From: Tetramitus jugosus
Taxonomy: Eukaryota; Protista; Heterolobosea
Direction of reading: 5' to 3'
Assembly (NCBI GenBank): GCA_937625935.1
Contig: OW569383.1
Coordinates: forward strand, 379,333-443,332
Length of the DNA stretch: 64,000 nt
Every line of letters begins with the position of its first letter. Position 1 is the first letter of the stretch. Both the position numbers and the translations under genes were made by a program. Under the pieces are notes generated by a model. The model was not told the origin of the DNA. It made no database searches and worked only from the letters and a program-made list of their open reading frames with translations. Positions 1-64,000 of the stretch are shown piece after piece.

Positions 1-383
1 TCAACTACCTCCTCGTATTTCCCGTGTCCTTTGATAATATTGTCCTGTAACTCTCTTCTCTGGTTCTTTAGAGCTTGAAGTCTCTGCTCTCTCAACATTC
101 TGAAATCTGATTCCTCTTCATCATCGAAAAAGTCGTCGTCATCGTCTTCATTTTGAGCTCTTGATGATTGATTTTCAGTGTTGTGGGCTGATAGGTCGGA
201 AGTACCCTTGGTTTGGATACTGTTCTTGGTGGAGCTTGAAATATCATCCCGTGGCTTTCCTCCTCTTTCTTTTTGCACATTGGCCATGGCTTGTTGAAGA
301 ATAACCGATTGAGTAGCTTGTTCAAAGGCATTGGCTGCTTGAGCAGACTTATCTTCACTGTTGAAACCTTTAGCTTTGAACAT
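1..383 (-). CDS. TXNDC9: Thioredoxin domain-containing protein 9 / phosducin-like protein 3, 5' part (runs off the window start; absent from the ORF track)
   Basis: Manual translation from ATG at 383: MFKAKGFNSEDKSAQ...DDDDDFFDDEEESDFRMLREQRLQALKNQRRELQDNIIKGHGKYEEVV, open to position 1. Acidic tract plus LRExRLxxLK...GHGxYxE is the PLP3/TXNDC9 N-terminal signature. Confidence 0.8.
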   Translation of the reverse strand, partial: MFKAKGFNSEDKSAQAANAFEQATQSVILQQAMANVQKERGGKPRDDISSSTKNSIQTKGTSDLSAHNTENQSSRAQNEDDDDDFFDDEEESDFRMLREQRLQALKNQRRELQDNIIKGHGKYEEVV

Positions 384-826
384 CTTTTTAGAGGTAAAAT
401 ATCAATGTCTGTTTTGTATTACGACAACAAGACTCTTGAACTTTGTGCTTTACTCGAAGAAAAAAGTTGTGTGGGCCCGCTTGTGAATCTCCTCCAGTAA
501 TGCGCTCGGAATCAGAACTGGCGCCAAAGGTTTTTTTCACCGGTCCGCATTGAGAAACACGACTTGAACTCAGGAATATCCTTTGACAAAAATACTCCAA
601 CGCAGTATTTTTCTCCGAATACACAAAAAATTGTGCGCAGAGTTGCGTACGAAATTACACCGCAAGCAGAAACCTCGACACCACACCAAAAACAAAAACG
701 ACTTTCTAAGACGCACAAACGAGAACAAAAATTGTTCAATTCATTACATTAGGCACCATCAACACAACACGAAGCACAACTCGCTACCTGCCCTGACACC
801 CACATACCAGCAGAAAACTATCCCCC

Positions 827-3800
827 ATGAAGCGTCATCGACTTTCCTGCACTTGCAACAACAACAATAGCAATAGCAATAATACGAACAACAACAATGT
901 TCACGAAAGCTCTTGCTCAGCTTCTTCATCCCCACCTGAAATGATGACTGATACCAATGATGCGACATGCACCTTGGTGGACTCTGCGCGTGCCACTTTT
1001 CCCGGTGATATTCCCACTAGAAACATTCCTCGAAGAAAATATCACTATTCTCACCAACAACAACACCATCAACACCATGATCACCTTCAGTATGATCACA
1101 ACAACAACAACGGTGTGAATAATGTTGGTGGCTCTATTCATCCATCCAATCCAATGGATCATCATCACCATGATGAACAGCACCACGCAAGCAATGCTGC
1201 TGCAACGACTCAAACTGCTGGTCCCAACAATATTTTTGAAGTACCCCATTTTTTAAAGAATAACACCGGTATGAACAATACTACGATGATTACCTTTAGT
1301 AACAATTACAATGACAAGAAGCAAACTTCGGATTGTACGGAAGGTATCATCATTTCTTCTGCGATCCCAAACTATAACAACAGCGAGGCCAATAATAATA
1401 ATAATAAGATTACCTCTTATCAACAGAATGAAGGTGATGACAATGAATGCATTCCATGCATGCGTTTCACAAAGAGACAGAAAAAAGCCTGCACCATTTG
1501 CAAACTTCCTACATCCATTCTCTCACTCGTGACTCGATATCTGAACAAGTTTGATTTGTTTTGCGTATTGAGTCTCACATGTCGCGTATTTTACAATATT
1601 GTCCATAACGTGACATGTTGGCATGATCGGATGTTTGCTGTTTGTGATCAAAGCTTGGAGCACATGACCCACACGACATTTATGACACTTGTCGAACAAT
1701 GCCAGTTCAGACATTTGTGTATTTGGCAAGATGGCGAAACGAATCAAAACAATAATAACAACAATAATAGTCGTCGTGGTTGTATATCTTCTCTCTTTAA
1801 TTTGGGAGCATCGGTAAACAAAGTATTGTCGAGAGAAGTATTCGGAACAAAGTCGCTGTGTGCTCTATTTCAATGTACAAAAGAAACAATACCTTTCCTG
1901 AGAAATTTGAAGACATTGGTATTGAAAACGAAATTTGCAACATCGAAACATATATTCTTGGCGATGCAAACATGCCCAGAACTTGAAACACTGACGTTTA
2001 TATACGATGGCACGCAATCATCGCCCAGTACTGTCAAGAGTTTTGGTACTGCGACAATAAATGCTGTAGAAGGAGCTCTGTGTGATATTAGGAGAACATT
2101 GGCTGCCTCTACGGTCAAGAACTCTCCAATTGAACAATATGCTCCGAAAATTGCATTGCTCAAAGACAAGGTGAAATGTAGGACACTGACTCACTTCAAG
2201 ATTATTCAAAACGATCCTCACTTGTGTCCATTTATGAAGCAGCAACTCACAGTGTTCACTCACTTGGTTCTCATAACTCAAAAGAATCTGAAGAAGATTG
2301 AATTGAGCTCACAAGTAAGCTTCCTGTGTTGTGATACCTTTGTGAAATATGGAAATGAATTATTCTTTGATCATCTACGGGAGATTGTGTTGAATGGCCA
2401 TACGATCTCTAATGACGCTCTTAGTGCTCTACTATCCAAATGCCCCAATCTATCCGATCTCGTGCTACATAATATGCCATCGCTTACGACCCAATCTTTG
2501 GCTCACCTACCCTCGTCGCTCACTAGTCTCTGTATTTTGAACTGCCCTCGCATTGGTGTCTCGTCCAGCGATGTTATCATTCCACCACTGTGCAATCTGA
2601 CAAAATTGAGCTTTACATCGAAATTGGACACTGCTGATGAAAATCTCATCAGAAGTGAGGCACTGCTAGTGTGGAAATTGTTCACATCCTGTGATTCGGC
2701 TAAGCTCAAGGACCTCATGTTTAACACTCATGGCATCTACAATCCCTATCAAGTATTTTGTTGCAATGTTGTGTGTGACAAACTCAGAAATCTGAGCAAC
2801 ATTTGTCTGATGAATAGTGACTTGAATGCTGATATTTGTAGTTTTATTAGCTCAAACGAACATAGCGATATGACAGTAGCTGTGATTCAGGACAACTCAA
2901 CGGCGTTGCCCAATTTACCAAAGTGTGCTGTCAAATCACTCTCCGAAAAATGCAAGTGTTTAGTTGTTAGATCGTATACATTGCCCGGTGATTGGCTAGA
3001 GACATTTGCAACCAATCACACGACTACAAAGAGCCTCCAGCTCATGAACTGTGCTGTCAACTATCAACCGACTGTGTTCCCGCAGAACCGACCACAGAAT
3101 TCATGCTCAACTGTGGAGGATCTGTCTCTACTGTCACATTGTGCATTCCCGCTCGACTTTTACACAAGGATCTTCTCCACATTTAACTGTGTGAAAACGT
3201 TGAAACTGTCAGAGCTGAATCCATTGCCAGTATATACATTGTCAATCATTTCCCAGCACTGCCCAATGCTCGAATCACTTTTCATTGACGATTGCACCTA
3301 CCCTGTACTCTCGGATCAAGATGCGGAGAACTTTAGAGTTCCTCTATGCTCCTTTGAGAATCTGAAGGTACTAGAAGTTTGTAACTGTTCTAATCCATCG
3401 CTCCAACAGCTGTGTCTACTACTGTTGTCAATGAGGAATGTTGAGAAGATTTGCTTCAATGCTCGAACCAGCAGTGGTATGGAGATTCAACACACACCGG
3501 GAGGTATTCAGCTCTCACTCGTGAATAATCTGAACTCTGGCTTCTTTGTCCAGATGAAGCAAATTATTCAACAAGTGATTTGCTGTCGCAAAACTTCATG
3601 CCTGTCCATGAAAACGTTTTGGGAATGGCAATTGTTTGTCGATGTGTTCCGCAATGTATACCATGAGATATTTGAGGATCACAAAGTTCGTGTACAAACA
3701 CGCTTAGCTACTCCACTCGTGGACCCAGAGAGATTCCCTTTCCAAGAGCTAAAAAGCTGTCTCGAGAGCTGGTTGACTGAAGATAACGCGTATATTGTGC

Positions 3801-3973
3801 TGCGACAGAAGCCAGATCGCCTGGCCTCACTCGGTGAAATCGAACAAACCAAGATACTGGAGAAGTTTACAGCAGATGATTTGAAGATCAAGCAGGGTGC
3901 GATCAACAAAGGCTTCAGAGTTGCACTGCCCATCTTGTTCCACTACTTCATGGTATGCCTGGTTCAAGCGTAA
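827..3973 (+). CDS. F-box/leucine-rich repeat protein (FBXL-like)
   Basis: 1048-aa ORF with Asn/His-rich N-terminus, F-box-like motif KLPTSILSLVTRYLNKFDLFCVLSLTCRVFYNIV, then cysteine-type LRRs (CPELETLTF, CPNLSDLVL, CPMLESLFI). Confidence 0.85.
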   Translation: MKRHRLSCTCNNNNSNSNNTNNNNVHESSCSASSSPPEMMTDTNDATCTLVDSARATFPGDIPTRNIPRRKYHYSHQQQHHQHHDHLQYDHNNNNGVNNVGGSIHPSNPMDHHHHDEQHHASNAAATTQTAGPNNIFEVPHFLKNNTGMNNTTMITFSNNYNDKKQTSDCTEGIIISSAIPNYNNSEANNNNNKITSYQQNEGDDNECIPCMRFTKRQKKACTICKLPTSILSLVTRYLNKFDLFCVLSLTCRVFYNIVHNVTCWHDRMFAVCDQSLEHMTHTTFMTLVEQCQFRHLCIWQDGETNQNNNNNNNSRRGCISSLFNLGASVNKVLSREVFGTKSLCALFQCTKETIPFLRNLKTLVLKTKFATSKHIFLAMQTCPELETLTFIYDGTQSSPSTVKSFGTATINAVEGALCDIRRTLAASTVKNSPIEQYAPKIALLKDKVKCRTLTHFKIIQNDPHLCPFMKQQLTVFTHLVLITQKNLKKIELSSQVSFLCCDTFVKYGNELFFDHLREIVLNGHTISNDALSALLSKCPNLSDLVLHNMPSLTTQSLAHLPSSLTSLCILNCPRIGVSSSDVIIPPLCNLTKLSFTSKLDTADENLIRSEALLVWKLFTSCDSAKLKDLMFNTHGIYNPYQVFCCNVVCDKLRNLSNICLMNSDLNADICSFISSNEHSDMTVAVIQDNSTALPNLPKCAVKSLSEKCKCLVVRSYTLPGDWLETFATNHTTTKSLQLMNCAVNYQPTVFPQNRPQNSCSTVEDLSLLSHCAFPLDFYTRIFSTFNCVKTLKLSELNPLPVYTLSIISQHCPMLESLFIDDCTYPVLSDQDAENFRVPLCSFENLKVLEVCNCSNPSLQQLCLLLLSMRNVEKICFNARTSSGMEIQHTPGGIQLSLVNNLNSGFFVQMKQIIQQVICCRKTSCLSMKTFWEWQLFVDVFRNVYHEIFEDHKVRVQTRLATPLVDPERFPFQELKSCLESWLTEDNAYIVLRQKPDRLASLGEIEQTKILEKFTADDLKIKQGAINKGFRVALPILFHYFMVCLVQA

Positions 3974-4310
3974 TTCTTAGAACGGAAAAAAGCGCGAATA
4001 ATAAATTGTCCGCACTTGAGGAGAAATGCGCATCTTTTAGTCAACCGAACAAAAAATTTTATTTTGTAACCCCATAAAAACTAAGTTCAAAGATACGAGT
4101 TCGGTCAATTTCGACTTTGCAGAGGAACCAGCTTGCCAGGAAACTTACAGGTTGCCCACCGAAACCAAAAAACTCAGCACACGAAACGAATTTACACACC
4201 ACACAACTCTAAGAATTACCTTACCTTTCAAAGTGACTTTTACTACCACTTCAACCAATAACAACCACAGCAACATTAGCTCCAACCACCAATTAGACGA
4301 CTTATTCACA

Positions 4311-5810
4311 ATGATGACCACTACCAACGTCTCCACTCACAACAACAACAACATGAACGAACAATTATTGTTATCTCCATTCGACATTGATGTGAACGAC
4401 CAACTCTTTGACTCACCAATGTTTACCAACCATTCCAACCACAACCACAACAGCAACTCGAATAACCTTCAACTTCTTTCCCCTCTCTTGCTTTCACCAC
4501 ACCATGGCGAAGGTTTTGACGGCTTATTCAACGATATTATCCACAACAACAATCATTCTTATTACCATCATCAGGATCCCTATCATCATAAGGACGGTGC
4601 GGCGAATGTGAATGCCGTGATGGCTGCCAATCATCCCACACCAACTGATACCACTGTTTATGACCAAAATGATTTTCTCTCACAGTATTTGACCTCGAGT
4701 TCCTCCAGTGGTCAAGACTCCATGAATCGCTGGCATAATTCAGATCCACCTCCCTTGCCGCAACTAATGGACAGTCCCACAACTACAACGCAACCTCAAG
4801 CTGCAGCTCCAATAAGACCCTCATTAATGAGACTTGAAGTCAACACTCAGTTTGACGAGACTCAAAAGGCAAAGAGAGTAATCACATCCACCAACAACAC
4901 TACCTCAACTACTACATCAAACAATAACAATAATACCCAAAAAAATAATACAAAAAAAACAACAACAACATCAGTAGTAGCAGTACAAGAGGAAGAAGAC
5001 AATGAAACAGAAGAAGGAATGGAAGCTGGGTCCAGAGGATGGCAAACCGTGTTTGTCGATCCAAAGTATGCCAACTCCATCTCTATTGAATTGAGCAGCA
5101 AGACACGATGTGAAGAACCGTGCTCTGAAGTACCATCCAAGATGTACAGCTCACTCAAGTATGAAATTAGACATCATGCTACTGGTGAACTGTGTGATCA
5201 AGTGGCCTTCCTGCTGGCAAGAATCTCTGTTGTCGACTCTGTCAACTTTGAAGAGATTAAGAAGGACAACCGACCTGTGCTCAAGGGAGTTGTCGAATCC
5301 GCATTGACCAAACCACCTGGTGACACTAGATCTCAACAAAAGCTCTATGGTGTTCTCAAGTGTCAATTCACTGATGTGTCCTATCATCACAAGAAGAGAG
5401 ACTTTTGTTGGCAGATTGGTCTGTTTAGACCTGATGACCTCGAAAGTCCAATCATGATTCTTCGAAGTGCACCTTACAAGGTGTTTGCTAGAAAGCCTGC
5501 CACCAACAAGAAGAGAAAAAGAGAGACTACTACTACCACCACTATGAACGCAGAGAATGATTCATCATTCACTTCCACTTCTGCTGCCACAAGTAGTACT
5601 AGTAGTAGCAACAATGCCAATGGTTGGGACCAGTTCCAGAATCGTCTTGATGATTTGTTTAGAGATGCCAAGAGAATGAAGGTGGACGACAAGAGGAAGG
5701 TTGTAGGAATGTTGTGTGAGAAGATGATGGCCCTTGATGGTGCTCTCTTTTCACAAACTGTCATGAATCTGCAACAACAATTTTCTGTTGTTGAAGAAGC
5801 ACAGGACTAA
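4311..5810 (+). CDS. Putative transcription factor with low-complexity N-terminus and predicted Ig-fold (p53-like/CBP60/CudA-type) DNA-binding domain
   Basis: First in-frame ATG at 4311. Asn/His/Thr-rich N-terminus, then a beta-rich domain ending QFTDVSYHHKKRDFCWQI...RSAPYKVFARKP, then basic NLS KKRKR. Confidence 0.6.
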   Translation: MMTTTNVSTHNNNNMNEQLLLSPFDIDVNDQLFDSPMFTNHSNHNHNSNSNNLQLLSPLLLSPHHGEGFDGLFNDIIHNNNHSYYHHQDPYHHKDGAANVNAVMAANHPTPTDTTVYDQNDFLSQYLTSSSSSGQDSMNRWHNSDPPPLPQLMDSPTTTTQPQAAAPIRPSLMRLEVNTQFDETQKAKRVITSTNNTTSTTTSNNNNNTQKNNTKKTTTTSVVAVQEEEDNETEEGMEAGSRGWQTVFVDPKYANSISIELSSKTRCEEPCSEVPSKMYSSLKYEIRHHATGELCDQVAFLLARISVVDSVNFEEIKKDNRPVLKGVVESALTKPPGDTRSQQKLYGVLKCQFTDVSYHHKKRDFCWQIGLFRPDDLESPIMILRSAPYKVFARKPATNKKRKRETTTTTTMNAENDSSFTSTSAATSSTSSSNNANGWDQFQNRLDDLFRDAKRMKVDDKRKVVGMLCEKMMALDGALFSQTVMNLQQQFSVVEEAQD

Positions 5811-6666
5811 ACAACGTTCACTCCACACTATCAACCAAGTTGTTGGCACGCAGTCAACAACACCTCTCTGAAGCACCAATCTCTTGGTGATTTCAACAAC
5901 TGGAATGATTCTCAATCAGCCATACCATGTGATTGCTCAACTTGAGCCTTTCACTATCAATCGTGCACATCCACTTGTCTGTGAAACCACATGTGTGAAT
6001 ACTGTGTTTACTTGTTGACCCCCATGTAAGAGTTTGGTCAACTGACGAGTTTCTCTCACATACAGACATGCAAGTACAAAAGGTCGAGTTGCGTGCGATT
6101 GCTTTGTAAGAGTGATGATTTTTGCTGTTATCATTGCTCAGGTACACTTCGCAGCAACAACCTTTACTTGGATCTCTGCACACAATTTTCTTTGATCAGT
6201 GCTCTGAAAGCAAAGTACTTATCAACGAATTTCAAACCGGTGTTGGATGTTGCAATGTTTAACCCAAACACGGCATCACCCCTCACCAAAACCACACCGA
6301 TGATTCGTCATCAAAGAGATTTGTGACTAGGACTTCTCACGTGTCTTTTCATTGAGATGCGAGTTTAGTCGAGTAACAGATCGACATTTTTTCAAAGGAG
6401 TTGCCCATCCTCTGAGAAGTTGAACCACCGTTTAGCCTTCTTTCGCCCACCGTTGTCCCGCCTTAAACATTTTCTCATCGCTTCTTCGATGTACTTTTCG
6501 CGCATTTCACACCGAGTATTCACTCCCTGCTTTGTCCCACTCTCTCACATACAAACATGCAAGTCAAACCAAGGCATGTCTCGTGATGAACCCAACAAAA
6601 AGAACTGACAGCAAGCAAATCATGTTTATTCATGACACATTGTCAAACAGTGATGCACATGACATC

Positions 6667-6984
6667 CTAGTTGTTCTTTGATTCTGCTTCTTCGAGCGAT
6701 CGCATCAAAATATTGATTCTGTACTTTAGCTTCTCGTTCTCAGTCTTCAATTCATCTCTCTGCTGCACCAATTGCTTCTTCTGACTGATAGCATCGGATG
6801 CTTCCTTTTGTTCCTTGACCAACGTTTCTCTCAAGTGTTTCAATTGCTTCAAAACTGATTGAGTGAATTGTTGGTTATCATTTTGGTCTTGGCTCTTTTG
6901 TTGTTCCAATTGAGTGTTGAGTTGCTTCAATTCAGTTTCGGCCTTTGTTGCCCTTTGTTCCAATTGCTCGATTTGTGTCTCCAT
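6667..6984 (-). CDS. Small coiled-coil protein with ArgRS-leucine-zipper-like C-terminus
   Basis: 105-aa ATG-initiated heptad-rich ORF; C-terminal ENEKLKYRINILMRSLEE. Confidence 0.75.
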   Translation of the reverse strand: METQIEQLEQRATKAETELKQLNTQLEQQKSQDQNDNQQFTQSVLKQLKHLRETLVKEQKEASDAISQKKQLVQQRDELKTENEKLKYRINILMRSLEEAESKNN

Positions 6985-7167
6985 CTTTCGTTGTTCCTTG
7001 TTGTGTGTTTTCGAGATGTTTGTGTGTAATTTTGGGCAGGAAGGTTTTTTTCCTGCCTAATGGAAAGCAAACGCCGAACAAGATCAACAACAGCAATATC
7101 TTCCATAAGTTCTGGCCAGAAAATGTTTCGTTCAACAACCTTTAAACCACTGACCAAGCCATTGAAC

Positions 7168-8862
7168 ATGAGCAAGCTAACAAATGAGGATGATGTCGAT
7201 CATTTGGAATATGTTGATTATTCAGTCGATGGCTCCTCAGACTTCTCATCCGACAAGGAAGAGATCCATGCTTACTGTGAACATGTGCTTTGTGATGCAA
7301 AGCTCATGGAAGAGCATCGATGCATTGAGAACATGATCTCGGAGAGTGTTCAATTTCCGATTGGTCCGCTTGTGTTCAAGTCGAAAAAGCATCACAAGGT
7401 AGTTCATGCTGCACTCAAGGCCATTCTCGATTTCCACAGAGCAAGCGACGCAAGCAGTGGTGACGGAGATTCGAGCTTGTTTACAGCGGAACAAATTGAG
7501 ACGGTTCATGTGCTCATGAAGAGATATCCCGTGAAGCAAAATTCTCGTCTCGTTCTCTTGTCGATTCACGACCCTCAATCGGAGGCGTTTGGTCCTCGTC
7601 AAGGCATTGATTTTTGGTGTTGTGATCTACCGTTGGCATCATCTTCGTCTGCTTCTTCTAAACCATTGAAACAATATTTGGTTTCATCCGCCGACATCTA
7701 CGGAAAAAACAAGAGATCAGCCCTGGCTAAATTATTTGAAATTCTTCGTGCGTACATCTCTAGGTCTTGCCTATGCAATCTCAGAGCTGCATTGACATTG
7801 GATGCTGGTTATGACACCTTTTTTGGTTGCGAGTTCTTTATGGAGTCAGCGGACAAGTTGGAGATGTTGAAGCAAGTGGAGGCATATGCAGAGGCTAGTC
7901 GTGTCAACAGTAAGTTGCGCAACAGAGCTGATTATCAGAAATTTGTGTTGTCTCTGGAGCCAGAGGGTTCTGGCAATGAGGAGTCAGGGACTACAACCAC
8001 AGGATCATCATCTTCTGCTTCTAACTCTGCTACTACTGGTCAAACAGATCAAGCAGAAACAACTCCTTCAACATCTGCTGCCACTTCTAGCGCTTCTGAG
8101 AACAACGAAAACAACGATGATGATGACGGAGACAGCGACGAAGAAGAAAAGGATGACGCAGATAAATTTGCGAACGTAAATCGTAGAGATCTAATTGGCT
8201 GCGCGACTCGTCTGCTTGCAGTTGCTCCATTTGAAGCAGATCCTATCAAAGTTCCAAAGCTAATGCACAAGTACCTCAGTGTTTGTCTACAGTTTCCATT
8301 TGTTGCTGACTTTTATGGTCTACCTGTTTGGGTTACAGGTGTCGACCGCGGGTACAAACATGGAGTGTCTCTGGTCTGTCAATTTTTGAAACCGAGTGGT
8401 GTGGCCCATGCAATTGCTGAGGCGACAAGAGTACAATCACAAAATGCTACAACGACAGACACTCCATCAACAACCTCATCAGACAATGAAGAACACAGCG
8501 ATGAGAATGACGGCGATAGCGATGAACCTAGTGGCAGACCTCCGAAGAGAGCGAGAATCACTTCTGAAGCATCAGGTAGTGCAAGTAACAGCACAAGTAG
8601 CAGTGCAAGTTCGACTGGTGTATCCGGTAGTAATAGTGTGGCTCGAGATATCGAACTGGTTGGTCCTTCATTTGTAGTGTCTGCGGACGAGATAACGTTT
8701 GTTCCGTTGGACAATAAGGATTCAAATCAGAAGGTCATTTCGGACTACCAACTGTGGCTCAACTCCTGTACCTACTTTACAAAGGACAATCTAGAGCGCT
8801 ACTACGACATTGCCAGCAATCCTCCTCTTTGCCTCTTCGTGCCACCCAATGGTTTCCAGTAA
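7168..8862 (+). CDS. Uncharacterised protein with acidic/Ser-rich linkers and a C-terminal CcbP-like domain
   Basis: Long ORF (alternative ATG at 7060); motifs YLSVCLQFPFVA and SNQKVISDYQLWL; NLS-like PPKRAR. Confidence 0.75.
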   Translation: MSKLTNEDDVDHLEYVDYSVDGSSDFSSDKEEIHAYCEHVLCDAKLMEEHRCIENMISESVQFPIGPLVFKSKKHHKVVHAALKAILDFHRASDASSGDGDSSLFTAEQIETVHVLMKRYPVKQNSRLVLLSIHDPQSEAFGPRQGIDFWCCDLPLASSSSASSKPLKQYLVSSADIYGKNKRSALAKLFEILRAYISRSCLCNLRAALTLDAGYDTFFGCEFFMESADKLEMLKQVEAYAEASRVNSKLRNRADYQKFVLSLEPEGSGNEESGTTTTGSSSSASNSATTGQTDQAETTPSTSAATSSASENNENNDDDDGDSDEEEKDDADKFANVNRRDLIGCATRLLAVAPFEADPIKVPKLMHKYLSVCLQFPFVADFYGLPVWVTGVDRGYKHGVSLVCQFLKPSGVAHAIAEATRVQSQNATTTDTPSTTSSDNEEHSDENDGDSDEPSGRPPKRARITSEASGSASNSTSSSASSTGVSGSNSVARDIELVGPSFVVSADEITFVPLDNKDSNQKVISDYQLWLNSCTYFTKDNLERYYDIASNPPLCLFVPPNGFQ

Positions 8863-9028
8863 TGAGTGGTGTTATCATTGTATAAAAACCGTTGATCTGT
8901 AACTTTGCGATTCCCTGTCGGAATAATAACGCACGATCTGATGTGTTGTCTTGATCTCTTTTTCAGCTGAGAGAAAACAGCAATTGATACCAATCAAAAA
9001 CAATAGCAATCTGTTCATATTCAATATA

Positions 9029-10716
9029 ATGTCCATTCCATTTACTCAGTCCTACGATAGAGAAGCCATCTTCCCAAAGAACCTTCAATTGTTCATTAAC
9101 AATGAATGGGTTCCTGCAGACAGTGGCAAGACCTTTCCAGTGATCAAGTATGTTGCCTTTTTTTTTGTGTGTGATTGCACACATATCTGTTCTCTCCTCT
9201 CAGTCGATTAACAACTCGATCATGTGAAAGTCCTGTTGATGGATCAGAATTGTGTCGCGTGTCTGAAGCTGATAAATCTGATGTGAACAAGGCTGTCGAA
9301 TGCGCTGAGAGTGCATTGAACGGTGAATGGAAGAAAATGGGAGCCAAGGGAAGGCAAGACTTGTTGCTCAAGCTTGGAGAGCTATGGAAGACAAAGGTTG
9401 AATCAATGTCCGTGTTGGAATCGTTGAACAATGGTACTTCTATTTCTTTGCAAAAGAGTGTGATTGAGTCATTGATCAATGAAATTCGTTATCATGCTGG
9501 ATCCTGTGATAAGATTGATGGTAGAGTCGTTGGAGTCGATGGAGCCATGGGAGATTTTCACGTGTACACTACAAGAGAGCCAATTGGTGTCTGCGGTATG
9601 ATTATCGCATGGAATTTGCCATTGTGGTGCCTCATGGTGAAGCTCATGCCATGTCTCGCCATGGGCAACACTGTTGTTGTAAAACCTGCTGAACAAACAC
9701 CATTGACAGCGTTGGTTGTGGCCGATATGTTGAAGCAAGTTGGTTTTCCACCTGGAGTTGTCAATATTCTACCAGGTTTTGGACCAACGGCCGGTGCAGC
9801 CATCTCAGAGCACATGAAAGTGCGAAAGATTGCCTTTACTGGTTCCACTGAGGTTGGGCGTCTAATGTTGAAGGCCTCTGCTGATAGTAACTTGAAACAA
9901 ATTCAATTGGAGCTCGGTGGAAAATCGCCACTCATTATATTTGAGGACTCTGATTTGGATGAGGCAGTAGAAATTGCTGCTTCGGCACTGTTTAGGTATG
10001 TGAATCTTTGTTCATTTTGTTCCATCATCATCTAACTAACTAACGTGTATACTTGTGTGTGACAACACTTTATGATTGCCAATAATAGTAACAATGGACA
10101 GCAATGTGATGCTGGTAGCAGAACATTTGTTCACGAGAGTATTTATGACGCATTTGTCGAGAAGGCTGTGGCAAAAGCAAAGACATTGAAGATTGGAGAT
10201 CCATTGAACCCTGAAACCGATATTGGACCACTGGTCAATATCGAGCAGTATGAAAGAGTGTTGCAATATATTGAAACTGGTAAGAGAGAAGGTGCTAAGC
10301 TTGCTTACGGAGGGGCCAATCTCTCCAAGGAGCAGTACGGCGGCAAAGGTTACTATGTACAACCAACAGTGTTTGTTGACGTCACAGATGACATGACCAT
10401 TTATCGCGAAGAAATATTCGGACCTGTTCAAAGTATTATCAAGTTCAGCTCATTGCAAGAAGTTATGGATCGCGCCAATGACACTGCTTACGGCCTTGCC
10501 GGTGGTGTTATCAGCAAAGATATGTCCAAGATATTTGCAGTGACAAGAAATCTCAAGGCAGGAACAATTTGGGTCAACAACTATGCCACGGTGATGCCAG
10601 AAGCTGAATTCGGAGGAGTCAAACAGTCCGGATTCGGAAGAGAAGGTGGTGTTACTGCTCTGAGCGAATGGACAAACTTGAAAACAGTTTTCATGAAAGT
10701 TCCAAACATTCTCTAA
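9029..10716 (+). CDS. NAD-dependent aldehyde dehydrogenase (ALDH1/2-like); exons 9029-9147, 9231-9995, 10089-10716
   Basis: GTATGT..AG introns at 9148-9230 and 9996-10088 restore VINPVDG and LFSNNGQQC. Motifs FINNEW, AWNLP, KPAEQTP, FTGSTEVG, LELGGKSP (catalytic Glu), GQQCDAGSR (catalytic Cys), EEIFGPV, FGGVKQSGFGRE. Confidence 0.95.
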
Positions 10717-10936
10717 GAAGAAATCCTCGCTGTAATACAGCAAAGACTTTTTGTACTTTGTATAGTAGAGTGTATTGCATCCACCATAAAATCATCAATT
10801 TTGTAATGCACTCTGCCCATTTTTTCACACTCCGAAATTGTGGCGGACAAATATTTTCTTCTTCACCATCAAAATTGACCAAAACAACACACGCACCACC
10901 AACATCAATTAACCACAACAACAACAAACAACAAAT

Positions 10937-12532
10937 ATGGCAGAATTCGATCTCACACCAAAGTTAACTCCCTATCTCGATACTCATCTCGTTCTCCCAA
11001 TCTTGAACTTTTTGAGATCAGACAACGTCAACGTATGTGAAAAACACGGTGCTTTTTTTTCCATGATCCACTCCACAGCAAGAACTCACAACAATAACTC
11101 ACACATGATATCTTTTTTTTGATGCTTTTTACTATTGATGCTTTTTTGAACACACACTCGAAAAAAAAACAATGATTTGCTTTCAACCATGACGCACACA
11201 CGACTGCCGCACACATACACACATACACATTCACACATACAGATTTATGAAAAGAAGCAAGTTCTTGAGAATGAATACAACTTGCTCCGTGGATCCAAAA
11301 TGAAGGATGCCCAGCTCGATGTCTATAAGCTATTAAATGGAGCTTCTGCTGCTGAACCACAAGAAATTGCACAAGAAAAAACTCAAATTATCAATCAACT
11401 AAAAGACTTGCAAGAAAAGTGTCAACCCATTCTCAAAGTCATCTCTGATGAAGAGTCTGTGAAGCAAGCAAAGGAACGCAATGAATTTTCAGTTGAATTT
11501 TTTGGTGCTGAAAATGTGGAACACTTGATTCAATTTGCAAAGCTTCAATATGAGATTGGAAACTATAAGGAGGCCTCTGGTTATTTGTATGATTTGTTGG
11601 AGCTCATTCAAAAGAGTCCTTCCACTACTGCTGCTGCTACCACTGGTGCCACCACCACTACTGGTGCATCACCAAGTCTCAAGAGCCACCTACCAAGTTT
11701 GGCACTCGGAAAGCTTGCTTGTGAGATTGTGTTGAACAATTGGGAAGCAGTGAATGCTGATATGAGCACTGTGAGAGAACTCTGTGTCAATGTTCACAGC
11801 AACAATGCAGAAGAAGAACAGAACCAACAATTGATGAGAGCTTTTGTGGCTCATTGGTCATTGTTTGGATGGGCGTTCGGTAAGGGTAATTTGGACTGGT
11901 GGTTGTCTGATCATCGTATTGCAAACATTATTGCCTCTCGTTGTGCCTATTTGTCCCGATATTTGGTCATTTACATTTGCTTGAAGCGTACTAGAAAGTC
12001 ATTCTTGAAGGATTTGAAGTCTGCTGTTAAGATTATTGATCATAGTGGTAGTGTTTTGCGCAATGACCCAGTGACAAAGTTTGCTTCCTTGTTGGTTCAA
12101 GCTCAATTCCTCGATGCCGGTGAGCAATTGTTGAAGATGGAACCAGTGTTGAAGAATGATTTCTTCTGCCACGGTTTTGCCAATGAGATGATGTCTGCTG
12201 CCAGAAGCATTCTCTTTGAACAGTACACCAAGATTCACATTAGAATCAGTCTTGGAAAGGACTTCCCATTGAGAAAGTATCTGTTTGTGAACAATGAATC
12301 TGAAGAAGAAGAACAAAACTGGGTTGCCAACTCATTGAGACAACGTATCGGTGGTATTGTCGGCTGCAGAATGGACACTGGAAACAAGCTGTTGACCATT
12401 ACTGAAAATTATCCAAACATTTATCAAGTTGTTGTTGAACAATCGGAAGCTTCCTGCGTGATGAGAACCAATCAACTCAAGTACATGATTCAAGACTTGG
12501 AGAAGAAGACACCTGCTGTGCAAAGCAAATAA
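10937..12532 (+). CDS. EIF3E: Eukaryotic translation initiation factor 3 subunit E (INT6); exons 10937-11032 and 11243-12532
   Basis: N-terminus MAEFDLTPKLTPYLDTHLVLPILNFL matches eIF3e. Phase-0 intron GTATGT(11033)..CAG(11242). Motifs AKLQYEIGNY, GKLACEI, HWSLF and PCI region LKNDFF...IYQVVVE. Confidence 0.92.
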
Positions 12533-12873
12533 ATACAATGTAAAAGCATTTCGTTTATTTGTCAAGAGTTTATGACGAAAAAAATGGAAGTGGATGAATG
12601 TTTACAGCAGATTCGACTTGTCGTAAAACATTCAAAAGGAATGATACACCAATCACAACAACACTCAACAACAACACTCAACAGCAAATATCAAAAGTGC
12701 ATTCATTGATCTTTTCGTGCCTTCTTCAGTTCACATGACTGTTGCAGGGCTGAAAAAAAATGATCACTAGAGTGACAATTAATGGCAGGCACTTTTGTGA
12801 GATTAATTTGAATGTTAAGATTGATGAGTGTGATGATAGATGAATGTATCAGTAGAGTGAGGAGATCAAGTGT

Positions 12874-13161
12874 TTAATATCCAAGAACTTCTTGTTGTTC
12901 AATCTTGCGCTTAGCTCTCTCCACAACCTCATAAATGGAGTTGAATGCATCTTGTTGTATTGGTTGAATCAAATCATTAATCTTTTTCTTTTGTTGCTTA
13001 TATTCTGGACTCACTGTTTGTGCCTCAGAGATGATGAGGAAAGACAAGACACCGAATGCAACGATGCACTTGAGTGACTTCAAATTTTTTTCTCTCTTCT
13101 TTTCAGATACTATGAATTCGCGCTTGAAGAAATTGAGAACTGATCTAAATGGATTGAACAT
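12874..13161 (-). CDS. Small single-pass membrane protein of unknown function; 3' end may be spliced to an acceptor near 12750
   Basis: ATG at 13161 after an A-rich leader; basic N-terminus, hydrophobic CIVAFGVLSFLII, then a helical region. Confidence 0.55.
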   Translation of the reverse strand: MFNPFRSVLNFFKREFIVSEKKREKNLKSLKCIVAFGVLSFLIISEAQTVSPEYKQQKKKINDLIQPIQQDAFNSIYEVVERAKRKIEQQEVLGY

Positions 13162-13586
13162 TTTTTGTTGTTGCTTGTTGTTTGATAAAAATGTTGTTGC
13201 TTGTTGTTGGGGAGTTGTGTGTGGAAACTTTTTTTGTGTCGGTGCGGGAAAAATGGGTCTGTGTGGGTAAACAACTTCTCGAATTGTAGATCTGTCAATC
13301 TTCTGGGCTTTCATAATTGATCACGATATCACAATGAGGAAAAATTTGCCCTCTCTTCATAGCTCCACCTTCAGCTGAACGTGGATCAGAGACCTGCTGC
13401 AGTGGAGTCGTAGATTAATAGATCTAATAATTTCTCCTCTCTATTTCTTGTTGAACATTCAACCAAAATGATGAACAACAATTTCGGCCCCAAAAATTCG
13501 GCCACACAAAAAACGAAAGCACAAAACTGCAAATTGCGCACCGCTCTCTCCATACGCCATAACCAACCTGCCTTCCATCAAAAAAA

Positions 13587-14369
13587 ATGACAAAAAAGAT
13601 TAGAGTCGGTGTTGATCCCAACAACCTTCAATGGTCAGAAGACACATCCCGCTTCGGTTTCAAAATGCTTCAGAAAATGGGTTGGAAACAAGGTGAGGGT
13701 CTCGGTAAGAACGGAGAAGGTATCAACGAACACATCAAAGTTGTCAAGAGACAGGAAAATTTGGGTCTTGGCGCCAACAAGAGCACCGCCAGTACCGTGT
13801 GTGTGAAAACATCCGCTTTCTCCGACCTTTTGAAACAATTAAATGCCGCCAACGCTTCAAACCATTCTGGTGAGAGCTCAACTACGACTGTTAGCGAACA
13901 CAAGGAAAAAACCAAGCGTGTTCATCATCAGAGAAGAGCTGCTAGAGCTACAAAAAAGTGGCAAGGTGCTGATTTGGCTGCCATCCTAGGTAAACCAGTT
14001 GGTGCCTTAAATCACTCGTCATTGACACCTACGACACCTACGACTCCATCATCTGTTGTTGAAACATCGTCCAATGAATCACTGACGCCCCTTTCAACCA
14101 AAATGAACGACTTGATTAGTGATGCTGAGGGAACAGAGACTGGAAGACGGAAATTGATTGATTTGAGCGCCATGGACAAGAAGGAGTTGAAAAAGTTGAA
14201 AAAGCAAATGAAATCAAAGGATGAAGAACAATCTGTGCAATTATTGCAGGGAATGGATAAGAAGGAAGTGAAGAATTTTAAGAAGCAACTAAAGAAGGAA
14301 CTCAAGAAGAGAAAGTCGTCATCTGATAGCGAACAAAGCAGCAAGAAGAGAAAGACGTCATCCGATTAA
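13587..14369 (+). CDS. PINX1: G-patch protein PinX1/Pxr1 (Gno1)
   Basis: DPNNLQWSEDTSRFGFKMLQKMGWKQGEGLG...HIKV...LGLGA is the PinX1-type G-patch; DLAAILG motif; KKE-rich tail. Confidence 0.88.
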   Translation: MTKKIRVGVDPNNLQWSEDTSRFGFKMLQKMGWKQGEGLGKNGEGINEHIKVVKRQENLGLGANKSTASTVCVKTSAFSDLLKQLNAANASNHSGESSTTTVSEHKEKTKRVHHQRRAARATKKWQGADLAAILGKPVGALNHSSLTPTTPTTPSSVVETSSNESLTPLSTKMNDLISDAEGTETGRRKLIDLSAMDKKELKKLKKQMKSKDEEQSVQLLQGMDKKEVKNFKKQLKKELKKRKSSSDSEQSSKKRKTSSD

Positions 14370-14430
14370 ATATGTTTTTTCAACAGAGTTTGGTGCATTC
14401 TTGTCCAGATCTCTCGGCTTTTCACTTTAT

Positions 14431-16947
14431 TCAGAGTACGAGCATGAAAATGAGCAGTAGAACACTTATGATTGCCAGAAGGAGAAATCCAACCAGCAAG
14501 CGCTTCATCCACAGAGAATGATGCTTGATTTTCGTATTGTACGTGTAGAGGAAGCTGTCAATAATTCTTCGTATGCCTGTCCAGATGTACGACACTGGTT
14601 TCAAGCTCTCTTTCACCTGATCAAAGTATTCCTTCAAGTTGGAGTGTGGAATGGAATTGGGTGCTGCACTGGACATGGATGTGACAGCTTCAGACACCAT
14701 TCGAACTGCTTCCGTATTCCTCTTGTTGAACAGTTGACCCATGTAGAGGAATGGTGCTTTGACAATCTCGACCAATGAAAATAGTACGAATGATAGTGCT
14801 TCTAGCTGGCCGCCAATTGCATTGTACAAGGTCGATACGAATACGCCTAGTAATTCATAGACCATGACCACGAGTTGTATCGGCAGTTTTATCAGTGTAT
14901 AGACACCCATCGATACAAACTTTACCAATTGAGCAATTGCAGATATAGTGGTGAACAGTAGGAGGAACAGGGGCCGCACAACATCGAATATGAGTGTGAT
15001 GAAGCCCCAGACTCCACTATGAAGCCATTGCAGCACCACTATTATCGGATAGACTACATAGTACAGTAAGTGACCGATATGATATGCCACTGTGACAACG
15101 GGAGAAACGACAATGCTCTTCAGATAGGAACCAATCGTCACCATTACACTAATCATTGGTGAAAATACATAGAGAAAGTTGCTGAGCGTGAGGAACAGTC
15201 GATTCAGTATCAGTGGAAACAGTAGAATAACTCTGTTTCTCCAAATTGGCTCAAACCACGTGAGCAAGGGTCCAAATATTCGTCGCATGGCACCTCCCAC
15301 ATATGGTAAATTCTTGTAGAGATCATAAAAGCCCCATAGCAGCGAAAAGAGAATATAAAAGTTGACAATTGTTGTGATCAACTGTCTCACGCGATACGAA
15401 TAATAGACGGGAATAGAGTATCGATTCACAACAACACTCCATGTCGGTAAGCTCTGAATGGACAACTTGTACAACCGTTCATCAGATTTGAGCATGAGTT
15501 CGTCCAAGTAAGTCGCACAGTCCTGCTTTGTACAATAGAGAAAATAGACGACAGAGGAGAATTTGGATGGGCAGATCTCTGGTGGTTTAAATAATTCGAA
15601 TACGATCACCACGGGAGCACAGGGCGCATACTGGAAATCCAAACCAGAAATATTGTCCCAATCAATAACAATCGTATTGTCTTTTTGATCCATATCATCA
15701 TAGTTGTTGTTATTGTTGTTCTCATTATTGTCATCCTTATTTTCACTAGAATCATGCTGTTGCATCTTTTCTTTAAAACTGGCAGGACCAACATCATTGC
15801 GCATCATTCTTCTCGGTGTTTGTCGTATTATTGCACTGCCCGGATTTTCCTCCGTATTCGTCAATGATGCACTGTTCGAAGAAGCAATACTGTTCCATGC
15901 AGCATTGGCCCATGATGTTAAATTGAGTGATTCTCGATGATTGACCATTCTTTTGTTGCTACTGCCATGATTATGCACGCGGGGCAATGATATCTCTAAT
16001 CGACGTCTCGTCAAATCCACACAAACACTCACATCTTCATGTCCAGTCAAGAAATGATCACCTTTTGTGATGCGCGATCCATGGAACGTATATTGATTGA
16101 ATCTGCGTGCATGAAAATGTTGTTGTTGTTTCTCGGATGCTGTTGTTGCTGCGTCAATCACATTGTGCTTGGTGTTTGTACCATCAGAGGAAGTAGAGAA
16201 TCTTCGAGGACTCTTCAGTGGAAAGTGAAGATGATTGAGTGATGGAATCATTGGAATTCGATGATTTGTTTTGCTGTTATTATTATTATTATTATTGTTG
16301 TTGTTGTTATTGTTATTGTTGTTATTGGTATGGATGGGAGTAAATGGAGAGTTGGGTTGAGCTGGAGAGTTGAAAAATAGTGATGATGATGATTGAGGTG
16401 TGGTAGTGGTGGTAGTGGAAGAGAGTGAGGATAGTGATGTAGAAGAGGATGATTTGACAAGAGAGGATGGAAATCGATTTCGGAGTTGTGATGATGATTT
16501 AAAGTCATGCAGTGATGGTGTTCTTGACATTGTATTTATATGGTCATTGTGATTGTTGTTATTGTTCTGACTATGATTGTTGGGTGAGTTGGGTGATGAT
16601 GGTGGATAGGTCGGATCAAAATTGGATAGTGTTTGCAAGGGAATGTTCACAGTTGGTATGATTGGTTTTGTTGTTGTTGTCATGGTGGTTGTGGTGGTAG
16701 TAGTAAAATAATTATTATTGTCATCCAGTTGTTGTTTATCGGCAGAATCATCATCAGACAATATCGAATACTTTGATTTTCGATGTCTCAAATGTGATTG
16801 TTGTGATAATGATGGTGATGATGGTGGTGAAGGTGAAGGTGGTTGTTTGGATGAAGCAGAAGGATGACAGAACAATGCATCAATTGAATGGATGGATTGC
16901 ACGGTTGTCATCTCGACTGATTTGGGGTGATAATGTTTGGAGGTCAC
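14431..16947 (-). CDS. Uncharacterised multi-pass membrane protein with long low-complexity N-terminus
   Basis: 838-aa ORF; Ser/Thr/Asn tracts, then many hydrophobic or amphipathic helices and a C-terminal TM segment. Confidence 0.8.
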   Translation of the reverse strand: MTSKHYHPKSVEMTTVQSIHSIDALFCHPSASSKQPPSPSPPSSPSLSQQSHLRHRKSKYSILSDDDSADKQQLDDNNNYFTTTTTTTMTTTTKPIIPTVNIPLQTLSNFDPTYPPSSPNSPNNHSQNNNNNHNDHINTMSRTPSLHDFKSSSQLRNRFPSSLVKSSSSTSLSSLSSTTTTTTPQSSSSLFFNSPAQPNSPFTPIHTNNNNNNNNNNNNNNNNNSKTNHRIPMIPSLNHLHFPLKSPRRFSTSSDGTNTKHNVIDAATTASEKQQQHFHARRFNQYTFHGSRITKGDHFLTGHEDVSVCVDLTRRRLEISLPRVHNHGSSNKRMVNHRESLNLTSWANAAWNSIASSNSASLTNTEENPGSAIIRQTPRRMMRNDVGPASFKEKMQQHDSSENKDDNNENNNNNNYDDMDQKDNTIVIDWDNISGLDFQYAPCAPVVIVFELFKPPEICPSKFSSVVYFLYCTKQDCATYLDELMLKSDERLYKLSIQSLPTWSVVVNRYSIPVYYSYRVRQLITTIVNFYILFSLLWGFYDLYKNLPYVGGAMRRIFGPLLTWFEPIWRNRVILLFPLILNRLFLTLSNFLYVFSPMISVMVTIGSYLKSIVVSPVVTVAYHIGHLLYYVVYPIIVVLQWLHSGVWGFITLIFDVVRPLFLLLFTTISAIAQLVKFVSMGVYTLIKLPIQLVVMVYELLGVFVSTLYNAIGGQLEALSFVLFSLVEIVKAPFLYMGQLFNKRNTEAVRMVSEAVTSMSSAAPNSIPHSNLKEYFDQVKESLKPVSYIWTGIRRIIDSFLYTYNTKIKHHSLWMKRLLVGFLLLAIISVLLLIFMLVL

Positions 16948-17162
16948 AGATGACTTTTATGTACAAATACGTATGGATGGTTTTTGAAGCGGTTTCGAAG
17001 AATGTTGAGCTTGTATTTCTCTCGTTTTTTTTGTGTGTTTGTTTTTTGTGACGCGCTCATCCGAGTGTTCTGCTGCGCAGGAGATGAGCGGAATCATGAC
17101 GTGGCAAAAAAAAACGAGGAAGTTTCCTTCATAACCACTTCTGGAGAGCCACGTGGGAGGTT

Positions 17163-18338
17163 TCAGTCTTTGGTCAAGAAGTGAGTCATCTTGAAGCATT
17201 CAACACAATAGGGAGTGTCACACTCGACACACCTGAAGAAAGTTTCAACTGATTGGCACAGATGACACGTTTGGACTTGTTGATCTCCAAAGAACTGGCG
17301 GCCCCAGATATGTTTCCGCATAGATGTGGTTCGGTCACCACTAGTACTATGACTGGGAGAGGGTGCTGAATCTTCCTGATCAGGTGTCTTCTGGGTTTCT
17401 TCTTTGTTGAAGTGGAGTCTCTTGGCTATGATAGACGGAATAGGATGCGAACTAAGTTTTGGAGTAACATCGAAGTGTAGTTTCTGAGCGAATGAGTTCG
17501 GACTGGTGGATGAGGGTGCGTGACAGGAGCCAGTAAACATTGGACTTTCTTGTTTTGGTGTGGATACAGTACTTCTGATCGATGATTTCGGTGTGGATTG
17601 AGTAGGGCGTTGAGGACTACTAACGGACGCTCTGACCGTATTGACTTTTGGAGAGGAAGTTCGAGAGATAGAGAGAGACTTTTTCGGTGAGTTGGAAGGA
17701 GAACTGGGAGCATTGTTGGAGGTACTTGTTCGGTTTGAACTGACACTTCCAGGGAGAGCTTTCGTAGAGGGACTCGACGATCGACTATTGGGAGTCATGA
17801 GAGAGAATGTCCTGTTTGACGAAGAGGGAGATGGTTTTGTTTCAGATGAAGATCGCTTTGGTGATAGAGTTCCTAAAGGTGCTGTTCTCGGTGAGGAACT
17901 CTTGGAGGAAGGAGAACTGGGCAGAGAAGAGCCACATGATGGTCTTTTGGGACTGCTTGTATACTTGTCCCTGAATTCTTTGGCCTCTTTCAGTACTTCT
18001 CTTGTGTCTCGGAGGGGCGAGCCACTTTGGACTCGTTTCCAATCTGGCTCCTTCACAAATTTTCGATCATACTTTTCGTACTCTTGTCGCAGTCGTACTT
18101 GCATCTTCGTGTCGCTCACTTTCTCTTCCTTGCACAAGATATTATTCATGAGTCGGCTGGGGGAGGCAGATGGAGAAGAAGAGGATAGCTGTGGAGATCT
18201 CGTTCCACGTGCAGGACTTGTCGTTGTTATTGAACTTCTCATATTTTTTATTGTTGGGCTAGATACACGCGAAGACTCTTTCCTGGTGGTAGGTGCACGC
18301 GAGGGGCTGTTCGTTTGTTGAGTGTTTTGCATTTGCAT
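17163..18338 (-). CDS. Ser/Pro-rich disordered protein with C-terminal B-box-like zinc finger
   Basis: 391-aa ORF with many SP/TP sites; C-terminal CHLC-x7-CVEC-x4-CVECFKMTH. Confidence 0.75.
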   Translation of the reverse strand: MQMQNTQQTNSPSRAPTTRKESSRVSSPTIKNMRSSITTTSPARGTRSPQLSSSSPSASPSRLMNNILCKEEKVSDTKMQVRLRQEYEKYDRKFVKEPDWKRVQSGSPLRDTREVLKEAKEFRDKYTSSPKRPSCGSSLPSSPSSKSSSPRTAPLGTLSPKRSSSETKPSPSSSNRTFSLMTPNSRSSSPSTKALPGSVSSNRTSTSNNAPSSPSNSPKKSLSISRTSSPKVNTVRASVSSPQRPTQSTPKSSIRSTVSTPKQESPMFTGSCHAPSSTSPNSFAQKLHFDVTPKLSSHPIPSIIAKRLHFNKEETQKTPDQEDSAPSPSHSTSGDRTTSMRKHIWGRQFFGDQQVQTCHLCQSVETFFRCVECDTPYCVECFKMTHFLTKD

Positions 18339-18445
18339 TTGATGAAGGATCTTTTTGATTTGTTACTTGCCCTCTTCTTGAAATGTCCAAATGGTCTACT
18401 GTAGATGCGCGCATTTGTTCCCGACGATCGCTTCAGGGTCGAGCC

Positions 18446-21400
18446 TTATGAGAGCTCAAAAGCTCCACGACCATGACGAATGGAGAGGAGCAATTTTTTG
18501 CGCAAGACCTCTTCGGATGAATAGTTTGGTAGCTTGATCAGATGGAAGCAAGTATTGCATGTGACGAGCACATCGTCATCACTGATTCTTCTTTTAGAAT
18601 CTTGTTCTAGCACCTTCCTCGAGATTGTTAACTTTGGGCTGAGTGCACCACCTACTGGCAGTCTGCTTGTTCCTGTTGAGAATTCCAAAAACAGTTTTTG
18701 GTCCTCAGGGGTCATTTGAGACACGACGTTGATCAAGTACTGGACAGGCAAGGAGTCCATGGTATATCCATGAGATGTGGTAATATTCTCAACCACTTGT
18801 TCTCGCGAGGTCCACAGTTGATCATTGCCAGAGATCAATTGGCTCAACTCTGGTGCTGAAAACATGTTGAGGTAATTCATGTTGACAATCTCATGAAATC
18901 CATTGCAGAACGCATTTAACTGCTCTGAAAAACCATCGACAAGCAACAACTGTTGTAACAAGGTGAGGAATCGATCAAAATTGTCGTGCGTAACATCAAT
19001 ATCATCCCCATTATCTACCAAGTTCACTCCCTTAAAATTCATTGTAAGCATCATGTTATCAATCTCTGCACAGAGTTTGTTATACATTGTCTGATCACTC
19101 TTGTTGTATGTGGTGTATCGATCCAAGAGTGAGATCATTGGTTTGAGAGATCTCACAATAAATGGATCGATATCGTTGTAGTCTGGCAATTGAAGCTTCT
19201 TCTTTCCAAGAAGAAGTTCTAACCAAGGTTTGCTGAGTTCTATGTCACACAATCTTCCATCTTCCAAGCTCTTTGCTATCATTCGACCTGCCATCGTGAA
19301 CCAAGATAGTTTTTTCATTCGGTCTCCTGCTGATAATGTGGATTCGAATAGAGAGGGGAATAAACCAGCCACACTATGGATATAGAGTTGTTCCTTCTTA
19401 TTAAGATCTTCGTCACCCATTGAATAGCTGCTATTTGGATTGTCGTACCATATAGACAGCTCCTTGGATTGCAGTTCCTGACAACAAGAAGTATAGAATT
19501 GAATAGTCGGACCTAGACCTGTACCTGGCTCACCCTCGTATTCAAACTCTAAAACTGTCTTATTCATTCCTTGTTCTGCTAGCTCTTTTCGGGCTTCTAC
19601 GAGAATGTTATTACGGTCCTTGATTTTAATTCTCTGTGCGTGCTTGCGAATCATATTGTCACTATCTCGATTTTCTTCATCATTGATGCTATGATTCACA
19701 TGAAGATATTGTTGTGGCGCATACTGGGTCATTATCGTTCTCTGAGCTCCTGAAACTACAAAGTTGAAAAACATGCGACGCACGTTGAATGGATACAAGA
19801 ATGAGCAATGAGTGGTCGTGATCATATCCCAAGATGGTAGTTGCCCAGCGCAACATAGTGCTAGAGACATTGGAGAAATCATTTGTTGTGTCAGTTTCGA
19901 TGTAATTTGGCTACTAATAAAGTGTTCGCTTGGTATGAGTGTTTCAGAGGTGGATCTACTTGAGTTCACATAAAGCGACCAGTCTCGATTCAATGCATTG
20001 AATACTCTCATCACACACAATGTATGTACAAACAGAGCATTCACTTTTTTTCCATTGGCCAAGGGAGCTAGTTCCCGTTCGCTCAGATAATAATCTTGCA
20101 GGGATTGAACATCAATCGACTGAGAAGTGAAGCATCGAGATGATGGATAGCGTACATTATTATTTTTCTTATTGGTATAGGATATAGTGTAGCTGCTACT
20201 ACCATCAAACGCTTCGCTGTATCCATAATTGTTCGACTTGGCGTAACGTCTGATACATTCGTAGAGAGTCAAACTGTACGGATTTTCCAAAAATTGATCG
20301 TCAATAAACAAGTCCAATCTTGCTACCTTTCTCTTTTGTGGATGAGAAACGCATTTGTTGACGATAAACTGCTCAACAGCTCTCATACTGGCCAGAGGAC
20401 TTATCGTATAGATATTCTCGGTCAAATCACTCAACACAGGGTCATATCTGTCTTTGAGTTTGAATTGGAGTGAGATTTTACTAGCTGCCAACAGTTCCAA
20501 GTCAGATGTACTACTAAATCCAGGGAGACGAACATCAGGTGTGCTTGCCGTGTTAGAGTCGTTCAGTGTAAAGTTAACATGAGAAACTTCATCGTCATCA
20601 TCAAGTTCCTGTTGATCACTGACACTTGCAACTGATGGTAAAACATCCAACAGTTCTAATGAACTACTCAACGCATCGACTAGATTTGAGAACGTACTTT
20701 GATTATCATTGAAAAGTATAGCTAATGAGCTAATGATTTGATGCAGTTTGTTCGCATCATTCTTAAAGCGACACATAAAACTCCAGAGGTGAGTGGCGAA
20801 TTTGGAGCTGATAAATTGATCAATTGATATTCCATTCACACCATGTAGATCACCAAATATTTGATTCAATACTGAAAAATTGGTTGATGATTCCTCTGAT
20901 GAAACCTGTGATAATGATGCACAAAATTCATTTAGCAAAGTAAGAGTTTGGTTGCTTCCTTGCTCCTCAGATAATGTTGCACCATATGAATCAACAAACT
21001 GCTTTGCAATATCGCAATTTGTTTGTTTGATCTCCTTTAGCATGTTCTCTCGAATGAAGAGATTGGTCAATGGTATTGACGAACTTGATGAACCATATTG
21101 CAGATCAGAAGCGAGGAGCTTTTGTGCTAGGTAAATCGTATGTGTGACTACTACAGCATTTGTTCTATTTCTACGAAGAATTCGATGAATATACTTTGTT
21201 AATGATGCTTTCAGGTTATCGCTGCGCATTATCATCTCTGGGTTCGTGTTGCATATTATTTGAGTCAAACTAACGACTGCACTCTCAGTAATGCTGGTGT
21301 TTGCACTGGTACTTGCTAGTTGCATCAACGGTTTAGATAGATTATTGATGTAGTCATCAGGAAGAGTCAAGCTATCTGAGAAAGAACTTTGAACAAAATC

Positions 21401-23009
21401 TGCACTACTATTACTGGCAAGTGTTGGAGAGGATTCTGAGGTTTTCTGCTTTTTGAACACCCGAGAAAATAGTCCACCCTTCTTTTTTTTCTGATCATCT
21501 TCGTGTGATGGACTGGATGGACTGGATGGACTATTAATCTTTGAGCTTGCCTTTCTTTTCTTGTATGAACTGGCAATTGGACAACGTGATACATTTCTCA
21601 TAAGTCGTGAGCTTACATTGTACTGTTTCATACCAATAAGATCGATTCGATAGTTATTTCCTAACACTTGAATAGTTACTTCAGGAAGACCTTGCTCATA
21701 GGCCTTTTCCAACTGATTAGAAATGTTGCTATCATAAGGATAAAAATTATGGAAATCATCTTCCCATTTCCATTCGTGTTGTGGCTCCATCGAGAAGCGG
21801 ACTACATCCACAGAGGACACCGGAGGACACAGCAAAAACAACAAATAACACACATCCAACAATAGCTGATTAGATTTTGACAGTAAATTGTCACTTCCAC
21901 TTGATGCACTAACGCTGGTTAGCATTTGTTCTTGAGGGCTCAACAACACTTTTAAGACTTGAGCAATTCCACAATGTGTCAGTTGTCGGCAGAGCTCAAA
22001 ATCACCACCAGCATATTCTGCATTGAATTTTGCAAAACTCACTAAAACTTTCATGATAATGCTCTTTGTTGTCTGTCTTGTTGTTGCCTTATGCAATCTC
22101 ATTAATAGTGGCTCCCATATGGTTGTACGATTTTCTACCGATTTGCTTGAGGTATTATGAACACCAATCAATTGTTGGAAGTGAGACAGTGAGCGAGATT
22201 GATTGCACTTATCTACGAGATGAGCAAAAATTGTGCAAACTTTGTCAATTTCGGAATCAGAATTCACATGTAAAATCATCTTTGCCAATTGAGGTACGTG
22301 CACAACGACATTGTCAAAATTGACTGTAGTTCCAGATCCAGTGCTCGTAGGGGAGCTACTCGTGGAGCAGGAGCACTTGCGAGCCACATTTGCAACAATG
22401 TCCAATGCCTTGAGTCTCAAGGGTTCAGAATAGGATTCATATTGAACTAAAATGGTTGATAGTACAGATGTGGAATCAACGAGCAGAACATTAGGCTCCT
22501 GGATCGAAATTTTGTCCATTGATTTTAAAATTTCTTCAATCAAGGGATTCGTTGATGTGGTCATCTGCTGTTCTGAAGGACTCGTTGGCACAGTGTTATC
22601 CGCTGTTTGTTGCTGCTTCAACAAATTTGATAGTCTGGGAACAGTTCCACGAGAAACAACAGTTGTGCAACTATGAGGCACAATGTCAAGTATCAAAGCG
22701 ATTGCTCTGCAAGTCAGAACGAGAACTTCTTGATTCTTGCTTGTTGACACAATGTTAATGAATGCAGGCAGGTACATGTTCAAGTTGAATGAACGTATAT
22801 AGTCCTCCATACCTATGATGTTTTTCATATGAAAAAAAAAAGTCAACCACCATTATTCATTGTGTTTCTATTGCGCAAGTTGAATCAACAATAATGCGTC
22901 TAGGAGACGACATACCAATACAAAGCATTGTGCACACTTCATTGAGAATATCAATTTGCTTTTGAGGACTAGCACAGTCCTCCAGATCATTCATCACACT
23001 TGCGTCCAT
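18446..23009 (-). CDS. TRIP12: HECT E3 ubiquitin ligase, TRIP12/UFD4/UPL3 family (ARM + WWE + HECT); exons 23009-22916 and 22812-18446
   Basis: Upstream exon MDASVMNDLE...ILNEVCTMLCIG joins MEDYIRSF through a GTATGT..TAG intron (22915-22813). WWE domain WKWEDD...YPYD...LEKAY; HECT motifs LEFEYEGEPGTGLGPT, FSTGTSRLPVGG and catalytic TCNTCFHLIKLPNYSS. Confidence 0.9.
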
Positions 23010-23153
23010 TTTTTTCTTCACCTAAACAAGTTCGCCAACAAAAGAATAGCGGAGAAAATTTCAATGAAGGATCAAACCAAGACATAAAACAGCGGAGATG
23101 GAAAAATGTCAGGTTAGTTCTGGAGTTGAACAATACCTTGTGTGCACCCAACT

Positions 23154-23687
23154 ATGTCAAAGAAAGTAAAAATGAAAATTAGACCTCAAACAAACACGGA
23201 AGATGCAGCCATTCGTGAAGTGATTCAAGCTGCCTTTGAACGCGCAGAAGAAGCTGAACTCGTTGAAAATATTCGCAAAACAGATGATTATCTGCAGGAG
23301 CTTTCCCTTGTTGCCGAATCCAGTGACGGAAGCATTGTTGGCCATGCGCTTTTCAGCCAAGTTGTTTTGGAGATGGAAGAAAAAACTCGCATTTTATTGG
23401 CTCTTGCCCCTGTTGCAGTGTTACCTTCTGAGCAGAATCGAGGATATGGGAGTGCACTCATCGAGGAAGGGATTCGTCTTTTGCGTGAAAAGTCCTACCC
23501 AGGTATTGTTGTCCTTGGTCACGAAACTTACTATCCCCGTTTTGGTTTTGAACCAAGTAGCAAGTACGGCATTAAGCCTCCATTTGAGGTACCTGAAGCA
23601 AACTTCATGATTCTTGAGCTATATCCAGAAAGCCTAAAGAGACAGGAAGGAACAATTATCTATCCAGCTTCCTTTCAAGGTGTATAA
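23154..23687 (+). CDS. GNAT-family N-acetyltransferase, bacterial YhbS-like
   Basis: Intronless; IRPQT...AIREVIQAAF...EAELV; LALAPVAVLPSEQNRGYGSALI (acetyl-CoA motif A); VLGHETYYPRFGF. Confidence 0.9.
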   Translation: MSKKVKMKIRPQTNTEDAAIREVIQAAFERAEEAELVENIRKTDDYLQELSLVAESSDGSIVGHALFSQVVLEMEEKTRILLALAPVAVLPSEQNRGYGSALIEEGIRLLREKSYPGIVVLGHETYYPRFGFEPSSKYGIKPPFEVPEANFMILELYPESLKRQEGTIIYPASFQGV

Positions 23688-23724
23688 ATGAAAATATCCA
23701 TGAGGGTGATTCCCTCGATTAAAT

Positions 23725-23760
23725 ATGAGCTCTTCTTCAGACTCTGGAAGAAGAGCTCAT
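23725..23760. repeat. Perfect 14-bp inverted repeat (hairpin) between convergent genes
   Basis: ATGAGCTCTTCTTC (23725-23738), 8-nt spacer, GAAGAAGAGCTCAT (23747-23760). Confidence 0.9.
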
Positions 23761-23823
23761 TTGACGCCCAAATGGACGACTGAATAACACAATCCAATGA
23801 AAGAAAGCAACGTCACTGGTCCC

Positions 23824-24867
23824 TTAATATTTATACATGAATTGGCAAAAGAGTCCAAAGTGATCACTCGGAAAGACCTTCTGGTTGTCTTCGTCGTTCA
23901 TAAATGGTTCTGCTCCGATCATTTCGATATGATTTGGTTGCCAACGGTTTTGGTGACTCTTCAATATGATACGATCATATCTCATGACTTCATACCCACC
24001 CTTAATCATGGGATTCACTTCAGTGTCAAAAGTTTTTCCTTTTTCATTTGGAAGAAGAGTCTTCCACACATCTTTGAACTCCTTGATGGGCTCCGATAGG
24101 AGCACTTCATTCTCTAGAGTGCAGTTCAAAGGAATTTCATCATCCTTCAATTCTCTATCCACCCAGTTCTTTTCGTCATCAAAGTTAAAATCTCCCATTA
24201 GCATCGCATGAGGAGAGTCAGCTAAAAGTTTTCCACATATCTCTGATATTTGTTGAGTTCTAAGCTTTTGAGAGTTTAGAGATTCGAGATGAACAGTAGC
24301 AATACGAATAAATGAATCATTAGGCGCACTCTCGCTATTATTTTCCTGATTGAGGTGGTGAATGTTAGGAGATACATCGATAGCGACACAGTTTCTGTTC
24401 ATAAACGATTCAAGCTTATGGAAGTGCAATTTTGTGACTCGAAACGATGGATCAGTCTTCTTTACAAGTATTAACACACCATAATCGTTGATTGTGCGCA
24501 TCTGAGAAGACGCATCTGTCATAAGATACTGTTCTCTAATCCAGTTCTCTTGCTCAATCATCTGCAGGAAAGGTTTAGTTACTTCCTGAAAGCATAGAAC
24601 AGTGGGTGATCTCTTCTCGCATATTCGAAAAATTTCCTTGTATCTCTCCTCTCTTTGATAGTTGCTAAACCAAACGTTCCACGTAATGACAGAGAGCTCC
24701 AACTCTTTGTGCAGCGCTTTGTTTGTTTCTGATGACCACTCTTGAACATCAGGTTGATACTCATAGAACAATGGTGATGTATTGGTCGCTGTTCTGCGAA
24801 TGGCAGAGGAAGATTGGAGAGATGTTTGAAGTTCCTCTCTTTGATGTTGGCTATGTTGGGAACCCAT
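23824..24867 (-). CDS. TDP2: Tyrosyl-DNA phosphodiesterase 2-like EEP-family phosphodiesterase
   Basis: Motifs ITWNV, CFQEVT, ATVHLES, MGDFN, RYDRI, PSDHFGL; N-terminal MGSQHS myristoylation-like motif. Confidence 0.82.
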   Translation of the reverse strand: MGSQHSQHQREELQTSLQSSSAIRRTATNTSPLFYEYQPDVQEWSSETNKALHKELELSVITWNVWFSNYQREERYKEIFRICEKRSPTVLCFQEVTKPFLQMIEQENWIREQYLMTDASSQMRTINDYGVLILVKKTDPSFRVTKLHFHKLESFMNRNCVAIDVSPNIHHLNQENNSESAPNDSFIRIATVHLESLNSQKLRTQQISEICGKLLADSPHAMLMGDFNFDDEKNWVDRELKDDEIPLNCTLENEVLLSEPIKEFKDVWKTLLPNEKGKTFDTEVNPMIKGGYEVMRYDRIILKSHQNRWQPNHIEMIGAEPFMNDEDNQKVFPSDHFGLFCQFMYKY

Positions 24868-25117
24868 GTTGCTTGGTTTCTTTAGGAACTTTGGTTTTTT
24901 TTGTGTTTTGTCCTGCGAACTCTGTGGTGTGTTTTATTGAACTTGTTTGACGAAAACCAGGTCTTAAGTTTTGATTGGCAAGTTGAAAGAGGAGTCCAAA
25001 CAATGCTTGAAGAAATGTTTACTGATTTCTTGTAGTTTCTCTTTGTTAATTTTGTTGAGCACTTTTTGAGGTTTTCAGGCATTGTTTCTCACCCTTTTTC
25101 ATAGATAGATATTGCAA

Positions 25118-26023
25118 CTATAGTTCCACTTCGAGTTGTTTGTCGATCATATGCAGATTAGACTTGGCTACTTGCAAGTATTCGCTGTAACATGGCAAAC
25201 CATGTGGATGAGAAGTCATGAGTTCTATTGCTAAGATCAAGTCTTTTCGAGTGATTGCAATATCAGTGGGATAAAAAATGGCTGTTTCCACAAGCAGAAT
25301 TGGTGTCCACAATGGATCTTCCTTTCGGAGAGCGCATCGATAAATATCTTCGGTAAGACTTCTCGGGGCATAGTACATTTCCAACAATTTTGCCAGAGAG
25401 AGTAACTCTGGAACTGAGAATTCCGTCCAATACAGAGAGACTAAACGGCTCAGTTTCTCAGCATCAACTTGTCTTTGAGGCTTCAAGGAGCATACTTGTC
25501 CAATTTTTCCAAGTAGCATCATCAGAGAAACACCAAATATAACTCCACTCATGAGGACTGGGCTGACCAGTCTTTCACGCAATGGTGCTCGAAACAACAC
25601 ACCAATCAAGGCAAGCGACGATGTCAAAGGTAAAAGAACCAACGCACCAATAGGATAAACACTTAAAATCAAGAACCAACTCCAGGGAAGTCCCTTATCA
25701 ATCGTTGTGTTTGTTTCAAACATCAATAGTGTTTCGAGAGCTCGGGGAAGCACTGTTTGACACTGCTCATTTCCAGATATGGCTTTCTCGCTTGGAAACA
25801 CGAGCGATTTGGTCCAATGCTTCGCATTTGTGTTTTGCTCTTTATTCCTTTTCTTCTCAAATCTTTCCTCCAACAGTTTTTGCCAAAATGATACCCTGAA
25901 CGAATCATCTGTGAACACTTGCAGACGTTTGGTGCTGAATAAAGCGACTCCAAAGTTGTTGTGTCTCGGTGGTATTGCGAGACACCCTTGTCTGTTCCAA
26001 CCACGCAAACCGAGGCGCTTCAT
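25118..26023 (-). CDS. Uncharacterised membrane protein, possibly mitochondrial
   Basis: 301-aa ORF; Arg-rich, acid-free N-terminus resembling a presequence; 2-3 hydrophobic segments. Confidence 0.6.
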   Translation of the reverse strand: MKRLGLRGWNRQGCLAIPPRHNNFGVALFSTKRLQVFTDDSFRVSFWQKLLEERFEKKRNKEQNTNAKHWTKSLVFPSEKAISGNEQCQTVLPRALETLLMFETNTTIDKGLPWSWFLILSVYPIGALVLLPLTSSLALIGVLFRAPLRERLVSPVLMSGVIFGVSLMMLLGKIGQVCSLKPQRQVDAEKLSRLVSLYWTEFSVPELLSLAKLLEMYYAPRSLTEDIYRCALRKEDPLWTPILLVETAIFYPTDIAITRKDLILAIELMTSHPHGLPCYSEYLQVAKSNLHMIDKQLEVEL

Positions 26024-26101
26024 ATTTTTGTTGTTTCGGCATCAAAAATTGTTACCCAGTTTTACTTCCGTGTTGTGAGTTCGACAGCCAAAACAACTGG
26101 T

Positions 26102-27314
26102 TCATGGGACTTTTTGTTGACCAAAGTCCAAAGTTCGAAGAATGCCTCCATGTGTTCGCGCAGATTCCATCAGAAGCTCGACATCACATTTCAAACATTC
26201 GGATGCATATTCGATAGCACGTCCATCGTTACGAACAGCTTGCATGACTAGTTCTCTGTCATTGCGCAATTCTTTAGATGCATATCTCAATGCCAATCCA
26301 TCATTCTTTACAGCTTCAAGTACCACTTCTCTGTCATTATGCCACTTGATTGGTGAAATCTTAAGAATCCATCCAATCTGACGAGCAGCTGTCATTACTA
26401 CCTCCTTGTCATTTCGAGGTACCTGTCCCGCATAAATTAAAACAATTCCTTCCTTCTGGAGAGCTTTCATTACTATTTCTTTGTCATTGCGCAACTTTGG
26501 TGATGCATATCGAAGAGAAAATCCACTTGAAGACAATAAAGATTCCATTACCACTTCTCTTTCGTTCTGCAATTGTGAAGAAGCATATTTCAGAGCTTCT
26601 CCTGTCTTTTTCACCGCTATTAGCACTAATTGTTTATGATTACGCAACTCTTGCGATGCGAATTCAAGGCTACTTCCATCCACTGTCACTGCTTCCAAAA
26701 CTACATCTATGTTGCTACATAAGTCTTGCGATGCAAAGCAGAGCGAACTTGGTATATTCTTCACAGCTTCCAATACAACATCTCTGTCACAGAGCAGTTC
26801 TTGAGAAGCATATTCAAGAGCTCTTCCATCTCTTTGAACAGCTTGAATGACTACTTGTTTGTCATTTCTCAAATCGTGAGATGCATATTTGAGAGCCAAT
26901 CCAGAGTTTTTTACAACTTCCATCACTGTTGTCTTATCTCGACGCAGACTCTGGGAAACAAACTTTAGAGATAATCCATCGTTCTTCACTGCCTCCAGGG
27001 CAACTTGTTTGTTGTTGCGTAAGTCTTGTGACACATATTTTAAAGCACTTCTGGTCTGTACTGCTTTCATTACCACCTCTCTATCATTGCACAATTCTGG
27101 TGATGCATATTGAAGTATCCATCCAACTAGGGATTGCTCACTGTGTAGTGGCATCATCACCACATCTCTGTCATTTTTCAAGTCATCAGATGCAAACCTC
27201 AAAGCTCCTATGCTGTTCTTCACTGCTTCAACAACTACTTCTTTATCATTCCTAAGTTCAGGTGAAACAAATTGAAGAGTATCCACAAATGTTCACAGCT
27301 GTCATCACGACTTC
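26102..27314 (-). CDS. DUF4116 tandem-repeat protein with apparent frameshift near 27283 (possible pseudogene)
   Basis: About 15 repeats of about 25 aa with consensus DREVVLEAVKNDGLALxYASxELRN. The upstream repeat EVVMTAVNICG lies in a different frame from DTLQFVSPELRN. Confidence 0.85.
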
Positions 27315-28287
27315 CTATGGCATCAGTATCTTCAGATGGATGGAATCTTCATCAATGTTGTCATGCTGATTTTGTGCCTTGTGTTCGACAAGCACTTTGT
27401 AAGACTCGACAGCGTAAAACAAGAGATTCGAAAGTTTTCAAGTTCCTTTTCTCACGAACATGAGGACAGTTTCTTGGCTCTAACCGCAGCAAGAACACAA
27501 TTCTATGTGTTGATTTGGAAAGCTTGTTCTTTTCGTCTTGCTGCTTCATTGCCCACCGCAAAGAATACATTCTTGTGTGGAGAGACTCCAATACTACCAA
27601 ACTATGATTTGCGAAATACTTTATTGGGAGAGGATAGAAGATTTATTGAGCGACTTCAGTTGGACAAGACAGGTTTCAAGTGTTCTTCTTTGGTATTGAA
27701 TGGGGCAAGCAGAAAACTGGTCAGGGAGGACAGTTGCATAGAAGATGTCTCAGACGCAACCCATAAATATCAAGCAAATCACTTCAGAACCGACTGGTGT
27801 ACAATGTGAAGTTAGAACCTGTCATTTGAGCATAGCTTCATCTAGAGTCATCTCAGTTTCAAATAGTACTGCTGTAGGTGCTTCATTGTCATCAGAGTTA
27901 CTCCCTAGTCTGTATATTGTGTTTTTAACACGAGCATACATCTCGGCACAACTGGAACCGATTTGAGTAATTGGCCCAAGAGAGAGTAGACCTAGTTGGT
28001 CACTCTCGTAGTGCCAACACTTGCCATGGAATTCCAAAATACTTATGCGAAAGGATCCACATCTGCTTAATGTGCCTGAAATTTATGAGATTAACCCATT
28101 CCAGAGAACAATCATTGTCGATACCAAGTAAAGAGATCGCACAACCCAGCCCTGAACAAGAAGTATAACAAGCAAGTGATTCTTGTTGCTCAGCTTATTG
28201 TTAGTTAGTCCTTGTCAACCCTAGTGATTTTTGCCTCACCAAGAGGTGGGATCATGAAAAGAAAGCTCTCTTTTGCAGCGAAATTCT

Positions 28288-28779
28288 TTATTGACCTGGG
28301 GCAAGTTGTATATAATCGTCCGATGCTGATCTGACTTGAAGACAGATAATGCCAAGCAGCAATAGAGGAAATAATAACAACAGTACAATGGATGTGACTG
28401 CCCATCGGTAGGAGACCTTTTGGTGTTGCAGGAATTTGGGAACACTTTCTTGATTGATGGCTTTGTAGACTCCTTTTCTGCACGTGTACCATACCGAGCA
28501 ACCAACATCACTTCCTGGCGCAATCCATCCCACCTCACTGTAACTAAAGTATAACTTAAATTGATATTGTCCTAAACAAGGAAGATTGGCCGTCGCCACC
28601 GCAACCTGTGTTTCAGACCATGTAACAATCGTGCAATTGTCAGACATCCTTTCGAATCCCTTTCTGATCACAATTTCATCACGGATGTAGAGTGGGATGA
28701 GCACCACTGCAAATAAAAGACCGACCCATGCACAGCCACAGAGGTAGGGCCACACAGTAAGTTCGTCGTCGCTTGCCAT
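28288..28779 (-). CDS. Small two-TM protein with Cys-containing loop
   Basis: 163-aa ATG ORF; N- and C-terminal hydrophobic helices flank a loop with 4 Cys and N-glycosylation sites (NCT). Confidence 0.6.
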   Translation of the reverse strand: MASDDELTVWPYLCGCAWVGLLFAVVLIPLYIRDEIVIRKGFERMSDNCTIVTWSETQVAVATANLPCLGQYQFKLYFSYSEVGWIAPGSDVGCSVWYTCRKGVYKAINQESVPKFLQHQKVSYRWAVTSIVLLLLFPLLLLGIICLQVRSASDDYIQLAPGQ

Positions 28780-29816
28780 TCCCTTTTCTTCGCTTTCGCT
28801 TTGGGCCTTGTTTTTATCGGTTGTTCTTTCTTTCCAACACCATTCTCTCAGAGAAAACAGAGGTTGTCAACCAATACACCATCTGGTTTAATACATGTGC
28901 AGCACATTTGCGATTCAATTTGTTTTTCCGTATCACGCAAAACAAACAAAGTCTCAATGGAATCAAACATGAAGAAATTCAAGCGATGTGAGAAAGACTA
29001 TCGTATGTGTATGGCTGTAGTAACAGCAAATCATGACCGTAACACTATGACTTACTTTTTAGGTGCAAGGAGATGTCAAGACAATGTTCTATTATGCAAG
29101 TATGATTAACAATAGATTATTTACTTCGAATACTTTCTCATGCTCTCTCTCTGGTAACCATTGACACGTTTACAGTGATCTTGGATTCAGCAGACTTCAA
29201 CATACCAGGATATCTATGTGGTTCGGTAAAGAATGTATTACCATCATGATCTAGTTCTGCTCTCAAGGTTGTTCTTGGACCAATTACACTGTATACTCTA
29301 TATTGTCCAAAGAATTCTTAACATTCTCCTTATTTTCAACCAATAAGTCACCGCCTCCTTTGATAACACTTCTCATATTGAACTGAGGTCAATGTCTTGT
29401 TGTGACCTTCAGATAACTTGTACACCAATGGAGTGATGGAAACAGTTGTAGGTTCTTCTGGCATCTCTTATTGATGAACCAGCTATTTACATAACTCCAT
29501 CGTCATCATAATGTTGGTGCCGCATTCTATGATTCATCTTACTTGCTGTTTGCTATAAACAATCCGATACACAGTTTCATTCTGTTAAATCATTCTGTTA
29601 AATCATTGCTTCTATTTTCCCGATTCACTATCAATGAGATATGAGCTGCCGGTTGAAGTTGGACCAAGCAGCACACTTTCATTTACTTGCTAAAACACAA
29701 ACAGTGTAAACCATGTCATTGTACCACTCATGAGAAGAGAGAAGGAGTTCTCAACGGTATTGGAGTAGTCATTTTGTTCAGTAGGTATTGAGAATTTATT
29801 GCTGGTGAACATTCTG

Positions 29817-32800
29817 TTATGACTGCCAAGCATTTCTTCTTCTTTCCAAATAGGGAGAAGTCTTGTTGATCAAGTTAGCTTCACTCAATGAGCTAGTGTC
29901 CGGAGATGACATGTCAGACATTTCTACATCCATCGGCTGTGTGTATTTCCTCGACAACATGGTTCTTAATTTGTTGTCATCTTCGTTCTTAACCTTGTAC
30001 ATTCTTCGAGCAAAACTAGAGAATTGTTCGTCTTCTAACGACGAGACATTCTTGTCCAGAACGAACTCAAACTTCCATGCGTCCAACTTGGCTTGTTTCT
30101 GTTTCTTTTTTCTCTTGGTGAGTATTCTCCAGAGTAAGAGGAAGGAGATGACCAGTAGCAGACCTAACAATAGCAAGAGGAATAAAGACCCAGCTATGGA
30201 TGCCACTGCAGTAACAACTCCCTTTGTAAATTGTTTCACTTCTTCAACAGCAGGAGTCACAACGATGAAATTTTTTGGAACGTCAGTAATGTTGCAAGTG
30301 TCATACTGGCATCCAATCCATATTCTATCGATTAGGACTGACACCACGGAATCTGAAACCTTTCTTTGAGGTTGGGTCAAACTTTGAGAAACTGCCAGGT
30401 AGCCTGTCGACAACCTTTGTTTGAACACATCAACGAGAGTTCTTTCGGTCTCGAATGACAAGGTACAAACTTCAGAGTATCCTTGAATCACTTCGACATC
30501 TATTCGCCATGGTTCATCAGGAAGTGGATCAGAAGAATTAGTGGACACGTTTTGTGTCATGAGCCAGTTGTTAAATAATGTCTCGTTCATATGAATCATT
30601 TCTACCTCTGGTCTGACGAGCTTGAGGGAGAGTGTGTGTGGAACACCAAGTGAAAATCCAGGACAAGATTCAGTGGCAGTGGAAACTAGGGATCCTAATT
30701 GATATGACAAAGATATTGTTTTCACGTCTTCAGAAACAACACTTACAGATGCTAATACATAATAGGAATCGTCATGATCCGATATATACCATAGTTCAAC
30801 AAGGTTACCTATCTGTCCCGGATCAATAACAAATTCGATAGAGAGTTGCTGATCAACCTGATCCACGAGTGCCATCTTGGATCTTACCATAGCTCTCGGA
30901 TTCGAATCAGAGATGTATGAAGTGATTCTGGACATGGAACGACTAGAAAGCTCTTCAAACGGAATCCAGTCAATTGACAAAAGATTGTTCTGGGTTGGCT
31001 CAAAACTATTTAGCAAAGTATCTCTATCAAATGAATCATAGAATGTAAATAAGCTCGTATCAACATAGTAGAAGAATGCAGGTGAAATTCTTGGCGTAAA
31101 TTCTCTGTTTAGCATTGTAACAGTTAGTTGTACTACATGATTATTTGCTTCTTCAAAAAGAGGAACCTCACACTCTACATGTCGAACATATACATTATTT
31201 GAAAGAACCTCTATTTTCATCTCTTCTCCATTATTTTTCTTCATCAGGAACGAACAAGTGATATTCCGATCTGTAGAGAACCATGATCCATGAACAGTTA
31301 TAATGTCGCCATGTTTAGCTGTAGTTGGATTGATACTGTGTATATGCGGCTGAAAGTAAATCAGTGAAATTCCAGGTTGAGGAATAGGAGCAGAGCTTGT
31401 GACAGAATTGATAATAATCCGTGTAAACTCGACAGTCGATTCGCCATTTGGCCATACGAAGGATGGTTTGAAACATGCATCTCCAGTAAGCCCTATTGAG
31501 CGGCAGTCAAAAAGTTGGGCAGTTACATTGACTTTTGCATTTGTATCCTCCAGTGTAACTCTCGATTGACTTTCTATTGTTAAGTGTAGTCCAGTTAACC
31601 GAATCCAAGTACTCGTTATAGAATCTGCAGGCACTCCAGAAGGATATAAATTATCAATATTCGGTTCCCATTTACCAAGAATTGTAAACTTTTTACCGTT
31701 TAACTCACTAGGATAGGTCGAAGTGAATAAGTCCATAACCTTGTTACGCGGAATTATAGAGAGTTGATTTTTCGAAATATCATTGAGGTATACATAGGAA
31801 TCGGACTCCAATTTCACACCAGCAAAGAATCCATCGTAGATATCAACAAGAATTAGTTGATTTCCGTGTACTCGTGATACAAAATTCCTGCGCATCACAT
31901 GAACTTCGCCATTTACAAACAATAGCGCTTGGACATCTTCTATCGAAGGGAACGACTCTAACACAATTAGTTCTGAAACTTGATTAGACATAGAAACTTG
32001 AAGTATCACCATTGCACCACCCTGCTTCCTTTGTGCTAGAATAAAGAGAGTATCGCTCAGTGGGTCAATAGTAACAAACCGGCTGTCATTTTCTTCCAAA
32101 AAAGGCAAATATTCCGTTAGTGTGTAAACTTGATCATTATTCTTGTTTGTTAAACTCAGAGAATGAATTGTGATATCCTCCTTGACCGATACAATTATCA
32201 ATGAAACTTTTCTGACAAAAACTGCGCAAGTACTCATATCTGGGATTGCCCGAGCAGGTGAAGCCCTCAGCAATGTTAATGATTGAGAGGAAACAGTGTA
32301 GATTCCTTCGTCTCTTATCAGATAGAAAGATCTTGAGTACTCACTGTAGAGTGTCTTTGAGGAGTTCACTGAAGTGAAACTAAACACAGCTCTGCCAAAA
32401 TTCATATCCACTAAAGAAATATTCTGCAGGTACCCATCAGGGGTAGAAACAAGTAAATATTCATGGCTCAATTCACTTTCACTCCTCACAATTTCACAAT
32501 CTTTTCCAGAAAAACGTGGTTGACAAAGACAGTTATCAGGTGCAATGCACTCTCCTCTTCCACTACAGACACTAGTTTGATTACCCAAATCACCGAAGCA
32601 GATGGGAATATCACATATATTAGATACATAACCATCGGCACAACTACAGAAGTCAGGTGTTCGGCAAGATCCATGACCAGAACACACAGTTGATTCATTT
32701 GAGAGTGAACCGTGACACTGAACTATTTGGCACAGATCACCAAAATAACCATCTAAACAGGAGCAACTATTGGGTTCAACACAGGCACCAACTCCGCTAC

Positions 32801-35800
32801 AAACCAACGGATTTGAGGCTGCTAAATCATAACAAATAGGAACAGAACAATTAGTTCCAGTGTATTCGTTTGTACACAAACAAATATCTGGAGCTGTGCA
32901 GTTTCCTTTACCTGAACAAACCAAACTCGAATTTTGGCTAAAACCGAAGCAAATATTCAGCTCGCACCTATTTCCAGTTTTCCCATTATCACAAGAACAG
33001 ACATCAGGAGCTAAGCAGTCTCCAAATCCGCTACACACACTTCTGTTATTTCCATCAGTACCAAAACATATGGGAATTTCACACTCTTCCCCAGTGTACC
33101 CACTAGTACATTTACAATTATCAGGCAATATGCACGACCCATGTCCGTTACAAGTGTTCGAATCTGTTTCATTCAATCCAAAACATACATTGATTTCACA
33201 TTGTAAACCAACTCTTCCTGCTCTACAAAGACAAGAGTCAGGAGCAATACAAGTACCATTTAAGTATGAACAAACCGCAACATCGGTCTCTAGCTTTCCA
33301 TAACATAAAGGAGTATCACAATTAGGTCCGGTGTATCCTGCTTCAGCAAAACAAACACAATTGTTTGGAGAGACACATGTTCCATGACCTCCACAAACTA
33401 ATGGATCAGTCTCATTTCGTGAAGAGCAAATGTTTAGATGGCACTGATCTCCTGTTCGACCTTCAAGACATTCACATTTGTCCACGTCCGTGCAGGTCCC
33501 ATTAGAGGAGCATACTGCAGGATCAGTCTCATTAACTCCAAAACACGTAGATAGCTGACATTCTAATCCTGTTCTTCCGAATGTTCGACTGCAATTGCAT
33601 GTATCGGCATACACACAAGTACCAACACCAGAGCAGACATGGGGGAAGTAAGCAGCAACTCCGTAACATTTTGGAATTGAACAATCCGCTCCTTCCCATC
33701 CATAGGAGCAGTTACATTTATCAACAGAGTAACATACTCCATGACCACTACAAACATTTGCATCAGATTCATTTCGCCCATAACAAATATTCAACTCACA
33801 TTCTGACCCTGTTCTACCTTCACCACACAGACATACATCTGTATACAGACAGTTTCCTCGACCAGAACATACATCCTCATAATTATTGGCAGCTATTCCA
33901 AAACAGATTGGAATATTACAATCAAACCCAGTCCATGAATTCCAGGTGCAGTTGCATTTGTGGGGTGCCACACATTTTCCATGTTGATTACACACGAAAT
34001 CATCTGTTTCATTAAAACCAAAACAATAATTTAACTCACAATTGCTACCAGTTCTGCCTTCACTACACCAACAACCATCCGGTTCATAACAGAATCCGTA
34101 TCGAGAGCACACTGATCGGTTCGTGCCCCAAATACCATAACATAAGGGAATGCTACAATCTCTACTCACCCATCCGTCCGTACAATTACATTTATCTGGC
34201 TGATAGCAAAGGCCATGACTTGAGCATACCTCAACATCAGTTGTATTCACTTCAAAACAACTTGGATAGAAACATTCAAGTCCAGAATATCCATAGTCAC
34301 ACTCACAGGTATCTGGAGAGAGACAGTTGCCATGATCAGAACAGACATTTGAAGTATCATTGGAAAGAATTCCAAAACATATTGGATATTGACATTGAAG
34401 CCCAGCATAGCCAACATCACAAATGCATTCATCAGGTGAACTACAAATGCCATGCCCTGAACAGACTGAACTATCAACGTCCAACTTTCCATAACAATTG
34501 ACATATTGACAATCAGTTCCATTGAATCCTGGCGAACAAGCACACTGATCTGGCAGTTTACAATATCCACGACCATTACAAACAAAAGTCGAATTCAACT
34601 CAAGGATCCCGTTACATACATTCTGTTCACATTCTGCGCCACCGTAACCACGAGTACAGACACAAAAATCAACGTTAATACAATTTCCGTGTCCTAAATG
34701 TGAGTTGCATGAAGGAGGAGTAGTGGTCAAATTTTTTCCGTAGCATGTCAACGGTATGCAGTCACCTTTGGCATCAAGTTTCGTTAGACAAGTGCAATTA
34801 TTTGGTGCAACACACGTCCCATTCTTTCCATAGCCACAAGAGGCAGGATTTGTTGCATTCAGTCCGAAGCAAATTGGTGTGCTACAGAAACGGTCAGTAT
34901 ACCCAACGGAGCAATTGCATTTGTTGGGCGATACGCATGTACCATGGCCGGAGCAATCCAAATTCGTTGGGAGTACTAGTTCGATAGAAGTAGCTGGTGC
35001 TTGATAAATCGTTTCAACACCTGTGATTCTATCGAAATATCTACTATAGCATACAGGATAGCTGCAATTTCCTCCTGTAAAACCAGGAATTGGAGAAGAG
35101 AGACATACACATGTCTCTGGCTCAAAACAATACCCTTTACCGCTACAGACTAGGGGATCATTTGTATTCCTACCATGGCAAATTGTGTATTGACATCTAT
35201 CACCATTATAACCTGTTGTACAATTACATTCTCCTGGACCTATGCATGATCCACGAGAAGAGCAGACACTGGGATCGTTTGACAACAACCCAAAGCAATT
35301 AATATATTGACATCTGTCTCCTGACCATTTTTTAGGATCGCAAATACATGTGTTTAAGTATTTGCACTCTCCACGACCAGAGCACACATTTGGAGTGTCG
35401 GTCATGTTGTAACCAAAACATGATGTGAATTCACAATTGTTTCCTGAGAAGCCTGGTTTGCATACACATGTGTCTCTCGCAATACACGATCCATTTCCAG
35501 AACAAACATCTGGATCATCTGCTAGGATATTGAAGCAAGTGACTCCATTGTATAGTAACATTGAATGAGAAAATCCAGTTGAGAAGAACTCTGCGTACCG
35601 TTCCGTGAATTCACCACCTACGATTCTAGGCGTCATATGGTCCGCATTGGACGAATCTCCCATCTGACCATTTGAGTTTGCACCCCAAGCAAATACTTTG
35701 CCAGCGTCAGTCAGTACAAATGTAGTGCCACTTCCACTCGAGCTAATACTCACAATATTGTAACCCAAGAGTGCTTCCAATCTTGTTGGTAGACACTGAT

Positions 35801-38800
35801 CAATAGTTGAGTTAATACCTAATTGGCCTCTGCTGTTGGCTCCCCAGCACCAAACTTGTTTTTTCAAAGTGAGCGCACAGCTGAAATATTCACCACCAGA
35901 CACTTGAACAACAATTTCGGATTCTAATCCTGATACTTTAACGGGCACCAAGGATTTTACTGAGGGGTGCCCTTGACCTTGTTGACACCTCGAATCATCA
36001 CCCCAACTATATAAAGTACCATCGACTGTTGTTGCCAGTGAATGATAAGCACCAGCAAACACTGTAGCAGCATTTTTAATGCCAAATATACTTAGTACAC
36101 GAATTGGTCGACCACCTGACTTGATTGAATCTTGTGTTCCATCCCCCAGTTGACCCAGTTCGTTATGCCCCCATGAGTAGACTGAACCACTCGCACTTAG
36201 GCCCAAACAGTGAACTCTACCGCATGAAACAAAAGACATCTTGGTCGACTTGAGCGGCATTACTAAAACTGGTGATTGTGATGAAATGATTTGTTGTCCT
36301 ATTCCGAGCTGGCCTTGTTGGTTATTACCCCAACTGTACAATGAACCTCCAGTAGTTGTTACAATGACCGAAGAGTATCCAACTGCGACATGAGTTGCTG
36401 TAAGGTTCTTCTTGGAGAACTCAGTCAACACCAAGCTCGTTCTACTGACTGGTGTGTTGTCTCCCAATTGTCCTAAAGAGTTTGCTCCAACTGAGTACAT
36501 TCGACCATCACCACGAAGAATGATTGAGAATTCTTGACCTGCACCAACATATTGAACCGGAATGGTATTCAGGCTAATTGATTTGATGATTTTGTTTGTA
36601 CTATGTGTAGTTCCTTGAACTAATTCACCTTTGGATCCTTTTCCAGTTCCAAAAAGAAAGCCCATTGTAACTCCATCGCAGTTGCTTCCCTTGCGGTTCG
36701 GATGACAAACACAAGTATTATTTGGAATACAAACACCATGACCGGAGCAAACTGCTGGATCAATGTTGAGGATGCCATTGCAAGTCACGCCACTACAATC
36801 ACTCAACAAGAATTGATCTCTACACATGCAGCTATTATCATTCACACATTGTCCTCTTCCAGAACAAGAATTCTCATCATCTGCTAAAAATCCGAAGCAT
36901 GTCGTACCATTGTACAAAAATAGAGTGTGTTCGAATGAAGCAGCAATGTGATGAATAAATCTATGGGAATACCTGTTCACTACTGGTACTGGTAGAGATT
37001 CCATGCTTGAAATTTCACCATTTCCCAGCTGGCCAACATTGTTGATTCCCCAAGAGAGAGATGATCCATTTGATTTTAGGACAAACACGTAGTTACGCCC
37101 AGAAAATATCGATCTCGAATCTTGAATTCGCTCATCGTAGAGTCGTACAGGATATCTTCTACGCTGGATACTAGTGTGATTATCTCCTATTTGCCCTCGA
37201 GATGCCCCTCCCCAAGCAAATACTGATCCATCAGCAAAGATTACATAGGTGTTCTCTTCGGAACCACTAATGGAAATGGGCGTCTTACCCTTGAACTGAG
37301 AGTTCAAGAGAGGAGTGGGTGAATATCTATTGAAGGAAACACCATCACCTAGCTGACCGAATGAATTTGACCCCCATACATACAACAGTCCATACGGACC
37401 AATGCCGATGACATGGTTCCATCCAGAAGCCAGTTTCGAAATTACTATTTGATCAATTACACCGACTCCCACTTGCAAGGGTGTGGACGAGAGCTGATTA
37501 TCACCATTTCCTAATTGACCAGCATCATTTTGACCCCAAGCATATACGGTTCCATCGTCGATAAGAACTGCCGTGTGAGCTTCTCCACATACTGTTTGAA
37601 CCACTTTCCGACCCTGAAGATCTCCGGATACGAGAACTGGTTCATGCTTGTCAGCAAAGTCTCCCAAACCCAACTGACCTCGATAGTTGTATCCCCAAGT
37701 ATAGACTTGTCCATTAGAATCCACAATGACAGTATGAGCGACACCATTACATCCTGTGACTGCCTTTACGCCACTCAATCCTAAAGGTGCTGTCGGTAAT
37801 AATCTTGTTATGGTTGTTCCATCTCCCAATTGACCTCTATCGTTCAGACCCCAACCAAACACTTCACCAGTTACAGTAATTGCGATGGAATAGTCCTTAC
37901 CAGAAGAGACATGAGAAACAACAGTGCCAAATAGCTCACCTCCAACAGCAACCGGATGTTTTTGTGGTAAGTTATAACCATTTCCTAATTGGCCAATTGA
38001 TCCTTTACCCAAACTAAAGGCATATCCATTTACTACTTGACTACAATCATCACCAATATATCCGGGAAGACAAACACACGAATCAGCTGCAAGGCATGCT
38101 CCTCGACCAGAACACACCCGAGTATCGTTAGGATAATAATTGAAACAATAGAATCCACTACAATCTGGGGCATTATAGTCCGGAGGACACTCACAGTGGT
38201 CTTGAGCAGTACAATTGCCTTGAGAGGAACAAACACTTGGATCGTCCGCGAATTTCCCAAAGCACGCAGTACCATTGAACAAGTAGAAAGTAAAGTTGTC
38301 ACCAGAAGCGACAGTAGTAGGATATATATTTGGAAATTGTTGTTGAACTTGCACCACGCTTCCTACTATAGTTTCGCTGTAGTTACCATTTCCAAGTTGA
38401 CCGAATGAATTTTCACCCCAAGAGAACAAGGTTCGATTATTGGTTAGCACATGAACAAATGATTCTCTTGCACTCACTCCTAAAATACGAACATCCGGCA
38501 AAACTGTTACCAAAGTGGGATTTTTTTTGCTCGTAGTTGTTCCATCACCTAGTTGGCCATGCCTGTTGTTACCCCAGCTATATAGTGAATTACTCATAGT
38601 TATTGCCATCGAAAAAGAGGAACTAGCAGTGACTTGTGACACTGGTTTTCCATACAAACCAGGAATCTGTATTGGCAAAAACTTGTCGATGTTTGTGGTA
38701 TCTCCCAGTTGGGATTTGTCGTTCAGTCCCCAACTATACACAGCTCCATCCGAATCTAAGGCCAAAGAATGGAACTTACCAGCTGCAATCTGAATAATTC

Positions 38801-41800
38801 TTTTCCTGGTCAAAATAGCTCCGACTTTAACAGGTGTGTACTTTGATACAAAATCTCCAATTCCCAATTCTCCATCAAGGTTGAAACCCCAAGTGTATAC
38901 GGATCCATTGAAAGAAAGTGCCATGCTGTGGTATCCTCCACAAGCGATTGCAACAATGTCTTCTGTCAATAATTCACCGGTGACCTGAGTTGGAGTCAAT
39001 TGCAAATCTTGAGGAGAGTTCATACCTATCTGGCCGTATTGATTGGAGCCCCAAGCGAAAACAGTTCCGTTACTATCTAGGGCCATTGCGTGATTGATAC
39101 CACCACATAGTCCAATAATCGTCGAACCAGAGAGAATATGTTGTTGAACTCCTTTTGATATAGTTGTTCCGTCACCAAGTTGGCCATGCCAATTTTTACC
39201 CCATGAGTAAATCTCGCCACTCACCGTCTTTATGAGAGAATACTCGTAAGAAGGAGCCACTAAATTAACTGGTGTAGAATAGAAGAGAGTTGATCTCTCA
39301 ACAGTAGGACGAAAGCCTATACCTCTTACACCTAACTGAGCGAACGAATCTTGACCCGAAGCGTACAGATAACCGTATGACTCCACTTCACAATTCGATC
39401 CCGAGAAGCCCTGGAAGCAAACGCAAGTATCTAACGAAAGGCATCTTCCGTGTCCAGAGCATACATTAGGCTCTGTCGCGTTCACTCCAGAACATTGTGC
39501 CACACTGCAGTCTTTTCCTCCGTAAGTAAAAGCACATTCGCATCGGTCCAACGCAGTGCAATTGCCTCTCCATGAACATACAGATGGATCATCAAATAAT
39601 ATTCCAAAACAAGATAGTCCAGAATACAAAAATAGTGAATGTGTTGTTCCAGCAGACACACTTGTAATGTATCTTTCAGGGATTGTGTTACCGACTGCCG
39701 AGGAGTAATTTCGACTCATAAATGTATAATCTCCCAACTGACCATTTGAATTGACACCCCAACCATGTGCTGTTCCGTTTGATACAACCAGAATTAAAAA
39801 GTTGGCATTCTTTCCCACTGAAATTGACAGAATAGGATGATCAATATCTAATGATACAATTTCAGGATAGTTGCGAGAAATGACGACAGAATTCTCTCCC
39901 AATTGTGCACTCGGAGTATTGGACCCCCATGAGAACAGAGAACCATTTCGCAAGAGGGTGTACGAGCTCTCGATACCAGCAGCAATAGCTATGACTGGTT
40001 CCTTGCCAAAAACATCATTAGAATGAACTCTATATGGCAAACTCCTACTCTTCGTTGTACCGTCTCCTAATTGACCCATGTTATTTCTACCCCACGAGTA
40101 GACGGATCCATCTTCATTCAGTGCTAGAGTATGATAATTACCTGCTGCTACCATCACTATTTTCTTTATATTGAGCACACCTCCGACGACAGTAGGGAAA
40201 GAAACAACATTCATATTGTTCCCGATTCCTAATTCGCCAAACGTATTACTTCCCCAGGCGAACACTCTACCTGATGCTGAAATAGCTAGTGAATGAGTAT
40301 GACCACAAGCAATATCCACAATTGTTTCCAAAGCAAAGTACTGTGTGATATTGACAGGTACTAAAGAAGGCTCAGTATTTCCAGTACCCAATTGTCCATG
40401 AGTGTTAGTGCCCCAGGAATAAACTTGGTGATTTGAATCAACGGCTAATGTGTAGCCTGAACATGCAACGAGCCGTATGATAGATTTGTCCTCAAAAAGT
40501 TGAATCGGATAGTATCGAGTGTAAGTTGTATTGTCACCAAGTTGTCCTTGGTCATTATTCCCAAAAGCAAACACGCCTCGATCTAAACTGACAGCATATG
40601 AACTGCCTGCCCCAGCACTGACAAAGCGAATTTTCTGATCTGTCAATAAACTTGCCTGTCTGGGGTAATTTCGTGATATAAAGAATCCATCCCCCAATTG
40701 AGAACTAGTATCATCTCCTGAAGCAAACATAAATTGTTGATCAGTGCTGTTGCATGTAGTACCGTAATGACCGGAATCACAAATGCATGTATCTTCGTAT
40801 AAACACGATCCATGTCCAGAACAAACTAAAGGATGCGTTGCTGGAAGTCCATGACATGTAGCGATCGAGCAATTTGTGCCACCATAATCTCCCATACAAA
40901 GGCAGAAGTCATCGGATGTGCATATTCCCCGGAAAGAGCACACACTGACATCATCGGCCAGAACTCCATCACAGAATATTCCATGATATATCATTAACGA
41001 ATGAGAAGTTCCTGATGCAAATGAGAGAACAGAACTACTTTGATATTCTTGTCGATGCATTTTGAACGGATATGAGATGATCGATGATACATTACTTATG
41101 GTCAAGTGCCTGTTGGCATTGTTTCCCCAAGCATAACTCAATCCATCACTTGTTGTGACTTGAACACTGTCTGACCAAACACTTGCTGAAAGAACTGTGA
41201 TATTTTGAATTCCAATGACTCTCACAGGTGTTGTTGACATTGGAATTGTTGAATTGATTCCAAGTTGACCGAATGAATTGTCACCCCAAGCATACAAGAA
41301 TCCATCTTCAGCAACTGCGTAAGCTGTTTGTCTTCCTGCTGCAATTTTCTTGACTGATAATCTCTTCAGCAGACCACCAACACGTCTGGCATGATAAGTA
41401 TCTGTGCGAGTTGTTGTTCCATCTGCTATCTGACCTTTCGAATTGTCACCCCACACAAATACTTCACCTCTATCTGTCAGTGCCATTGAATAACTCTCAC
41501 CTGCTGCAATTGATATCACTTTCTCAAATCCAAGCAATTCTCCATGGCCAGCATTTGCTTGAATCTTTCTTGTTTGTGTCAATGATGAATCATATTCGGA
41601 AAGACCGCCAATTTGGGTCTTGTCATTCTGTCCCCAACCATAAACACTACCATTTGTCGTTCGGATCAATAGATGTTGATTTCCACAGGCCAACTCTTCA
41701 ACTTTTCCTCCTCCGAAATTGTCCGAGGGAAGGGCGAGTGTGTGAGGGAGAGCAGAATTTTTTCCCCAGTAGAATATTTTCTCTCGATCGTCCGTTAGAG

Positions 41801-44800
41801 CAAACGCATGCGAAGCGCCAACACACACGTGCACAAATTTTGAACCACCCAAGATTCTAACTGGACGATTTCGATTTGTGAATGAGCCATCACCCAACAG
41901 CGACAACAAACTTGTGCCACCTCGACCCCAGGAGTACAATTCTCCTTCTATCGAAACTGCAAACGAATTCTCTGGTCCAGCAGACACATGTTTCACAAAC
42001 TTTGCGTGGGTCAATGGATAAGCTGTTTGAACAGCAACTGTCTGACTGAAATAATAATCGTCGCCCAATTGTCCCCAATTATTGGTTCCTGTCGCATATA
42101 ACAATCCATACACGATATCCTCACACTGAAGACCCGAGTGTTGGAAGGAACAAGAACATGTGTCAAGGGCAACGCAATGACCTTTACCACCGCATACATG
42201 GGGATCAGTCGCACGCAATCCAAAACAAACATTGATGCTGCAATCATTGCCCAAATATCCTGCATCACACAAGCATTCATCTGGTCCTACACACGATCCT
42301 CTCCTTGAACAAGCATTCTCATCATCTGAAAGAATTCCAAAACAATATGTTCCATTGTAAATCATCAATGAATGAGCACTTCCAGATGAGAATGAAACAA
42401 TGAAGCTTGTTTGATTCTCAAATCTGACAGTGGGATGAGGAAACAGCACTTTGGGCATTGTTGTTTGCAAACTCAAGTGCCTGTTGGCATTGTTTCCCCA
42501 CGCATAACTAATCCCATCACTTGTTGTGACTTGAACACTGTCTGACCAAACACTTGCTGAAAGCACGGTGATGTTTTGAATTCCAATGACTCTCACAGGT
42601 GTTGTTGACATTGGAATTGTTGAATTGATTCCAAGTTGACCGAATGAATTGTCACCCCAAGCATACAAGAATCCATCTTCTGCAACTGCATAAGCTGTTT
42701 GCCTTCCTGCTGCAATTTGTTTGACTGATAATCTCTTCAGAAGACCACCAACTCTTCTTGCATGATAAGTATCTGTGTTGCTTATTGTTCCATCTGCTAT
42801 TTGACCTCTCGAATTGTCACCCCACACAAATACTTCACCTCTATCTGTCAGTGCCATTGAATAACTCTCACCTGCTGCAATTGATATCACTTTCTCAAAT
42901 CCAAGCAATTCTCCTCTACTTTCGTTCCCTTGTACTGGGCAAGGAGTATCGAGCTGCCCACTGTACCACACTTGTTCTCCGAGTTGATGATGAAGGTTAT
43001 TACCCCAACCATACACCTTACCGTTTGATGTTAGAAGAAGTGTATGTTGAGCTCCACATACCAGAGTCTTGATCGTTGTGTCGACATAATTCTCCATGGG
43101 TGGGCGAAGCACAGATGGAAGGTTGCTATTTCCTCCCCAACTGAGAACACTGTTGTTTCCTGAGGCTGCAGCTACATATCTTGCACTTGCGCAAGCTGCA
43201 ACAATATTGTACCCGTTTAAGATCGTCTTGGGACGATTTCTTTGGGTCACTGAACCATCTCCCAGTAGACTTGACGCACCCACACTTCCTCGACCCCATG
43301 AATAGAGCACCTCAGCTACAGTGAGAGCGAATGAATTGTCAGAGCTCGTAGTCAAGAACTCAGCATACTCACCGTAGGACAATGGAAACCATGTTTGAAC
43401 AGGAAGCAGGCGATCAACAGAATAGTCATCACCAAGTTGACCATGGCTATTATCACCCACGGCATACACAAGACCAAACACTGGCTTGTCACATTTAATT
43501 CCCAGGAACTGGGAGTCGCATGAGCAAGAGTCTAGAGCAACACAATGTCCATTTCCAGAGCAAATGTCAGGATCAGTCGCATTCAATCCATAACACACAT
43601 TGATGCTGCAATCATTGCCCAAGTATCCTGCATCACACAAGCATTCATCTGGACCAACACATGCTCCTCTCCTTGAACAAGCATTCTCATCATCTGAAAG
43701 AATTCCAAAACAATATGTTCCATTGTAAATCATCAATGAATGAGCACTTCCTGATGAGAATGAAACAATGAAGCTTGTTTGATTCTCAAATCTGACAGTG
43801 GGATGAGGAAACAGCACTTTGGACATTGTTGTTTCCAAACTCAAGTGCCTGTTGGCATTGTTTCCCCAAGCATAACTCAGTCCATCACTTGTTGTGACTT
43901 GAACACTGTCTGACCAAACACTTGCTGAAAGCACGGTGATGTTTTGAATTCCAATGACTCTCACAGGTGTTGTTGACATTGGAATTGTTGAATTGATTCC
44001 AAGTTGACCGAATGAATTGTCACCCCAAGCATACAAGAATCCATCTTCAGCAACTGCATAAGCTGTTTGCCTTCCTGCTGCAATTTTCTTGACTGACAAT
44101 CTCTTCAGAAGACCACCAACTCTTCTTGCATGATAAGTATCTGTGTTGCTTATTGTTCCATCTGCTATTTGACCTCTCGAATTGTCACCCCACACAAATA
44201 CTTCACCTCTATCTGTCAGTGCCATTGAATAACTCTCACCTGCTGCAATTGATATCACTTTCTCAAATCCAAGCAATTCCCCTCGATTTGCAGTTGCTTG
44301 AATGAGAGTGATGGAACTGATTGAACTGCCAATTTGACCCAATTGATTATACTTATTGGTTCCAAATCCATACACTCGCCCTTTAGATGTTCGAATCAGA
44401 GTATGTTGCCATCCACAAGCCAATTCCATCACTGTGGAGTTGTCATAGTTGTTTGAAGGCGCTGATCGAATTGTTGGAACTGCACCGTTGCTTCCCCAGA
44501 CATATATCATGTTGTCTTGAGTGACAGCAACGGCATAGTCAACACTTGAGCACATGTGAATGACATGAGAATGGTCATTCATTATTCTCACCGGTCTGCG
44601 TCTAAGTGATATTGTACCATCTCCCAACAATCCTCTATTGACATTGACTGAATCACCACGACCCCATGAGTACAGTGATCCTTCCAATGTCAGTGCATAT
44701 GATGTTTGATTTCCTGCTTCAATACACTTTACGTACGCACCATGACTCAAGGGATAGAAAGTTTGTGTTGGAAGAATGCGCTGTGGATCATCAAAGTCAT

Positions 44801-47800
44801 CTCCCAGTTGACCATATTGATTGTTGCCAATGGCATACAAAATGCCATAGGATGATAATTCACACTTGGCACCTGTTGTAAAGACTTCACAACTGCATGT
44901 ATCAAGCGCAACACAATATCCCTTACCACTGCATACATTAGGATCAGTCGAATTTAATCCATAACAAACATTGATGCTGCAATCATTGCCCAAGTATCCT
45001 GCATCACACAAGCATTCATCTGGACCAACACATGCTCCTCTTCTCGAGCAAGCATTCTCATCATCTGAAAGAATTCCAAAACAATATGTTCCATTGTAAA
45101 TTATCAATGCATGAGCACTTCCAGATGAGAATGAAACAATGAAGCTTGTTTGATTCTCGAATCTGAAAGTTGGATGAGGGAACAGCACTTTGGGCATTGT
45201 TGTTTGCAAACTCAAGTGCCTGTTGGCATTGTTTCCCCACGCATAACTAATCCCATCACTTGTTGTGACTTGAACACTGTCTGACCAAACACTTGCTGAA
45301 AGCACGGTGATGTTTTGAATTCCAATGACTCTCACAGGTGTTGTTGACATTGGAATTGTTGAATTGATTCCAAGTTGACCGAATGAATTGTCACCCCAAG
45401 CATACAAGAATCCATCTTCTGCAATTGCATAAGCTGTTTGTCTTCCTGCTGCGATACGAATCGCTGCATTCTTTTGAAATTGATGCTCGACCTTTCTACC
45501 ATTGGAAGTCACAGAATTACTCACTGCATCGCTTGCTACTTGCCCTCTTGAGTTGTCACCCCACACAAATACCTCGCCTCTGTCAGTCAACGCCATTGAA
45601 TAGTGATTTCCTGCCGCGATAGATACTACTTTTTTGAGACCAAGTAACTCACCGTTGTAGGCATCTCCTTGAATCTTCGTTGGTACTGAGACTGTTTGAC
45701 CATACAAAACATGGTCACCCAATTGTTCAAACTGGTTACTTCCCAATCCATAGATAGAGCCGTTTGTAGTGCGAAGTAAGACATGTTCTCCACCACATTC
45801 CAACTGGGTGATGAAGTCTCTCCCATCAAGCGTATTGAGTGGAGCCGCTGAGAGAGTGTTATCCCACTTGAATAACAAATTATCTTCGGTAATTGCGATA
45901 CCGAAAGTAAGGCAAGAACAAGCACGAAGAATACGTGGTGTATTCGGTAGGATTGGATATGGCCGATTTATCATACTTACTGAACTATCTCCAAGCCGTC
46001 CTCTACCCCAAGAGTACAACTTGTTAGCCATGGTGACAGCATAGGAGTTTTGGTCACCAGCTACTAACGACTGTGCATACTCACCGTAAGACAATGGAAA
46101 CCATGTTTGAACAGGAAGCAGGCGATCAACAGAATAGTCATCACCAAGTTGACCATGGCTATTATCACCCACGGCATACACAAGACCAAACACTGGCTTG
46201 TCACATTTAATTCCCAGGAACTGGGAGTCGCATGAGCAAGAGTCTAGAGCAACACAATGTCCATTTCCAGAGCAAATGTCAGGATCAGTCGCATTCATTC
46301 CATAACAAACATTGATGCTGCAATCATTGCCCAAATATCCTTCATCACACAAGCATTCATCTGGCCCAACACATGCTCCTCTCCTTGAACAAGCATTCTC
46401 ATCATCTGAAAGAATTCCAAAACAATATGTTCCATCATAAATCATCATGGAATGAGATTCTCCTGCAGAAATCCCAACGATAACACTTGTTTGAATATTA
46501 GACGCAAAGATCTTAAGTGGGTAGAAAAGCACATCTGTCGTTGTATTCAGTATTAAGTGCCTGTTGGCATTGTTTCCCCAAGCATAACTCAATCCATCAC
46601 TTGTTGTGACTTGAACACTGTCTGACCAAACACTTGCTGAAAGCACGGTGATGTTTTGAATTCCAATGACTCTCACAGGTGTTGTTGACATTGGAATTGT
46701 TGAGTTGATTCCAAGTTGACCGAATGAATTGTCACCCCATGCATACAAGAATCCATCTTCAGCAACTGCATAAGCTGTTTGTCTTCCTGCTGCAATTTTC
46801 TTGACTGACAATCTCTTCAGAAGACCACCAACTCTTCTTGCATGATAAGTATCTGTGCTACTTGTTGTTCCATCTGCAATCTGACCTCTCGAATTGTCAC
46901 CCCACACAAATACTTCACCTCTATCTGTCAGTGCCATGGAGTACCTTTCACCTGCTGCAATTGATATCACTCTCTCAAATCCAAGCAATTCTCCTTGACT
47001 CACATTCGCCTGAACAAGTGTGATTCTATCTATGTCCGCTCCATACACGTATTTGTGACCCAGCTGTTGGAAGTCATTCAAGCCGTATCCGTATACTCGG
47101 CCAGTATTTGTTCTGACCAATACATGATCAGTACCACAAGCACACTCAACAACCAATTCTTCAACGCCTTTGTCTTCTGAGTAGGTTAGAACTGTGGGGA
47201 GATTGTAACCTGTTCCCCAAATAGTAGTATTATGGCGAGTAAGTGCAATCGCAAAACCCTTTGCCGCACAAGCTTGAAGCACTTGTTTTGTGTTTGTCAT
47301 AATCCTAACAGGTCTGTTTCTTTGAATACTACCGTCTCCAAGGAGAGACCCACCAGAGCCCCCAAGTCCCCAAGAGTAAAGTTCCCCTTTTGTCGTGATA
47401 GCGAAGGAAGTGTGCCTACCCGTTGCGACATAGGAAACGTGAACCCCATTAGTAAGGGGGTACGAGGTTGGAGATGGGATAGAAATGTACAAGTCATCAA
47501 GGTTAATACCTAACTGCCCGTAATCATTATGGCCAACAGCATACAGAAGGCCGTGAACGGACTCGTTGCATCTGGAGCCTAAATACATTGTTTGACAAGA
47601 ACAAGTGTCCTGGGCGACACATGCTCCGTGACTCGAGCAGACTCTCGGGTCAGTGTGGTTTTTACCGAAGCAGATATTGGTGCTGCAATCATTGCCCAAA
47701 TATCCTTCATCACACAAGCATTCATCTGGCCCAACACATGCTCCTCTCCTTGAACATGCATTCTCATCATCCGAAAGAATTCCAAAACAATATGTTCCAT

Positions 47801-50800
47801 TGTAAATCATCAATGAGTGAGCACTTCCTGATGAGAATGAAACAATGAAGCTCGTTTGATTCTCAAATCTGAAAGTTGGATGAGGGAACAGCACTTTGGA
47901 CATTGTTGTTTCCAAACTCAAGTGCTTGTTGGCATTGTTTCCCCAAGCATAACTCAGTCCATCACTTGTTGTGACTTGAACACTGTCTGACCAAACACTT
48001 GCTGAAAGCACGGTGATGTTTTGAATTCCAATGACTCTCACAGGTGTTGTTGACATTGGAATTGTTGAGTTGATTCCGAGCTGACCGAATGAATTGTCAC
48101 CCCATGCATACAAGAATCCATCTTCAGCAACTGCATAAGCTGTTTGTCTTCCTGCTGCAATTTTCTTGACTGACAATCTTTTCAGTGGACCACCTACACA
48201 TCTGGCATGGGTTGTGGAACTAACTCCATCACTCGCAACCTGACCTCGTGAATTATCTCCCCAAACATATACCTCTCCCTGATCTGTCAACCCCATTGAA
48301 AATGCCTCCCCCGCTGCTACTTGAATGAAAAAGATGTTGGCCAGTGCTTCTCCGAGTGCCACATTTGATTGCTGTTCTACTGGTATACTCACAGTGGTAC
48401 CGTAGACCCTACTGTCCCCTACTTGGTGGATCCAATTGCGTCCCCAACCGTAGACTTTGCCTGTTGAGACGAGCAACAGCGCGTGTTGAGAACCACATTC
48501 TAACCCCACGACCCGCCCACCATTGTATTTGCTTGAAGATGAGGGCAAAATAGATGGAGAATTTGCATTCATGCCCCAAACATACACTGTATTATCGCTG
48601 GTCAAAGCTAGTACGAAAGTCAATCCAACACAAGAATCAACAACCTGAGGCATTGCTTTCAGAATTCTCACTGGTCGATTTCGTTGAGTCGTAGTTCCAT
48701 CTCCCAAGAGACCAAGCCAATTATTTATAGAGGTACCTGAACCCCATGAATATATTTCTCCATCCACAGTTAGGGCGAAGGAGTTTTCTATGCTCGCTTC
48801 CACTTGTTTAACATACTTCTTTGTGAGTGGATAGTAGGTTTTCGTAGCAGGTAAGTAGCGAGTTCCATCATAGAAATCATCTCCTAGTTGGCCTTTGTCA
48901 TTCCTTCCAAGAGAGTACAAGAGGCCAAACATTGATACTTCGCACCTCTCTCCTGAAAAGAACGTGTCACAGGAGCATGAGTTATAATCGACACAGACAC
49001 CACTTCCAGAGCAAACATCTGGATGACTCTCATTTAATCCAAAACATACATTTATGTTACAATCAAGACCTAAGTAACCTGGTGAACAGACACATTCATC
49101 TGAAGATACACATGATCCTCTTGAGGAGCACACCTCATCATGTTCAGATAGAGTACCAAAACAGAAAGTGCCGTTGACTAACACTATAGAATGAGTCGAA
49201 GAGGCTTCAGCTCCGACAATAAAACTAGAATTATAAGGGTTTGATACTAAAGTTGGTGTTTTTGCAGAAAAGTTGGTCTCATCTCCCAATTGAAACGCTG
49301 AATTGTCTCCAAATCCCACCGCCGATCCATTTTTTAAAGTCACCAAAACATAATTGCTCCATTTTCCGGTCGTGATGAGCAAAGCATTTTCAATAGAAGT
49401 AAGGGTTGGAGATCTATGAGAGAGAGATGAGTTAGTTCCCAATTGGCCGACCTCATTTCCGCCCCAGGACAAGAGTTGCCCTTCCGATGTGATGGCATAC
49501 GAGGAATCTGCGCCGGCAGAAATGCTTACAACTTTCTTCCTCAAAAGCAATCCTTTCACTTGACGCGGATGTCTATTGTTAATTAATGTTCCATCCCCCA
49601 ATTGACCGTCTGAATTCCGTCCCCAAGAGTAGACATCCCCTCTGTTGGTCAAGGCTAAGCTATGGTACTGTCCAGCGGATACCGAGATAACGTGCACATC
49701 AGAGAGTACTCCCTTGATAGGGCTAAAAGCTCCTACCCTCACAGGAACAGTTTCTATCTTGTCTCTCCCATAACCAACGGCACCATAGGACGAATCATCA
49801 CCAAATCCCCACACTTGACCCTCTTGTGTTAAAACCAATGTATGCAGATGACCACAAGCCACTTGTACCGGTGTTCCTGTAATTCCAGACAACAGTTGTG
49901 GAGAACTATTATTTGCAGAGTTACCTATACCCATTTGTCCAGAGATAAGTCCCGACGTTGTTCCGTTGGCAGTATTGAACCCCCACGAATATACCTCGTT
50001 GGTGCTCGCTATTGCTACTGTATGATATGTACCACTACAGATACTCAACACTTTTTTGTTCAGCCAAACTCTGCTTGGATAGTGTCTGTTTGAGATTGTT
50101 CCAGTGCCTAATCTGAAATGGGAACCACTTCCCCAAGCAAATAAATCTCCTTGTGTAGAAATGGCGAACGAAAGATCAGATCCAGAAGAGATTTGTTGGA
50201 TTATTGTTTTTCTCAAGGATTCATAGGGTCTCACCCACTTAGTAGCGGGTATTGAATCACCAGTTCCTAGTTGACCGAGATGGTTGTTTCCTACAGAGAT
50301 CAAAGTACCAGAGGCACGCTGTTCGCAATTGTTTCCCGCGTAACCCACAAAACATTTGCATGTATCATATGCAATGCATGTACCATGACCCGAGCAAACT
50401 TCAGACTGAGTGTTGTTGTACTGACGACAAGTCGTAAACTGACAAGATTCACCATAATAATTTTGGTCACATTCGCAAGTGTCGGTGTCTGTGCAGTTCC
50501 CTCGAGTTGAACATGCCATCGTATCATCCATAGGATAATCAAAACAGAAGGTAGTGTTGAAGAGGACAATACTAAACACATTCCCAGTGGATGCGGCTAC
50601 AATTTTTCGATCCTTGAAGGGGTGTACAACGGGAGTTGGGACCGTCTTTGAGATTGTAGAACCATCCACTGCCTGCCCTTGAGAATTCAATCCCCAAGAG
50701 AAGGCGGAGCCATCAGCTGAAATAGCTATAATCGTTTGATGACTTGCACTCACAGAGACTATCTTCACCCCAATTAATCCAGAAACTAGAGTAGGATACA

Positions 50801-53800
50801 ACCTTTTTGATTCCGTGCTGTTGATTCCTAGTTGCCCTACGGAATTATCACCCCATGAGTAGATTTCACCAGTAGCCGAGAGAGCGTACGAAGAAAAAGC
50901 ACACGCGGTCACTTGAATAATAGGGGCTCCCAACATTGATAATGAGACTCGAGATGGATGCACACTTGGAATGGTTGAGTTTTGTCCTAATTGCCCTACA
51001 GAGTTAGAACCCCATGTGTAAACCTCCCCGTTTCCACCTAGAGCTATACTATGTCTATCACCGACAGCAACATGAACAATGCGTATTGATGACAGTATTC
51101 CCTTGACAGGACTAGAAGTTGCAACCGGTGTAGGAACTATGCGGGTGTAGGCGTCACCCACACCCAGACGTCCAAACTCTCCATTTCCCCAAGCATAGAG
51201 CTTCCCAGAAGAAGAGCGAGCTATTGCATGGTGTGTACCACAACTCACAGCAACTATTTTCTCATTGTTGGCCAAAGAAGGAAAAGTGATTGCTCTTGGA
51301 TTTTTCGAGTAATAGTAGGTGCCCAAGCCCAACACACCCGAGATAGAAGGTGCCCAATGAGGATAATTACAAGGACAAGCAGTTTCACTACAAGGTTTGT
51401 AGTTGTCCTTGCAGAAAATCGTCGCGTCAACAGTATTATAGCCCCAAGAGTACACTGTACCGCTAGAAGTAACAGCGATTGCATGATACCTTCCTGCACA
51501 TGCACTAACAACCTGATGGTTGGTAAGAATATTCTTAGGTCTTATTGCTGTAGATGTTGTTCCGTCACCTAAATTGTAGTAACTATTTTTACCCCATGCA
51601 TACAAGGCATTCTTCCTTGTGATAGCCAGAGCGAAATCCCAACCTGCTGTTATGAACTTAACATGCTCCCCGTACGAAAGAGGATAAGATGTGCTGGTAA
51701 GAACCGTTTGACTTAAATAGTAGTCATCCCCCAGTTGTCCTGCTGTATTTGATCCGACAGTGTACGTCTCTCCATACAACCAAACACTACAATCTGAACC
51801 TGTGAATCCAGAGGAGCACGAACAGGAGTTGTGAGCGATACATATTCCCTGTCCTGAACACACCGAAGAATCTGTTGAATTTGTTCCAAAACAGGTTGTA
51901 AAACCACAATTCGGACCAAAGTAGCCCGACTGACAGATACACATGTCGGTTGCAACACAGATTCCTCTCCAAGAACATGCATAAGGATCATCAGAAAATA
52001 ATCCATAACAATAGGTTCCATTCAATAGAATCAGAGAGTGCCGCCCCCCTGAAGAAACAGATACTATTGACCTGTTTGTGTAAGTTTGAGGGACAGGATT
52101 CACATACTTTTTGAACATTGGTGTAGGATGAGTCATCGACTCACTTCTTCCGTTCAACAGTTGGAAGTTCGATCCTTTTCCCCAACCATATCCATCTCCG
52201 TTCAAATGTCCTGCAATAACACTGTCCTCAAAAATGCTAGAGGACAAAGAATGGATTGATGTTAAGTTCAGCTTGATAGGGATGGGAGCAGGACCGATCG
52301 GCGAACCAATGCCCAGTTGATAATTCGAATTATCTCCCCACGAGTACACACTTCCCTCTGAACTGAGTCCATAAGATGATTTTGCACCTGCTGATATAGA
52401 TTTGAAAGCTACTTTGTACATGGTTTCCTTGTAGAGCATCTTCGGAAATCTTCTCAATTTGGGGATTTTCTCAACTTCATCACCAATCTGTTCGTTGTCA
52501 TTCCTTCCCCATACGTATATCTCCCCTTTCTCACTAAGAGCCATACTATGATACAATCCAGCAGCTATCGAGATTATTTTAATATTGTCGAGAGTTCCTC
52601 CAGAGTTTAGATTTTGGGCCACCGGAACAGGAACCAATTCCTGAGCTCCAACACCATATTGTCCATTACCTAATTGACCAAACTCATTATTTCCCCACCC
52701 CCATACTTCTCCGTTCCTCAATATGACCAAACAATGATACAACCCACATGAAACTGAAACTGCTTCTGCCGGGATTCCTGACACCTCATGAGGTGAGGTT
52801 CTTTGATAAATGTACCCCTGTCCTAAACTACCGATAATTGTGGGTTGAGAGATGCACAGAGATGGAGAAGAGTTAGGACAACATTGTGTATCAGAACACC
52901 AGTTATAGAAGATAGTACACGTTTCACAAGACCTATAGCTGTACCGCACATTACCGTTCAATGTGTTAGAACCCCAGGAGTACACCTTTCCATCTGTTGA
53001 AACTGCGGCAGCATGATACATGGAGGCAGAGGCTGAATTAAAAGTATTTGTCGAGAAAAGTCGCGGTCTATAGTATAAACCATAAGCTGAAGTTCTTCCC
53101 CACTCAAATATTTTTCCATCAAGAGTGATGGCCAACGAGAAGAATTGGCCTGCCGATATGAATTTGACATAAGCATCTGTGGACAAAGGAAAAGAGGTCA
53201 TCCCTAACAGAGAACGACTCAAATAGGAATCATCACCTAGTTGCCCCTGATCGTTGTACCCTGCTGCATACACATACCCAAAGACTGTTTTCTCACAATT
53301 CTCACCGGAATACAAACCATTGGTACAAGAACAGATATTATGAGCAATACATGTACCCCTACTGGAGCAAACACTTGGGTTTGTGGAATTTACCCCAAAA
53401 CAGATCGTGGCTTCACATTCTTCCCCAAAATACCCAGAATCGCAAGTACAAATATCATCTGATGTGCATCTACCTCTCCAGGAACAAACCAACGGGTCAT
53501 CAGCCAACATACCGAAGCATCGTGTGCCATTAAACAACAAGAGAGAGTGCGTAGAACCTGCGCCAACTCCTACTAGACGAGTCGTAGGGAAGTGTATGTT
53601 GACTGTTTGAGCCACAGGTTCCAATCTTTGCTCTGTGGTTTTATCTCCTAGTATTGAATAAGTATTCGTACCCCAAGAGTAACCAACACCCTCAATTGTG
53701 ATGCCCGTAACCCAGTTAGCCGATTTGCTCGGACATATCTCTCTAATAAACACACCCTCCAAAAGCCTCACGAGTCCAGGTATCTTTCGATAAGATCCAA

Positions 53801-56800
53801 CAACTAGTGAGGAGTCTCCTAACAGGCCACCGGCGTTGTGTCCCCATGAAAAAACTGTTCCATTCTTTGAAACTGCGAAAGAAGTACTCATGGCTGCTGA
53901 AATGTGCACAACCTGTTTGGGAAGTGACCTTTCCAATAGAACTGGGACATTTTTTCCTGTAGTAGTGTTGTCTCCCAACTGACCATTTGGATTCGCTCCC
54001 CATGAATATACTTCTCCAAAAGAACCTAATGCAAGCGAATGATGGGCACCTGCTGCTAACTTGATAATGTTCGAGAGCCCCCACACCTTCTGGGCCGTCC
54101 ATGAGTGGCTCGTCGTTCCTGTACCCAGTTGACCATAGGTCCCGTAACCAAACGAGTAAACAGTTCCAATACTGGTGAGCAACAAAGAATGAGAGGTTCC
54201 ACAAAACACTGAAATAGGAATTTCTCCATTTTCCATTCCAATAATCTGTGTTGGTGTGTCATTAAATGATGCACTAGTGACAAAAAGACCCCAACCCCAG
54301 ACTGTTCCATCTAGTTTAACTACTACAACACGATAATTACCAGCACAGCAATCACCAACGTTGCTCATTAAATGATGTGGTTTAGTATGATTGTATTTCG
54401 ATCCATCTCTTAGTTGCCCCCAGGTAAAGAGTTCTCCATCCTTTGACAGAGCAACGGAAAACGATACTCCAGCTTCCACCTTCTTCAGTACCTTCTTGGT
54501 AAGAGAACCTTCCAGGAGCACTAATTCTGCGGTGTATCCTGATGAAGGAATTTCCTCGCTTGCTAGTTGACCGTAGTTACTAAGTCCCAGACCATACCCA
54601 ATACCACTCACATCATTCTCACAATTCGAACCGGAATAGCCAGAGTGACAAAGACATAAATCAACATCTGTACAAACGCCTTTTCCTGAACAAACATTTG
54701 GAGCATCATTGTCAATACCGTTACATTGAAAAGAATTACAATTCGAACCCGAGACTGCTTCTTCACACGAACATTGATTGAAACTCGTACAATTTCCATG
54801 ATAGGAACAAACTAACAGATCATCACTCAACACTCCGAAACATGAGAGAGAATTATTGTAGATCACGAGAGTATGCTGGCTTCCTACTGCTAAACCAACG
54901 ACCTGGCGGTCAGGAAAAAAAAGCCCATACTTGTTGGGGATGAGTTGCTTCGTAGTTGTTCCATCCCCAAGTTGACCATATCCATTACTTCCCCACACAT
55001 ATGCAGTCGATTGAGAAATAACACCAACTGAAGTGCCATAAGTTGATATTCTACGAGCAACATGACCCGAGAGAGTGGTGACAGGTCGATAAGTAGGCGA
55101 GTATTGGATGGTGAGAGAATTAATTCCCAATTGACCTTCCAGGTTACTGCCAGCAGAGTATACGATACCATCGGCAATAACGTATGACGTGCAACAGGAA
55201 CCTGCTATCTCTGTTACCTTTTTTCCGAAGAGAGGAGACGTATTCATAGCTTTTGGCTTCCTTACAGCTGTCCCAGAAGAACCGTCTCCCAACTGACCAT
55301 TCCAGTTGTAACCCCATCGGTACAATGTTCCATCATCTGCGATAGCCATCGAGAAGTGGCTACCAGCCGTTATTGCGGCCACCTTCCGCTTGTAAAGCAA
55401 ACCAGTCAATAGCACAGGCCTGGGGAGATATCGTCTATCTGCTACAAGTCCGTCACCCAGTTGTCCATGAACATTGTAACCCCAGGTCAGGATAGTTCCA
55501 TTTCTTAACATTGCTATGCTGTGATAGGCACCACAAGCAACAGATACCACCTCTCCCCCCAATAGTGATCTTTCAATCAAAAACGGAGACGAGAAGTGAG
55601 AATTGTTTCCTGTTCCAAGTTGACCATAGCTATTATCACCAAACGACCAAACAGATCCAGTGTCATCAACAACCATGGAATGTATGTATCCTGCACACAC
55701 TGACACCACTTTTCCCTGAAACGGTCCAGGTATCAATACTGGGGTGAACTTGGCAGTGAGAGATCCATCTCCTAACTGTCCTCTGTAGTTCTCTCCCACT
55801 CCGAACAACGAACCATTTGACAACAACACAAGAGAAAAAGATTGCCCAACTACTGCGAAGTGGACAGATTGTTGAGAAAAGGCCGAAGAAACGACAGGTG
55901 ACAATCGTGTCAATCCAGACTTTCCGAGGTTATCTCCGAGTTGTCCCACTGTATTCTCTCCTGAACCATAGAGAAATCCTTCATCTTTTTTTTCACATGT
56001 AAGGCCAGAGTATCCTTGATCACAGAGGCAAGTATCGATAGTCATACACTGTCCATGACCAGAACACACTGTTGGATCAGAAGAATTCAACCCATAGCAA
56101 AATGGTAAACTACAATCTCCTCCAGTGTATCCGTCAATACAAGAACAGACATCATTCCCTGTACAGTTACCATGGTTGGAACATACCAAAGGATCAGATT
56201 GGAAAATAGAAAAACAAATAACCGAATCGACTAGAAAAAGAGTGTGGGAGGAACCGATAGCAACCTGAGAGATTTTGCTTAAAGAGATTGGAGGTACAAT
56301 GTTCTGGACATTTGTTATGTGCAAGCCTGTTGATCCTATTCCAAACTGGCCGTTGGAATCTGTCCCCCAACCACAAAGTTCGTTCTCTGTGTCAACAGCA
56401 AAAACATTCTCGGCCACAAAACTAACATGAATTGTCTTGATCGGACGACCAGATAGTATAGTTGCTTCGACAGGGACCGTCGAGTATGATGTTACGGCGA
56501 TGTTTCCAAGCATTCCCGCATTGTTATCTCCCCAAGACATGAGTGTTCCATTAGAAAACACTGCAAATGTCGATCTGGGCCCGGCCCCGATCGCGACTGT
56601 AACTTCTCCAAGCGTAATTTTGTAAGGCGAAGGTACTGTTGCTCCATCAAGGTTACTCGAACCTAGTTGTCCTCTGTCAGAGCTTCCCCAAACATAAACT
56701 CCACCCTTAGATTCCAAAGCGATGTTATGTCTCTCTCCTGTTGCAATATCAACCCATTCCAGAGTCTCTCCACTATCTGGGTCCTGCTTGCTGATCATTT

Positions 56801-57688
56801 GAGGAGATGTCACCAAATCGCCTCCTACAACTCCATTACCAGTCTGACCTTGCTTATTTCCACCCCAGAAGAACATCCTTCTTCGAGAAGTAATGGCTCC
56901 AGAATGATACCTGCCACACCTCACTTTAACCACATCAATGAAAAATGCACTACCCTTCACCTTTGTAGGTACTAACAATTGAGTTGTACTCGTTGGCACA
57001 CCCAGCCAGCCTCCGACGTCAGAATCAGTGTTTGTACCCCAAGAGTATACATTTCCTTGGTCGTCAGCAGCGAGTGCATGATAGTGACAAGCTGCAATTG
57101 AAACAACTCTCTTGTTCTGCAAATCTCCTCGCAGAATAGAGGGAATCTCCACATAGGGTGAGACTACTCCTATACCCAACTGGCCAAAGTTGTTTCTACC
57201 CCAAGTAAATACCTCTCCCTTAGTTGTTAATGCCAGAGAAAATCCATTGCCAGCTGAGACAGCTTCAACCTTCATGAGACCAAATTCACTGTATTGGGAA
57301 AGATTGATACCTACTCTAATCATTTTTCTACTAGAGCTTAATTCTTTGGGATTTAACTCCCCTAATTGAGAGAAGGTATTGTTACCAGCAGCAAAGATAT
57401 GACCTCTGCTCCTCCGAGCACAATAGGGTTGCTCGTAGTTGTCATGACAAACACAAATGTTGTCAGCAATACAAGAACCGTGAGCTGAACACACAGCTGC
57501 TTCACTCGCCAGAATACCATCGCAGGATGGGACCACTGAACAAACACCTACACAGAAAGAATGTTAGAGGATTTTCGAAAGAGATTCGATTGTTAAGTTC
57601 ACATACTCGCACCGAGTAACACCAATACAAAAAGAACCAACAAAACTGATAGAATTGATTTGACTCTCTTCTCTTTCGCTTTCTTCAT
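29817..57688 (-). CDS. Giant (about 9,270 aa) type I membrane protein: signal peptide, 16 RCC1 beta-propeller modules separated by EGF pairs, 25-EGF stalk, IPT/TIG-like region, TM helix, cytoplasmic tail; exons 57688-57607 and 57547-29817
   Basis: Exon 1 encodes MKKAKEKRVKSILSVLLVLFVLVLLGA (signal peptide); a phase-1 GTATGT..TAG intron at 57606-57548 joins it in frame. Repeated RCC1 motifs (VYSWGxNxxGQLG, IAAGxxHSLAL) and EGF motifs (CxGxxxxDxxVCSGxGxC...CxCxxGYxGxxC); TM at about 30130-30220 followed by KRKKK. Confidence 0.95.
41101..48185 (-). repeat. Six near-identical intragenic DNA blocks (propeller modules 7-12, period about 1.35-1.4 kb)
   Basis: The block encoding IAAGRQTAYA...GDNSFGQLGINSTIPMSTTPVRVIGIQNITVLSASVWSDSVQVTTSDG recurs almost base for base near 41.2, 42.6, 44.0, 45.3, 46.7 and 48.0 kb. 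Confidence 0.95.
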
Positions 57689-58169
57689 TTCAATTTGTAA
57701 CTTCGTTTTATTTGTTTTGAATGATAACCAGTAAACGTCAGATGATGGTACAAATACCATTTGGATGAACAGTACGGTCAGTTTACAGTACGAAATAGTA
57801 CGTCGATGTGGTGTCATTCGTAGTAGTATGGTTCGAATACACCGTCCGAATTGTTACCAAATATGAGGTTCCAGATTAATCAAATCCGAACAGTAACACA
57901 TTCCACATATAGATAGTAATCCTTTTTTCCCAGCAGTAAAATGATCGGACACCCACAATCGGAAGAACGATACAGTCACTCATGAGCTATAATCATTTTC
58001 TTTTTTGAGATTGAAAAGTCAAAACGTGTTAGTTGACTGGTCTGCACATACTAGATATGACTTGGGATCAAGAATCAGGCTGAGAAGTCATTGTTTGAAG
58101 AGTCTACGTACACTCAATTGGCTATGTAACGGACGAAATGGATCTTTCATCAAAAGCTGGTTGAAATTA

Positions 58170-59600
58170 ATGGGTTCGTTAGCGGACCGCTCCCTATGCT
58201 TTATCCAACAAAACAGTAAATTTCATATTGTTTCAGTGGAAAGGAATTGTAAAGTTGATCTCATTTGGAGAGATAAATCTGGTTATCATATTCGACGAGG
58301 AACTCTAAGAGACGGAGCCTTTGAAAAAGCCTTTGAGTTAACGAACAACACGCAGGATGACGACAATGATCATTCCAATAATGATGATAGTGATGACAAC
58401 AATAATGAGAACAATGATGATGACAACGATCATCAACAGAACAAGAAAGATAATTCTTCCAGCCGCAAGAGATTTGAGGGAAAGGAGAGCAATAGTGGCT
58501 CTCGACGCTCCTCGAACTCCTCAAGAAATTTCGTGATGAATTACTGTTCATCAATTGAAGAGATTGTAGAGGAACAAGGATTCACGACGGACAGAGAATT
58601 GATTCGCAATAGCAAATGCTTTGCGTTTATCTCTCACAAATCACAATCGACACAATGTCCAGTGTTTGTGAAGTTTTCAATTGGAACCGTTGATGAAGAG
58701 AAAGCAATGAGTGAAGTGCCAAAACATAGGAATTTGGTTCAAATTTTGAAGCATGAACGAGTGAACAAGGCACCAATTGACTGGAAAACTAAAATGGAGA
58801 GTGATGATGAAGATAAGAATATGTGCTACTTAACAGTTACAGAAATACTTGTACCGTATGATCAATACTTGAGTTACAGTAAGATTCAAAAACTGTCTGG
58901 AAGATCTAAATTGAAAATTCTAGATCACCTAATGAGTGGAATAATGAAAGGCGTCAAGGTATTGCACAAGAAGAGAATTATTCATGGTGATTTGTCCATT
59001 TGGAACATCATGTTCAGAAAATCGAACATAGTTGTGGAAAATGACTTTGAATTGCATGATGCTGTTATAATCGATATGAATTGCAGTTACTCATTAACTC
59101 ATTCCATAACGGGTAGCATCGGAAGAACGAGACCATTTGTATGCGAGGAAGACTTTCTTGTCAATACAGCCATGGATATCTTTTCGATTGGTATTTTATT
59201 TGCCCATTATCTAAAACGAATGTTGACTGGAGATGAATGGTTTATTCATCCTGTCACAGACACTATCAAAAACGAAAAGTGCCATAAGATGATATCCAAA
59301 TACATGAATGAGTCAAATGAATCATTCGTTTCAGCTTTTGGTGAAGAATATTTCACTTGCTTCCATCACCTGAAAGCAATAATTGGAGGCTGTATGATCA
59401 CCGATTGGCGTGAGAGAATGAACCTGAGGAGTCTTGAGAAGATTCAGAAAGCGATAAGACAATCGATTGTACAGGCTCCAACATTTGCAACTCGCATCAA
59501 CACAATGCAAAAGGATCACGATGCTCCAAAAACGCTTTCACTGGTGACTGTTCGTAGCTCTGTTGGTCTTGAGAATCCGCTGTCTATTGCTCTTCTTTGA
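58170..59600 (+). CDS. Divergent protein kinase-like protein (5' end uncertain)
   Basis: VFVKF (catalytic Lys), DEEKAM (helix-C Glu), HRNLVQI, IIHGDLSIWNIM (catalytic loop), IIDMN in place of DFG, MDIFSIGIL; first ATG at 58170. Confidence 0.75.
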   Translation: MGSLADRSLCFIQQNSKFHIVSVERNCKVDLIWRDKSGYHIRRGTLRDGAFEKAFELTNNTQDDDNDHSNNDDSDDNNNENNDDDNDHQQNKKDNSSSRKRFEGKESNSGSRRSSNSSRNFVMNYCSSIEEIVEEQGFTTDRELIRNSKCFAFISHKSQSTQCPVFVKFSIGTVDEEKAMSEVPKHRNLVQILKHERVNKAPIDWKTKMESDDEDKNMCYLTVTEILVPYDQYLSYSKIQKLSGRSKLKILDHLMSGIMKGVKVLHKKRIIHGDLSIWNIMFRKSNIVVENDFELHDAVIIDMNCSYSLTHSITGSIGRTRPFVCEEDFLVNTAMDIFSIGILFAHYLKRMLTGDEWFIHPVTDTIKNEKCHKMISKYMNESNESFVSAFGEEYFTCFHHLKAIIGGCMITDWRERMNLRSLEKIQKAIRQSIVQAPTFATRINTMQKDHDAPKTLSLVTVRSSVGLENPLSIALL

Positions 59601-60462
59601 TCCAAACGACGGTAAGATATTCTATCGGTCCTCTGTATCAATTTAGAAATTGAGATGAAAATGTTTCACAATTGCCAGGAGTTGTTTTGAAAGGTTGGAC
59701 CACAAAGCTCTACTTTCTTGTCATTTCGAGGTTCCTGCCACCCCACCTCTCTGTTATTGCTAATTTGCTGCCTATTGGTGGTTGCTAATAGGCCTACAGA
59801 CCCAGTCTGTGATACTTTCTGAGCAAGATCCAACTTGCAACAGCCGAGATCAACAACTCTCTTTTGCAAGGAACGAACAAAATCGATATCAAATGCCATC
59901 TTGTTCTCAAATCCCAAGACACCGGCTCCGATGAAGCTTGGTAACCAATAAACCATACACTTCAACAGAATCCAGTCAGAATGGCAGAGTGCTGAGAATA
60001 GAGCAGTCGGAGAGGTAGTGAACACAATGCAACAAAAGAACTACTAAGTGTTGGTGATATTGCCATTACCACAGACTATTTGTTCGACTATTCGCCAAAG
60101 GTCTACAACGAACTGCCTCAATCTATGAAGAATGAACTTTCAAAATAAATTGTGACCCAATGGTCCCACAATACAACATCGCGGACAATTAACTTCCCTC
60201 CAAAAAAGCAAGAGAGGTACTGTAAATGCATAGGTGACAAATGCATCATTGCATTCAGCGCTTCATTCGGAGTCCTTGACGAGAACGTGGATCAACATGT
60301 TTGTGCTAACGCCAAAACTGAACACACTCCTCAAGCCAAATACTTTAAAACAACCCATCACAACAGGAACCACACCATTGACCCGATTTCCATGTACCGC
60401 AACTATATACCACTTTATCTGTGACCTCCAGGAGCAATTGCTTGATAATCGATGTAAAGAAT

Positions 60463-60668
60463 GGGAGTGTCCAGATATTATTTCTTACGGCCCCCTAGGG
60501 AGGGGGTCTGAGAAATTTATTCAAATATTTATTCATAGGGGTCTCTTGATCCCAATCCTAGTAGGAGAATTAACGTAACGTTCGAATTTATAGGAAAATG
60601 TGTTATTCAAATTTATTCAAAACAGGCAGGGAGGGGGTCAGAGGTGAATATAATATCTGGACGCTCCC
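60463..60668. mobile_element. 206-bp MITE with 19-bp terminal inverted repeats and 3-bp AAT target-site duplication
   Basis: Left GGGAGTGTCCAGATATTAT (60463-60481) versus right ATAATATCTGGACGCTCCC (60650-60668), 18/19 complementary; AAT at 60460-60462 and 60669-60671. Confidence 0.8.
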
Positions 60669-61145
60669 AATGATAGCAATTTACATCTCTTTGGGATCTG
60701 TGGATTTGTACCTGTGATGAACAAAACTGTCATGCCATGCCGATTACAGTTGAATAGTTTAACTGCAGATAGTTATCTTATGGCGTTCCTTCAGTTTTTG
60801 AACACTAATGGACGACGGGATTGACATCAACCTATTATTAAGGCTTGAAACTAGCGTTAGTAGAGATCTTCGAGAAGAATGATTTGGTGGACTAGGGACT
60901 ATAACCTCAAACAACTTACAACTAGACGACGAATAATGTGAAATCCTTACCCATATTATCATTGTCAAATAGAGTTGAACTATTGACCACTACATTCTTG
61001 GTGTGATGAAAGAGTGTTCCTAGAATTAAGAAGTATTCTTGAATCTGTCATACACACAATAGGCCATTTTAATTTTCAACTCCGGTTAACAAAATATCTA
61101 ACACAACCAACGAAAGAACATCGATGATGTAGGCAGTTAACATGT

Positions 61146-61291
61146 ATATGACTGAGGCACCATATAAAGGCATAAGCATATCTCGAGATATGTCTGAGAC
61201 AAAGAAGAATATGCCTAGTACAAAAGCATTGACCTGTATATGCCTAGGACAAAGGAATATACTAATGGATATTCCTCAGACAAAAGCATAT
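61146..61291. repeat. Degenerate short direct repeats (consensus ATATGCCTnGACAAAAG), probable transposon subterminal array
   Basis: Copies start at about 61188, 61209, 61238 and 61269, with a partial copy at 61146. Confidence 0.65.
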
Positions 61292-61350
61292 TTGAACATA
61301 GAACCGAAAATTTAAAATCTGAGCTTGTTGTATTATTAGAAATAGTTAAA

Positions 61351-62429
61351 TCAGATCAAGGAAGATCTTCTACTTCCACCATAGCTCTGACCATTCTGAG
61401 CGTCATTGGCGATTGCACAGAACATTCTAGATGGCTTCTTCTTCTTCTGTGGTGGCTCAGAGCTTGCAGCTGCACCAGATGCACTGGTAGGTGTTAATCT
61501 TGCGCTTGTTAACCTTGCGACTGATGACAGGTGTAGATGGATTGTCAATCTCCTTCTCCATCTTCTTCAGTCCACCACGAGCTTGCAGAATCTGTGCTGC
61601 AGAGTGCTTGCAAGCAACTGCAATAGGACATTGACACTTTGATGTTAGGATCAGACCAGTATTACTAACACTTGTTTCCACAGTGTATTCATTGTTGTTG
61701 GATCCTTTGCAACTTCCAGAGAGTAGAATTCCATCCTTTGTGGTACTTGCCTTCAACACCACAATGTATCCACTCGTTTGATATGAATGTCCTCTGTTCA
61801 CCATTTCTGTACCATAGAACAAGCTCATTCGTCTGAATACTACTCTCTTCAATATCAGACTCGTCAGATGGCATATAATCTGAGTCACTATCGCATTCAA
61901 CACCTCTCTGTGAAAGTACTTTGGTTCTCATCTGACTGTTCTTGATCAGTTGTTCAAGATGAGGGATGACATCTGTATTCGCTTGTCCAGTTGCAGCTGG
62001 TAGACCTCTCTTTGCAGTATCTCCATATGGTCTCTCGTCAAATGGACTTCGAATAGAAGTAAAACCCCCTGGCTCTCCCCTTCTAGCTGCGTTTCTCTTA
62101 TTTCTAGCCAGTTGTGATGTGTCTCTGTATGTCGTCTCCTATCCTTGATCCTTTGCCAATCCTCTACATACTGTGAGAACCATCTCTTTGATGTTGTGTT
62201 CCAGAAAGTATCCCTGGTACACTCCAACATTGTTGTGAAGAATCTCTTGGATGTTGGTACTTGATCTCTTGCCATTTCTCTTCAATACCACTGCATTGAA
62301 CAACATCTTCCTAATGTTAGGGTTGTTCCACCACTGGACATAGTTTGTCAGTGACTCATCAATCAGAGTCAATGCCTTCAATATCGGCTCAATACCATTT
62401 ACATCCTTGACTGTGTTAATCTTGGATAT
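61351..62429 (-). pseudogene. Decayed transposase-like/SWIM zinc-finger gene, 5'-truncated
   Basis: One frame reads ...YVQWWNNPNIRKMLF...STNIQEILHN...G*(62139-62141)ETTYRD...DERPYGDT...; a frameshift near 61825 leads into RGHSYQTSGYIV...YTV...CQCPIAVACKHSAA (SWIM CxC...CKH); a second probable frameshift lies near 61495. Confidence 0.65.
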
Positions 62430-62451
62430 GGGGTTGGGTTTGGGTTTGGGG
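62430..62451 (+). repeat. Interstitial telomeric tract 1
   Basis: GGGGTTGGGTTTGGGTTTGGGG, same orientation as the terminal array. Confidence 0.85.
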
Positions 62452-63076
62452 ATACATCCTGGATTCCCCAACCTAAGGAAACGATTTCCTTATATGGTAA
62501 TTTTTTTTTGAGATTTTTTATTGCTCTAGGAGCTTCATCTGGTTGAGGTGAAGAGATTGGCGAGGTTTTCAACTCGATTTGAGCTTTATCGGCTCGTAGA
62601 GCCGATATATCTGTGCTGTATTTAACAGATTTTTATCGGCAACAGTGTTAAAACTGCAATAGCTTGTAGACGATTTTGATCCTATACTGGGGATAAGAGG
62701 TACATGTTAAACATGATTTCTTTGTCTTAGACCAGAGTATTGAGACATTATTTGATCATTTTTAACATGATTTCCTACTAAATATATTTTTTGACTTGAT
62801 GTCTTATGACTTGATTTTTCTGAAATTTTGACTAACTTGATTTTGCGTTTTTCTGAATAGAATCGACAATTTTTATCAAATAATCACAGTATGATCAGAT
62901 GTTTTATCTATTATTGAGACTTTTCGATTCAAAATACTTTAAAACAGTGAAATAGTGAAGTTTCAAATTTGAATCGTGTTTATAGTTGAAAGGCCACATC
63001 CAAACCGTCAGAAATCCAGATAACTAGCTTTTTCTGAGTGACAATTCAGATTTATGATTGAAATAGACTGAGAGTC

Positions 63077-63104
63077 TTTGGTGTGGGTTTGGGTTTGGGT
63101 TTGG
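63077..63104 (+). repeat. Interstitial telomeric tract 2
   Basis: TTTGGTGTGGGTTTGGGTTTGGGTTTGG. Confidence 0.85.
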
Positions 63105-63300
63105 TGTTACATTAGTAAAGCCCCTGAGCAGTGAGCTGACAGCGATAGCTGGCAGTTTTGATGAAAGGAGGTAGAAAATGAAAGTTTGTGATGGCAAGAG
63201 TGATTTTACTTCCACTACAGATTAATAGAGAGGATTTTGATATCAAACTGGTTTTGTTTCGAATTTTGATGAAAATTTTGATTTTTGAAGACAAAGTTGA

Positions 63301-64000
63301 TTTGGGTTTGGGTTTGGGTTTGGGTTTGGGTTTGGGTTTGGGTTTGGGTTTGGGTTTGGGTTTGGGTTTGGGTTTGGGTTTGGGTTTGGGTTTGGGTTTG
63401 GGTTTGGGTTTGGGTTTGGGTTTGGGTTTGGGTTTGGGTTTGGGTTTGGGTTTGGGTTTGGGTTTGGGTTTGGGTTTGGGTTTGGGTTTGGGTTTGGGTT
63501 TGGGTTTGGGTTTGGGTTTGGGTTTGGGTTTGGGTTTGGGTTTGGGTTTGGGTTTGGGTTTGGGTTTGGGTTTGGGTTTGGGTTTGGGTTTGGGTTTGGG
63601 TTTGGGTTTGGGTTTGGGTTTGGGTTTGGGTTTGGGTTTGGGTTTGGGTTTGGGTTTGGGTTTGGGTTTGGGTTTGGGTTTGGGTTTGGGTTTGGGTTTG
63701 GGTTTGGGTTTGGGTTTGGGTTTGGGTTTGGGTTTGGGTTTGGGTTTGGGTTTGGGTTTGGGTTTGGGTTTGGGTTTGGGTTTGGGTTTGGGTTTGGGTT
63801 TGGGTTTGGGTTTGGGTTTGGGTTTGGGTTTGGGTTTGGGTTTGGGTTTGGGTTTGGGTTTGGGTTTGGGTTTGGGTTTGGGTTTGGGTTTGGGTTTGGG
63901 TTTGGGTTTGGGTTTGGGTTTGGGTTTGGGTTTGGGTTTGGGTTTGGGTTTGGGTTTGGGTTTGGGTTGGGGGGGGTTGGGTGTGTGGGTTTGGGTTTGG
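63301..64000 (+). repeat. Telomere, (TTTGGG)n, over 110 units
   Basis: Uninterrupted TTTGGG array to the window end with the G-rich strand running 5'->3' outward; degenerate only in about the last 35 nt. Confidence 0.98.

Follow-up and report, generated by a model that had tools for sequence, protein, structure and literature searches.

Patchwork homogenisation of RCC1 propeller modules, probably by intragenic concerted evolution, in a giant predicted surface protein of Tetramitus jugosus

Introduction

Cassette-based antigenic variation is exemplified by trypanosome VSG, Neisseria pilS/pilE and Borrelia vls. The gene described here, from the soil amoeba Tetramitus jugosus, resembles these systems in that conversion acts on a gene for a (predicted) surface protein, and its subtelomeric position recalls VSG; unlike them, it has neither a silent archive of variable segments nor an expression locus receiving them, and its conversion erases differences in the conserved part.

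Other described systems are closer. In the vertebrate clustered protocadherins, as reviewed in PMC3966226 (after Noonan et al. 2004), conversion likewise homogenises one region of tandem paralogous ectodomain units and leaves the remainder diverse. Those units, however, are individual variable exons or genes, and it is the entire ectodomain that is homogenised; in T. jugosus all units belong to a single exon of one protein, and the tracts are parts of a single propeller, with membership differing per block. Abalone VERL is also a giant surface protein with large tandem repeats, some more than 95% identical by conversion or unequal crossover and others independent (PMC2704960). There the split separates entire repeats (1 and 2 evolve freely, 3-22 are homogenised) and does not run inside each repeat as in T. 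jugosus; for VERL, positive selection has been shown and the ligand is known. The RHCE/RHD pair, for which PMC3966226 reviews the conversion-selection balance model of Innan, keeps a divergent island within homogenised paralogues; it consists of two genes with a short divergent exon, in contrast to six intragenic copies with about 40% of the unit saturated. The conversion process is thus already known, for example from protocadherins and VERL, and T. jugosus is a clear new case. As a heterolobosean example of concerted evolution inside a gene it is clean and testable, and it has natural controls in relatives carrying one, four or six copies of the module and in wild strains with conversion after strain divergence.

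The gene and its predicted protein

All coordinates refer to the window, the 64,000-nt stretch of contig OW569383.1 that was analysed. The gene has the following features:

29817 to 57547, minus strand: main exon of the giant RCC1/EGF protein, a predicted type I membrane protein; 16 modules of EGF pair plus RCC1 propeller, then an EGF-like run, a stalk, a transmembrane helix and a short tail
57613 to 57688, minus strand: probable first exon, signal-peptide-like hydrophobic leader
57612 to 57548, minus strand: putative GT..AG intron of 65 nt between leader exon and main exon
32484 to 35537, minus strand: run of at least 23 EGF-like units, C-terminal of propeller 16
30135 to 30197, minus strand: predicted single transmembrane helix (Kyte-Doolittle maximum 2.86, residue 9123)
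63301 to 64000, plus strand: telomeric (TTTGGG)n array closing the contig; the gene starts 5.6 kb away
40857 to 49046, minus strand: expanded module group, modules 7-12 of 16

The subtelomeric gene would encode about 9,200-9,250 amino acids with 135 N-glycosylation sequons. Its type I cell-surface placement is predicted from the leader exon and the transmembrane helix, both of which, like the intron, were read from the sequence. Pfam assigns RCC1/WD40_RLD and EGF_TEN, relating the protein to RCC1-like propellers (RCC1, HERC2 RLD, UVR8) and to teneurin-type EGF repeats. The AlphaFold model of module 10 (pLDDT 88, pTM 0.90) matches 1i2m in Foldseek (E 3e-30, TM 0.76), and all three methods point to seven four-stranded blades with RCC1 repeats, that is, an RCC1-like beta-propeller. 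The solved RCC1-like members matched are intracellular, while the T. jugosus protein is predicted to string 16 propellers together outside the cell. Most likely it would serve as a long adhesion or recognition receptor. Our literature searches found no paper on the extracellular RCC1/EGF protein family, and this Tetramitus family of 5,000-9,000-aa proteins, for which no description was found, could mediate prey or kin recognition.

Block structure of modules 7-12

The repeating unit of the group consists of the second EGF, the propeller and the first EGF (about 1.37 kb), with starts at 49046, 47672, 46307, 44966, 43595 and 42227 for modules 7-12. Protein identity is 54-73% inside the group and 27-39% against the other ten modules. 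The blocks, all in frame within one open reading frame (57536 to 29817, minus strand), are placed as follows:

47919 to 48161, minus strand: block B, module 7 (blade 5 and most of blade 6), 243 nt
46796-46554, 45455-45213, 44084-43842, 42716-42474, 41345-41103, minus strand: other copies of block B
44085 to 44282, minus strand: block A, module 10 (blade 4)
46994-46797 (module 8), 42914-42717 (module 11), 41543-41346 (module 12), minus strand: other copies of block A, which is divergent in modules 7 and 9
43719 to 43841, minus strand: block C, module 10 (end of blade 6 and N-terminal strands of the closing blade), bearing the four-gamete markers
47918-47796 (module 7), 45212-45090 (module 9), 42473-42351 (module 11), minus strand: other copies of block C
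43596 to 43718, minus strand: block D, first EGF after module 10
47795-47673, 46430-46308, 45089-44967, 42350-42228, minus strand: other copies of block D
43356 to 43595, minus strand: block E, module 11 (second EGF and two propeller-closing strands), 99% identical to the module 9 copy
46068 to 46307, minus strand: block E, module 9
44283 to 44738, minus strand: variable N-half (blades 1-3), module 10
48818-48354, 47444-46995, 46082-45654, 43370-42915, 42002-41544, minus strand: variable N-halves, other modules

DNA identity is 91-99% inside the block memberships and 46-65% elsewhere. Block B is 95-99% identical in all six modules, its differences being mostly synonymous. Block A reaches 93-98% among modules 8, 10, 11 and 12 (54-65% for 7 and 9), block C 93-98% among 7, 9, 10 and 11 (50-55% to 8 and 12), and block D 91-97% after modules 7-11 (51-52% after 12); block E of modules 9 and 11 differs at 2 positions in about 240 nt, with 47-63% otherwise. 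The longest match per module pair was significant by permutation in 14 of 15 pairs (p <= 0.014). The differing memberships proposed in the earlier note are therefore borne out. Its statement that the C-terminal half is near-identical across six modules goes too far, only block B being common to all. The N-halves are indeed as divergent as it had claimed (46-53% DNA, 35-46% protein identity); no two of them are alike, and synonymous sites are saturated (pS 0.70-0.84).

In block B the synonymous sites are homogenised as well (pS 0.04-0.16). On this ground, and because block B is ordinary in single-copy paralogues, purifying selection was rejected as the sole reason for block identity. GC-biased conversion left no rise of GC3 in the homogenised blocks.

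Conflicting histories within one array

The block C haplotypes (7 E/F, 9 Q/F, 10 E/V, 11 Q/V) occur once each and each split is backed by several sites, so the positive four-gamete test reported previously, with all four marker combinations, is confirmed. Among the four copies Rm is 4, and 44 of 78 site pairs are incompatible. No single duplication tree fits all sites: in AU tests blocks N, A, B, C and D each reject all five other block trees (p<0.05). When homoplasy was simulated on one tree, five or more conflicting sites arose with P <= 0.003 if at least 20% of sites were mutable and 0.016 if 10% were; the clustering of informative sites taken alone is borderline (p=0.057).

These data bear on the notion that nested tandem duplications and deletions, in a single history without conversion, produced the array. 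A two-module offset of 2,712 nt does connect D8-E9 with D10-E11, and N9 and N11 are sisters (bootstrap 90). Nevertheless, near-identical blocks adjoin synonymous-saturated halves in the same copies, the block trees conflict as described, and strain-specific changes are common to both E copies (see below), which makes this history highly improbable.

An artefact of assembly, by repeat collapse or haplotype chimerism, is the least credible explanation of all. In its favour, phasing of the assembly is incomplete, and in module 10 the second haplotype is several percent different. However, this is a HiFi/hifiasm assembly of QV 56.7, the longest exact repeat is 244 nt, short-read contigs of the same organism match the unique halves exactly, the same junctions recur in an unrelated metagenome, and a paralogue shows the same kind of pattern.

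Off-site copies and wild strains

A genome search with 40800-49100 found no donor copy of any N-half; the near-identical off-site copies, on contigs C45 and C44, are of conserved blocks only. One of them is a captured fragment with short junction overlaps, whose source is:

47613 to 48197, minus strand: source of the block B-D fragment, 585 nt, 96% identical, inside a DUF4218 transposon-like element on contig C45

Array DNA thus does serve as an ectopic template. Block B was rejected as a special donor, other parts of the gene also being scattered through the genome as fragments.

Module order was checked junction by junction. The groundwater strain X4, an independent metagenome, has the same junctions as the reference; contigs of X4 and X7, each spanning part of the array, agree with the reference at the junctions of modules 8, 9 and 11, with N8, N9 and N11 keeping their neighbours. 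The X4 block E is a single 210-nt contig (depth 29.9) collapsing both copies, which branches by exact 30-nt overlaps into N11 (13.4) and N9 (16.8), the depths being additive. It carries 5 synonymous changes missing from both reference copies (one strain, contigs only). As the two X4 copies share changes foreign to both reference copies, conversion took place after the strains had split. Divergence between strains is uneven (5-7% in module 8, 0.4-0.8% in module 11); block-A variants 42801, 46859 and 46861 were left out, as they match module 12, which was not part of the stretch compared. Two kinds of irregular joint were not counted as rearrangements: those in X3 are of low depth and resemble products of Hi-C ligation, and 44830-47787 in X4 comes from cross-matching between paralogues.

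The earlier note had seen in the constant blocks recombination anchors that shuffle variable half-propellers, a possible means of receptor diversification or antigenic variation. A subtelomeric surface protein, anchors of 95-99% identity that allow unequal crossover, and module numbers of 1, 4 and 6 among paralogues would suit this idea, which we nonetheless regard as very unlikely. The N-halves are unique, old and in place: none has moved or been duplicated in the reference, the strain contigs keep their junctions, and the donor archive expected of antigenic variation did not appear in the genome search. N-halves are, moreover, homogenised in a paralogue, and T. jugosus is a free-living bacterivore (PMC11106597). 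The material exchanged is best read as near-identical sequence and not the variable halves, which would change by point mutation in place, without swapping.

Paralogues and the expansion of one module type

The paralogue comparison covered loci L001-L032, with C33, C13, C30 and C29 included by coordinates only. A module type that other family members carry only once was tandemly expanded after loss of a Cys-rich knob (about 50 aa), present in the single-copy counterparts and missing from all expanded copies; it now numbers four in the C51 paralogue and six in the studied gene, C40. The step from four to six was probably a two-module unequal crossover, modules 8-9 giving 10-11. Block B identity is 95-99% within C40 and 72-80% between C40 and C51. 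The C51 paralogue has independent tracts (for example, block A 100% identical in pB/pD and N-half patches of 92-98%) and so homogenises patches different from those of C40, the N-half included. Homogenisation is absent from the single-module relatives C22, C51b, L033 and P0001-4. Among the single-copy paralogues, conservation of block B does not exceed that of the N-half (52% against 60% aa), and B is therefore not an intrinsically constant scaffold. Positional counterparts share 39-52% protein identity in the N-halves and 65-70% in the flanking modules 6 and 13. Protein searches returned no orthologue of the six-module version, the best matches being 30-38% identical; a JGI scan gave one single-module relative, and four metagenomic proteins have the same architecture.

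Conversion and the escape of blades 1-3

Non-allelic conversion between neighbouring copies keeps overwriting patches whose length ranges from tens to a few hundred bases; blocks of differing membership and recombinant haplotypes are the result. The ectopic gene conversion proposed earlier is thereby upheld, on the conflict of block trees and on changes postdating strain divergence. Blocks B and D group by gene and not by position, a hallmark of concerted evolution; within-gene likeness exceeds that to positional counterparts, the trees are incompatible, and strain-specific substitutions are common to paralogous copies. We therefore consider intragenic concerted evolution with partial escape of blades 1-3 the probable explanation of the locus. 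The route may be ordinary homology-directed break repair by template switching, with no dedicated system. Blades 1-3 would stay distinct because they diverged beyond the identity required for conversion, possibly aided by selection against overwriting or by relaxed constraint.

One would argue that the same conversion was wholly neutral: the knob-less modules would be length-adding spacers with relaxed blades 1-3, and the patchwork would follow from feedback between identity and conversion rate alone. Loss of the knob from every expanded copy, erosion of module 9 (deletions and a divergent block A), homogenised patches at other places in the paralogue, N-half polymorphism close to the neutral ratio and omega well below 1 agree with this alternative. 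Against it, reading frames and core RCC1 motifs are undamaged in every copy, a good fold is predicted for module 10, the E/N, N/A and A/B borders immediately precede the opening strand of blades 1, 4 and 5, respectively, and strain divergence is uneven. We hold the neutral account to be rather unlikely, though it is the likeliest of the alternatives to partial escape under concerted evolution.

As to blades 1-3, the strain variants listed (40 of 207) comprise 9 nonsynonymous and 3 synonymous changes in the N-halves and 1 and 15 in block E (Fisher p=0.0003); the 9:3 ratio is the neutral expectation. Initial estimates of average omega are 0.08-0.17 with dS saturated. The N-half combines faster protein divergence and nonsynonymous-rich listed variants with omega<1 at saturated dS, and is best read as spared conversion and evolving fast by relaxed or diversifying selection. 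It is unlikely that selection filters conversion blade-wise, keeping whole-blade tracts, while balancing selection maintains blades 1-3 as a binding surface specific to each module and diverse among alleles; were it true, a free-living amoeba would recognise prey or kin through a polymorphic receptor of multiple specificities. Homogenised N-halves are tolerated in the C51 paralogue, an observation that counts against selection on blades 1-3.

Giant gene and its protein

Modules 7-12 (40857..49046) sit within a single ORF of 9,239 codons on the minus strand (57536..29817); a (TTTGGG)n telomere lies 5.6 kb away. The protein consists of sixteen units, each with two teneurin-type EGF repeats and an RCC1 propeller. 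A run of EGF-like units, at least 23 in number, follows, and then come a stalk, a single predicted transmembrane helix and a short tail. The sequence upstream of the long ORF indicates one further element:

57548-57688: probable leader (signal-peptide) exon with a 65-nt intron

The AlphaFold model of module 10 (pLDDT 88) structurally matches the propellers of RCC1, HERC2 and UVR8, and the giant protein may act as a receptor. Our literature searches found no papers on this RCC1/EGF family, which reaches beyond the Tetramitus jugosus genome. The metagenomic proteins P0001-P0004 and the environmental contig L033 (5,300-7,100 aa) have the same RCC1/EGF/TM architecture.

Mosaic of modules 7-12

Protein identity is 54-73% among modules 7-12, versus 27-39% between these and the remaining ten modules. 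The earlier note assigned five near-identical blocks (A-E) to different subsets of modules 7-12, and these memberships are borne out: members share 91-99% DNA identity, while non-members and the variable N-terminal halves (N-halves) share 46-65%. On the propeller model block E comprises the second EGF repeat and the ring-closing strands, the N-half blades 1-3, block A blade 4, block B blade 5 and most of blade 6, block C the remainder and block D the first EGF repeat.

Thirteen sites are informative in blocks B-D of modules 7, 9, 10 and 11: eight pair modules 9 and 11, four pair 7 and 9, three lying inside one 14-nt stretch, and one pairs 7 and 11, with Rm = 4. Recurrent mutation on one tree seldom yields such conflict (P <= 0.003 if at least 20% of sites are mutable); clustering of the sites is by itself borderline (p=0.057). 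In AU tests with paralogue modules included, none of the five alternative block trees fits N, A, B, C or D (p<0.05), and for E three of the five fail. No single duplication tree fits all blocks.

The mosaic is real and not an assembly artefact. The assembly paTetJugo1.1 was made by hifiasm from 37-fold PacBio HiFi data at QV 56.7, with incomplete phasing (PMC11106597). Exact repeats reach at most 244 nt. A set of short-read contigs from this organism (X3) agrees with the unique halves at 0 differences and also exposes a second allele of module 10 (5/110 and 10/123 bases different). Contigs of a groundwater metagenome strain from a separate study (X4) cross D7-E8-N8-A8, E-N9-A9-B and E-N11-A, each junction separately and none across the whole array.

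The second haplotype of the reference diverges strongly at 44294-44931 (module 10), with a one-codon insertion at 44768 present also in X4 and in another wild strain (X7); wild strains show no more than 0.4-0.8% difference in the N-half of module 11. In X3 contigs 2 nt are missing at 44259 and 3 nt are added at 46700, at a depth close to that of one haplotype; these changes may represent an allele, an orphan copy or a paralogue.

Recent conversion and old N-halves

The X4 block-E contig (210 nt, 43381-43590, depth 29.9) has exact 30-nt overlaps with the N11 contig (13.4) and the N9 contig (16.8), the latter placed by the two-module offset (46122 minus 2712 = 43410). It differs from the reference by five synonymous changes, at sites where both reference copies agree; one of the five is present in X3 too. 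The X4 block-B contig (142 nt, depth 84) fits five or six identical copies, contig depth being a rough guide to copy number only. Since strain-specific changes are common to both block-E copies in this one metagenomic strain, homogenisation postdates the lineage split: conversion between modules is recent.

The N-halves are synonymously saturated against each other (pS 0.70-0.84, pN 0.38-0.46); therefore they are old and none was recently copied from another. A genome-wide search found no near-identical N-half copy elsewhere. Thus the shuffling of variable halves suggested in the earlier note is not supported. The N-halves also diverge faster, with 39-52% protein identity to their counterparts in the C51 paralogue versus 65-70% for the corresponding region in flanking modules. 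For the 40 variants listed out of 207, the nonsynonymous to synonymous ratio is 9:3 in N-halves and 1:15 in block E (Fisher p=0.0003); average omega is 0.08-0.17 by initial estimates with saturated dS. The 9:3 ratio is compatible equally with relaxed constraint and diversifying selection, and blades 1-3 may be under selection. As a general rule, young protein repeats diverge fast under relaxed and positive selection (PMC5120217). At three of the block borders a blade's first strand follows directly; since the borders in C51 mostly lie elsewhere, blade-wise filtering of conversion is a lead only.

Paralogues as natural controls

About ten related giant genes exist in the genome. The expanded module type is single-copy in C22, C51b and L033, and no internal homogenisation was found in these or in P0001-P0004. 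Of the paralogues, C51 (8,381-aa frame) is the closest, and its four copies have tracts of their own: block A is 100% identical in pB and pD, pA and pB share block D at 93%, and patches of 92-98% occur within the N-half of pA, pB and pC. Therefore homogenisation accompanies expansion of this one module type and arose as patchy conversion independently in two genes; the N-half patches mean that it is not bound to the C-terminal half. Between the single-copy counterparts block B (52% identity) is not better conserved than the N-half (60%).

The single copies of C22 and C51b bear a Cys-rich knob of about 50 residues in blade 2, which is deleted from all ten expanded copies. These single-copy counterparts of modules 7-12 lie in L024 and L026/L027 (C51:162675-166586, C22:206357-212251), and modules 4 and 5 have a similar knob.

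Two features suggest growth from four to six copies through a two-module duplication: the sister relation of N9 to N11 (bootstrap 90), and a match between D8-E9 and D10-E11 that is offset by two modules. Copy loss in C51 is a possible alternative.

Off-site copies and known systems

The genome-wide search, made with 40800-49100, gave near-identical off-site copies of conserved blocks alone, on C45 and C44. One (585 nt, L023:1504-2088, G000:C45:348711-349295) is 96% identical to the module 7 C-half and the module 8 start, and is itself mosaic (end of block A of module 8/10 type, then module 7 type). It lies inside a multi-copy element that we take to be CACTA-like; the DUF4218 match is weak (E 5e-5, below cut-off). 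Element copies on C29 and C21 are 98% identical, and the C29 copy is an empty site, unbroken at the capture point, with 4-7 nt of junction overlap. The fragment is a Pack-type capture by a transposon-like element in a heterolobosean. The other piece (152 nt, L012:1501-1652, G000:C44:264083-264234) is a decayed end of block B at 92% with a 4-nt deletion, in unrelated surroundings.

Other gene parts are scattered too, as 70-94% fragment clusters (G000:C33:152338-153749, C33:453034-453538, C13:7053-7517, C13:569439-569890, C30:6961-8720) with several pieces joined in gene order and alike pieces near both C13 ends. Therefore we read the off-site copies as by-products of template capture and not as a donor archive, and antigenic variation, the function envisaged earlier, is not supported. 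Conversion itself may proceed by repair via template switching. The process is known from other systems, as protocadherin clusters and RHCE/RHD (PMC3966226) and VERL (PMC2704960) work alike; the giant RCC1/EGF protein is a further case.

In the neighbourhood, an atypical protein kinase ORF (58005-59600, Pkinase E 2e-10) lies in divergent orientation between the giant gene and the telomere, and short internal (TTTGGG) runs (62432-62450, 63084-63104) stand within decayed ORF-like sequence upstream of the terminal array. The neighbours at 26105-27286 and 18449-22846, a DUF4116-repeat protein and a WWE-HECT E3 ligase, are ordinary.
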